From Fimbriosthenelais zetlandica (Eukaryota): a stretch of 64,000 nucleotides of DNA. Within the stretch, counting starts at the first letter, position 1, and each line of letters starts with the position of its first letter. Below the pieces are notes generated by a model. That model made no database searches, had not been told where the DNA came from, and worked only from the letters and a program-made list of their open reading frames with translations. The DNA is taken from assembly GCA_977030845.1 (NCBI GenBank), contig OZ365112.1:8370001-8434000 (forward strand), in the 5' to 3' direction. Below are positions 1 to 64,000 of the stretch, piece by piece. Made by a program: the position numbers and the translations under genes.

Positions 1-285
1 TGATCACCTTGATGCCACCACCTGATGGTACATTGGCAGGCTTGGCAGGTTCACTAGTCTTTGGTTTTTCTGCAGGTTTCTCCACAGGTTTCGGTTCAGC
101 TTTGGCCACACCATTCACCTGTGGATGCTGATGTCCGGGGTCCTTGACTACCTGTTCCAGAGCATCAAAGAACGCCTCCGGGCTGTGTTCCTTGATGGAC
201 ATCCTCTCCAAAGCCGTTTCCGGGTCTACACCTTCATCTGGTTTACTTGTGGGTGGCTTCTTAGGGCGAAGACGATCAAGTGGAT
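1..285 (-). CDS. Gene A exon truncated by the window edge (Lys/Pro/Glu-rich)
   Basis: aaatcctcag|DPLDRLRPKKPPTSKPDEGVDPETALERMSIKEHSPEAFFDALEQ...PKPVEKPAEKPK...; phase-1 acceptor; frame open to position 1. Confidence 0.85.
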
Positions 286-3200
286 CTGAGGATTTGTCAG
301 AAATACAAGAGATCAGCTTAAAGTCTATAATTATATACGTTATGAAGATTCCGTTTCTAAAGGAACTTTAGCAACGCTAAGTCTATGGCTAATATTTGTT
401 AAGCCGGGCCTCCACTGCTGCGATTTTGCTTGCGACACTGCTGCGACAAAGCTGACAACGTTGTGTAATAATAAAATTTATAAATTGTGGTTCAAGTGTC
501 CAAGGCCTTAAGGCCGTCCTTCAATGGTAAATTTATCATTGAAACACAAGCATAACCTTTTCGCAGACGTGTCGCAAACAAAATCGCAGCAGTGGAGTCC
601 CGGCTTTAGACTCCAGGTTAATCTGTACGTTTAACGATATTTGTACACAGTAATTACGCTCACCAATCTTCACTTCGTCAGGTTTATCAACGTGGCTCTG
701 AAGCCTCATGAAGGTCTTGGATGGGATATTAGTTCCCTTATAAGCCAGGTCACTTAAGGGAACATCCTTGGTTGTCCCCTCCTGGAGTTCCTTCTGTCTA
801 CGGGCGGCCTCTCCTGGGCTAAGGCTCCGACTACGATCTTCAAAATACAGAAATATAGCGTTTTTTACGAGCACCAAAATAAGAGTGGAAGGACAATTTA
901 TTGATATACCTATTATTTCTATGGTATCGCTATACATTTCATTATTGATACCGACTGAAGGGGATATTAGAATATTACAACACATAGAAAGAATTGATTT
1001 CATATATAAGGCCAATCACACAGATTAGTCAGTATAGGACTCATGGATGGAGAAGTGGAACAACGTCGAGGTTCAATGACTGCTCGTACCTTGGGTTAGA
1101 AAGGAAGTATTCGGCAACACAATAGTAGAAAGGGCATGAGACCACTTTGGAAGAACAGACGGCACATTACATAGAACTGACATGTGATACCAACTAAGTT
1201 TATGGCGATGGATTTAAGTTTAACTTTAGTAGGTACGACCGAATATTATTACCATGTATAGTTTCGTTGAAGCATTGGATTGAAGTAAATCTTTATTTTA
1301 CGAGATTTAGAAATCAATGTTCCATAAATCTTACATTGGCAAAGCATCACTATATGGCATCCTCAGTTTTAGTGCAAGAGCGTATTTTCGTACATTTTTC
1401 AATTTAAATAATGGCCTAGAAAGAGTCAAGCGTCAATTTTTGAGTTTGAATTCATGCTTGTGTATAGCATTAATTATTATAAATTAGGCTTCGAAGATTT
1501 CCTGCAATAATGTCCTATTGCTATTTGAGACTAACAGTACAATGGAACCAACATCCGGTGGAAACATTCATCCATACAATAAATGCCAGACATGTTTATT
1601 GGCAAGGGGATGTTTGAACAGGGGGCGGGCAGTTTTACAACTATTACAATCCTGCGAATTGTCATTCACGATTTAAGCTTAAATGACGAAGCTATACATA
1701 GAGGCAATATATCTCTGCAACTATTATTGCCTCAATAACCCTATTAATTTCTTAAATAACGTCTTTATAAAAATAGTTTATAAAGAATTGACACAGTGGT
1801 TAGTTGACCCTCTTGCCAATATAGACAAACGGTGAAGCAAAAATCGTGAAAAAAGGCATACCGGTAATATAAAGCATGGCTTTTTGAAAAGAAATCCATA
1901 GGCCATGCTTTATTTTGCAAAGAGAGACATGCTGGGAGAAAAGCGCGAAGAAGCGCAACAAATTGATTGTAACCATTTATTTGTGATAAATAATTAGATA
2001 CTCCAAAAAGGTTTAGATATATCATTCTCAAGATTCACCGTATTTTGGTTTCCGGCCGCGAGAGCTTCGTAGAACTTTAAGATGTGGTTTAGGACTCTTT
2101 GGCTCTGTTCAAAATTAAGAAAATCCTCGCTGTTCGTGCTTTGGATAATCTAAGCAAATGAATATTTTTAAGAAGCCATGCTGCTACATAAAACTTTTGC
2201 AAATGTTTGCTAATTAAAGTATCGAAATTAAATCGAACAAAATTTAAGTGGAAATGCGCTGAAAAAATGTTTAAATAAAAATGAGAGTGACAGAATGTAG
2301 GCCTATTATGCTACTGGATAAAGGGTAATGGGGATAGTATTGATATAGATCATTGTCATGCAAATCTATGTATTCTATTATTATTTCCTGGTCCTACTGG
2401 AAGTCTAACTTATCTACCTACATGGTTTAATGAAATACAAACAACTCAAAGGTATATAATAATATTATTTCTAATGCTAAACATACACCTATAGACTTGG
2501 TCGAGAATATAGGACAAGTCATGGGATTCAAGGACAGTACTGTAAGGGACACAATAGTTGAATTACAATGAATCGGGGGTCTATATTATACACCTGTGTT
2601 ACAAACAAGAATGTAGTACTTACCAAAGTCTGGGTCGGTACCGTCGACAGACCCTGAGTCCCTGCTAACAGACCTGCTCAGTCGGATGAAGGTTTTGGAC
2701 GGGATACGTTGGTTTTGACCAGAATCTGTATTGCAAAATAAAAATAAAATGACTTTCTTTCCTTAAAGCAATCTCAAATACACCCTCATGTCATTTTGGT
2801 GGAGGATTTGAAAATACCGTAACTAATTTAAATAAAATAAATATAATGAATTAAACTAAAAATTATAAAAATAATGGTTACTTATAAATAAAATGAATTA
2901 TGATCTACAAAAGGCACTAATACCAATAAGAAAAAGAACAAAATAATCTGAATGCACACTATGTCCTTATACTCATGCTAGGATTATCATCTAATTCCAC
3001 AGGCTTCAAATCTATACAATATTAATGTAATGTATATTAATTGTAGCTGTATATGTGATTGTAAATGTATTTATTTGGACTAATGAAAAAATAGTATACT
3101 TTGTTATGGGATGGGATCTTATTGTGTCAATATAAGGGTAATGGTTCTTATTTTTGGAGTTGAGGGAATTTGTACAGGGGAGACTTGCAATAATATTAAG

Positions 3201-6200
3201 GTAGCATTCATTAATCCAATCTTACATTTATAGGTAAAATTGTCATTGTTGATTTGGTTGTTTCCCATTATGGCCCATTACAATGGGCCTACTGGGATTA
3301 CTACATAGGCTAATTAAATATATTGAAAACCAGGGTGGGCTATTAAAAACCACAGGGTCACAAAATATGACTTTGTCGGAGATGACGTCACTGAAAGACG
3401 AAAAGGTCGCAGGTAACACGTGACAAACGGAGAAAACCAGACATAAAGTCAGAGACATGAAAAATTGGTTGAAGGAGTGATCGGTGGTGGGTTCCGGATT
3501 CAGCCGGAAGTAGAGTCGGTCACGTGGTCACGCACCATGGTAACCAGCGGGAGGTGGGCACAGCACACCACAATCTATGGTTTTACAAAATACCGTGTGC
3601 GTCAGTTGTCCCGAGTTCTCGCTCGATCGATTTGCGAACGACCGATACCCGGCCAGCCAGGTAATTGCGTTCGTCAAATTCTGTAGAGTTCTCACCATCT
3701 TCCTCCTCTGCTGAGGGCCTGAAACGTTCCCAGGGTGCACTGGGCCTGCTATCCACGGGTCGGCGTTTGTAGCGGGGTGGAAGGGCTTATAAAAGCCACC
3801 AAGTAAAATATTTACTTAAAATTCCAATTGACTCTTTGGCAACCAATATCTAATTCATTGCATACACTACTTTAGTTTACATTATTCAAATATCAAGAGA
3901 CATGCGAATGAAACTCAAAGTTAAAATGAGCCATTTGGCTGTGTCCATGTTTCATTATAGGCCTAATGGTCCCTGAACAATAAGACTACTCTTAGAAAGA
4001 AGAATTACTATAGCAAAATAAATATATTAAAAAGCGTTTTAGGCCTATTTCTAATTGCTGAGTTACACGCGTGAATAGAATGTAATTGCTTTGAGTTAAT
4101 TAGCAAACTATAGGCAAAGTATAGGCTTAAAATCGGCGACTTTCTCTTGCAGGCCTAATGAAGAATAGTACATGCATGAATGTGACGCGTGAGCTGAACA
4201 TACCTTGTCTCTGTGGCAGCTGTCTATCCGTGTCGCCTGTAATCACTGGTACTTTCCCCTGTAGGAAATCTTTCTCGTCAAACTCGTTAGAAGGTGGGAT
4301 GTACACGTCTTCGTCCCTCTTTCGTCGTTCCCAGGGCGCTAACTCTCTCTCCACTTGTTTTTTCGGCTCTAAAATCAAATATCAAATTGGATATTTAGAG
4401 TTTGATTATTAATCCGCATGGATCTAAAATGAACCAACTTTGAATAAATCATCTTTGATTGACCTCTCTGACCTTGAGCAATAATTTATTTTTCTAAGTG
4501 TGACTTCAAAATCACTTTGTTTACTTTGATACGTTTCACATTAAATGAACTCATGCAGTGCATCCAGATTGATCACAGTTCAGTGAATAATGTATAAAGT
4601 GACATTATTCTGATAGATAGAGGCATACTGTATATGAAACATTATGATAGGTGATAGCTTTGACAGCCATGACAGCTATACGTGACGCCTGAGAGAGGGA
4701 CACTGTCAACAGATCCGAGAATTGGATCTCATATCCGGCGGAAGTTCCATCAAGTCTGGCCTCTTCAAAAGTCAACGAACACTTCTGAAGTGTAGCGATC
4801 ATTGTTCTGCCTTTGTTTAAATATAGCATGTCACATAAAAGCTTTACGACTGTCACATTGCAGGGACACACCTTCACAGTGATGAATAGTCAAATCCATC
4901 TTGTTCTTTCTACCATTTATTGTGATATCAGGTACTAGTTCAGGCCTGCACATAATGTAATAGAAATTAGACATATTATAGAAGTATAATGGACAAAAGG
5001 GTGCAAAACAGGGGTTCTGAAACAGAATGGTGTGGCACTTGGATGCCATTATAGGTTTAAATAGTGCTTATAGGCCTACATTTTCTTCAAGGGACTACTC
5101 AGAAAGAAGTAATCTTTTTGCTAATTTTGTCATGTAGCTGCTTTCGGAATGGAATAATTTATACTCATGGGAAGATTATCCACAGGATAAAGTACACACT
5201 TTGGTTACGAGTAGTGGCCCAAGAAATAAGTTAATTCTTACAACAATACGTAAAATGCTTTGAATGATAGTAATAAAGCTCAAAAGTACCAGGCACAGGA
5301 GATCAAGTCCAATTGTGCGATATAATAAATTTAAAGACCTGACATGTTTAAGAGCCGATCTGATACGCTATGACTGTTAAATACCTTACATGGTGCACTC
5401 ATATTCAATGAATCTCCCGGACAATAGATATGTTAGGGTCTATTTATCAAACACGTCTTTGCACTACACCGTGTCCCTTTAATAGGGTGTACACATAACC
5501 GACCGTATGAATGATTGCTTGCAAAATAATGTAATGGCTGAAAATGATGATATACCTGGAAGAAAGTGAATAGTTCTCTTGTCTGGAAGCAGCATCGATC
5601 TCCAAGTCTCGGGAATGAACTTAAAGAGTGGTAAACAAGGATGAGAAGTTTTCAATGGGCCTCCGCTGCCGGTACTTCTTCTATCAGGAGACAATAACCT
5701 TTGTCTGTTAGCAGATTTTAACCAAGTTATCCTTGGTCTTCCTCTTTCAGGGTAAATAATGACCGTCGCCATTGAAACATATATCTCTTAAATACTCCTA
5801 TAGCACACTCTGATCATTCTTAAAGTTCATATATAATCCGTACAGAGAATATCCAAAATTTCGTTCGGTTCTAATAATTTGTCCAGATTTTAGTGAGTTG
5901 GGTGAGACGAGTTGTGTGGTTCTTTGATACAATAGACGAGTGCATGGACAATGAAGAGATGTGAAAGGCATGGACCTACACCAGAGTATGAGGCTCCAAC
6001 TCCCATTGTCCACCAATAAATAGGACTATTAATGTCCTATTGGGACAGGTCCTGACGCTGTAATCATTAATGAATTTAATGACCACAAAGCGCGGTATAC
6101 AGCATACTGGGAAAAGATGAAAAACTGACCCTCGTTTTTGTAATAAAAATACGACCACGAATGTTCCCTTCAGGACACTCTTTTAAAGCAAACTTGGCCA

Positions 6201-9200
6201 AGGTTATATTCTCCAGGAACTATTCAAATGGTATTTTCATATATTCTAATGAGTCTAATTTCCTATTAGTCTATTTTCCCATGCATCAATTGCATATTAC
6301 AGATCTGAGACTGTATGTATGTAAAAGCTATAATATGCTGATCCCGAGGGCCTAGGGCCATGAAATGATGGGAAAATGCTATGACTATTACTACTAATAG
6401 ACCGTAATGAAAACCTCGTTTATTAATTGGTTCCCATCAATTCTAATAAGTTCACATGTAGGAGTAACGGGCTCGTCTAAGTTTATATTCAGACTGTGAT
6501 GGAACGATATGACACATGAATCTATATATATATATACAATATGCCTACACTACAGCCCAGTTTGAGAACAGATGCAACAACACTGGTAAAAGGAGTAGAC
6601 ATGCACAAAATGTAGGACATCGGAGGGAACCTGGTTCCATCGCTTGATCAGGTTGTTGCAAGTGAATACTTTAGTCACTATTTGTAGAAAAGCGGTCAAT
6701 TACTAGGCTGTAGATGACCGCTTCGATGACGGCCTCGCCTTTCTATAGGTTGGTATAGCTTCTGTTGTACCGTTTCTACGAGACGGTAGTACCAGACCTA
6801 TAGAAAGGTTCGACCAATTGAGGGTCCTATCCACTAAGTATATCGTACAAGCTATACTCCTTGGTCTTCTTGATGTGAATGGCATCCTAGATGGATGGTT
6901 GGATGGGAGAGAACTTCCGCAAGAATAAACTTACCTCTGGGTGGGAGGGCGCTGTCCGTAGCACCGCCCAGGATGGGCACACGGCCCTGGAGGAACGCTT
7001 TCTCATCAAATGGTTCCTGCTCAACAGGGGGCGCCTCGTCCACCGGCTTTTTAGGCTTCTTCTTCCTGGGTCTGTTCACTGTAATGGTACCATAATATAA
7101 TGATATACTTAAGGGATTTCGGATTTGTTGTATCATTAAATCTGGACTTTTTCTATCATTAAGTCTGTATTGTATATTTGTTTGGGGGCGTCTACCCAAG
7201 TTTAAAAAAGTTGTCAGGAAGCCCAGGGAAGACGGGTTTAGGCCCGACTGCGCTAGCAGTTAATATAATTAGTTGTATTAACCATAGAATATGACATGAC
7301 ATGACATGGGGGACATGACATGGTCTTTGACATCCCAGTTAGCAGCACTGGGTGGAGTTATATAATATGAGGAGTGTATATATAGATGACTCACCAGGCC
7401 TGAGATCAGGCGTTCCACCTTTGACCATGGGTATTTGACCATGGAGGAAGGCTCGCTCGTCAAAGTTGCTCTCATCTGGCGGTGTCTCGTGGTCTTGTGA
7501 CACACGACGGGCCCACGCTGGCACTTCCTTAAACACTTTCGGTTCTAAATAAACCAACTCAAAATTAGTGCAATGTACATGAGCATATTCCACTTGACCA
7601 TTTCAAGGTAATGCACCTATAATTCATCCATGAAATAGCATTTATGCATATGATAAGATTGGTGTATTTTGGCGAAATTCAACAATAAATCATTAATCTA
7701 TGTTTAATTCAACTTAGATATTTTAAAGCTTTTATGATTGAAAAAAAAAATGTATCATGGGAATGCATTTGACTTAGTTTTATTACATGTCCGTGTATGA
7801 TGTTATTTGTTTTTCCATAATCTTCTGTACGGGATTCACATGTGTATTTAATCATCTAGTGATATACACTTCACCTAAACATGCATGTCTAGACAATACT
7901 TGCCATGTCTCTACATGCTACATGTTTAATACAGCCATTCATTCTTGAAATATTTGATAAAGCATCTAAATAAATAATTCATACAAGAAATTAAAGAACA
8001 TCATAAGCCTATATACAAATATTGGATACATGATGGCACTAAAGCACATTTTATGCACTTATATACATTGTCCCAACTCTATACTGAAACTATTCCCGTT
8101 GTAATTAACTGATCACGATTCTCTTTGAAGCAAAATAAGGTATCGAGCCTATCAGTTAAAAAGAAATAAAATAAAATTTTAAAAAATAATAAAAATAAAA
8201 CACTGCTATAGCTTTTCATGCTAAAACAGCATCCAGGATAGAATATCTTATCTTTGCTTGTCCATATAGACCTATAGATCTGCATGTGTATGTCTTGTCA
8301 CTCACAGGGTGAGCGGATGTGTAGAGTGAAATATTGTTGGCAAAGTAAAAAGAATCAAGCAACAGCCTACTCTACCTCTAGGGGCTCTAGGTTTGGCCTC
8401 ACCACTGATGACTGGTAACCGACCATCCAGGAAAGCTCCCTCATCAAACGGTTCCTGATTATCGTACTGGCGATCATCCTGCTGATCTTGAGCTGAATCA
8501 GATGAAAAAACTCATCTCAGCTGCTGACCATGATCAAAACATGATTAACGAAGTCAACAATGAACGAAACAATGAAACAAAACGTTCAAATAACAGTTGC
8601 CACACAGGGAAATGAACAGTGACATTCCTTTCAAATTTCCTAGGCATAGCAAACAAGCAAGTTTATATAGGCCTACTGTATAGGAATTATTATATTCTGA
8701 ATATAGTTTGTATTCATTCTTTTAAGGAAGAAGCAATGCCTTTTTTTTTTAATTAAAAGTAAACTTCAACTTTGTGATCCGGAAGAATTCATGCATCGCA
8801 TAATAAATAAAACTAGCAGAAAAGTTGCAATTTCAGGTCATTCAATGAAATATCACTGTCCCTTTAGAAACATAAAAAATGTGACAACTGTACATCAAGT
8901 CAAAACAAAACAAAAAGCTAGGAACAACAAGACAACGAACAACCTACAAAGCACCTAAGTCCCATAACCTTGTGACAGTGCTGCCACCTACTGGCGAACC
9001 TAGAACCCTACCTGCCATATACGCCGCGTGGTGTTCAGCCTTGGCCAGAGGATCCACAAAATCTAGCGACGCTCTTCGTTGTGCCATTTGTTGGAATTCA
9101 TATACTTTTGGCTTTTCCTCTTCTTCAACACAAAAGACGGAGGGACAGGACAGGATAAACGTGCAAGATTAGAATATGAAACTAGTGACAGGTACAAGAG

Positions 9201-12200
9201 GTGCAAATTGATACAAACAGACATTTAGGAAGGAAATTAGGTACTTAAATGTCGCTTATTCATTTATATAAAATATTTAAATATTATCTTATTTCGTTGT
9301 ATTTAGATAGAGATCATTTCCTGCTATCCACCATTATTTATGTGCCTGAGATGCAGGCCTAATACGGTGTTAGAGGAAGGTTAAAGTAGAGATTAAAGAT
9401 TGAAATAGATTGAAGATAAAAGGCATAGAAATGTCAGACAGGCTTTCACTCCACACATTAGAGTAAAGGTTTAAAGTGTAAGAATTTATAAACGTCAACG
9501 TTAGTCTACATAAAGGAAGTATTCTATTCTACACAGTACATAAAGTGTTAAGGAAAGTGTGCATGTTCATGGGTTAGTTTTAAAGATTTAAAGAATAACA
9601 AGAATGTAGTTTTATGAGAACAAAAATGATGAAAGTTCGAGCCCCTAATTGTAATTGTCTATATGAAGCTACATGGTTAATCCGTAACTGAAAATTGTTG
9701 TGAAAAGTGCAGTAGAGATCTGTGCAAGACTACCAAAATCTACCTTGATTCCCATAGTCATCTGCACATGGAAATTAGACAGTGGTGAATGCATGAAATA
9801 ACACCGACGTGAAATAACATCAAAATAACATCCGTGCAATCCAATATGACTGCGTCTAACATATATATCCTATTGGGTAAATAGTGAATGGACTTTTCCT
9901 CTAAGATGAATATCAGTTTGTGAATGGATTAGAGTTAGTTCTGTACCTTTCTTTTCTATCATTGGTCGAGGTGCTACTGGTGTATCATCAAATATAGCCA
10001 CATTGCCCGATAAATATGCACGCTCATCAAAATCTTTGGGTTTGGTCGGCACCTCCTCCACATCTATATACTGATTAGCAGCCTTCTCTGTTTGAAGACA
10101 AAGCCAAGCAGGACAAATATAATAACTTAACCTTCTATACATATCATCATCTTGCATTACTTTATTATGGCTTTTCGAATCAGAGTAGGGACTATTATTT
10201 TCTCTCTACGATGCTTCTGCATAACGACCTTTTCAACAGCAATGATTAGACCTTTTTGTTAGATATTGGAGAGGCATGGTCGTGGCTTTCGGCGGGGTGG
10301 TGGACAAAAAAGTGGTGGGTTGGTCGGGGGAAGGGGAGGGGGGTTGGAGTTCGGCAAATTGAAGTTGATACCTGTTTCAATTCTTTCACTTCGTACTTAA
10401 CATAGATGGAAAAATATCACAAATGAAATAATACTATAATTATTATCAAACATATTCTGACAATGGCATATTTACCGAATTTAACTGATATTGACTCATG
10501 AAACGTTTCACAAGTAAACCTAATGCAATCAATATTGATATAAAAACTTAGACTAAGAGAATACCTCCATTGCATCCATCATTTTTCACAGATTAGAACT
10601 ATTAAAACTGTTGGTAAAACTCACCCTGTTCTCTTTGACGATCTTGAGCAAGCTGAGATGTTGATCTCTCGAAAGCACGTTCCCTCTTTTTCCGATCGAC
10701 TGTTCTTGCCCAGTCAGGTTTGGCACTGAACTCTGTCAAAAGATTTTGTTATTTCAAATCTGGCGTTCTAGTCTTATGATAGTTTGTTAGGAAACGAATA
10801 CAGTTACAGACCCTTATTCAATCAAAGCCTTATTACTTTAATAATATATATAAGAATATTTATTCATTTCAAATGTAGAAAGGGGATTTATTTGAACAAT
10901 TTAACCATCATTCTCAGTATCAAACCCAGATGTATAGCTCTCCATATCAATACTGTAGACATGTATCATCTTCAATGAGGAAATAATGTTCCTGCATGAC
11001 CTCAGGTTCAGGTTATTGGGTCCATTTTGTGAGGAGATACAGTATAACTAATACTTTAGTTTTGGATTTACATAATGATACTATCATCCAAATTACCCCC
11101 ACCTCCGGCTAACTGGGTTATCAAAGATCAGCCATGCCTCCCTTTGTCTAAGGTAAGAGGCATGTTCCATCAATTGTTGTTTGAAGACAGCTGTGCATGG
11201 ATAGATATGGATACAGAATCTTTCATCTTAAACTGTTTAAAACCCATTGAATCCAATAGAAGGAGTGCGTACCTTTCTTCCTGGGGACGCGAGGGGGAAG
11301 GTTTGTCTCGCTGTCAGGGTCGTTTATGATGCTCATTTGACCGGCTAAGAACGCCTTCTCGTCGAAAGTTTTCTCCGCCTCCTCGGGCTCTTCCTTCTCC
11401 CAAGCCGCTTTAGGCTTGTTCCCACGATTGGGAGCCACTAGAATTAACGGAAGTTCTTTATTAGATCTAGTACATATACAAAATGAAATTATCGAAGCGT
11501 AAAAAATAGTGTCATATTGACCAAGGCTAGGATAGTGCAGATATATTTTTGTCTGCATTCAGTAGAAAGAATCACAAGACAAGCACAGCTCAGTGGGTGA
11601 CTGAGTATTGGGAAGCGAAGAATAGAGTTTAGAAACCCACCCTCCAATGTTCAATAGCAGTAACAGTTCATTTAAAAATTCGTTTAAAAATTCGAGATTT
11701 ATTTTATTATGAATGCCTGTTATTAAAAGAAACCTGCGAGGGTTCACAGAGAACATGTGATGATCTCTGGGAAGTCCGTAAAGAACATGCACAAACAAAC
11801 ACAGAAAGTGAAAGCAGGGGAAAGGTGTAATAGGATGGTAGACATCAAACCCCAAGGAACGATCTGTGAGGATAGGACGAGGAATTACATAGTAGATAAA
11901 CACAGCTAAACAACACCATGTAACATTAGTTCTGTAGAATTAAAAACCTTAAGGCCAAGTGGTCCCAACAACTTTGTGGCAGTTCTACCACAAAATTCTA
12001 AAAGGAGGTAGAATTCCCCCAATTCCAGCAGGACTCACATGGCCTTATGCCTCAAAAAGTTATGCAACACTTTAACAATAAAAGCTTGTTTCAATGGGAT
12101 TAACTGTTTTAATATATTTTAACCTGATTCTGAATATTATTATCAATATCTGTTTTTTTCATTTGCTAATGCAGCAGTCATGTCTTAGCATCATTATTAA

Positions 12201-15200
12201 ATAATGCAGTTGGAAGCATGGCGACTACACACATAGCAGACTACATTAGCACCTACATAATTATATAGACCTATAATTATTAGCTAAAGCACACACGCTT
12301 TTATCTACACAATCTAACACCTTTGATGGCAGCAGTGCTTCCACCCCACACGGGTTCCTCTCCACGCAGCCATTTCCTCTCATCAAATTCACGATCCTCA
12401 GGTCTGTTCTTTAGTAACCTATCAGCTTCGTGTAGCTCGTGTTCGTCCGCTGCTTCAGTGATAGTCTTTCTATCTATTATGTACACACATAAAGCGTCTG
12501 TACTATGAACTAAAATTTATATTTAACTATAAACTCGAAATAATCAATAGAAGGATTTGTCTACTGATATTTCTGAGAGACTATAATGTAGTTTCCATGG
12601 TTGGAATTGAACGCTAGGATTGGGTGCTAATAATTTCATGGGTGGACTTGGTTATTTGGACAGACTTGGCAATGAGTCAACGCCCTACCCGTCATCCTCA
12701 ATTTGTCCCTTTCCACACCTATCGCCCTCCCTCCTCTCTCCAGTCATATTCGCCCCTTTCCACAGCTATCTACCTCCCTCCTCTCTTCTGTTTTATTCCT
12801 CCCTTTCTGCAGCTATCTCCATCCCTCGTCTCTCCTGTCTAATTCATCAAATCCTACACGTAATCCTACAGCCATCACCCTCCCTGCTCTCGTCTAATTT
12901 GCCCCTTTCAACGGCTATCTCCCTCCCTATTCTCTCCTGTCTAATTCCGCCATTTCTACAGCTATCTTCCTCCCTCCTCGATGCTGTCTAATTTGTCCCT
13001 TTATACTGCTATCTCCCACCCTATTCTGTCCCGTCTAATTTGTCCTTTCTACTGCTATCTCTCACCCTCCTCTTTTCTATCAAATTCGTCCCTTTCTACA
13101 GCTATCTCCCTCCCTCCTCTTTTCTATCAAATTCGTCCCTTTCTACAGCCAACCTCCCTCCTCTCTTCCCTCCTCCCTTCGCCCCTTTCAACGGCTATCT
13201 CTCACCCTCCTCTTTTCTATCAAATTCGTCCCTTTCTACAGCTATCTCCCTCCCTACTCTCTCCTGTCTAATGTGGCCCTCTCTACAGCTATCTCCCTCC
13301 TTCCTCTATCCTGTGTAATTCGCCCCTTTTTACAGCTATCTCCCTCCATCCTCCCTCCCTCCTCCCTCCATTCTAATTCGCCCTTTTCTAGAGCTGTCTC
13401 ACTCCCTCTCCTCCTCTCCCACCCTCCGCTCTAATTCGCCCCAGATAATGAGACTGACTTGGAAAATGGCCAAGATGTCCATGGATGGATTTGGTTAGTT
13501 GAAATGACAAATGGTAATTTGCCAAGACATAGATGGTTGGACTTAGTTAACTGGTCGGAGATGGTCATAATGAACTTTGTTCTCTTCCTCCATGGGTGAA
13601 AATAAGAAAACCGTGACCTACATAATAAACAAAATTTAAAAAAAAAAATCATAATTAATTTACGTATACCTCAACTAAAGTAATAATCCACCAAAGAGCC
13701 AACTGAAAGTCAACCTTAACTTACCCACTGGCTGTGCCTTGACCTCATCCTCTGATCTGACTATGGGGATTCGACCAGCCAGGTAGGCAGCTTCATCAAA
13801 CTCGTCTCTCTTGGCTTCGTGTGGAGGCTCTCTAGGAAGGACGGGGCGACGCTGCGGTGAAGGCGACATTGTCCGGGGCAGGGAGCCTCGTCGTCGCCGG
13901 CGACGTCGCTCGCGAGCAGCTTCAAAGATCAAACACAAGGCATTAAAGATACAGAATGAGATTCTTGATGCTTTTTTTTAGTTTTCAAGTAAATTATTTT
14001 TCATTTATCTGTTACTATGAATCAGGACCAGCAGTAAAGACCTAGACTTATATCTAAACCCAGAGAAGAGGAAAATATTATTTTTTCATGAGATAAAGTG
14101 GAAATTAATGATCTCTAAATAAATCCTCGATTATGAGCAATGAACCTTGCTTTACAATTTATATATTATCAGTCTTGGAAGAAATCGGAATTTAAAGGTA
14201 GCCTATGCAAAATCATGGCTTGGAGGGCCTTTCGTTTGGCAAAGGGTTCGAGGGGCATACATCTGTTGGGTAAAGGGCCCATTTCTTGTGGAGAGGTCTA
14301 TATCACTCATACCTGCATGTGGGTCTCCTGGGTGGGGTCTGGAGTCAGAGGGCGCCACCACCATCGGTTCTTCCATGCCATTGGTCACACCAGAATCTGG
14401 ATTGAGTGACATCATCAAGACGTGTGTATGACGTCACAAGTTGGGAGGTGACAGTACCAAACCAATGAGCAATGCACAGCAACCAAAACAAACGATAGAT
14501 TCCAGCTACTGGACTTCTCACAAGTGAATCTCTCAGATTAATATAAGGTATTTGTGATTTTTGTGGCTATTTCCTGTCAGGTTGGATATAGAATCATTAT
14601 GGTACATTGGTTTTTCATTACAGACCAATAAAAGGACACTGAGTTACACAACAAATGAGTATAATTATGTGAGTCACATGAATTATGGGGGAAATTACAT
14701 TAGGCCTACATTCAAAAAGGTTGTTGGCGTATACATTAAAACAGTGGGCCACGACATAAAGATCGATTTTTATTGGCAAAACACTTACAAATACAATCAC
14801 AAAGTCACAAAAATAATGCTGAAATATTTCTCCAGCAAAAGGACAAAATAGCAAGGAAAGGGCTGCTGTATTAACACACTGTTGTAGAACAAAATATATC
14901 CTTAGCTTTACAAATCTTATTCTAAATTACTTAGGAAATAAATACGATTACAAAACTAAACATAGTGGTGTAACAAATGCACAACATAAATACTGAACAA
15001 TGCAGAGGGTTATGCAGGTTAGAACAATAAACGTGGATATCTGAAAATATGCACTCTAGCTGGTGGTGGGATCCATGCATGCAAATTGAGTACATTAAAT
15101 GTGGGGTCAAGGATAAATAGCTAGTTACAATAATACTTATGTCACATTATTTTGGTCAGCAGTGTCTTTTCTATCCAACTTATTGTGCTGGACTGGTCCA

Positions 15201-18200
15201 TTGAACAAGTAAGTGCTGAAGCAGATTCCACTGAATTGCACTAAATATATCTTACTGAGTAAAATATCATACTCATAGGATACTATAGACACATTGAACA
15301 GTCCGAAGTAAGATTATTATATAATTCAGTCCAATAAGCCACTCTCAAATTGCACCTCCTTTGAGAATAGCCAAAGCAGTGAAAATATATTCACAAGCAA
15401 GTCTACAGTCAAAATTCAGTCCTCAGTTTCGATATCTTGGTCCGATCTTGCCAGGCTAACAACTGGTTGACAGGACGGCCATGTATTTAGGGCTTGATTA
15501 AAAATCGGTGACACAATCGTCATGAGTGCGGTAGGATCGGAGGATGGCAGGTGAGGGGGCTTTAGGTGGATGGTTTGACCGTAAGGTCACCTTCCTGACC
15601 TTACGGCCTTGACCTTCCCTATGTGGTCGACCTTCTGGTGGCCGGTGATTGGGTTCTGTGGAGAAAGCAGAGCTAGGGCTAAACACATGCTTTCCAGTCC
15701 AAATTAAAACAGTCTGAGCTTTCACAGGAGCATAAAACCCACTTGCACAGGTCTGCCTGCAAGGAATGGGCAGACGTTTGGTGTATAATTTGTTTCTGGT
15801 TTGGTCGTGAGAAAATGAAATAAAAAACAGGCAGACTGAGTGCAGTTGGGACTAAATGTCTGATGCTCGTATGTGTAGCTTTTCTGAGTGAAATTGGACT
15901 GAAAACCACATGCAAATAATCAGATGACATGAAGCAAACGTTTTGAATTTCACAGAGCGTATACTTTGAGTGTGACTATTTTCATATAATATTCCTCGAT
16001 AATTTTATGTATAAACTAAAGAGAGCGAAAGAATCAATTTGAAAAATACTACAAATTTACCAAAAAGTTTCACTAACTCTTCTAATGAAAAATACTCTAT
16101 ATGTACACTATATGCTATTCTCATGATCAGAAAAAAGTTCCATGCCTTGCCATTACAACATTCACCAACTTCCCATAATTGAAGTAAAGAAACTACATAG
16201 GAAATGATGCTGGCAAGGCAATTTTCATTATAAATTCTGTATTAATACTAATCTAGACAGAGTATTCTGCTTTCTCTGAATATCAACAAGTCTGTCATAC
16301 GTTTGCTTCAGCCATCTTTAAACGAAATTTGTAACGACCCCATGCAACAAAAACTTCTACTAAATTTATATATTAGCGTCAACTTAAAAACACACACACA
16401 AAATAATTAAGATATAATCGAACATTACTTAGAACTCGTGGTAAACTTTGTTGGTCAAAATAAAGAACATTCTTGAAGTCTAGAATCTATTATGATCCTT
16501 ATGCACAAGGTAATTGGGTGCGATGGAAATGGTCAAAACTTCAAACTTTGTGTAAGTTATTTCATGCGTTTTGAACTGGTTGAACAGTCATGCTTTATCT
16601 TACCATAGTCTGATGGATCAGCTCCAATGGACTGTTGAAGCATCCGGAAGCTTTTGGATGGGATATGGCCACCAACGTAACTAATATCAACACCTCCATC
16701 CCTATCCTCATCTTGTGGACCAGGGGCTGACTCTGCACGCCTCAGATGTCTTCTAGTTGGCTTGGCAGAAACTTGAAAATGTAACAAAGAATCGGTCAAA
16801 ACTTACAAGCAGTTACTTACAATTCCCTTATAACTAGACTCAGAAATGCATTCCTGCTTTAGAATACAACAATGACACAATTAGTAGAAAAAGTCATTTG
16901 TGCTTAAAACTTATGTACATTCAAAGATTTGTGATAAAATCAGTTAGGTTTTGACCACTTAGTAAGTGAACAAGGATATGAGATGGAGAGAAGGCATTTT
17001 ATGATTTCCCTTAACCAACGCATTCAGAGCAGGTTAGCTTAAGTAAAACTTGTAACTTGTAAAATCTAGTAGAAAGTTTAATAGCCTTTACCCACTGTGT
17101 ATATGGGCTTAGAGCTCAATATATTTTGAGTTGCAGGCAACCACTTCAATGATGCATTTGACTGCAAAGCCTATATGAAAGCCCCTATGCACAATGGATA
17201 ATGGCTGTAACCTCTATCCATTGCGCGGCTTGCATATGGCCTAGCAGTTCAAAGTTCAATGCTTACAAGAGGCATCTGACTGCAACCCCTTTCAAAGCAT
17301 CGAGCTGAAAGGTCATTGCAAGCCCGTATACACAGTGGATAACAGCTAACGATTAAAATGATCCGTAAAGGCCGTAAGCTTTGCTTAGCGTCTGCTGAAC
17401 GTCTGCTGCCTGTCTCACCTGGAGGTAAATCATCATCATCGCCGCCTGTCATGGATTTAAGCATGCGGAAAGCCTTGGATGGGATACTGCCACCTTTATA
17501 GCGAATCGAGGCCTCGTTATAGTGGCCAACATCGTTATAGTCATCATCATCATCTGGAAAGGAGTTGGCTGGGTGAGGCAAGAAGGGAAGCATGCGGCAA
17601 ATAAACCCATCATGTTAAACGTGTTAGAAGTGGTTAATAGCCTGAACCCACTGAGCTACGATCTCCCTATGCAGTCTGCTTTACGATCGAATTACAACAA
17701 ACATTTTAAAAGTTCGTTGAATGAACCAACTGAAGAAGTATGTGGAATGAACCTACGATCATGTTGTTGTGTGCTCTTCATGGATCAGAACATTGTTATT
17801 TGAGCATGTTCAACCAGATCATTGTTATTTTGAGCATGTTCAACCAGATCGTAAGGATATCGTTGGAGATCGTAGCTCAGTGGGTTCAGGCTATTACTTA
17901 CATGCTTTTATGGTGGTATTAGGGGAGGCTAAGGTAGAAAGGAAGAAAGCTAGAATGTCTGCCCAACAAAATGAAACTGCGGAAGATAGTAAGGAAAGCA
18001 AGCATTGACTCAGTGAGCCACTGTGTAACCACATGAGTCTCATATGGCCTTAGCTAGTTACGATATTTCGTATAAATGCTAAATTGAAAAAGAAATAATA
18101 GAAGCTGGATAGGGAGTTTATATAGGTTCAATTTTGAACTATAGCAGAATTATAATGAAGTAAATTAAAAATAAAAGAAATGATGAAGACGTCATTTCCG

Positions 18201-21200
18201 TGAACTGAAGTTGTGAGATAAAGGATTGCTTTTCTAATCTACTAAACGTGCAAGACAGATAGATATAGAGAGATTATTTCACAGAAAAATATTCACTTTC
18301 GTCATCGCTCGACAAAGAGATTTATAATTTCAAAAATATTGAAATTTAGAATCAATGACATATTAGACAAATCCTTAAAGGAGACTGATTTTACAGTGTA
18401 AGAGTATTATATGAAATGATACAGGAACGGTTATGGTATTCTTGGGTATTTTCAGGGTTGAGATGTGCTGCAAATCCAGAGTGAAACTCAAAAATAAAGT
18501 TGGTTTTGAACAGCTTTATCGATGAAAAATAGGATAAAAATTTACCTCCTGTCACATTGGTCCTGATGGAGGACCTATCTACTTCACTGCCTCCTGTGAG
18601 GGACGCTAGTTTTTGGAAGGCCCTGGACGGGATGTGGTCATACGTATCAGCTCTACTAACTCCACTGAATGAAGTCTCATCATCCACAGAAGGCTGCCGA
18701 TGTGGTGAACGAAAACCTAGTACGATATCATACATAATCCAATCATATTTACTGGTAAAGGCAAAATGAAATGAAAACGAGCATGTCTTGTAATACGAAG
18801 CTCATAAAATGTACAGTGTTGAATGTGCTGAGTATGAATTCAGGGTCATTCACGGGGGCCTAATTAGGGGCTTTATCTCACCAAAAAGAGACATATTAGA
18901 GTTTGGAAGATAAACGATCACACATTGATGCAGTGTTATTAATATGGAAACTCTTCGTCACATTCCTATTTCTAAGCATGTAACTACCAGAACTTGAAGC
19001 CAGAACATCAGAACCAAGGAAATTATGTAACACTCCATGCCATCAAATAAAATAACTAACAAACAGGTACTGGTCTGTTTTATACTACAAAATTGCTAGA
19101 AATCCGCAATGGGATCCTTTATAGTCTGTCCAGAGGTTGTATTGGTAAAAGTACCCACCTCTGTGTCCATGCTGAACAAATCTTGCATTGGGGCAGTTTG
19201 GGGAAAGACTGCCATCACTACTAGTATCATGGATGCTGCCGGGGTAACCAGGGGTGGAGGACAATGAGCCAGATGTAGAGGGTACAGAACTGACGGGAGA
19301 CACAGAACCAGAACCGGAAGTGACTGCAGCCAACACCGGTCGATGACCACCACCACCATCCTGGTCTTCATCATCATACAAACACTGGAGAACCAGGAAT
19401 GAGAGTCCTTGCCGAGCCTGGCCTCCTCGGCTCAAACCAAGGCCACCTCGGCTACTAGAGATTGGAATGTTGTTAGGGTGGGGAGAAGAACCATGGTGAA
19501 CAATGACAGGGTTAGTGTTGTCACTCTGGGGTTGTAAACATGCAGGGTGTGGTGCTGGGATGATGACAGTGGCTGTTGTACCTTCTGAGCCTTGTCTCTG
19601 TGGAGCGGCAGGTTTAGCTGCTGGTGGTGGTTCGTCCAGTCCGTGAATCATCTTGTACACTGCAGACTGTGTGATGTCTGGTCCACCACTAGGCTTCCTA
19701 TGAGTAGGTATAGTTCATAAGTAAATGTCCAAATGAGTACATATTATGTTATGCATTGCAGAGAGAATGTAGTAGTGTATATACAATAAAAATCTAGCTG
19801 TATCATTTGATTATACATATTTAAATCTAAATACATGTCTATAGGAATAGAGTAGCATGAAAATGTAGCATTTGAACAGAGCAATTGGCTAATGAGTATA
19901 TTCAATGAGGGCTGAATGAGATTTTGAATAAAGGTCATCAGGAAAGTTGACCTTGTGGGAAGCATCGACATTGATTTGGAGAACGCCATGGGATAGTCAA
20001 ATGGTGAGTCAGGAGCCCTCATTGAATTATTGTTGACATTCTTTTAACACAAATACATGGGATTCACTGACTAGGATACAAAAGAATAAATAAGAGAAAA
20101 GGTATTGAAGTCCACATATATACAAGTCAAATGAAAGTCAGAGCTTGCTACCTTGTCGAGTATTTCACTTTGTCATGCCTTTACGGTTCAAATATAATAT
20201 ATTTTCATACAAAAAACAAAAGAGTAAACCTAAACCTGACATTCACGTGCTCAGCAAAAGAAATGAAACAGAAATCTTGAATACCCATTCCGAACTGAGC
20301 TATAAATCTGGTAAAATAAACAATGATTTTACCGTCTTGACCTTGACCGATTAAGAAAGCAGAAAAAAATATGTCGATTAGATCTATCTGTATTTTACAA
20401 GACTAGTTTGAGATGAGCAGTATAGATAACATGCTGGAATGAATTATGAATGAATGAATCTGAAAAGCAAGACTAAGGTGTAGAACGTCTACAGTTGCCC
20501 AAGACCTAGAAGTACAGTACTGACACCTAGTTTGTCATTTCAAAGGCTTCTATAGTGTTTGATTGAATAGAATTGTGACTGGGTATTGTCTTGTCAGTGG
20601 TCGTGTGAATGAGGCAGCAATCGGAGCAGGAATTGGTAGCTTGGGTGCAATGAGATAAGGTTAACAAGTACATGCAAAAAGAAAGAGAAAGTGTACTGGT
20701 GAGTGTAGGTCAATCCGTAGCATTCATATACTATGCCAAGACTTTCCATACTTGAAAGTTTCCACAGCATGGAGACAGAATCTGGGACAGGATCGTTTTC
20801 AGAGGGATTTACATATTTAGACGAAAGGTTTTACAAATCTTGTAGGGACTGGACATTTTGATCTTTGGTTCACGAAGAGCACATCATGGAAAGATATGGA
20901 CCACTGCATACTGTCACACTAGATTTCACTTGATATCAGGCCGTAAGATTTAAAGTCTCTGAAGTTCCTGTTTCCAGAGCAGGTTGGTTGACTATGATAT
21001 GCCAATCCTTCACAATTGAAAATCAAGATGAAAGGAGGCCTACAAGCCCAAATTGGACTAAAAAGGTGAGAGATTGGAGGGTAATTCGACGATTCATTAC
21101 AAGTTATGTTTCGTATACATAGTCTGAACACCGAGAAGTCGGAACGGCATTCGCCAAATTTTCAGTAACTTTCAATAGGCTTCGTGCACCGGAAGTGACG

Positions 21201-24200
21201 TCAACCGGTAGCCTATTCGACGCGCCATCTAGCGAAGAAAGCGAGTACTAACGAGCTCAGGTCTCTTATTCCTTTGTTAGTGCTGCTACAACTTCTCAGT
21301 GTTCGGATTATAAGGTATAATTTTAAGGGACAATAAGGTGTCTCCTACAAGGCATAGCAATCCTGACTTCATCTTAATCTTCAAGTGAATCTGGATTAGG
21401 AACTCCAGAGATTTGAGAGTGCTCTGAAGCGATGTGAACCTACCCTCCACCAGCAACTGTGCGCACATCGGTCACCTGACCATCCGTTTGTGAGGAAAAT
21501 GCGTCAAGAACATTATCCTCTGTATAAAGGCTTAGTGGGGAGTTATATTGGGCATGGGCCACCACTGATCCCGCAGCCCCAGATTTCAGATTCTGGGGAT
21601 CTGTGGACCCAGTGAAGGACGGTGTTGGTGGGGACCTGACGTAGGTCACTGGGGCCGGTGGATCCTCAAAGCTGGGCATGTTTAGCAGGTTTTGGTAGCG
21701 AGGCAAGTTTGAGCCCGCTCCGCTGGAAACGAGAAGAAGCTTTCAACATTGTAACAACCACCCACAACATCGAGGAAGGTATAGCAATTGAAACTATCAA
21801 TGATGCTCAAATAAAATGAAAATGTGGAAGTATCACTTCATTTGATTATTGAAATACGTTAAGCGTGCGGAATTATTGCAGGTTTTGAAATATAAGAAGC
21901 GTGACTGGGGTAAAATAGAGACTCTGATTATAAGTACATGAGCACAGAGTATGGATACATATCCTGTCAAATTATTGTTAGGTTTAGATATGACTGGGAA
22001 CATGCAGTACACAAGTGATTTAAAGTTATGATTTAGAGTCGTTTCAGTCTGTGTTCAACAACATCCTTGAAGACATATCAAGTATTTTCAACCTAGAAAA
22101 TATTCATCCTTTATACTGTAAAGTCAATTCTGAATGCTGATGCAATCACAATTTCCCGTGCAGTCAACCAGATTTCCATTATCAACATAATACGGATGAG
22201 GACCACAAAACCTATGGAGGATTCATTGTCTCACAGGCATTCAAGGTCTGTGCAATGTCATCAACAATTAACCCAGAAAGATTGCCTGAATGTAGTGTGA
22301 AAGTGTACTTGAAATGTGTATACTTGAGACTGCATGTATTATTTGTGTGAATAACAAACAAGTATAAACCATCATAATATTCGTGAGTTTCAGACCGAGG
22401 ATATTGGAAAAGAAATTAAGGAGGAATACATACCGGCGCCTTACGCGGTCACGATGTTCCTTTAGCATGTCAGCATCAGGAGCATAAGCCCAGGGTTTCT
22501 TGTCTGGAGCTCCTTTGGCAGCCATATTGAGCACGGCATCAGGCATGAAAGGCGGTGGTGTGGGCTGTGATCTGTTATAGCTTGGTTGAGATGTGGGTAG
22601 AGGTGGAGCTTCAGGTACCGTAGAGTTGATTTGTGGAGACATTGGACCAGCAGGCGGATCATAACTATTGTATTGATTGTTGTAACTGTCGGGTTGGCTA
22701 TTGTAGTTGTCATAATTTGTGTTGTTGTAGTCATTGTAGTTTGGTTCATTGTTATAGTCCTGGTACCCGCCAGTGGGAGAACTGTAGTTCTGTGGTGTCC
22801 CATAGCTTGTTGGGGACATCGGGGTGTCGTGCATTTCCATGTTTGCTAATTGTTCCGATAACCTGTTAGCATACTACAAAAGGAAATACAAATATTATCA
22901 GTCAGATGGTGAAATCAATCAGCAAGGATAAAGCACAGAAAATAACATGTATGTAACTAAAATTAAGTGAGTAGACATTCAAGAAATAATTTTAAAATTG
23001 CAACATGTCAATAAAATGATTTTCATTTATCCATCTCCTAAGTAGTTACTCTAAGATGTTGATAGACTATCAAATATATCTTATAATTATAATTGACCAT
23101 ATAATAATTAAGGTTTTAGTCTATTAACTACATTAGACAAGAAATTATTTTGACATACAATCACAGTGAGTAACAACAACAGAAGACAAACAAACTGAAC
23201 AAAGCTTTAACTCAGGAGAATTGAAGGAAAACTCAACGGATGACTTATAAATAATTTAGGATAATGTTAGATTGACAATACTGAATGTTAAAACTGAAAA
23301 CAATCCAAGCCACACAAAACTGAGACTGGTAAGTGAACGTAAGTCTGTACCACACTTAACAAGACCTGTAGCAGGTTGGTTATCTTGCCATGATTACCGG
23401 GAAGGTACCGGTATCTTCCTGGCAGTTTTAGAAGCTGTGTATATCACTAGGTCTGTCATGAAGCTGCAGTTTGTATCACTACTCAACTAAGAGGGCTGGG
23501 TGAATTGCCTACTTTACCGGACTAGCAGGTCAGTTGAATAGAAGACTGCTGATGAGTCTCAAGCTCATCATATCTCAAGGCATTTTTGGGGAGAAAATTG
23601 TCCTACCTGGGAATCCTTGCCCACATGTTTGCTGGTGGAAGGGGTGGATACTTGAGATGGCAGGGGAGGTGGTGGGGGAGGGGGAGGGGGAGGGTTTGGG
23701 ATGGTGTTGGGATTACGAGGGGCAGAGGTGGGGGTTGATCCACTTGGATAAACAGCAGGATCAGAAGGGGCGGTCTGTGGGGTATCTGATGGGTCAGTTT
23801 GCATTGGCTGTTGTGCAAGGAAGGGTCGGGGGGTTTGGTTCAAGAACGGGGGTATATTTGACTTAACTGATGGTGAAAACTGCTTGGGGGTTTGAACTGG
23901 GGAATCTTTTTGGGAAGACCCCGAACCAAAAATGGGTGACTGCTGAGCTTGACCTGGACTTGCAGGGGATGAAGGGTGAAATTTCTGAGGTGGATTTGAA
24001 TAACTAAAGGGACGAGAGCAGTCAGGGGAAGCTTGGCCTTTTCTAGGTTGAACAGACACGGGTGATTGCGGAGGCTTGACACCATAGACTTTTCCACCTG
24101 GGTTTGGTGGTGGTGCCCCACTCTCTCTAGGGTTTCTAAGAGCGAATGGCTTTGGCTTTGTATCATTGACTGCGGAAAAGTGACTGGTAGGTACTGAGTT

Positions 24201-27200
24201 ATCTTCCTGCACCTTAGCAATGAATGGCTTGGGTTTGTCTTCATCTTGGCCAGCATACTCGGCCTTATAGAGGACATTAGGACGCATGTGGTGTACCTGA
24301 ATGGGGACCTGTTGGTGTTCAGAGGATCTTTGGGATGAGAATGGGGCAGGGGTAAATGTAGAGGGTGCAGCTGACACTGGCAGAGGGCGGGAGGCACGGG
24401 GATGATCTGAGCTGTGGTAGGGTTGAGCTGGAGAACCATACATATCACGGAAAATATCATGCACGCCAGCGGAGGAGGAGGTTGAGGAAGACATGGTTGG
24501 GTTGTGGTTCACACTCGCTGCTGCTACCTTATCTGGCTGTGGGCTGAGCACACTCGGAGAGGTGGTTCCTCCTCTGTAATAGAAAAGTATTAAAATTATA
24601 TACTGAACTTAATTAAATATTCAAGTAAATACAATAATACTATATCCTTATTATTCACTAAAAGCAAGCCAACCTCGGCCATCAACAATAGTACATGTTC
24701 AAAATGTGGCTCTTGGCCAACAATTTCAAACCAGGAAGGAAAATAAGTTAAAGACGAAGGCATACAAAGATGAATACAATAATCCCATGTTTCGGAAGCT
24801 ATTATGAAAGCTGATTCAAATATAGAGGAGATGATAGGAGATGATAAAAGATTGTCAGATTGCTCATAAAATGTGTAGGAATGCAATCTGAAGACACCTC
24901 AAAACACAAGTTCCACACTTACAGGACCATTAGGTTTTATCTTGGGTGGTTGGTAGCATTCTGGGCCACATCGTATGATCCGAGGAAAGGACCAAATGTT
25001 CAACATAGACACTTTTTCAGAGGGATATCTTAAGGGATATTCACATGGTATATTCGACTTGAAAACCCAGGATTGAGACGGGCTTGAGGATGGCAGAAAT
25101 TCAGGGTGGTTAACACAGTGTCTACAGAACAATACCATGGAATACACCCTGGATGATTAACTTCCACATATGTAGGCTTACTGTAGACTCAGGGACCTGT
25201 AGAAAGGACAGACTGGGTGTTTCACTAACTAATAGGTTTACAACACTTAATGTATGGTCAAACTCGTGGATTTTTGTTTACATTTATGATTAGTAGATGG
25301 GAGACCCTTAGGAGGTTCACTCATATGAAACCTACCCTCCAACCGTCATTCTCTCTCCCACTGATGACCTGAAATGTCAAACCTTCATATGTCAGGGTTT
25401 GAGAGAAGTTAACAGTTAGATCAGATCGAAAGTAAGGATGCTGAAACCTGCTACAGCCATAGTGTAAACATCAAAAGGTCAATAATATTGGAATGTTTCA
25501 CCACGAAGTTTCTTTCAATGTGGAGTCACTATGACTGTCAGGGAATACAAATTAGTAGCTGTCACAGTCCTGACAGTGCTGTCTCTGCATTGTCACTACT
25601 GGTAAAGTCACCTGTGAGTCATAAAAAAATCCCACATCTATCTTGACAATAATGTTTGACAACCACCCTAACACAATGCATACCTCCTGGGCATTTTCTT
25701 CCCACTTAATAAATAATTAACGTATAAAGATTATACCACAAAGTCTTAGGGAGAGTATAATGTGGATTCTTGGGGTACTAAATCTATATTTTGAGCCATT
25801 TTTGACCATTTATTGCGATCGATTGCATTGTTTGAAAGGCAGGAATGAATATTATCTCAGACCTAGGTGTTAAGGAGTTTGAAGGCGACACAAATTGCTC
25901 TGGGTCTGCCTGGTCTACCCTGGTGGTTGTGCTATACATAGAGGAGAGTGGTAGGTAGTGTATGTATGTGTCTAACAGCCCTGTGCTTCTCACTACTTGT
26001 ACTTCTTCTCCAGGGTCAAACATATATTACTCAACCTCATTCTTTACAAGAAGACAGCCTAGAACATACTCGTGTGATGCACAAAACTAAACTGTCAGCA
26101 TTTAGGCCTTGTCTCATAATTTGCATCAAGAAACTCAAACAATCCCTTGATCATATTTTGGGTATAACCCAAATATCTAACTCCCAACCAAAATATTTTC
26201 AACCCCAAGAACTAGAATATAATTATGATTACCAAGAACATTTTCAGAGGTTATATGAGTACCACCAGAGACAAAACATATAAGACACCTGTTGGATAAT
26301 TTTTTGTCGATTTTTTTTCCTCTGTGTACTAAGATCGACCCATGATAAACAGCACAGGTACTGGAAGTTGCATATTACGTCCCGAGTGACAGCTTTATCT
26401 CCCACATAGTTACTAAACACTTCTGTTCGATGAATTATGACCTTTTCTTCACTAACCATTTCCTGTTACCAGACGGTTGCAATTGAGTTAGCCTACTAAA
26501 GGCTGAAAGGAAGGGAAAGGAGGAAAATGTTAGTCCAATTCTCAAAATAAAATGAGATATCCTTTTTCTGTCAAGAGTTATATTCTGTTGAGAAATTAAG
26601 GATATAATGTAGTATAGTAGTATATTGTGCACAATACAGATTTGTTCTTTCTGATAGATATAAACTGCATATTTTGTACACAGAATAACCTTCCCACCTC
26701 TTTCTATGTTTTAATGGAGAAAGTAGCAAACGTCAGCAAATGGTTCCCATGCCTCACCTTCTTCATATATAATAGTATAATATTCTTGGCAACTGTATTG
26801 ACATTGGCTTGGGTCTCGATCAACCCCCAATCAAGCTGACATAGATATTTATACTCTGATTGACCTTTATAAGCTCCTCAGGGATACCCCTATGATCGGG
26901 AGGCTTTTATAGTGCATCATGTCGAACCAATAACGCCAGACCCAGATCAATCACATTATTTGGATTTGTTCTTGCCAAAACATGGCTGAGTTATTCTGGG
27001 GAGCATTTAGACTTCACTGAGTAGTCTTAGGAAGGCAAGCTGAAGCCATTCTAGACTTGCCCCATTCCTCAAGAGTGAGTAGACCTCCTGTTATCACATT
27101 CTTTCCAACTAACATGTGCCATGTGCTCTTGAAATGCTGCTATCTCTATCTCTTAGATGAGTGGGAGAACTAAGTACTAAGGCTTTTGCTCATGAATACA

Positions 27201-30200
27201 TTGGCCAAAAACAATCATTTAGTAAAATTTCGAGAGTATATGAAAATTCTCCCCCTAATTTAATGAATACCTTGCAATAAAAATTGCTGCAGGGAATTCA
27301 CTTTAGATAGATATGAATGTTCAAGCATACGTTTCTGAATGTATCTCATGGTATCAGTTCATCAGTTGCCAAAACCTGATAAGATGTAAACATTTAAGCC
27401 AGGAATTTGTGTATTTTGATGACGCAGGTGGAAAGCTAGCCAGTGTTCACATGGTACGGGGTATAACAGCATCTTACAACAAGGCTAATCACCCTAGTCC
27501 TAGCCAAAGGGTTAAATGTATCAAGTGGTGGGAAATGTACCTCTCACAGAACTACGCCCAGTACTTCTTCATCTTGTAGTAGTAGCCTTAATATTCAAGA
27601 CAACCCTCCAGATGTTTGTATACCTCATGAATCAGCAAATATATAATCCCAAAACAAATCAAGTGATATACAATACATTCAATGAGTAACAAGCAAATCT
27701 AAATATGAGTTCTTGATCATTATTTCACTTCGTAAGTCTCATTTTTTTCTGTTGGTGCCAACTGCTGAGGCCATGTTATTCCCCAATCTATGAATGGCTC
27801 ACAGACAGTTCCCAAGGTCTGTACAAGCTGATAAGAAAGTCTTAGATGCGTGGGCAGTGGGGCTAACCTAGGGCCGTGAGTACGATCTCTGGGAAACATA
27901 AAATTTCATCTTCACTGACTACTGCAGAGGCTTCCACAAGTAAACAGCATTGGGGGAGGGGGGGGGAGAGAGAAGAGCATGAAGGGAGGGAGGGTGAGAT
28001 GATGAAGGGAGTTGGTGATTTTCTATGGAAGCTCAAAATGCAATTGGAACTATGGAGAAGTATCAAAGCAACCTGGCCAAAATCAGATTGGAGAAGAGGC
28101 AATTTGGTGAAATAGGATATGGGTTCCAATGCTTCTCGAAACCTGAGCTTCAAAGGATCCAAGATCATATTAATTAGGCCTATATTTTGACATATGGCTA
28201 CAATTGACTTTCCATGCATTTTTCGCCTGTTTGAGGTGAGAAGAGGGGTGGGAGATATGAGGTGGACTTCAAGATATATGTTTTGGGTGTGTGAGAGAAC
28301 TGGTCGGTACTCCTCTTATACTAAACCATGGGCTGAGGGTCCATTTAGTACTGGCCTCTTCAATTTAGGTCGCCTGGCTTGGCTACCAGACAGCCAGCCA
28401 TTGCTTCACTTCATACAGCCAAGATATTGGTAGAAAATGTCAGTCTGGCTAGGGAAATCTCAAAACTACAAAACTATTCAGAAACTATCGAGTAATAAAC
28501 TGTATTGACCATCTGAAAAGCCTCATTATACCAGCAGGGTATCTGCAGATACATGGATATGGATAAATATTTAAGATGCTACAGAACACTATAAATGCAA
28601 TGACGTGTCACTGCAGTTCATGGGCTGTCAATGCTACGCAATTGAGTAACTTGAGTCAACTAGCTGTTGACTTTGTAATAGTGACTCGAGGGTATTTAAT
28701 AGTAGGAAAGAGAGCATTGCAATGGTGTGTGGCTTTTTCTTGGGGTCCCAATGCCTCGCAATTGAGGCACTCTCTTTTGAATTCTAAATGATGCTTCAAG
28801 AGTACATATAATAGTGACAGCCATTAATTACATCTGATAATTTTTGGTATTTTAGAGCTCAGAGATACTCTCCCAAAACAGTCCATGACAGAAGATGACA
28901 AGGTAATTAATTTGGCGAGAGACAAAGTTCTGGGCCAGTCTCCATGTTTTTAATTCTCGTCACATTGAGTCATGATGACATAAAAACCAAACATACAACC
29001 ACAAGTTGTGTAAAGCAGTTGTGACTCACTCACTGGCTTATCTGTCAGCCTCATCTTATTTATGAATTAGTCATTGTAATGTGTATTTATCCACTGTCAT
29101 ATGAAGACGTCAAATGTGCCTAAAATGTGACACAAAATAACAAAAGTGAGATGGAGTCAATATGGAGGTCAAAAGCTGCAGACGCCGACAAACAAGAGTT
29201 GGTTGGTGGGGATTGACTGTATGGCCACACAGAGGGAAAATCTGTATCAGCATTATGAACTCTATCATATTCCATTAACCTCATGGGGTGCACAAAGGTC
29301 AGGGAAATGAATGTGAAGAATGGACTCATTATATACAAATGTAAATGAATGAAGGACATTTCAGTCAAAAAGATCATAGAGGTCATGTCAACAAGGCAGT
29401 GGTTGAAATCTGAAGGGGACATCTCGCTCCCTCCCTCCCCTTCTCTCTGTCTTCTATGTATAAGATAAATTATGACATAATAAATAATAAAATAACAGGT
29501 TATTACGTGATAGACACAACCATATATTCATCAGAATTGTTTGTGTTAAGTTTGTCCTGGAATGTATTCAAATCATTCAATTTAATATAGAACATTCTGA
29601 ACAACACCCATATATTCAAATCTTCTTTCTCACAATTCTCCTAAGACTGTGCAAGCATTGGGTAGTGTCTCAGTCTAATTCTCCTATATTTAGCATTGGA
29701 AACCCGACATCAAGTACTCTGATCTCACTTTATCATTGCATGGAGAGCGTACGGTCTAAAACTATGTTTGTGTCACGTCTCATCAGTAGAGGGAGTCTCT
29801 AATTTTTCCTGACGGCAAATCGTCAGAGAAAGCAGGGTTACTCTAGCTGACATCGTCACGAAACACGAGCCTTAACAATGTGTAGTTTAAGTATCAAAGT
29901 TCTCTTTTAGGGAGTTTCCAGCGACATCAAATCAGTTTGATTTGGTCATAAGTCACCAAGACTGTCACACCAAATTAGGGTCACATTGGAAGGAAATTTA
30001 GCTCAAGGATTGACACTTGAGTCATACAGTTAAAGGAGTGACACCCTCATAATACTAAAATCCAAGAAAAGTGTTCTAAAATGAAAGTAAACTGACATAA
30101 TATCATCATCAGATCCACATGAAACTGAATAAAAAATACCAAAACATCAGATGTTGATCAGGAAGTGGCTTGGTCATTACTGTGGACACTGCCCACCTCC

Positions 30201-33200
30201 ATGTTATTCCGGGTGTAAACCAGAGTGTGATGGTGCTGAGTTGTGTATATTATTTGGATTACAAACACGTGTGGATTCCACCTAACCTTATTACCGGGGC
30301 AAGGTTAATACACTCAAATCCAATATCTACTTCCATCACAGAGTATACCCTCTCAAAATCACCAACTTCAATGAGTTCAATCTCAAGATAAAATGAGCCA
30401 AAATTTGCTAAACATCCGGGTGATTTTGGTAGGTTATCTTCTATGTACACACCTCCACCATATCACCTGTACGTACGTAAAGGCCCGCCATCTTGTTCCA
30501 AGGATAGAAAGGACACCACCCTAAGCTACTAAAGCATGAGTAGCTCAACCTATACCCTCCCTATTCCCTGTACTTAAACCAACAAAACTTCTATGATAAT
30601 TCAAAATGAAGATGGCAATGAGAGATTAATATAAAATAGACTTACTTTCGAATGTGGAGTTGGAGGAGATTGCCGGCCGCTTTGATGTAGTACTGGGCCT
30701 GGTCGTGAGTGAGGGAGGCTGTATCTGCCTCACCTAGACGGAGAATTACATCCCCAACACTCACCCCCGTGGACGCTATGCTACCGGGAGACACCTGGTA
30801 GACGGGTAAAAACAAAGGCATATTTGGAGCAGGGTAAACCTATATGTAGAACATGCTCCCTCAACCAACCACTCACTATACACTATACATGCTGGCTAGG
30901 TGTATGTGTGTATTGCTCATACATACAAATGACCCCTGAGTTACTCTCAAAATTACAATACAAACATTGACCAAAGCATTTTTGAACACCTGAGGTCATC
31001 ATACCCCATTGGAAGCATGCAGTGTATGGGGATTAAAGGTGCAGAGTGGTCTGGATGGATCAAGATGGACTATAAAGATAATGGCTGAGGCTACCTGAGG
31101 GATCATCTCTACCTGAAACCTTCATAATGTGGTGAGACCAACAACCAACCCAGTTTACTTCAAGAGATCAAAAGGATCATACAGGTGGGTTTCCATCAAA
31201 TTTACTTTACTCTTTTTCTTATCTCTGACCCTCACTTTGTACCTGAACTCTGCTCTCTGTCCATCTCAATCCTTCCAGGACTTTCTGTCCCAATCTGTCA
31301 CTCTCTGATTCTGTCCATTTCTCCCTGTCTGTCTCACTGGTTATTTGCCCTCTTTTCCCTTTGTCCATTATTGTTAAATGTTCCAAAGTTAGTATTGTTA
31401 AATGTTCTAAAGTTAGTATTGTTAAATTTCTAAAGTTAGTAGAGATTTAGGTGAAATGTATAATCAAAATTGAATTCACTTGATTTCAATTTCCTTTTAA
31501 TATAACTGCCCAGACTTTCATCCCCAACTTGGTGATGATTCCAAAGATCTCAGGTAAAAATAGGCGTACTATGTATTTGACAGGTCAGAAAACAATGCAT
31601 ATTTAAGTCTGTATAGTCTGGTGAATTATGAATTTGTCAAGTCATCAATATGTGTCAATTGTTCCAGCATGGCATGGAGGGGCCAATACCCCTGCTGCTG
31701 ACAGGCATTTAACTTCTAATTGACCCGGATATGGGCAGAAGGATATCTTCCTGGACAATTATACACTCAGTCCCACTGGTAATTAGCAAGACATGATGAT
31801 GACCCCTCATCATGTTAAAATTTAATTCTGGGTCTACTAACTACATCCATAACGACACTCATATCTCATCATCTTTTGTTATCATGAAGGATAAAATATT
31901 ACACAATCATAAATCAAGGGTATAGACTAAATGTTCTATGAAAACAAAGTAATTTTATAGGCTTCTAAGTCCGTTTATGTTTGTATTTTAGCTGGCATCA
32001 TAAAGTATTTGTTGCATTTACATGCAAAAGTTTTGGATTTCCATTCATTATTATGCTTATGACAAACCATTTCAATATACAAGTAATTTGAACTTGTATC
32101 CCGTTTCAATCTCCCTTCTCTGGAAGGCTATTTATACAGTGCCTTTTGCATAACATTTGGCTTTTCTACGCAGAAGCATTCCTTTCTTTGTGGATCCTCT
32201 AGCCCTCTTTATCCCTATTTTTATTTCAATTCATAAACTGATGAGTAAGCATAGTTTATGTGCATCTTCATATCCAGACAAATATGGAAATGACCAAGTA
32301 ATCATATGCACCCAGAAAAACAGTAATTCATTCATTCACTACTTATTTACTCACTCTCTCATTACTATAATCAGTCATTCATGCCTCGGCCCATTTTTCT
32401 CCCACCCTTGATATCCCCAGTAATTTCTACCACATTTTGTCAGTAAGCTCCTATGCAAGGGAACCTTGGCATAAGGAAATGTAGTTTGGCAAATCCTCTA
32501 CATCCGGTTTTTATTCTATTATACCATAGGGGGAGCTAGCTGCTGCCATAGGAAAAAGTAAACTGCCCAGTGAACCTCTCTATCAACACCGTCATCCCTT
32601 TAAACCGCAACTAAAACAATCCACTCGAAAAACAAATATTTGTTATGTATTTAACTTCTGTTGATTATTTAACAGGGTGTGTATATATGGGGAAGCGGTA
32701 AGGATCGGTTGTCCCTATGTGTGAGAGAGTACATATGGCCCTGAATACAGGTGACAAGTCTTTTACACACAATAGAATACTTAAGCTCCCCCCGGGGCTT
32801 CAATGCTAACAATAGGTGTGACATCACCAACAGATAGTGTACTCTCAGAACCAACCTGTCTATCAAAAGTTACCAAGTGTGTAAAAGAAATCTAAAATCT
32901 TTATAATTGTGTCACTTAATGCCAGGCATGTATCCTTATAAAATGAGCAGTTTTAATCGCTCATATCAGTGGCACTCAATAGTTTCCCAAACAGGTGCCA
33001 AGGTTGGAACAAGTGTGGCTGTTCTGCTTGGTTGGTTCCTATTGTAAACATTCAGGTAATAATTACCGCTAAGGTCTATACAAGTGAGGCAGCTACCACT
33101 GGGAGCAAGGCCTCAAGGCCCTCCTCCCTCCCTCACTCCCTCCCACACAAAGGGCTATGCCCCCTGGAGCAAAGGTCGTCCATTATTTTAGCAAGCATTG

Positions 33201-36200
33201 CGTGTATGTCATGTACGCCGACTGTCATGCTAACGTAAGCTATCCTCGAGTGTCATCACTTGCTTTGATCACTAGCTCTTGGTGTCAGTATTTGACAGAG
33301 CTTCTACTAATTCACATTAAGATTTACTGTGGTTTTATTGTTCACATGTTGAATGCTGCCATTTAAAAAAACGGATTCAGTCAAACTTTGATCTTTGGGT
33401 TTCTAAAAAGTCATATATTTACTCAGAGGTTCTCTCAGTGGTCATAATATCCTTCCAATCAAGGCATTAGATGCCAATGACAGTCCTGAGGTCACTTGAG
33501 CTTTTCTCGAGGGTGGGGGTGGGGGGCAATGTTCATATCAAATCAGTTTCATCAGCCAAGGAGGTGAGCTGGCATAGAACCCTGTATCATAGACGTCAGA
33601 ACCAGAGGTTTTACATAAGTCATTGCAGATGTGTGTAAATACCTTGGCTCATTTCAAGCTGAAGATTCCAGAGTTTTTAATAAAAATACTGCATTATATA
33701 CAGACCCATCACTGTTCCCATAGATCCATCTTCCAATGTATTTTTCCTAAATAATATAACATTAAAAAGATGGAATAGATTTTTTTTATAAATGTCATAG
33801 GTGGAAGTCACCTATGGGCATTATCACCTATCCCAACTACTCTGTCCCAACATTGATAGCTTGTCAAGCCCAGGGCATTGTTTTAAGACCTCAGTAAATC
33901 TCTTGAGGTTTTGACACGAGACTTCAACATGTCACCAACCCTTGTATTATATTTTAGGGACCTCTGACAGAAGAAAAGCCTGCTGATGGGAGGAGGGCCT
34001 GTGATGGTCAATATGGGACAAACTCAACCGGGAGGAGGCCAGAGTGACAAGGTAAATTGATTTCTCTTACTTTGTTGTACAGGTGCCAAACTAGAGAGGG
34101 ACTTGGGCCATGGTAGGACAGTTGGTCCACTGAAATATAGCAGGGCATTTCCCCTCATATTAATAATGTATAACCTAAATTATTTTTATCTATCATTCTC
34201 CCATTTGCTTCTCCAGTGCAGTCATGTCAAAGCTACCTTTACTTAAACATTATTTACCTGATGTTTTGGGATGTATATGAATCCTTTAGGTTTTACTTAA
34301 GCAATATCTGACTCAATTATCACGGGATATTTCTGGGTAATTCGAGGTAATAATATCCAAAGATCCAATTGAGTAACTCAACTCCAGCTCCTCAAAAAGG
34401 AGCAGCTGTCAGAACTCTAATATCCAAATCACATCGTCAGAGGGATCTTATCCCCTCTTAACGATCTGAGATTATTTTCCTTTAAATAATTCCTTTAAGG
34501 ATAACTTTTTTGACATTATGTCCAACATCCTCTAAATCCTTTCTGGTATTCATTTCCGTGGGAACACCATCCTGATATGTGAATGGTTATACATAAGTCT
34601 CAGATTATTGTTGATGGTAATCCATTCAGTGCATAGTAACAACTGTTGGTCTCCCTCGCTACTCTCGCAATATAAAGAATACAATGTGATGCTCCAGCAC
34701 TGTAAGCTGGGACGAGTGTGAAATGTAATGGTTCTTGGGAGGAGGAAGAATCACATGCGACCCAGTGACCCATTCAGGTTGACTGAAGCTAGAGTCAGTC
34801 AGTGGCTGATCCCACCAACATGCACACTATAGGAAAGTTCCTGGATCGAATCAACAGCTTCCAACAGCCTCCCCAATACCTTCCTCCCCTCACTCGACAC
34901 CCATCCACCCACCTACCCAGTCATCTAAATCTTTTTTCATACAGACCTGACAAGGTCAAGGCGATTATTGAATTTATTTTATTTTAAGATTTATTTTAGT
35001 TTCTTTTCAAGAAACCTCGGTATCATTTCAAACCATCTTTCTATATAAATTGATAATATTCTTATTATATTTAATCTATTTAATTAATCATTGCAACACA
35101 TTCTTTGAGCGATGACATACATGAATATTAAGTCTGTATTAGTATAGACATGTTGATTATAATTGAAATATTGTTTCATAATTGAAATATTATTCGATAA
35201 TGTTATCAAAACAATGTTATCAATGATATTATGAGATAGGAGTGAGTAAGTGGGAGCTATTCTGAGCCAGCAAGGTTTTAAGTTCAGTCCCGGATATTGC
35301 TCAGCTCTAACCTCATGGCTGAGGGCCTCCTCCCCATCTTGCGGTCTGAGGTGCAACTACTGCCATCACGAATGGTCTTAACTCATTAACGATGATTACC
35401 ATGTCATTGACTGATGAGAATAACTCATTATGGGGGCGACAGGAAGGCTCGCATTTAAAGCATGAATAGGTTGAGCTCATTAACACAAACAGAATATACG
35501 CGTCACAATAATATACAGAATGGGAAGTAATGGAAAACTAGTTTTGTGGAAATAAGATTGTCACGATTATGGAGTGTGCCGAAACATGTTTGTGGTAAGA
35601 ATGGTTTGGCAGTTATAAAGTCAGCACCAACTGTATTAATATTGCAAATGTAGATATACAAAGCCCTAGGCTGACAGTTAAGGATATTTAGATGAAAGTT
35701 CATGACCATCATTATGCAGATTGTTCTAAGTCAGATATTGATCAAAATCCTTCTGTGATTTTATCTATACGTGTTAAATGCTTTCAAATAAGAAGCATGA
35801 CAACACAGTGTGTAACACAATATTATATATAGGGGCCATAATGGCAATATAAAACAGGATTCAAAATCATCAAGATTGATGTCATATATCTCGAGATTTC
35901 ATCGATTGTGGGTCTATATGACTCAGAATAGATTATGTTGAGCATGAAATAATTCCCATTGAATGACCATCTATTAAATAATGTTACCAGGGGCAACAGG
36001 ACCTTTACTTCACCATGATACATGCATGATTCACAGCTCTTGACGTCCCATGGCACCACCCAATTTTTTGAGCCACTTTTTCCAGCTTCCCCCTTTTGGT
36101 CCATCACTTATGGGTCAAAGATCTTTCCCGGGGGCTAGGTTAAAGCGGAGGCGGGGGTTGTACTGAACTATTAGAAAAACATTAAGGAAAAATTGCCATA

Positions 36201-38764
36201 AAGATCGGGTGCCACTTGATGAGAAATGTTGCAGCTGCCTGGCTCTGTGGGTTACTTTGTGAAAACAAACTTGAACTTCTAAAGGGATCTAATCTCATAG
36301 AAAGTGGTTTTGCTTGTGTTTGTCGAAAATGGATAAAGTAATGTTAAGAGATGTTATCTATTGGTGACACTAGGGAACATATACATCCTTTTAGAAACGG
36401 GTCCCTTTTGCTTTTATTAATATTGACAGATTATACTTTTTAAATGCTTGTGTTCAGCTGTGTGTTCTCACACAACACAACACACAGAATCTGTTGGGAA
36501 ACCTTTCGCCCTTATTGTCATTATGGGAAGGGCTCTCTTACAGTTTCTTAAAGTCTCTATACTAAAGCCAAGTCAACCAGTGGGTTATATCGAGTAGGCC
36601 TTTTATAGGCCTAGAATTGTTAGATATTTGGTTGACTATTTAGCCAATAATATTGGAAACCAGGTTCATCAGTCAAGAACTACTACTGTCATTGGGTTTG
36701 ATTGGATAGAGATCACACTTGTCTTAAAGGGCCTTGAGCGAAATGCTACTCTTGAGACTTTCTAAAACTACCTGTGGTAGAATGCTACGTGGGTCCCACT
36801 AGAAATCTATTAGCAGTTGTGTGTCTGAGCAGTACCACTAACATAATTAATGACTGTTTTAAACTCGAACTGGTAGTTTAAAACCCCTCTCAGACTAATT
36901 TACCTAAGACTATTGGAAACCAGTCTTAAGAACTCTGTGTCATTGAACCTAGATAGTAGGTCACACAGTGCTTGTAATAGGAAGACATAAAGGGTTGTGA
37001 CCATGGGCAAATTGAGACTTTCTAGAAGCAGGGAAATTCCTGGCTTAGATCGAAACTTTGGGTACCTCCTGCAGCCAAGTAACCCTTTCTCATAAACCGG
37101 CCACATTCCAAAATGGCGGCCGCCTACCCGTTGCCATGGCAGCCACCGGAAGTATTGGCGCACTGCCCACTGGGACAGCTTCAAGGCAGAGCGCTTCAAT
37201 TAGCAGAGACAAGATGTTTCAGAAAGTCAGTTTGTTGTAATTTAGTTGCCAGAGGGCTATATATAAGATTCCCAGGGGAATATTAGTCCTATAAAATAAA
37301 GCATCAATGTTTCAGAATGATCACCGCATACCTATATTTCCCTTAATTTATATTTCTCTTCTGGCTAGATTTGGGGTAAATACACAAACCAAAGACTTGG
37401 TGATTAAAATAAAGTGAATACTTCATTCTTATGATAAAGTATGGCATAATTACCCTTCAATAATTACACGAAATAATGGGAAATGTCTGTTGACAGCCAG
37501 GCTATAAAGTTCCTACAAATGATTTTGGCATTCAAGATTTTCATAAACATTTTCACAAACTATGACTATAAAATATATAATAGTAAGTGGTTGAGTGATT
37601 TGAAGCTATTAAAAGTGAGGTCTAATGGCACCCATGGGGGAGAAAACAGTCAGGGAAGACGAGTGCTAGCTATACATTCCATCAATGTAACTTAAACATT
37701 TAGTCTGGCTGCATCATCTAGATAGGTCTCATACATAAATGAAGCTATTAAACCTTATTTCAAGCAGTTAAGCCAGTTTGGCAGGAAATCGTGGATGAGA
37801 GTAGTAGAGGGAGATTTCTAGGCATGCTATATATAGCAGAGCGGAGTAGAGCAGCAAGTTTACCTCCCACTACCAGCCCTCATATCAAATTACAGCCCGG
37901 AGGAGCAGGAGCCGGACGGAGAGACGAGTTGCTCCTGGACCATTACCATGAGCAACTCTCTCTGAGGAGAAAACCCTGGTGTAAAGCTGTGTTATACCTA
38001 GAGTTCCTTACTCCTCTACCGGCTAGCTGCTAACCTACCACACCTGTACCAACAGGCTACAGCTCCTTCAGTGCAAAGATCTATATGTTTAAAGTTTAGC
38101 CCCACCTTTTCCAGGAGTAGATCTATATTCCCCCCTTACTTTTCCCCCTTAGATCATCACACAAGAGCTATATCTTCAGCGCCCCATGAACTTTCACTCA
38201 GGGTTCTGGTATGTGCCCCTGATCCATAATCATCCATAAACCAGCACTCTGCTTAGATATAAAAAATATTTTCCCATGCAGAGAACTCAGAAGATAAGGT
38301 AAATCATAGCTTGGCGGGGAATAAATTTATGATGAGCAATACAAACAAATCCCAGTTGATCCCAAATACTCAATGATATATTACTATGGTATATTATGAT
38401 TAAATAGACACCGGTATATTGTTTCAATACCATATTTTGTAATGTAACTAACACAAGATCATATATCATATATTATACACGTCATGCAGACAAAAATTGT
38501 TGAATTGATTCCCATTTAATCGTATCAATTTCCATTGTTGATAAACTGATTAATTGATTAATTTTGCTCTTTTCAGATCCAATTGACATTTTAAGACGAT
38601 TGGAGTATAGATGAATGGCTCGTCTATATAGGGGGTCTATAATATATCTATATACCTACCCTGCTAACAGTGAGGGGTGAACCCTTATCTAGCCCTCCCT
38701 GTAGCCGGAACCCCCATGGCACATCCTCGCCGGGCCTTTGAAGCCAAACCGTCTCCGTTTTCAT
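1..38764 (-). CDS. Zasp: Gene A, spliced: PDZ + ZM (Zasp-like motif) protein of the Zasp/ALP-Enigma (PDLIM) family with a large cassette-exon array; 3' end lies outside the window, so LIM domains cannot be assessed
   Basis: About 24 exons chained by GT-AG sites with consistent phases. PDZ PWGFRLQGG signature, ZM motif AQYNSPLSLY, and SAVYKMIH / IPSKSFRML motifs in the PDLIM order. Symbol is family-level only. Confidence 0.9.
402..605. mobile_element. PIF/Harbinger-type (Tourist-like) MITE
   Basis: 37-bp terminal inverted repeats (402-438 and 569-605, 2 mismatches) starting AGCCGGG, flanked by identical TTA trinucleotides (399-401, 606-608), the TWA target duplication typical of PIF/Harbinger. 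Confidence 0.8.
664..837 (-). CDS. Gene A cassette exon, motif A (IPSKTFMRL)
   Basis: attttgaag|...LAYKGTNIPSKTFMRLQSHV...|gtgagc; 174 nt; phase 1-1. Confidence 0.88.
2624..2725 (-). CDS. Gene A cassette exon, motif A (IPSKTFIRL; absent from the ORF track)
   Basis: caatacag|DSGQNQRIPSKTFIRLSRSVSRDSGSVDGTDPDF|gtaagt; 102 nt; phase 1-1. Confidence 0.85.
3383..3666 (+). promoter_or_regulatory. CpG-rich promoter-like cluster in a gene A intron, with a putative plus-strand non-coding first exon
   Basis: CRE TGACGTCA 3383, E-boxes 3417 and 3519, ETS CCGGAAGT 3504, RFX-like CCATGGTAAC 3535, Inr-like TCAGTT 3602, donor CAG|gtaatt 3661. Confidence 0.55.
4204..4368 (-). CDS. Gene A cassette exon, motif B copy 9
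   Basis: gattttag|...ELAPWERR...EFDEKDFLQGKVPVI...|gtatgt; 165 nt; phase 1-1. Confidence 0.9.
4682..4762 (-). CDS. Gene A candidate 81-nt cassette exon
   Basis: cttttgaag|EARLDGTSAGYEIQFSDLLTVSLSQAS|gtatag; phase 1-1; CpG-rich like true exons, but no motif and a weak donor. Confidence 0.3.
6935..7078 (-). CDS. Gene A cassette exon, motif B copy 8
   Basis: attacag|...PFDEKAFLQGRVPIL...|gtaagt; 144 nt; phase 1-1. Confidence 0.9.
7291..7323. repeat. (ATGAC)n microsatellite, a YCAY cluster on the gene A pre-mRNA
   Basis: atgacatgacatgacatgggggacatgacatgg. Confidence 0.7.
7395..7544 (-). CDS. Gene A cassette exon, motif B copy 7
   Basis: tatttag|...EVPAWARR...NFDERAFLHGQIPMV...|gtgagt; 150 nt; phase 1-1. 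Confidence 0.9.
8376..8492 (-). CDS. Gene A cassette exon, motif B copy 6 (absent from the ORF track)
   Basis: ctgattcag|AQDQQDDRQYDNQEPFDEGAFLDGRLPVISGEAKPRAPR|gtagag; 117 nt; phase 1-1. Confidence 0.88.
8955..9122 (-). CDS. Gene A cassette exon, degenerate motif B copy 5 (absent from the ORF track)
   Basis: gtgttgaag|EEEKPKVYEFQQMAQRRASLDFVDPLAKAEHHAAYMAGRVLGSPVGG...; donor uncertain (several phase-1 GT sites); 168 nt as drawn. Confidence 0.7.
9947..10087 (-). CDS. Gene A cassette exon, motif B copy 4
   Basis: caaacag|...DFDERAYLSGNVAIF...|gtacag; 141 nt; phase 1-1. Confidence 0.85.
10625..10732 (-). CDS. Gene A cassette exon with KPDWAR (absent from the ORF track)
   Basis: cttttgacag|EFSAKPDWARTVDRKKRERAFERSTSQLAQDRQREQ|gtgagt; 108 nt; phase 1-1. 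Confidence 0.8.
11273..11437 (-). CDS. Gene A cassette exon, motif B copy 3
   Basis: ttctag|...TFDEKAFLAGQMSII...|gtacgc; 165 nt; phase 1-1. Confidence 0.88.
12321..12473 (-). CDS. Gene A cassette exon, motif B copy 2
   Basis: EFDERKWLRGEEPVW; acceptor ataatag; weak donor AAG|gtgtta; 153 nt; phase 1-1. Confidence 0.78.
12700..13442. repeat. Degenerate minisatellite, about 47-bp unit, roughly 15-16 copies
   Basis: Unit aattcgtccctttctacagctatctccctccctcctcttttctatca; period measured between 13083 and 13130. Confidence 0.9.
13725..13919 (-). CDS. Gene A cassette exon, motif B copy 1
   Basis: ctttgaag|...RRRRRRRGSL...EFDEAAYLAGRIPIV...|gtaagt; 195 nt; phase 1-1. Confidence 0.88.
14313..14396 (-). 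CDS. Gene A cassette exon without a recognised motif
   Basis: aatccag|DSGVTNGMEEPMVVAPSDSRPHPGDPHA|gtatga; 84 nt; phase 1-1. Confidence 0.65.
15605..15655 (-). CDS. Gene A candidate 51-nt cassette exon
   Basis: ctttctccacag|EPNHRPPEGRPHREGQG(R)|gtaagg; phase 1-1; other phase-1 donors nearby; no motif support. Confidence 0.4.
16604..16771 (-). CDS. Gene A cassette exon, motif A (IPSKSFRML)
   Basis: ISYVGGHIPSKSFRMLQQSIG; ttttcaag acceptor (less certain); donor ATG|gtaaga; 168 nt; phase 1-1. Confidence 0.85.
17419..17568 (-). CDS. Gene A cassette exon, motif A (IPSKAFRML)
   Basis: IRYKGGSIPSKAFRMLKSMTGG; acceptor at 17568 or 17553 (both phase 1); donor CAG|gtgaga. Confidence 0.88.
17791..17850. 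repeat. Tandem duplication, 29/30 bp x2
   Basis: cattgttatt(t)tgagcatgttcaaccagat twice. Confidence 0.85.
18546..18716 (-). CDS. Gene A cassette exon, motif A (IPSRAFQKL)
   Basis: tactag|...DTYDHIPSRAFQKLASLTGG...|gtaaat; 171 nt; phase 1-1. Confidence 0.85.
19159..19697 (-). CDS. Gene A exon with the PDLIM-type SxVYxM motif; short form ends at 19582, long form at 19159
   Basis: ctcatag|KPSGGPDITQSAVYKMIHGLDEP (cf. ALP/PDLIM3 SDVYRMLHD, from memory); two phase-1 donors, AAG|gtacaa and GAG|gtgggt, in one open frame. Confidence 0.85.
21130..21260. promoter_or_regulatory. CpG-rich promoter/enhancer-like cluster (ETS-CRE composite)
   Basis: CCGGAAGTGACGTCA 21189-21203; GCGCCATCTAGCG 21222-21234. 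Confidence 0.45.
21444..21722 (-). CDS. Zasp: Gene A ZM-motif exon
   Basis: cgtttccag acceptor; VVAHAQYNSPLSLYTEDNVLDAFSSQT at about 21485-21565; donor AGG|gtaggt; 279 nt; phase 2-2. Confidence 0.92.
22434..22873 (-). CDS. Gene A Tyr/Asn/Pro-rich exon
   Basis: ttccttttgtag|YANRLSEQLANMEMHDTPMSP...KKPWAYAPDADMLKEHRDRVRR|gtatgt; phase 0 to 2; second acceptor at 22862 (phase 2). Confidence 0.88.
23607..24573 (-). CDS. Gene A large Pro/Ser-rich exon
   Basis: ctattacag acceptor, frame of ORF 23568..24551 (KPKPF, polyproline PPPPPPPPPP), CAG|gtagga donor; 967 nt; phase 2 to 0. Confidence 0.85.
24923..25121 (-). CDS. Gene A candidate alternative exon (phase 2 to 0)
   Basis: ttgttctgtag acceptor, 66 open codons in the required frame (HCVNHPEF...YQPPKIKPNGP), CCT|gtaagt donor; same phases as the adjacent 967-nt exon. 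Confidence 0.3.
25336..25368 (-). CDS. Gene A candidate 33-nt microexon (phase 2-2)
   Basis: acatttcag|G TCA TCA GTG GGA GAG AGA ATG ACG GTT GGA GG|gtaggt (SSVGERMTVG); strong sites, frame-compatible. Confidence 0.55.
25863..25931 (-). CDS. Gene A candidate cassette exon (phase 2-2)
   Basis: tatgtatag|TTTRVDQADPEQFVSPSNSLTP(R)|gtctga; 69 nt, frame-compatible, but weak donor. Confidence 0.35.
   Translation of the reverse strand, partial: HNHQGRPGRPRAICVAFKLLNT
30646..30794 (-). CDS. Zasp: Gene A exon 2, PDZ C-terminal half
   Basis: ctaccag|VSPGSIASTGVSVGDVILRLGEADTASLTHDQAQYYIKAAGNLLQLHIR(K)|gtaagt; 149 nt; phase 0 to 2. Confidence 0.95.
31371..31441. repeat. Tandem repeat, 24 bp x3
   Basis: ttgttaaatgttctaaagttagta units. 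Confidence 0.85.
37109..37158. promoter_or_regulatory. Promoter-like cluster in gene A intron 1
   Basis: YY1-type CAAAATGGCGGC 37109, X-box GTTGCCATGGCAGC 37130, ETS CCGGAAGT 37146, reverse CCAAT 37154, all within 50 bp. Confidence 0.55.
37827..37836. promoter_or_regulatory. MEF2-consensus site in gene A intron 1
   Basis: CTATATATAG fits YTAWWWWTAR; single motif. Confidence 0.3.
38660..38764 (-). CDS. Zasp: Gene A coding exon 1, PDZ N-terminal half
   Basis: MKTETVWLQRPGEDVPWGFRLQGGLDKGSPLTVSR; 105 nt; donor AGG|gtaggt, phase 0. Confidence 0.95.
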
Positions 38765-38872
38765 GGCTTGACCAGCAGACAATAATTAATAATCACAAGG
38801 AACAACAAAGGCACGATCCACCTCCAGTCTTGTGCGGAACTCCAGTTGGTAATTCCTCCAGGGTGTGAGCGG

Positions 38873-38884
38873 CTATATATTATA
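38873..38884 (-). promoter_or_regulatory. TATA-like box of gene A
   Basis: TATAATATATAG in a GC-richer context about 110 nt upstream of the ATG at 38764. Confidence 0.4.
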
Positions 38885-39980
38885 CCGAGTTGGGGCGAGG
38901 CCAGATGGATGGATTAGTCAGTGAGAGGGTGTGAGGAGAGAGATCTAAATGATCAGAGTGAAGCCGGAAGACTAGTAAAGCTGGAATCACAGCAACAGAT
39001 TAACTGGGGTAAAGAGCAGATACTCTGATGCCTCTCTCTATCTTGGACTATATTACAAGGGTAAGGTCTCTCCGAAAATCTACGAAAAAGGCCGAGAGTG
39101 GAAGTAAAGTTTTGGCACCAGAGGAGCACGCGTGTGGTGCTGGTGTTGGATCCCTCCTCCACCTCCTCAATCCACTACTGAGCAGCTCTTACTCCAGCCA
39201 TCACAAGCCGGAGGATCCCGAGCAGTTCCCCCGAGCAGAAGGTCAGAGCAGGCCAGATCACTGGTGCCTCCATACCACCAACACCACCAACACTGCCACA
39301 GACTATCACAGAATTCCTAGAAATAGATTCAACATTGCTTGGCTATGCATGGCCGAGGACTGAAGTGGGGGGAAATGCTTATCAGACATTAATATGCCAC
39401 CTATACTCTTCTGAAGATCAGAATATAATGAATCTTACTCGAATAGGAAGTGTAAATGTTAGGCTAATGTCGTTAGGAGATTTGGTTCATTATCAGTAGA
39501 ATGTATCTGTATAGAACCCCTTGTTCACTAGTAATAGAGATGATAAGAGGTTAAACTGTTACAGGCACAAGGACAGCCATGTGATAGGCTCATGTATCCC
39601 TATACAGAACTACTTCAGTTGGCAGAATTTTTCGTTGAGCTTTTTTCCAAAACATGGGCCCAACAAGAAAGCTGAGGAGAGGTACATGTGTTTAGACTGG
39701 ATCTAATGAAATATGATACATTCCATGCTCCAAAGAAAAAGAAACAAGAAAAGAATAGATATGCAGGAGACGGAGATCTGCTGAGGAAGCCACAACAATC
39801 TGTAACTTTAAGAAATAAAAGTTCTTTCATGAGAAAAGTATTCATTGCTATGTTGTGTCATCTTGATAATTCTGTTAAATATGCCATGGTGTTCACACCA
39901 AAGGCGGGGCTGTAGGAGACAGGAACGTTTTTGACTGCTGGGAGTAGATCACAGTACATTCTGGCTGATCATGTCCCCAG

Positions 39981-40183
39981 CAGATCGCAATCTGCAAGGG
40001 ACACAGATCGCAAAGTGCCAGGTACACAGATCGCAATCTGCATGCAAGGGACGTGATCGCAGTCTGCAGGTGATTATGCTCTGCAGGGTATGGTGATCTG
40101 CAGGGTAATATGATCTGCTATGGACAAGTCTGCAGCAGACTGTGATTGATTCTGTCCTCAGCAGGGGACTCAGGTCTGCAGGA
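39981..40183. repeat. Degenerate short tandem repeat in the intergenic region
   Basis: Recurrent cagatcgcaatctgca / gatctgcaggg units. Confidence 0.6.
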
Positions 40184-40720
40184 GACTAGCCTCTAGGCCT
40201 GAACGCATGAGTAGTTCCTGACTTTGCTGCCCCCTACAAAGCTTTATGTGAACTATATAATCTCAGGGAGCAGGGTAGACAGATTTGTGGGGAGCTTACA
40301 ACTTTTTTCTGCTGACAGCAGCAGAATTTCTGCCCCCATCAACCATGGGCAAGTTTCACAAAAATATATGATATAATATGTACATTGAACTGAATTATTA
40401 TGAAATAAAATAGTGAGACGACTGCACAGATACTGAAATGCTAAACAGTTGACAACAATTTGTCATGATCTGAGTTTATATTAAAGAAAGTTCAATATTC
40501 AGTCCAAACATAATTCTTCCTAAATCTGATGTAGGCCTATTTCCTTCGATATTCAATCAATTGAGTTGAGTCAATTATGTTGAGTAGATATATATTAGGG
40601 GATAATTGCAATAACTCTAACTAACCCTAACCCTTTTATGAGACATGCCCCATGCAGGAAGCAGGGAGTTCATACAGGTCTTTCCTGCGGCCTCACACTC
40701 CATGTCTTCAGGTTAAGAAA

Positions 40721-40734
40721 GTTGCCATGGAAAC
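40721..40734. promoter_or_regulatory. RFX X-box between the divergent genes
   Basis: GTTGCCATGGAAAC, a full 14-bp consensus. Confidence 0.4.
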
Positions 40735-43008
40735 GGCATCAACTATCCAGATCTTGAGAAGGCCCCGCCACTCACCCCAGCCGACAGGGAGGGTCCTTAC
40801 ATTATTTACAAGCTCATGAAAAGTGGGGTGGGACTTATATTTCAGAATTCTAATTGCATGATCCTGAATATATGGATAACAAATGGGCGAAAGGCTGGTT
40901 ATAAAAATGCTTAAAATGAAGGACCAAGATTTATATAAACCAGTCATTAAATAAATGTTTTAGCTACATAAAGAGAGACAGCAGGCTCTTCAGAAGATAA
41001 AGATACATAAACCTCAATGTCCTTTCCTTGTATCTGCAGACAGATATAAAAGTGTTTCCCTTATCATGGAATAGTGTGCCTCATAGGCTGATCCGCCTAC
41101 ACCTCTAAACCCAAGATTAATCCCCCCACCCCTCACCCCTCACCCACAATTCATATGCACGTCAAAGCCTTTAACATGAGATCAAGGACCTGGAGTAACG
41201 TAAAAGTGCACTGGGACCTTGAGATGTTTTCTTTGAGGCAGCCCCAAATAGTTTGTGCTATTACATACACAACCCACATGTATGCTCTCCCTCCCGCCCA
41301 ACATTTTTCTCTTAACCTAGAGGAGAGGAAATTGGAGGAATTCCACAATTTTCAGACGTTCATTATATTATCAATTTTCAATGAGAAAGGGGTATGCTCT
41401 CGTGCAGTGAAATAGCCGAAAGAGTGGTACGTTTTTCCGATTGAAATCCAAAAGTTGCAGCACGTCCTGCAATTTTACAATGACAGAATAGTTAAAACCT
41501 CAATAAGTTATGAACCGGGCTTGTATTTCATATTTCCGCCACTATTGGCGTGTGTGTTCCAGACCCTCCAGGCTAGAGCGAGTAGAACAGTGGCGCCTTC
41601 TGTCGTTTATCAGTGTAAACAGGATGAGCTGCTCCTAGATTCGAAATTTCTTTTGAAAGGTTGGATATTTTACTGCACCAAAGTTGATGGTCCTAATATT
41701 TCAAATATTTTTTTTTCAATTCTAAAAATGTGTTTTGCTACATTTTAGTTTTATCTCACTATAATGATCTACTATACATGGAAACATTAATTGTTTGCCC
41801 CATATATTGGAGATTATGCAGTGAATGCGATGAAATAAAAAGGATAGTTGCAAATGATAAGAAAATGAAATATAGAAAGTGAAACTGAAATAAGTAGTTA
41901 CGGAGCAAGTAAGTTGTTACGGAACATATACCCAGCAGAGAGAGACACTCTCCTTGTCCAATCACAAACTCTCTTATCACGAGCCCCCTCGCGGACTGGC
42001 GAGTAAATATTTGAGTAGGGGCAAGGTAAGGGGTCAGCGGGGAGTGGAGGGTTGGCGAGGTAGAGGATTGTTTCACCTGTCAAGTCTCTACCCCTTCTTT
42101 ATCTCCCTATACCCTACATACATACACTGGCTTCTCCAGGGTCTTGGATCCCCCTTGGTCTATTGTTTATCTCAGTATTTAGCTGACGCACGGCGGTAGA
42201 GTAGATGGTGAAAGATGACCCTAGATTACATGTATAGAGAGAGGATCAACACACTGGAGGGCTCCAGGTGATGGTATATAGGGCGGGGATATAGCCAGGC
42301 TACCTGGAGTGAATAGTTGTGGTTTGGATGTGTAAAAACCGGATCACTACAGTTAGCTAGGTGTGATAGTAATTTAAACGCTAGAGTGTGAGATGGGACT
42401 AAAAATGACTCACAGAACTAACAAGGAAGTGGGTATGTAGATCAATGGTCCCCAGAAAAAATGAAGGTTATTGACAGACCACTTACAAGATGCGGGGGAT
42501 GACAAGATATTGTCCCAATGTCCACATTTCTAAATACATTATTGTTCTTAATATAAAGATATAAGAGAGGTACATGTATATGTAAATACTGCCACCCTTA
42601 TGTATAAAATACGACTCCAATACTATCTGGGCAAATATGTTATTCTTACAATGAAAATATAGGAAACAAATAATTCATATCAGATCATGAGATATCCCAC
42701 CCTTATTTACCAAATTACGATGGAAGACAGTGTCATAGTCTTCCAAACAACAAGTGTTTTCTTGATTCAACACTGCTATATTTGTTAGGGAGTAATATGG
42801 CTGGTCTCAGTTTGTTGCAATTTTGTCACTCGTCCATTGATTATTTTTCTTACGGAAAATGGATGGGAATAAAAAATTAAACGGAGAGTATTGAAGGAGA
42901 AGACCTGGCGCTCATGATAAGATGTTGAGGAGCAATTCTTCTCCTCCACCAACTGCTCAGAGCAGCTGTGAGCAGATCCTCCTCGAAATTCCAGCCAGAT
43001 CAAGTTAC

Positions 43009-43038
43009 CTTCTCGGCACTTCTCGGTACTTCTCGGCT
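43009..43038. repeat. 10-bp tandem repeat x3 upstream of gene B
   Basis: cttctcggca cttctcggta cttctcggct. Confidence 0.75.
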
Positions 43039-43297
43039 GTCTCCGCCCTGGCTGGGGATTCATGGTGGAGATGGGAGGGGGAGGGGGTTGTGGAGGGGAG
43101 GTGTAGGAGTTGTTGTAGGGGGCAGCAGTGTTGCCTTGCCGCCTTCCTGCCTCCAGCATCCGTCGGTTGTTGCTGTGGCTAACTTCCTTCGTCCCTGTAT
43201 CTCGGCCTCCGCCGCCGAACATCGGCCCCGTGTGTGGTGGTGGGGTGGGATGGAGTGAGAGAGAAGGAGAGAGAGCCGGGCCCACACACTTGACACC

Positions 43298-43417
43298 ATG
43301 GCTTCTGGCCCGTACAAAGAGCACGGGGTCTCTCTCCAGAGGGACACGCTCAACACCCCGTGGGGATTTCGTCTCCAGGGTGGCAAGGACTTCAAGGCAC
43401 CACTGACCGTTCAGAGG
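43298..43417 (+). CDS. Zasp: Gene B exon 1, PDZ N-terminal half
   Basis: accATGG; MASGPYKEHGVSLQRDTLNTPWGFRLQGGKDFKAPLTVQR|gtaggt; 120 nt; phase 0. Confidence 0.95.
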
Positions 43418-46400
43418 GTAGGTGACACATTTACTTTTCACCTTTTTCCCACCTTTTTAGCCTGGCCTTGACTGCTGATTCCCATCCTGGGAGCCGCCAT
43501 TATATAGTCTATTGCTCGAGCGAGCATTCCAAGAAGGGCCAAATATAGTGAGTAACCTGGGAGGCTTCGGTTACCACAAGCTGCTATCTTCTCAATATTA
43601 TTTGCGCCAATAAAGCAAAGCAATTGATTGACAAAATATTGAAGAAATACTAAAGATGCAGCTTGGAAAGCTCTGTGCAGCATTGAAATCAGCCCATGCT
43701 TGCACCCGACTCCCTGAGAGCCGAGGCACACCCAGGTCTATCCAGGTTCACGAGTACAGAAAAAAGGTCAAATTCCTAGAATTCAACCATTACCTAATTT
43801 CACCTTTATTCCTGGTCCATAAAAACTCAAAAAAGTAAAACATTGAGACCTACTTTACTTTAGCATGGCCTACAACTGTCCAGTACAAATATTTCCTCAG
43901 AAAATCGGCCATGGTGGCCCGACTAGTAGGTGTATTTTTTCCTGGCAGGCTAGCTGGGTTTGTGTATAAATAGCGAGAGAAGTTGGACGGTGGTGGCGAC
44001 CAGCGACCAGACGCACGTGTGAATAGATTTACGAAAGCTGCAAAAATACCAGATAAATTCACACAAAAACCAAAGCCTCAGGTTGAAAAATAAAATCCCC
44101 AGTTAAAATATATGGATTGGTGTGCAGGTTGGTTTGGATGTGAGCCTAGATGGTATAGCTGTTATCAGCTGATAATATATAGCTCAAGGACAAGTATTGG
44201 TCGTGGGCGGTGCCCGGAGCAAAGGACAAGGATTATATTAATGTACATATCACCCGTGGAGAAATGGTGAATGTCATGGCCGTCTCATATAGAACTGAAT
44301 AGGAGCCAGAGAGAATTTAGTCCATCATATTTTGTTTCTTATTTAATTTCTTAGGCAAACAAAAATGTGTTTCTGCAATACGTAAACTATGACACAAAAT
44401 AAGCTTTGATCTCAATGTCTTATAATTTGCTAGATACAATCATACCTGGTAATATCATTTGTATGTGCTGTAAAGCATCCAAGACTTGATATATTAATTA
44501 TTCAACCCATATGTAAACAGTGCGTCCATTTTAACATGGCACATTGTATGTCTATGACTGTGATCATCTCAGTTTGAACACACACTCTCTGGTAATTACA
44601 TCGCCCGCATGGATCTCGCGCCCATTTTTTCGGTATCACAGAGTAATGATGGGGAGTTTCTTTTCGTTCCCCGTGCTGTGAGGATTCATTCACAGCACAG
44701 GGATCCGTGTAAATGTGGGATGATAAAAAGATGAACCAGGGATCGTGCACGAGGCTGGCATGTTCAACACCCAAGCCATCTGGCAGTGTGGAAATCATAC
44801 TGAGAAATGCTCAATTAAATACCATTTCATAGCCTCGAAATTTATTAATAGCTTTGAAGTCTTCAATCTTAAAATCAGGGGTCATGGAATGTTCATCAAA
44901 TCTGTAAACTCAACAAGATATTTTCTCAGGTTTCGCTTTGGAACCTGAAGCAGCAGAAAAATTTCAGTTTTTCTACCTGGAATCGTTCTTGAAATGAGGG
45001 CCTCAGACTCATCATTCTGGCAAGCTGAGCTGAGTTTTATTATTCCAGTGGGAATTCCACTGAGACAGTCCAAACAAACGGCGGCCGGTCAGTCAGATAT
45101 AGCATCCCTCGATATGAAGGCATTAGATGAAGATAGGAGAGAGGAGGGGGCGTACTTAGTATCAGAAGACTGAAACTCGCCGAACTCACCTATATGTTTC
45201 TGCCTCACTGTAATAGCGCTAGTTTAAGCACTATTCACGAGTACACTCTAAAATGATGCGAATGTTGAACGGAGTAGCCTCTAAATGAATGTAAAATATT
45301 ACTGGCAGATACTCCTCTTAATATGATGGAAAAGGCATGTTATCAAAAAGACAAAGATACAACATCACATTTCCAATTGATTTTATGGATCCACTGACCA
45401 GATTTGAATATTTTTGCGAGGCTCGAGAATACCTGAAAATGAATTATGCAAGATATTGCATTGCTGTCTCACTGGATGTACCAAAATTCTACACCTAGTT
45501 AATTTCCAGTTTTTCCCTTGTGAATAGACGAAATGTCAGTTTGGATTTAGGAAACTAATGCTGTAAAGGTCATCGAAAAAAGTGTCTGATATGTCCTAGA
45601 AGGAGCTTCCAAAAGCTAGTGGAGCTACATAAAATGATCGAATCTCAGCCAATATAATTTAAGTCCTACTTAATAATGACAAGCCTTCAGTTCGTTTAGG
45701 TCATCTATCTATATTTAAGGATTGTAATACAGACTGTTGGCTTAATCGGGTGTGTTATCTTGCTCGAGACCTGATGTATAGTAAGTGAGGGACAAAAACA
45801 ACCACTGTACCAATAATGTAGGCAGACATTTACAGCCAAGACATTGAGCCTTGTATATTGGCCACACATGTGAATGTATTCTGGCAGAAAAGGCAGGTTG
45901 TCAGAAACATTTGACTTTGGCAGCTCGCTGGCCAAGAGCAGCAGCTTCCAGTGAGAGCGTGCACGCAAGGTGGCCTGCTCCGGGGGCCTGCTGATCCATG
46001 CCATGGGAGGTTTTTGGGTCTAGTTATGAAGATCATTCACTGGGTCGGTTCCTGCTGAAGCCACAACCTGTCCAACACTTGTCTCTGTCACAAAAGACAG
46101 ATCAGGGTTGGGGGTTAACAGTGAATAAGCCAAAATCTATTTGTTTTGTTAAACATTAAAACAGGAAGTGCAGGGAAAGGCAATGATTAAATATTCTGAT
46201 TAGGCGTAAGGGATTTACCAGTGACTTGCAGACCTTCTAGGGCAAAATTGAGGTCAATTGCTGTACGTTACAATTGCTTAAAAGGCTTTCCTTCATATCT
46301 TAAAGGAGATTAGCGATTTCATGTTTCATACACTGTAGTTCCCGATACCTTTCTGTGGAGTATTTAAACCAGATGGTGCCGGAATCAGCTGACTAGTACC

Positions 46401-49400
46401 ACTTCCCACCAACCTCACATATATTCATGAATTATCCAAGAATTTTTTGTGAAGCCCTCGGAAGAGTTACTCTCTAATACAATTGATATTCCCTTTAGAA
46501 TAACAGGCCATAGAGTGCCACAGTATATTAACAGTTGTATAATTTATAGCCAGTAACATACCATTTCTTTATATGAAACCACTGAATACTTCTGAACCAC
46601 TATCAGAAACGAGAGTGCCACAAGTATTCAGGTTTGGCAGCAAGAACTCCAGCTGCATTACATCACTGATCTGGAGTACATGTTGCACATAGTACCCATG
46701 GGCACGGTTTCAATGCAAAACATTGATTCAAATTTAAAATCAGGACTTGGTGCAAGAGGTGTAAGAAATAATAGCTGAGTTTGTCTATGCTTGTCTTGGG
46801 AGGTTTGCTTTCAACTGCTGCATATAGCAAAAGGAATACAGCATATGAGAAGTATTCAATTGGGATTTTTCAAGATAAAGGTTAAAGGTCTTGACTCGAG
46901 CTGATAAAAGCAAGACTAGACGCATTTATCCATGGAAAAAGGTGTATAGACATGCCTAGCAAGTTGAATAGCAGTGGAGCAAATACGAGCAGCTCACAAC
47001 AGTTCCTCCAGCAATAAAAACCTTCAAGGGCCCTGCCTATAGCATCCACGAGTTCCCCCCAAACAATTTTCTTCCAGCCTGGCCCACTTTCTAGATGTGA
47101 GGCACATGTATGTATGATAAAGCACAGAGAGAACAACCCTTCACAATAGAAAATTCACATCATAAAACACACTAGGAAATCCTGCATATAACAGAGCAAA
47201 TTTGCTGTAAAGTAAATGCCAGTGTAAGCAATTGAAGGCAGTTTGCTGATGGGTCTTTTCCTGAGTTCAGGGTTCCTGAATAATTGCATATCTGGTTTTT
47301 TATTTATCTAGGATGGGATTGGTTGTAATGTGTACCATTAAGCTCAGCATTTCCGTTCGCCCCTTCATGTGCTTTCAATTCATGTTTGGACTACATCCCC
47401 TGATAGTGAGTTCATCTCAATATGATGGGAAAAGCCATCTCAAAGAGGTTCAGGATTTAATCAAGTAAAAAAGTAGTTTTAGGGTGTGTGGGGCCTGGTG
47501 GAAATTAACACTCCATTCATCAAGCCTGTGAAAGGCTCTGAGAAAAGGCTAATGGGTGAGAATGATGGTTATCAGGACTGTGATCCTACATTAGTTGCCT
47601 CTACCCCCTGACTGTACATCAATTTTATCTCGGCAAGGATCGGAGCATGCTGGTGAGAGCGAGGGTAGGTTAATATGAGCAACTCACTATATAATGCATA
47701 TAGCAAGCTGCTCATGCAGGATCCATGCAGAACTAACCTTACAGAATAGAGCAGCTGCTTCCACTTAAACTTTCATTGGCATTTTACTCAAGCATTCCAT
47801 AATGAGTTCTACAGTTCTCACGAGTGCATACATCTATGCAATTAATGTGCCTCAACATTGTGCCTCAAGTTCAACTCTAAGTTTACACACAAAACATGAA
47901 TGTAGGTCTTGTGAGTTCTGTGTCTAATCAGCATCAACCAATTGGTACAGAGGGATGTGGATGTGAGCATATAAGAGCTGGGCTTGAGCCAAGATATAAT
48001 TGTTCTGGCCTTTAAAGCCTTGGTATTTATGAAATTGAGTTCCGCCAAGCAGGAGATGCATCTCTAGTTATGGTTTTTGAGGTGACCTGGCTTTATAACT
48101 GAGGCTGAGTGGCAGGAAATGATTTGTTTACAATGTGATATGCAGACACTTTTTTGTCTGCCATGATCCTAGTTTCTCAGCACCTGTACTTCAAGAGGAT
48201 CCTGCCAAAAATCCCAGTACTCCTGGCTGTAATATGCTATGGCCTATACATGTATATTAGCTGCAAATCAGGACCCTGCTTCAATCAAGATGGTTGACAC
48301 CTTGATTAAACAGGGCCAGGGTCAATAACGGTTGCATTAAAGTGGAGACATGCCTCTTTATTTATCTTGTCAATAAATAATAATCATTACTTATTAATTT
48401 CCATACACGTTGGTTGTCTAAGGAATATTCAAGTCAAGTAAGTTTTCAATTCGCCAGGTTTATGGGACATATGTCACCAAAGACATAACATTTTAAAGTT
48501 TTTATCAATTGTTTATGGCAGCTTCAGCTAATTCTTAAGTTTAAAACTTGATAAGCAGATGGTGTTGAGTAAAATGATGAAGGATCACGGGGATCAGGAG
48601 AGAAGAGCCTATTACATGAATATTCTGTTAAGTGTTGTGGCTCTGACCTAGTGATCTTTGATGGAATGGTTGGCCTTTCTCCAGGAGGCAGAACTCCAAG
48701 GGTTTATTCTGAGCTCCTGACACTTATGGTATCATTCATTGAGCAATGGTAATACCATTCAAACCCAACTTCTGTTTTTTTAAATTCAAGACATCAATTA
48801 ACCAATACAAATTGACTGATGAAGGAATTGAAGTAATGGCCGATGCGGAAATTGAAGGAATGGCTCATGAATTTGATTTTGAACTCTCATGTTAAATTTA
48901 AAGCAGGAACTGGGATTATATCAGAGAGACTAGGTCTTGTATATTGGTATGTCTATGTTGCTTGCCAACACATGCTTGGTCTATTTTCGTACGTTAGCAA
49001 CTCTCTCTCAACTCTCTTTCTCGTCCTGCCCCTCGTGAACTCGGTGAGGGAGAAGAAGCCATTTTGACAGTCTGGATCTTAGGAGGGTGATGTCTGTAAG
49101 GTGTATATTTATCATATATACACACAACTCGTGGCTGTTGAAGGCTCACAGCATGCAGTACATCTCACCTCGTACGAGAATGTAGTCCATGAACAGACTT
49201 AAAACATTTATTTATGTGTAAAATATAAGGAAGAAAAATATAAGGTCTCGTCAAAAAAAATATTTTCAATGGTTAGTCATGATAAGAATTCATCTTCAAT
49301 ATAGAAAATGCATCTCCATCCAGAATTATGTTGATAATCGGTCACTGAACCTAGATTGGGACTTTACCAAAGCATGATAAATTCATTAAATTATTTGAAT

Positions 49401-52400
49401 AGATCCATCAGATCCATGGACTATCCTAAAGAAAAAATCTGATAAACTCTGGCGTTCACTGCTGAAGTATTTGCATAAAGTATTTGCTTTTAGGACCGAA
49501 GTCATAAAAATAATTATCTGTTGAGCAATGAAGAGGATCAACAGCCCAGGGTCATTATTTGTAAGGTAATCTTGAAATAAGTGCTCTGAGGGTCCAATGT
49601 TGAGTAGAGAATAACAACTGTCTTACAGTGGTATTCACTGTATATTATGATGTTTCTGGGCAATACTGCTGCCAGCATCTACCTCTGCATGGTATATGTA
49701 CTTCATCATCCACCCACACACCTACTCCAGCTCATCCTGCTCCTCCAGGCCTCACCTGCTTAACCGTGAAAACTGCTCAAGAAGCTCAAGGAGTAGCTCA
49801 TCTATAGTACCATCTGTTGTCTGAGTTTGGCACTAGGGGGTGCCACTGAGGGCAATGTTAAAATCGCCCCCGCAGTTATATTGGAATAATAAAGAATAAT
49901 AGAAATGTCTTGAGGAATTGCTCATAGAATTACATGGCACTCTGGACAAAATAAATTTGAAAAAACTGTTTTGAAATCTCACAGAAATCCGACATAACAG
50001 CCCATGCATGGACTACCTGTAGCATGGGCAAGATGTAGGCCTATTTCACAAGGTTTTATGTGTTTTGCTCAATCCTTCATGACATTGATTGATAATGTTG
50101 TTGTTTTAGGTGTTTGTGGGAAGCCCTGCAGATGGAGTCCTGCACCGTGGTGACATCATTGTCTCCATTGAGAACCATGACTGCGCCAACATGAACCACA
50201 GGCCTGCCCAGGACATCATCAAACAGGCTGGCGGCGCACTACGCATGTGCGTCAGGAGGTAAGCACAATACGCATGCTCAGTTAAGACATATATTTATTT
50301 TGAATTTTGGATTATCCTGAAGGCCTCTAGAGGTTTTCAGCGGGTTTTTAGCCATTCATAGTGGCGTCAATTTTGTTCATTTTTTCCATTTTGATTGAAA
50401 AATCATAACGTTCTCTTCTGACATGAACAAATTCATTTGATTTTATGGGGAATCAAAAAGATCAAAACCATGAAAGGTCATAATTATGTGAGCTGTGACA
50501 GCCAAGAAAGTATAGGCCGTGTGAACTTGAAACTGGGCCCTAATAGACTATAAGATTTATATTAGTATTTTTATCTAGTATATCTAGTATATCTTTCAAA
50601 GCATTCTCGCAGAATGGTGTCATTCGATGGCCCTGGGTGGAATAACTCTATGATCCACTTCGATGGTTTTTAAAAGGCCAGAGCCAACCTTGAAATTATG
50701 CTGGGAAAGCTTCCTGTGGAGGCTTAGATGTAGAGAAGGGAAAGTACCAGTCCCTCTTCTCACCCACAACAATGCCAAACCTGCCCAAACAGACAGACGG
50801 AAAAGAAAAGTATGGTCTATAGATGGAAGGAAAAGATTTGTTCTATATGCAGGCTATACACAAATTATATACATGATGGGGGATACTATCCATTTGCCTA
50901 TATGAACCAGGCATTTCAGGAAATGCAACACTCCTGTTGATTCACTTGTTTTTGGTTCATTTATTAAAGTGGAGAAAAATATCTCCATCTGGTACAGATT
51001 TTCAAATGACTCAATTGAAAGCAACCAACTATAGAAGATATTAATGCTTTCTGAGGTTTGATGAATGGAAGGCTCGTAGAGTAAGTTTTTTTTAACAGAA
51101 TCCGTTAAATAAAAGACAAATGTTGTCTCTGGGATGCTAGTCTAGAGTGCTGAGTGTAAGCAGCAGGTGAAGGGAAAGGTGGGGAGAAAAAGATGGAGGA
51201 TTCTCATACCTATGTCTGACCAGGCTCCATCTTGGCTCCAGACTATAGTTTGGCATGACTTTAATGATAAGATCTCCTCACACTGTGTGCCTCACGGGTA
51301 TAATTACACTGAAGACACCAGTAATAGTGTTTATAACGTTCATCAAGGAGATTCATCACGCAAAGTGATCATTGACTACATATATAGAAGACCCAGTCAC
51401 TGTCTGAATGTAAATTACAATCAATTACATGTACAAGATTTTATATATCAAACTACAGTCTTTGCAAACTAAGTTGAGCCGAAACCACCATAGAAACACA
51501 GTACATTTCTATCGTGGTTTCGGCACAACTTAGTTTGGACAGATTGTAGATGTAATCTCTTGAATATTTTAACTGTTTTATTAAGTTGGGCTTCATCTGG
51601 TAAGGAGATACCCTCAGGCCTTCTAAAATGTGGTGCCCATCAAGAAAATGGCTCATAAACTTGAATCTGACGGCCCCCATGGTTTTAAAAATCGCGCCAG
51701 GAAGTGACGTTGTCTGTGCTCTGACCAATCAGAGATCACCAGTCACCCCCGTTACTATGTCGTCATTTCCGGGTCAATGACCTGATTTTGCGAACCAGCG
51801 TCTGAGTCTAGCATTCACACAAAACTGGACGCGTTTTTTGAGTTTCCCAACCAAATTCTGCATGAAATAATGGGTCTCTGGGCATAACAAAGGTACGGAT
51901 GGATAGCGAATTTTGTTTTTAGTACAGGGAGGTAGTTCGTTGCCTATGAAACGGCAAGGAGAATTTATAATTTGGATCCGCAACGAACCTACTCTCTTGA
52001 TGTTTGAATGTAGTTTTGACAGAGCGCATGATGTTAGGTTTTACCGATGGTGGTGCCACCGTTCCCGATTGCTCCGCGAAGCAGTGATTGCAACGATGTA
52101 GCTATAGCAATCTGGGAACAGATATTTTTTTCTTCTTTCTAATTATGGGGCGGATGTAGGGGCTATTTTTTGCCTGAATAAAAGTAAGCCTATACATAAT
52201 GTATTAGGCCTCTGGTCCTTGTGCATATAGGCTACATGGATATTAGGCCTAAACCTAAAAAGAGAGCAATTGCTCAAAAACTGGAACATAACACTTCATG
52301 TGATTTCCAGAACTATGGGACTGATATAAAGCAGAAAACTGTCAGATTTTATAAGATTGTTGTGGAATAAACCCAATTATGTTTAATATTCACAAAATTA

Positions 52401-55400
52401 TTGCAGCAAAAAAGTGGTTTAGGCCTATCATATAAAGACGAGCCAGTGCCTGGTACATTGAGAGTCAGCACTTAATCTACTGATTGCTCATGGTCATGAA
52501 CTGCCTTCCAGAACTCAGTAACTCAACTTCCAACTCTTACATATGTTCACCTGTTACAACACATCAGCCTGCATCAAACTAGCAGCAGTTAGTGCTTTCA
52601 TAGAGCTAGATTATACAACTATAGAGCGCTATATAAACCAAATATATCCATACAAACTATGGGAGGAGAGCTATTTGAAATCATATTGTCATGGAAAATG
52701 GACATCAAGGAACAGGTTTTTGTGGGAGGTCATGCCAAAATGGTATTTACCAGTTTTTAAAATAACACAAACATATACAATATTCCTGTCAGTCAATAGA
52801 CATAGTGTTCTAGTTCAAAAGGTTAGATGGCAAATCTGTTTCAGAGAGGCAGTTAAAATTTTAATATAAATAGTTTCTTTTCAGTTAAAGAGATAAACAA
52901 TCATAAATATTCCATGGGGAAGGGGCAAGACCCCATAGGTCTGTCTGTTCTCTAGTCTAGGCCTTGGAGTAAATGAATGGGGGCGTGTATTACGTCATAG
53001 GTCAGAAATAGATCAGGCTGGAGCATGGGGCAATAGGAATATAAATCATATAAATATGATTAAATAACTCATAAATTCAGGAACATGCTTTATGGTCTGA
53101 GAGGAAATGAGGAGATAATGAAACATTTGAAGTAAGGGAGAACCGGGGGATGGACATTTAGATGGGAGGGGTGGAAGTGGGTTTTCCCTGCTACATACTT
53201 TTTAGCAGGTCCAGGTAAACATGAGGTGTAACGGCAGCATCACTATACCACCCTACATCTATACCCTCATACCAGGACGCTCCTCCACGGTGGCCAGACA
53301 GCTGGCCTACTTATAGCACCTGAGATATACCTATACCTATACCATCTTCTCTTTCTCCTCCATCTCCTCCAAGGATTACCAAACCATTCATAAACATCAA
53401 CAGTAACAATCCGAATACACACAGGATAAATACACATCAAGGTAAATGGATTATTTTCTATAGGATTTAAGCTTGGAAAAATATTCCATGGGACAACAGG
53501 TGGACAGGGGGTAATGAGCAAGGGTATGGAGTTCACATCTGGTGGCGTGCGATAATAAAGCATTGTACCATTTTTGTGATAAGTTCTCATAACTTGATTT
53601 AAATATAGTGAGTTGCAGTTATAAATCAGGGGATGTGTTGGTAGTTAGAAGTCATTTTGAGCAGGTAAGGAGAGTGTTAAGACCCGTCCTTCCTTGACCT
53701 TCATAGTAGTAGACATCTTACATTCTTGAAGCTGGAGCCAACGTAAGCAAGTGGTGATAAAGGTTTCTTCACCAGCTTGTGTACTGTAGGCCTCCATGAC
53801 ATGATGAATGATCACCCACACATCATCAGAATATTGCTCACTTTGCTATCCTCACTTCCCATCTTGAATAATATATATCTTCTTTGTCCTTTAATAAGAT
53901 GTTTCATAATTCATAACTATTGGGATGCTAAACCTTAAATTCCAATAAACTAACATAAATATTTTCATGGTCTGGTTCGAGTCATGGATGGATGCAATGG
54001 TGATACACTTCAGAACTCCAGAGTGTCATCGGACATTAACATTTGAGAAAGCATGATTGCATCCTATGCCAAAATTATGCCTTATGTAGGCCTAATACGT
54101 TTTGTATTGCTGTTACAAAGGGCTGTGTCCGAACAATAGAACATGCATGGGTAATTAGGCAAGACTCAAAAGATTTAGAATGTGTGGTCAAGAGGCCAAT
54201 GATCGATACCCAGGAGGGGCAAAGACAGAACTCCGAATGGAGAAAACTTGTGTATGGGGTCAAGAGGAAATATTTTATGGATACTTTCTGATTTGGGATC
54301 TTACTGACATATAATATTTTCTATTTTACTGATCTAATATAATGGTCATTGTTTACATTTGTATCGAAACTCACACTCACTGTCCCAATTCTAGAGCTCA
54401 TCCCTTAGTCTGCCAACTGCAGTGTTTCAGTTGTCCTCAGAACTTAATACTGCTCAGCTATAATGATTAGTGTGTTAACAGTTAATGTAATATAATACAT
54501 CACCAGCACATTGAACAATGGCACCCCTGGGTGTGTATACAAGTGGTTTTTAAGAGTTAGTTTGTAGATTCCAGACGACTCAGTGGGACGGGCAAGTGAG
54601 CAGTAGCAGCGCTATGCATAAACTGCGGCAGCTTTGTATCTGTTTACTGAGCAGCTATATTTAGCTGCTCACAGGGCTATTCCAACTGCTCAGACAGCCC
54701 CATTGAGTGCATGCATTGGGGCTCAGAAATACTCCAGTGATGCAGTAGGGTCAGTGAAAGTGGGTTGACATTTTTAAGTCCATGTATCAGCTGAGTAAGC
54801 TGTCATAATATAAATGAATAATGGAGGGGGGGGGGGGCCTTTAATCAGTCTATAAGCTCTGCCATTTCTGCTTAAAGTTCCAAAGTTCCTAAAATGCAAA
54901 ATGTTCCTAATGCAAAAAGATTAACTAATTCCACTACTTTAAGCTACATTACTGACTTAATTTTCCATGGTTGAAATACTTTGTATTGTTTGCATTGATT
55001 ATTATTTCTCATTGTTTAGGGGTGCCAGCTACCAAGCGCCACGTCCTGCAGTAGCAGCCAGTGTCCCGCGCCCTGTGCAGTCCGCAGCACCTCAGGTGAG
55101 CAACTCCCGGCCACATTATTAACTAAAAACAACATTCATTATACATCAATCAGTCAGTGATGAAACTGTCAGGGCAAATATGTTAGTTGCATACACATGC
55201 TATGCACATTTAGCTGCAATAAGCATATTTTTCATAGACTCACTTCAGATTAACTAGTGAAAGTCTATTGAGGCAATGGCGAATGTCAGATTGTCTATTG
55301 TAGAACGTTCTACTAATAGCTTGTAATGTTCAGTTGGTATTGGGCAGGGATCATATGGTGAGGAAGACTATACTAATTGCCAGCTATTTATCCCAAACTT

Positions 55401-58400
55401 CAGTGTAACTGTTCAAACCATCAGTTAAAGTAAATAGGTGACAGGTGGCCATTGCTATGCCTACCACAGGCTGCATGTAAGCCTAACACTGACAAATCTG
55501 TGAGTTATTTTTCTGCGAAGGGTATTCTTAATTACTATATTTCTTAAATGTAACAGTTCTAATCTTGCAATATCCAAACAAATTTTTTCCTGAATATTTG
55601 CATATTCATCATACTGCTTCATCAGGCCTTTTCAGTAAATCTGCTGACACCATATTATGAAGATGTCTTCAGAGAATTTCACCATAACTTATCCTTACTT
55701 CCCGAGATATAAGCAAATACACAAAAACTATTAGTCTTAGCAGCCTTTGTAGAGATGTGAGTTTGAACCACTGCAATACTCTGTGAAGGAGTCTGGTTCT
55801 TTGGGCAAGTACAGATGAAAGAAGAGGGTGGGTTAGCAGGCAGAGACTATAGAAAAATGAGGAGCACGTGTGACTAGTGTTAACACTGAAGCTGGTGTTC
55901 TTGTGTAGTCATGCTGGTCTTGGGTCAGATACATAAACCATTGCCAACGTGTGGAAGATCCAATATCTTTAACTGGATCCTGAGCTTAGAGTTCAGAGAG
56001 GATTTGAGAAATTAGATAACACCAAGTTTCATGTACCGGTACTATCACGAATTAGGCTATTATTATTCAGCTGTATCAAATTAATTTCAAAACTATGTAA
56101 AACAGACCAAATCTGAAACTTGCAGACTGTACTCTTTATTTGATGGGATTCTATAATGGGCTACAGGTTATTCAGTATTTTGCAATTTAATTATTATATT
56201 CATTTAAGAAATGATAACCATAGATATTGCTCCTGATTTTTAAGAATATATATGGCAAATTATTAGTAAATATTAAGTTATGATATTATAACCAGATCTA
56301 TATGAATGAGTGTGAGACCAACCCATGAGCTTCCCAATGACCTAACACATCCACACTGCTCCAGAGTATATATAAAACATACATGTCTGTATACTAACTG
56401 CATGCTAATCTTGATGACTGTTGGATTGTGTATATATCTATGAGAAAAGCCAGTAATGCAACCCTGGAGTTAGCTTATAATCTTGATAGATAGTTCCAGG
56501 CTACCGAGAGAGTGGCTTCAAGCCAGGGCAATATCTTTCAGTATTGGATAGAGGAAGCTGGTGGGGAAACCACATAAGAAATCTACATCGCGAAGGCAGT
56601 AAACAATTGGTACTTCCCTCTAAAATAACTACCTACAGACGAGTGGAGAGAGAGTGGAGGATGGGTTAGACTAGACCCAAGACACATGGGAGAGATGGAA
56701 TTATTGTTGTCCACTCGCCCTCACACATTTTAGTGTGGCTTCGATGAAGCCAACTCCCACCAATGATCATTCCAATCCACTGATGTGTCATGCAAACACA
56801 TGCTTGCACAGACATTCTGTCATGGACAAGTATGTAAGAGTAAGAGTGGATAGATGGATGGATTTATATTTTGAAAGTGATGAGTTAGTATGAAAACAAG
56901 TCAAAGTTGGGGAGGACTGGGAGGTAGAGTTGGGGCTAGGGTGTGTAAGTATAAGAGGCAGGTTGATCCTTGCATATAGCTGCAGTATTAGCGGGAGGTG
57001 TTGGCAGGGCCTGGGGACACTAGGCTAGCATGTATGCAGCTAGCATTACCTGATCCAGTTGATAGAGGAATATGATCTAAAACTAACAACAAAATCAACA
57101 CCAAAAGCATTATTTGGAGATGCATCATATTTCGGTTTTCACGGATACACTGTGACAAAATGTACCTCTTCGATGTAACTAAGGTGAGTTGTCTATAATG
57201 AAAGAAGGAAGTCTCACAGACACTTTTTACTCAGACCTGTCATGGTTTCCTCTTTCCAACGATCAGCTGTTAGAACTAACTCTATTTCTTGCTTCACATA
57301 TATGCAGTACTCAAGCATATAACTAACTTAGATAGATGTGAAAAAATAATAGCAGTTGAAGCTAACAATGGAAAGTAATATCGATGTTAGGAAAACTGCG
57401 GAAGGACAGAAACCTGCTGGTTCAGAGCAGAATTGCTGAAGCAGCCCCTACCCGATGCCATGTTATTAGGGAAACATATTGATAAGAATTATACAAAGCT
57501 TTAGTTGGGAATCTTGGGAAATATCAGGTAAAGATCCTAAACTTTCAGCTTAGATAGGTGATCCCCAGAGTGCCAGAGAACTAGAAGAGGAAGTACAACT
57601 GGGTCACTTGAAAAGTTCAATGCCAAGAACGAGTCAAAGTAAAATATCCTAGGGAGGTTGTTCCCCAGCAACAGAGTTTAAAAGAGAAATTTAGGTAGTT
57701 TCTAGGTTCATGTAGAGGAGTATCAAATAACACTAAGCAAGTTTCAATGAGGATGTGTGCCTGGTGCTGAATCTACAGCCGAGGATAACACTTATCCCAG
57801 CAGGCTTTTGTATCATTGCCAAGAGAAGCTACTGTACAGGGACAACTGACATCCTTCACACATATACACGGCCTACACATTCACACTCACCCATACACCA
57901 TGAGGCATTCATATTTATCACATAGCCAGTTAAGAGTTTAAAACTTCACTCTTGTCTGCCAGCATGGACTGGAGCTCTGGTAGAATAGAGCCCTGGCTAC
58001 CAGGACTGATTGTAATGTTAACATACTGATATGTTTTTTGACATAGTAGTTTGGGGCACAAACAGTATTTAGCATATTTAATTCTGGAGCAAATAAATGT
58101 TTGCAGAATGAAGAACAGGGTCATAGATCTGGGTTCTCAAAGAGCCCGGGACCTGACCTCATTCACATTATGTTCTTTTTGTACAGAATAAGATTTAGGG
58201 TCTGATTCAAGCATTGGTTTGCAGCCTTCCATGTCTCTGAATGGTTCCAGGATCAGTTTTCCTAACGCCTGACAATATTAACCAATGTGATATAAATATA
58301 ATTCCAGACATTGTCATGTGTGCATTCATGTCTCAAGGCCCCACACCGTGGATTGTCAGTGACCTCATGTGATTGACCCCTCTCTCTTTCCTCCAGTTGA

Positions 58401-61400
58401 ACCGTGGGTCGGCTGGCCCCATTCCTACTGCCGGAGCCCTTGCATTTGTCCCCAAGCCTCGTCCACCTATGCCTTCTCAATCTTCTAACGTGCCTTCCTA
58501 CGGCCAGGATTACTCGAGAGGAGCGAGATTCCCGAAAACGACGGCAGCAGCGCCAGCGCCTGGTAAGGGAACCATGCTATCAAAGGTGCAGCAGTCCCTG
58601 AATGCTGCTATCTGGCAGCCGGGCATGTATGATGAACCTGACTATGATCATCGTCCTGTCCATGACCTCAGAGCTCAGTATCAGGAGCCGCCACAGCAGG
58701 CTTACCATCAGTCACCGCAGCAGGATTACCAGCAGCCAATGCAAGGTACGTACTCAATGGTGCCACAGACCAAGATGTCGATGGCACGATGAGGGATGCC
58801 ATCAGAGTGGGGAACTACTGTAATTGTTGTAATCTCACTGTAGTGGTGTCCCTATTAAGGTATCTGTATGTTGTCCCCTACCTGTTTGTTGGATAAGCAC
58901 CTATCCCTAATTCACACACACTAAGTCTTTGCAGACTCCAAACATCATTCAAATTCACATCCCAGACAAAAATCAGCTTCTGCTCATGCTTTTAGTCCCC
59001 TATAGTACAATTTAAGTCAAGGCTTTGAGCTACTTGAGAACCAGCTGCTATATCAGAGAGATATTCCAAATTGATGAGATTAGCATTATGGTATGCCAAA
59101 CAGTTGGGGCATACCTACATGCTGAACTTTGATAAATTAGCGCTAAGGAAGCATGGAGCTGCAGCTTTTAAGACAATGGCTATGTATCCTATTTATGAGG
59201 TTATAAATAAGCAAACATAGTACCACAAAACTGCTGTTCAGAAGCTGTCATCATTTCCAACCCCACTTCCTTCTTATCCATTACCTGTATGTCTGTCTCA
59301 CCCATAAATCAAAAGCCAAAGATCTTTGTCCCATGCATGGTGTGTGCCATTATTACAGGGTATCAGCATTCTGCCCCTCGTCATAGACCGTCCAAAAAAC
59401 CCTCAACCTCCGCCTACCGGCCTGTGGCTCTACCAGAAGAAATTCAAAATTACCAGCAGAACCCAATGGCCAACGATGATAAGTACATAGAGGATCAGAA
59501 GTCGGTTCGTGATCTCAAAGGTGTTTTCACAGAAAAGCCCCAGCCACCACCAGAGCGCCGTGAGTATCAACACTATCGTCACCGCCAGCACCACCCTCCT
59601 CCTGTGCGTGGCCTGCGCCGACCCAGTCTTCCACCCTCCTGGAGCCTCCCAACCTCCTGGAGAAAACCTACCAGCCCCGGTGACCTCTTGTTACATTAAT
59701 TACTACACTCCTCCTGCACGATGCACGCCACCCTCAGATGTCCTATAAACAAGGTCTTGATCTCGTGCAAATTAGACACAAACGCAAGATGAACGCCATG
59801 CATTTGTCTTGGTAGAGACTTCTGCTTGAATCCACAACAAAAAACTGTAATTTCAGAATTTGGCATTTGTCCAGGTGTTCAGGCCTTATAAGTGTCTTTC
59901 TCTATCTATCCCAAGCCCGCAACTTCAATCAACATTGATCATGTCTCACTTCAAAATTTTCAAAAGGAATGTCCTCTGAAAATGATTAACTTAAGCTCTG
60001 TTGTCTTATGTGTAGTTCGTCCTTTTGTATTCTATCAAGCTCTATTCCGAGCTAAATGAGAAATCACAGTAACACACGAGAAAATAATGCTCAAACCACT
60101 ATTAATGGCCAGGGGCAAAGAGTTCTCAAATCCCATTGCCTTTACTGCTTAAGAGTAGTCAAAAATCTAAGATTCAGCACGAGTTTCTGGTAAGTACTTT
60201 CTATTGTAAAAAGGCATTTAACTGGACGAAAAGGCTATTGTTGGTCATGACTCTGCAATGAATAATTTCAACAAAATTAAGTTATTCAAAATGCATCAAG
60301 AGAACAGTAGTACTACCTCAGCAGTATATTCTAAAAGTGTACTACATGGCATGGCATTTTAAATCGTTTAATATAGCATTAGATCTGCCTCATAATCATA
60401 TCAAAAATGCATATAGCTATCAGAATCTAGATCATAGCTATCAGATCTACATGTAGTTAGTCACTGGCACAAACTTCTAATTATATAATCAAAGTATTCA
60501 GTATTGCTATGATGTAGTAAGTTAAAAGTCCTAATTGCATCAGAATATAGATCATTGAGAGAATGTTCATAGAGTACCTTTATAGAATCCTAGGAACAAT
60601 TTGAACTTTCAATTCGAAAATTTCTTTCAAAAATCGAATCATAATGTCATTTGGACATTTTACTGAGCAATATCAAACTTTTCTCAAAGGAATAGTACAT
60701 TCATATTACATAATTCATAACATAATTAATTGGAGATATGTTATCCTTCATAAAGAACATCATCTGAAATACATACAACTTTATACTGTGAAGAAATTCG
60801 ACACTATATATAATACATGTTAAATGTGTCTTCCTTTTACTTATCTTTCACGTTGTGTAATTGTTGTATGTTCAAATCCTCCATACATGTCTTTCTTTGT
60901 TATATATTTCCACCCATTGGATAGTTCATGACTGTCACATCATTGAAAATAGCATTTCAAGCTTTTAATTATGTGGATATTAATTGTTTTTCTCTTTCAG
61001 CATTAGCATGGCATGGAAAAGCATCAAATGCTTCATAATGTTCACCTTCTGCCTAAAGCTGTTTGTTTAGAATCATTCAGTTAAACCATCCTTGTAGAAA
61101 ACTGCTTAGAAAGGAAATACAGCATTGTCTTTGGTTCTGTCCCCAAATGTCATTGTAAAGTGACCAGGTGACTATGTATACTTGGTCATTTACTCTACAC
61201 GTGGTACTTGTTATTCTTCAATGTCCAAACCTGTAAGGTCCGTCAGGCAGGCTTGATCAGAAATGCCAGGTCAAAATGACCAAAGGTAATTAAGAAGAGC
61301 CAAAGATTACCATATATGCTCTTTGGCAGGGCTCTGGGAATTAGTTCTACTTCAAAATTCATGTCAAGTATCTACTAGTGCACAATTTGTCACTAAATAC

Positions 61401-63724
61401 AAATCTTGAACTGAGGAGTACATTCGGGTATTAACATTGTCAATACTAAAGGCATTCTGGTCTGGTCTCTAGCGCGTGATAGCCACCACCCCTACCCTCA
61501 TCAGCAGCGCTGTTTTTTTTCTATAATGCACACACTGCAATGTAATTTATATTACACAGTGGAAATCCTTGATGACTATGAGCCTAAATCAGTGGGTGAG
61601 CTAAAGCAAATGTTTGGAGCGAAGGCCTCCAAGTCCAAGAAACCACGTCGATCAAGAAGCCACAAGCCTCCTCCCCCACAGATACCACTGCCTGGAGAGG
61701 AGGAGGATGAGGATAGTAAGTAAGCCACAGGCGGCCATCCCACCTCCTGCAAGGTTGGACTCCTCACCTCTGCCACATGCAACATCCACTCTCTTCGTAC
61801 CAATATTCTCATGGCTTTCTTTTATTTTCGTCTGAAGCCAATACTTCCACATACCTTTTTCTATACTTCTCACCCATTTTTATATCCAGAATATACAGGA
61901 TCAGTTGTTTAGAACTACCATACTGCAGCATGTTCCTGAAAACTCTCTCCAAGCAATAATGAACTCTACATCACTATCTTTAGACTCTTTTTACCTCTTG
62001 CTTGAGGAACATCCTTTCTATTTTTTCCTGTCATGTTTTATAGCTTCAATTTATTAACAAACTTACGATGTAACTTCAACCAAAGATGGAGGGGATTATT
62101 TTTACTTCACATAATATTTTCCCAACACAAAGAGTCTCAGAAAACAACATTCCATTTGTTTTTCTTTAAGAGAACAGTGACAAAACTATCTTCAGGAAAA
62201 CCGGATTACCTCCAACCATAGCCTACACCATTTTCCCTCGATTAATTCCAGTCATAGTGGCTGCATTTTGCAAAAGCAATTTTGATGAAATGCCCAAGCG
62301 TGAATTGATTGAGTGAGTCTAGAGCAGCGAGGAAACTTTTGGAAAGAACCAAGAAAGCCAATGACTCTGTACTTTCCTTTCCGAAGACCATCTATCCTAG
62401 CTAGCAGAGTGAAGAGTGTTTTTCCACGAGAATGAGTGTGTACTCCCCGAAAAAAGAATTCCCTCCATTAGATCAATAACATTTCATTTTGATTTCATTT
62501 GGATATTATTTCAATCGGGCTTTAGTTCAGGCCCTCTAGTATATATTAGACTATGCATGATTTAATTAATTTATACTAATATAATCATTCAATATATAGT
62601 CATAGTTTTAACTTATTATGATTCTTAAGTTGTATTACTGTTAAATTCATATTAGCATAGATAAGTCACTGTCTTCTTGTAGCTTGATGCAAATCTATCG
62701 TAGGGCATGAACTAGTGACTCCACGTTTCAGGATAACTTCACCCAAGCTTCCAACAAATTTATCGTCCTTTTTCAAATAACAAATATGTTTTCCTCTAAG
62801 TTAAATTAAGACCACATACAAACAAAATTTCATCCTTGTAATAAAAACAATGATCTCCCAAATTGCAGAAATGGTTTCTTTCAGCTATGTAACATGGTTG
62901 TCAGCCTAAGAACATATTTAATATAAATGGTGTTCTGGTTTTCTTGCAGCACGGACTGGTTACCAAGTTAAACCATGGACTCCCCCTGCTAGTTCTGATG
63001 GTAGGGCAATGTACCAGCCTGGCTGGGCACCAAAACAACAGGAGTTTGGATGGTCACCAGTGAAAGGTCCACAAGCACCTTATGGAGTAGCACCAGGTCC
63101 TCAAGGTCATCATGCACCTCAAGGTCATCATCATGCACCTCCGCCGCAGGCCCCGCCCCAGAGGTCTCCGGCGTACGAGGTGCCCCGGATTGAGGTGCCA
63201 TCATGTCCAGCATGGGCCGGATCACTAAAGTCAATGGGCGGGGTGAAACCGTGGGAAGTGGCTGCCGCCGCAGCTGCTGCTCCTCATGAGGCCGCCCAAG
63301 CTCGCGTGGGCCGAACCAGGTCACCAAGACCAGAAGCTCCTGTCCAGCACCAACAAATGCCTTCACCAATGGCTGGCCAGCAACAGCAGCAGCAGCAACA
63401 GCAACAGCCCTCACCACAAGCCCAGCATCAGCAGGCTTCACCACAGGCCCAGCAGATGGCGCCACCCCAGGAACCATCTCAACGTAGACGAACAAGATCA
63501 CCCCAGCCAGATCATGTACCAGTCCATCAACCACGGGTACAAAACATGCACTATGGACCTGGTGGCCAGCAGGAGTACCAGCAACACGCTCCCGATGAAC
63601 ATGAAGGTGATGCCAAGGTGGCCCATCTTCAATATAACTCACCACTGGGACTTTACTCACGTGGTAATGTGGAGGAGGCGCTCACTGGACAGACGGCTGG
63701 AAAGCCCGGCGAGGGCACCATGAT
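43298..63724 (+). CDS. Zasp: Gene B, spliced: PDZ + ZM protein of the Zasp family (resembles the Zasp66 type within the window); probably continues beyond the right edge
   Basis: Seven exons with consistent phases; PDZ PWGFRLQGGKDF and ZM HLQYNSPLGLYS. Symbol is family-level only. Confidence 0.9.
50110..50258 (+). CDS. Zasp: Gene B exon 2, PDZ C-terminal half
   Basis: gttttag|VFVGSPADGVLHRGDIIVSIENHDCANMNHRPAQDIIKQAGGALRMCVR(R)|gtaagc; 149 nt; phase 0 to 2. Confidence 0.95.
51456..51546. mobile_element. Palindromic Tc1/mariner-type MITE
   Basis: Near-complete palindrome (about 42-bp arms, 5 mismatches, short loop) starting CAGT and flanked by TA on both sides (51454-55, 51547-48). Confidence 0.7.
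51698..51772. promoter_or_regulatory. Promoter-like cluster in gene B intron 2 (may be transposon-derived)
   Basis: CAGGAAGTGACGT 51698, CCAATCAG 51725, TTCCGG 51767 in a CpG-rich patch. Confidence 0.35.
54649..54670. promoter_or_regulatory. MEF2-consensus site inside a perfect palindrome
   Basis: GAGCAGCTA-TATT-TAGCTGCTC containing CTATATTTAG (54655-54664). Confidence 0.4.
55020..55095 (+). CDS. Gene B exon 3
   Basis: ttgtttag|GASYQAPRPAVAASVPRPVQSAAPQ|gtgagc; 76 nt; phase 2 to 0. Confidence 0.85.
58397..58745 (+). CDS. Gene B exon 4 (internal alternative donor after 58562)
   Basis: tttcctccag|LNRGSAGP...RPVHDLRAQY...QQPMQ|gtacgt; phase 0 to 1; internal CTG|gtaagg is also phase 1. Confidence 0.88.
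59359..59559 (+). CDS. Gene B cassette exon 5
   Basis: tattacag|...EDQKSVRDLKGVFTEKP...|gtgagt; 201 nt; phase 1-1. Confidence 0.85.
61560..61715 (+). CDS. Gene B cassette exon 6
   Basis: tacacag|EILDDYEPKSVGELKQMFGAK...EEEDED|gtaagt; 156 nt; phase 1-1. Confidence 0.82.
62950..63724 (+). CDS. Zasp: Gene B Gln/Pro-rich exon ending in the ZM motif
   Basis: ttcttgcag phase-1 acceptor in frame with ORF 63009..63728; KVAHLQYNSPLGLYSRGNVEEALTGQT; donor AT|gtgagt (phase 2, as for the gene A ZM exon). Confidence 0.92.
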
Positions 63725-64000
63725 GTGAGTATACTCTCATTACATCTATTCCACTTAATCTCTGATAAACTTAATTGATTTTCTAAGATTTTCTAGCCCC
63801 AGAAACTATCTAGCACCAGAGACTCTCTACAGTCCTGGTTCGGGATGGTCCTTCCAAGACAGCTAGAGTCAGGGTCTCTCGGCCTCAAACTAGCTAGTAT
63901 CTGAGTACAAGGGTATTATCGCAATCTACATATTGGACAGATACTGTGTCTACCCAATGGGGTAGGACACTGTATAACAGGGGTAGAATAAGAGCCCAGG

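What the first reader, a model, noticed from the sequence alone, without database searches (positions are those of the whole stretch)
4204..13919. Nine exon-encoded copies of an unassigned repeat, FDExA[FYW]LxGxxP, in a Zasp-family protein
Seen: eight clean copies (EFDEAAYLAGRIPIV, EFDERKWLRGEEPVW, TFDEKAFLAGQMSII, DFDERAYLSGNVAIF, PFDEGAFLDGRLPVI, NFDERAFLHGQIPMV, PFDEKAFLQGRVPIL, EFDEKDFLQGKVPVI) and one degenerate copy (HHAAYMAGRV). Each sits alone in its own 117-195 nt phase 1-1 exon, and the flanking residues are divergent, which points to old exon duplications with selection on about 14 residues. Established: Zasp/PDLIM proteins are Z-disc scaffolds that bind alpha-actinin through PDZ/ZM, and titin Z-repeats are alternatively spliced alpha-actinin-binding modules. 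I do not recognise this motif from vertebrate PDLIMs or fly Zasp. Inference: a lineage-specific, splice-tunable multivalent binding array, possibly setting partner valency or Z-disc architecture.
Basis: partly seen in the sequence, partly recalled or inferred. Interest (0 to 1): 0.9.

Follow-up and report, generated by a model that had tools for sequence, protein, structure and literature searches.

The report
Unnamed repeated motif in worm Zasp
A muscle Z-disc scaffold gene of the Zasp/PDLIM kind carries nine one-per-exon copies of a short conserved peptide, FDExA[YF]LxG, that no domain library names, that all named carriers (annelid worms) share, and whose binding partner is still unknown.

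Summary
A tenth peptide, EFDERNYLAGRVSVV (3634-3678), lies just outside the range. That gives nine strict copies, against none in shuffled sequence.

Each copy sits alone in an AG/GT-bounded exon of 117-195 nt with phase 1 at both ends. Joined together, the exons stay in frame.

The "degenerate" copy is doubtful. Its last residues (RV) are probably intron read-through, and its orthologue does not keep the motif.

A related genome (ERZ25767047) has the same exons in the same order with the same splice phases. Synonymous sites are saturated (pS 0.78) while pN is 0.24, so the exons are under purifying selection.

Transcript-like contigs from relatives join half a PDZ domain, ZM-like motifs, six to eight FDE copies and a LIM-less tail ending in -VTDF in one reading frame.

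Pfam, PDB sequences, the ESM Atlas and the papers searched give the motif no name. An exhaustive profile search found 39 true carriers. The three named by cluster look-up, plus a Capitella protein from a second search, are annelid "hypothetical proteins".

AlphaFold2 models the array as disordered, with a five-residue helix at each motif. It most likely works as a multivalent linear-motif array. Partner and alternative splicing are untested.

Other notes of this scan cover this same stretch only, not other DNA.

The parts
13725..13919 (-). Exon c1 (195 nt, phase 1-1): Arg-run, then EFDEAAYLAGRIPIV
   Evidence: The orthologue in L003 (804-995) is 81% identical in protein, with AG/GT at homologous positions.
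12321..12473 (-). Exon c2 (153 nt, phase 1-1): Trp subtype, EFDERKWLRGEEPVWGG
   Evidence: The acceptor was placed by the L003/L004 orthologue. P0029, P0016 and P0034 are the same subtype in other species.
11273..11437 (-). Exon c3 (165 nt, phase 1-1): AAWEK ... TFDEKAFLAGQMSII ... LPPR
   Evidence: Orthologues are P0037 and L003 4213-4326.
10625..10732 (-). Motif-less cassette-type exon x3b (108 nt, phase 1-1): PDWAR ... KRERAFERS. Possibly a decayed copy.
   Evidence: Found as a 76% nucleotide-conserved block. It is 87% identical in protein to L003 4975-5088. Boundaries.
9947..10087 (-). Exon c4 (141 nt, phase 1-1): DFDERAYLSGNVAIF
   Evidence: Orthologues are L003 6819-6950 and P0017.
9012..9122 (-). 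Exon c5 (111 nt, phase 1-1): YEFQQMAQRRASLDFVDPL ... HHAAYMA(G). A decayed copy at best.
   Evidence: The donor CAG|gtaggg at 9012 matches the orthologous donor in L003. The orthologue reads HEEAERLMN(G). The conserved part is the upstream YEFQxxAQRRASxDFxDPL.
8376..8492 (-). Exon c6 (117 nt, phase 1-1): PFDEGAFLDGRLPVI
   Evidence: Orthologues are P0025 and L003 10007-10108.
7395..7544 (-). Exon c7 (150 nt, phase 1-1): PAWAR ... NFDERAFLHGQIPMVKGGTPDLRP
   Evidence: The same subtype (KPFDERAYLAGRIPLV.GG..D) occurs in P0001, P0002, P0047, P0048 and P0049.
6935..7078 (-). Exon c8 (144 nt, phase 1-1): RPRKKKP ... PFDEKAFLQGRVPILGG ... LPPR
   Evidence: Orthologues are P0007 and L003 14366-14506 (64% identical).
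4204..4368 (-). Exon c9 (165 nt, phase 1-1): APWERR ... EFDEKDFLQGKVPVI ... LPQR
   Evidence: Its best matches are P0008, P0011 and P0009 in other species.
3594..3785 (-). Exon c10 (192 nt, phase 1-1): APWERF ... EFDERNYLAGRVSVVRKSIEREL.
   Evidence: Its best match is P0019. It is collinear with the last FDE unit of P0047 and P0048.
38651..38785 (-). First PDZ exon of the same gene (VWLQRPGEDVPWGFRLQGG...). Coordinates are those of the open frame.
30645..30839 (-). Second PDZ exon. Coordinates are those of the open frame.
   Evidence: Pfam PF00595 scores 35.7 bits against a cut-off of 23.2. It is collinear with the start of P0047.
21443..21742 (-). Open frame holding the DUF4749 / PDLIM signature AQYNSPLSLYTEDNV
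   Evidence: PF15936 scores 27.9 bits, just under the cut-off of 28.7.
16560..18801 (-). Three ZM-like S[KR]xFxxL exons upstream of the array (motifs start at 18633, 17485, 16664)
   Evidence: They are collinear with the ZM motifs of P0047 and P0048.
2..2762 (-). Two ZM-like exons (motifs start at 2705 and 727) and the helical tail exon (367-2, which runs off the window)
   Evidence: The order is the same as in P0001, P0002, P0006, P0047 and P0048.

Best explanation
The 3.6-13.9 kb block is the central, intrinsically disordered part of a Zasp/PDLIM-type Z-disc scaffold gene on the minus strand. The gene order is PDZ, DUF4749, three ZM-like motifs, the FDE array, two ZM-like motifs, then a helical tail. 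No LIM domain is present in the window or in the relatives' transcripts.

The block consists of about eleven small symmetric (phase 1-1) exons. Nine of them each encode one copy of a conserved unit of roughly 45-55 residues. The core of the unit, F-D-E-x-A-[YF]-L-x-G-[RKQ]-[IV]-P-[ILV]-[VLI], is predicted to form one short helix followed by an extended hydrophobic stretch, inside otherwise disordered, charged linkers.

The most likely working is a beads-on-a-string array of short linear motifs. Each copy would dock the same surface of a Z-disc or thin-filament partner (candidates: actin, alpha-actinin, a LIM or PDZ domain of a Zasp paralogue). The number of copies, and hence the valency and reach of the scaffold, could be changed by exon skipping without breaking the reading frame.

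Shown: the motif, the exon structure, the conservation, the gene context and the predicted disorder.
Inferred: that the motif binds anything, what it binds, and that the exons are alternatively spliced.
For: Repeat is real: 9 strict copies against 0 in shuffles.

Exon structure: one motif per AG/GT exon, all phase 1-1, and the concatenation is an open frame.

Orthologous array: two contigs of ERZ25767047 carry the same exons in the same order. Nucleotide similarity is confined to exons (70-76%), and splice sites and phases are kept.

Selection: pN is 0.24 against a saturated pS of 0.78.

Age: every window copy has its best match in another species.

Expression and gene membership in relatives: P0001 (1820-nt Logan contig), P0002, P0047 and P0049 are uninterrupted reading frames holding 5-8 copies each. 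P0047 begins inside the PDZ domain and is collinear with the window gene.

Disorder with a local helix: in AF2 models each of the 6 motifs of P0001 forms a 5-residue helix at E-x-A-Y-L, the linkers have pLDDT under 50, and pTM is 0.17. The single-unit model from 72 aligned copies has pLDDT 72, with helices at the core and at WERR. The Atlas model of the Capitella protein has pLDDT 0.41.

Conserved positions beyond those used to pick the copies: Ala at +4 in 58/72, R/K/Q at +9, I/V/L at +10, Pro at +11 in 39/72, and the downstream P-R.

Precedent for multivalent motif-based assembly in this family: ZM-LIM binding and LIM-less 'blocking' isoforms in Drosophila (PMC6910826), and a spliced disordered Zasp52 exon needed for thin-filament anchoring (PMC13521563).
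Against: No RNA from this species was available, so inclusion of these exact exons in mRNA, and any skipping, is unproven. No binding test of any kind was possible, since the tools have no multimer prediction. The motif matches no known actin-, actinin-, LIM- or PDZ-ligand family in Pfam, so the partner is a guess. Conservation of a short aromatic/acidic motif in a disordered region would also fit self-association or a regulatory docking site. The window does not reach the 3' end of the gene, so LIM-bearing isoforms cannot be excluded.
Confidence: 0.55

Rival explanations
1. The motifs are homotypic 'stickers'. They would bind another part of the same protein family: the PDZ domain, the LIM domains of the neighbouring paralogue, or each other. 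This would drive oligomerisation or condensate formation of the scaffold rather than recruit an outside partner.
For: The array has aromatic/acidic cores separated by charged disordered linkers. The same protein has five ZM-like motifs. ZM-LIM self-association is the known growth mechanism in fly Zasp (PMC6910826). The relatives' proteins end in -[VI]TDF, which looks like a class I PDZ ligand (the reading as a PDZ ligand is my inference).
Against: Nothing shows self-binding. The AF2 whole-protein model shows no contacts between motifs or with other parts (pTM 0.17), though single-chain models of disordered proteins are weak evidence.
Confidence: 0.2
2. The motif is a docking or regulatory site for an enzyme or trafficking factor (kinase, phosphatase, protease, chaperone or degradation machinery), repeated to raise avidity. 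It would not be a structural link in the Z-line.
For: It is a short linear motif in a disordered region with a conserved helix-plus-extended shape. A neighbouring exon keeps an RRAS site between species, which hints that the region is regulated.
Against: Nine or ten copies kept separately for longer than synonymous saturation is unusual for an enzyme docking site. I compared the motif by eye with the FFAT, LIR, PxIxIT and LxVP consensus patterns as I recall them, and it fits none. This is from memory, not a tool test.
Confidence: 0.12
3. The motif belongs to a domain or motif class that is already described but absent from the libraries reachable here (for example ELM, SMART or InterPro-unintegrated entries, or a paper not in the held library).
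For: Only Pfam-A, PDB sequences, the ESM Atlas and open-access full text could be searched. The named carriers are merely 'hypothetical protein'.
Against: There are no Pfam hits at E<=1 for ten exon translations and six multi-copy proteins, no PDB hit, and no Atlas family. No paper was found with the Capitella locus tag or on annelid Zasp motifs. The annelid muscle paper that used zasp as a marker does not mention it (PMC5167519).
Confidence: 0.08
4. The 'exons' are not expressed coding sequence. They would be chance open frames, pseudo-exons or repeat-derived sequence.
For: No transcript data exist for this species. The exon boundaries are predicted.
Against: Shuffles give 0 copies. pN is far below pS. 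Splice sites and phases are conserved. Nucleotide conservation is limited to the exons. Relatives have uninterrupted multi-copy reading frames on short transcript-like contigs.
Confidence: 0.02

Closest known systems
Drosophila Zasp66 / Zasp67 and LIM-less Zasp52 isoforms ('blocking isoforms', ALP/Enigma family)
   Same: An N-terminal PDZ of the PWGFRL type, ZM-type motif(s), a long disordered remainder, no LIM domain, many small alternatively used exons, and Z-disc scaffold function based on multivalent motif-domain contacts (PMC6910826).
   Different: The window gene has five ZM-like motifs instead of one, plus nine FDE units. The paper calls Zasp66/67 insect-specific, so the LIM-less state here is probably independent or an isoform.
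Titin Z-repeats
   Same: Both are units of about 45-55 residues, repeated in tandem in a Z-disc protein, with a short helical binding element in a flexible context. For titin, the one-unit-per-exon layout, the differentially spliced copy number and alpha-actinin binding are from my own knowledge.
   Different: There is no sequence relation: no Pfam family was hit at E<=1. The host protein differs. The partner of the FDE motif is unknown.
Zasp52 exon 15e disordered region
   Same: A spliced, disordered region of a Zasp protein, lying after the ZM motif, that is needed for thin-filament anchoring and for keeping Zasp at the Z-disc (PMC13521563).
   Different: The fly region is one long exon without a described repeated motif, and deleting its one putative actin-binding motif had no effect. 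Here the region is an array of a sharply conserved motif.
Nebulin/nebulette simple repeats, and WH2 arrays (Spire, Cobl, SALS)
   Same: Tandem short modules, each thought to contact one actin subunit through a short helix, joined by flexible linkers (my own knowledge). This is a functional analogy only.
   Different: The SDxxYK and LKKT/V signatures are absent. The Pfam nebulin and WH2 models were not hit.
FATZ/myozenin
   Same: A disordered Z-disc protein that binds alpha-actinin through linear motifs and forms condensates (my own knowledge). This is an analogy for rival 1.
   Different: It is an unrelated sequence without a tandem array.

Membership tests
ALP/Enigma (PDLIM/Zasp) family | N-terminal PDZ domain of the PWGFRLxGG type | tested here: met
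   PF00595 scores 35.7 bits (cut-off 23.2) on 30645-30839(-). PWGFRLQGG lies at 38719(-).
ALP/Enigma (PDLIM/Zasp) family | DUF4749 / ZM region after the PDZ | tested here: inconclusive
   PF15936 scores 27.9 bits, just under the cut-off of 28.7, on 21443-21742(-). Five S[KR]xFxxL motifs resemble the ZM core. No ZM model could be run on its own.
ALP/Enigma (PDLIM/Zasp) family | One to four C-terminal LIM domains | tested here: not met
   No LIM-like Cys/His pattern was found in any frame of the window. The related proteins P0001, P0002, P0006, P0047 and P0048 end in -TDF, and the related protein P0049 in -STDF, all without LIM. The gene runs off the window at base 1, so LIM-bearing isoforms remain possible. 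LIM-less members and isoforms are accepted in this family (PMC6910826).
Any Pfam-A family for the FDE unit | Profile match at or near the gathering score | tested here: not met
   There were 0 relevant families at E<=1 for ten exon translations and for P0001, P0002, P0004, P0005, P0006 and P0023.
Titin Z-repeat, nebulin repeat and WH2 (known Z-disc or actin tandem modules) | Sequence match to the family profile | tested here: not met
   All are Pfam-A families and none was reported at E<=1. No PDB chain scored better than E=2.9.
Short linear motif / MoRF array in a disordered region | Conserved core of under 20 residues, local secondary structure only, and low-confidence flanks with no tertiary packing | tested here: met
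   In AF2 models there are 5-residue helices at all six motifs of P0001, linkers have pLDDT under 50 and pTM is 0.17.
Short linear motif / MoRF array in a disordered region | Demonstrated binding partner | not testable with these tools
   No multimer prediction or experiment was available.
Alternatively spliced cassette array | Symmetric exons whose skipping keeps the frame | tested here: met
   All 11 exons have lengths divisible by 3 and are phase 1-1. The same holds in the orthologue.
Alternatively spliced cassette array | Transcripts that differ in exon content | not testable with these tools
   No RNA data for this species. The transcripts of relatives come from different species (59% identity between P0001 and P0047), so their differing copy numbers prove nothing.

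The most novel reading that the evidence does not exclude
FDExA[YF]LxG is an undescribed, annelid-wide (possibly wider among lophotrochozoans) ligand motif. It would give a LIM-less, multi-ZM Zasp a splice-adjustable valency of up to nine for a core Z-line component such as actin or alpha-actinin. That would be a third way, besides PDZ-actinin and ZM-LIM contacts, in which this family builds Z-structures, perhaps tied to the Z-rods of obliquely striated worm muscle.
Probability: 0.35. Interest if true: 0.65.

Novelty: new variant of a known kind. Interest (0 to 1): 0.5.

Why it matters
ALP/Enigma/Zasp proteins are core Z-disc organisers and human myopathy genes. Their known working parts are PDZ, ZM and LIM. 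Here a member of the family carries a fourth, sharply conserved and highly repeated element that no library names.

The element has been kept copy by copy across species whose synonymous sites are saturated. That makes it a clean, testable candidate for a new Z-line interaction. It also gives a natural system in which scaffold valency could be set by exon choice.

It is so far confined to annelids. The function is unknown. It is a new motif in a known kind of protein, not a new kind of system.

Tried and rejected
1. Pfam on all ten exon frames and on six multi-copy relatives gave nothing relevant. The only hits were YibX (E 0.054) and ATP-synt_E_2 (E 0.01), both chance.

2. The PDB sequence search with the repeat profile gave only a bacterial flagellin-hook 'DEAKFLAGN' at E 2.9, which is chance.

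3. ESM Atlas searches on one exon and on the Capitella array gave best scores of 0.74 and 0.72, below any useful level.

4. Three hits of the big profile search are false. P0010 and P0021 are unrelated tandem-repeat proteins. P0042 is a bacterial FDEQAYLAGNPDVAAA repeat.

5. The search for homologous proteins with the alignment A2 and with P0047 returned only the same handful of proteins. Low-complexity words filled the candidate list, so mollusc or other phyla could not be probed further.

6. Paper searches found nothing on the motif. The terms covered Zasp, the ZM motif and splicing; the Capitella locus tag; Zasp in annelids and Platynereis; and Zasp66/67.

7. A long intronic inverted repeat was noted by another reader on this stretch. 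At seed 11 and length >=25, only one weak pair appeared (6235-6263 / 9770-9798, 72% complementary). This is a coarse test and was not pursued.

8. I considered FFAT, LIR, calcineurin PxIxIT/LxVP, a calmodulin-type 1-5-10 helix, the alpha-actinin EF-hand 1-4-5-8 helix and WH2. Compared by eye with consensus patterns recalled from memory, none fits: charged residues fall at positions that must be small or hydrophobic, and Gly-x-x-Pro sits in the middle.

9. The organism could not be named. Other notes of this scan call the genome 'annelid-like' or 'probable mollusc'. All named relatives of this gene are annelids.

Full report
**Observation**

The strict pattern FDE..[FYW][LM].G occurs nine times in the 64-kb window, always on the minus strand between 3.6 and 13.8 kb. 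It does not occur at all in 30 shuffles of the window.

**Exon structure**

For each copy I looked for AG acceptors and GT donors around the open frame. The exons are:

| Exon | Coordinates | Length (nt) |
|---|---|---|
| c1 | 13919-13725 | 195 |
| c2 | 12473-12321 | 153 |
| c3 | 11437-11273 | 165 |
| c4 | 10087-9947 | 141 |
| c5 | 9122-9012 | 111 |
| c6 | 8492-8376 | 117 |
| c7 | 7544-7395 | 150 |
| c8 | 7078-6935 | 144 |
| c9 | 4368-4204 | 165 |
| c10 | 3785-3594 | 192 |

An eleventh exon without the motif (x3b, 10732-10625, 108 nt) came to light as a conserved block. All eleven have lengths divisible by three and phase 1 at both ends. Their concatenation is one open frame.

**The degenerate copy**

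The orthologous exon in a related genome ends at the same place and reads ...HEEAERLMN(G).

What the two species share in this exon is the upstream YEFQxxAQRRASxDFxDPL. The exon may be a decayed copy, since each species keeps a different half of the motif. It is not under selection for the motif now.

**Gene context**

The same strand carries, from 5' to 3':
- two PDZ exons (38785-38651 and 30839-30645; PF00595 at 35.7 bits);
- a DUF4749-type signature (21443-21742; 27.9 bits against a cut-off of 28.7);
- three exons with a ZM-like IPS[KR]xFxxL motif (18.6, 17.5 and 16.7 kb);
- the FDE array;
- two more ZM-like exons (2.7 and 0.7 kb);
- a helical tail exon that runs off the window at base 2.

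No LIM pattern occurs in the window. A second PDZ gene starts on the plus strand at about 43.3 kb.

**Relatives**

I built a profile from the ten exon translations (A1) and ran it with HMMER over 1.84 billion representative proteins. It gave 42 hits at E<=0.001. Three are false: two unrelated tandem-repeat proteins and one bacterial FDEQAYLAGNPDVAAA repeat. The rest carry the motif.

The named hits are "hypothetical proteins" of the annelids Paralvinella palmiformis and Ridgeia piscesae. A further search added Capitella teleta CAPTEDRAFT_224947, which has about ten copies.

Four multi-copy proteins sit on short contigs as uninterrupted reading frames, so they are spliced transcripts:
- P0001: 477 aa on 1820 nt, six copies (five strict plus one FNE variant);
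- P0002;
- P0047: 733 aa on 2423 nt;
- P0049.

P0047 begins in the second half of the PDZ domain. It then runs through a conserved middle region, a ZM motif, eight FDE units and two ZM motifs, into a tail ending NEVTDF. It is collinear with the window gene from 30.8 kb to 0.1 kb. This shows, in a relative, that the FDE units are expressed and belong to the PDZ-ZM protein, and that this isoform has no LIM domain.

**Orthologous locus and selection**

Two contigs of ENA assembly ERZ25767047 (loci L003 and L004) hold the same exons in the same order: c1, c2, c3, x3b, c4, c5, c6, c7, c8. Nucleotide similarity to the window is confined to the exons (70-76%), and the introns do not align. At the homologous positions the orthologue has AG and GT with phase 1 for every exon examined.

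Over 355 aligned codons, pN is 0.24 while pS is 0.78, which is saturated. That means strong purifying selection. Identity is 75% in the 15-residue core and 63% in the flanks, so between orthologues the flanks are constrained too.

For each of the nine window copies, the best-scoring relative among 72 units is in another species, not in the window. The duplications therefore predate these species, and each copy has been kept separately. Subtypes are recognisable across species:
- a Trp subtype, FDExxWLxGxxPVWGG (c2);
- KPFDERAYLAGRIPLVxGGxxD (c7);
- a type with upstream APWER and downstream RxSV[DE]RELPPR (c9, c10).

Two further loci from other assemblies (L005, L006) again show one motif per small open frame.

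**The unit**

From 72 non-redundant units (A3) the consensus is as follows:
- an optional A-P-W-E-[RK] (W in 26 of 66);
- 8-14 mostly acidic residues;
- [E/P/D]-F-D-E-x-A-[Y/F]-L-x-G-[R/K/Q]-[I/V]-[P/S]-[I/L/V]-[V/L/I]-[G/R]-G;
- after a few more residues, often L-P-P-R.

Some of these columns were fixed by the pattern used to pick the units (F/Y, D, E, aromatic, L, G). The Ala, the basic residue, the I-P-L-V stretch and the P-R were not.

**Structure**

AlphaFold2 on one unit with the 72-row alignment gives pLDDT 72, a short helix over E-K-D-F-L, a second helix at W-E-R-R, and coil elsewhere.

On the whole of P0001, each of its six motifs forms a five-residue helix. The linkers have pLDDT below 50 and pTM is 0.17, so there is no sign of a folded repeat domain. 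The Atlas model of the Capitella protein has mean pLDDT 0.41. The array is best described as a disordered chain with short helical recognition elements.

**Is it known?**

Nothing names it:
- Pfam-A gave nothing for the exons or for the multi-copy relatives.
- PDB sequences gave nothing.
- The Atlas gave nothing above 0.74.
- Full-text searches found no paper on the motif or on the Capitella locus.
- The Platynereis muscle paper that cloned zasp uses it only as a marker (PMC5167519).

ELM, SMART and InterPro could not be consulted.

**How it most likely works**

The anatomy is that of a multivalent linear-motif array inside a Z-disc scaffold. The family already works by multivalent contacts. 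The PDZ domain binds alpha-actinin. The ZM motif binds LIM domains. LIM-less isoforms act as blockers of Z-disc growth in flies (PMC6910826). A spliced disordered Zasp52 exon is needed to anchor thin filaments (PMC13521563).

I therefore commit to the following reading. Each FDE unit docks one copy of a Z-line or thin-filament component. The copy number sets avidity and reach. The symmetric exons allow that number to be changed by splicing.

The steps that are shown are the motif, the exons, the selection, the expression in relatives and the disorder. Binding, the partner and alternative splicing are inferred. The rivals are self-association (stickers), an enzyme or regulatory docking site, and an already described motif that I could not reach. 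Non-coding artefact is excluded by the data.

**Verdict**

This is a real, conserved, unnamed repeat in a known kind of protein. So far it is seen only in annelid or annelid-like sequences, though single copies elsewhere would have escaped the search threshold. I rate it a new variant of a known kind, of moderate interest.

Other notes of this scan (s1-191786, s1-191799, s1-191773) concern this same stretch, not other DNA.

Noticed in passing
It is the last FDE unit before the downstream ZM-like exons.
   Followed up: yes
window 10625-10732 (-): A motif-less phase 1-1 exon (EFSAKPDWARTVDRKKRERAFERSTSQLAQDRQREQ) is 87% identical in protein to the related genome, the best conserved exon of the block. 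It keeps the W motif and an 'ERAF' remnant, so it may be a decayed FDE unit with a new constraint.
   Followed up: partly
window 9012-9122 (-): Exon c5 keeps YEFQxxAQRRASxDFxDPL between species. RRAS fits the basic-kinase (PKA-type) consensus, so this may be a regulated site inside the array.
   Followed up: no
window 12680-13440: A 47-nt minisatellite (at least 13 copies, CT-rich on the plus strand) fills the intron between exons c1 and c2. It explains the strong negative GC skew of 12-14 kb.
   Followed up: partly
relatives P0001, P0002, P0006, P0047, P0048, P0049 (C-termini): The LIM-less proteins end in -EVTDF, -EITDF or -ESTDF. This looks like a class I PDZ ligand (T-x-F), similar in type to the alpha-actinin C-terminus that PDLIM PDZ domains bind (my own knowledge). 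It could allow head-to-tail self-binding or competition. The window ends before its own C-terminus.
   Followed up: no
window 13880-13917 (-), and the same place in L003, P0030, P0032, P0047, P0048: A run of 5-7 arginines opens the first FDE exon and is kept in several species. It may be a basic patch or a nuclear-localisation-like signal.
   Followed up: no
window 5482-5787 (-): An open frame with GRPRITW and FKFIPETWRSMLL...RTIHFLPG has an 80-nt block that is 74% identical to L003 19308-19383. It is either a retroelement remnant shared by both genomes or another small exon; this is unresolved.
   Followed up: partly
window 15649-15701 (-): A conserved polypyrimidine tract plus acceptor and a few codons (81% identical to L004 1623-1679). 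Possibly a micro-exon between the third ZM-like exon and c1.
   Followed up: no
window 43259-43468 (+) onward: A second PDZ gene of the same PWGFRLQGG type starts head-to-head with the first, about 4.5 kb from its first PDZ exon. It carries no FDE motif on the plus strand.
   Followed up: no
P0042 (JGI metagenome protein): A bacterial protein has tandem FDEQAYLAGNPDVAAA repeats that mimic the first nine residues of the motif. This is a chance look-alike that profile searches will keep picking up.
   Followed up: partly
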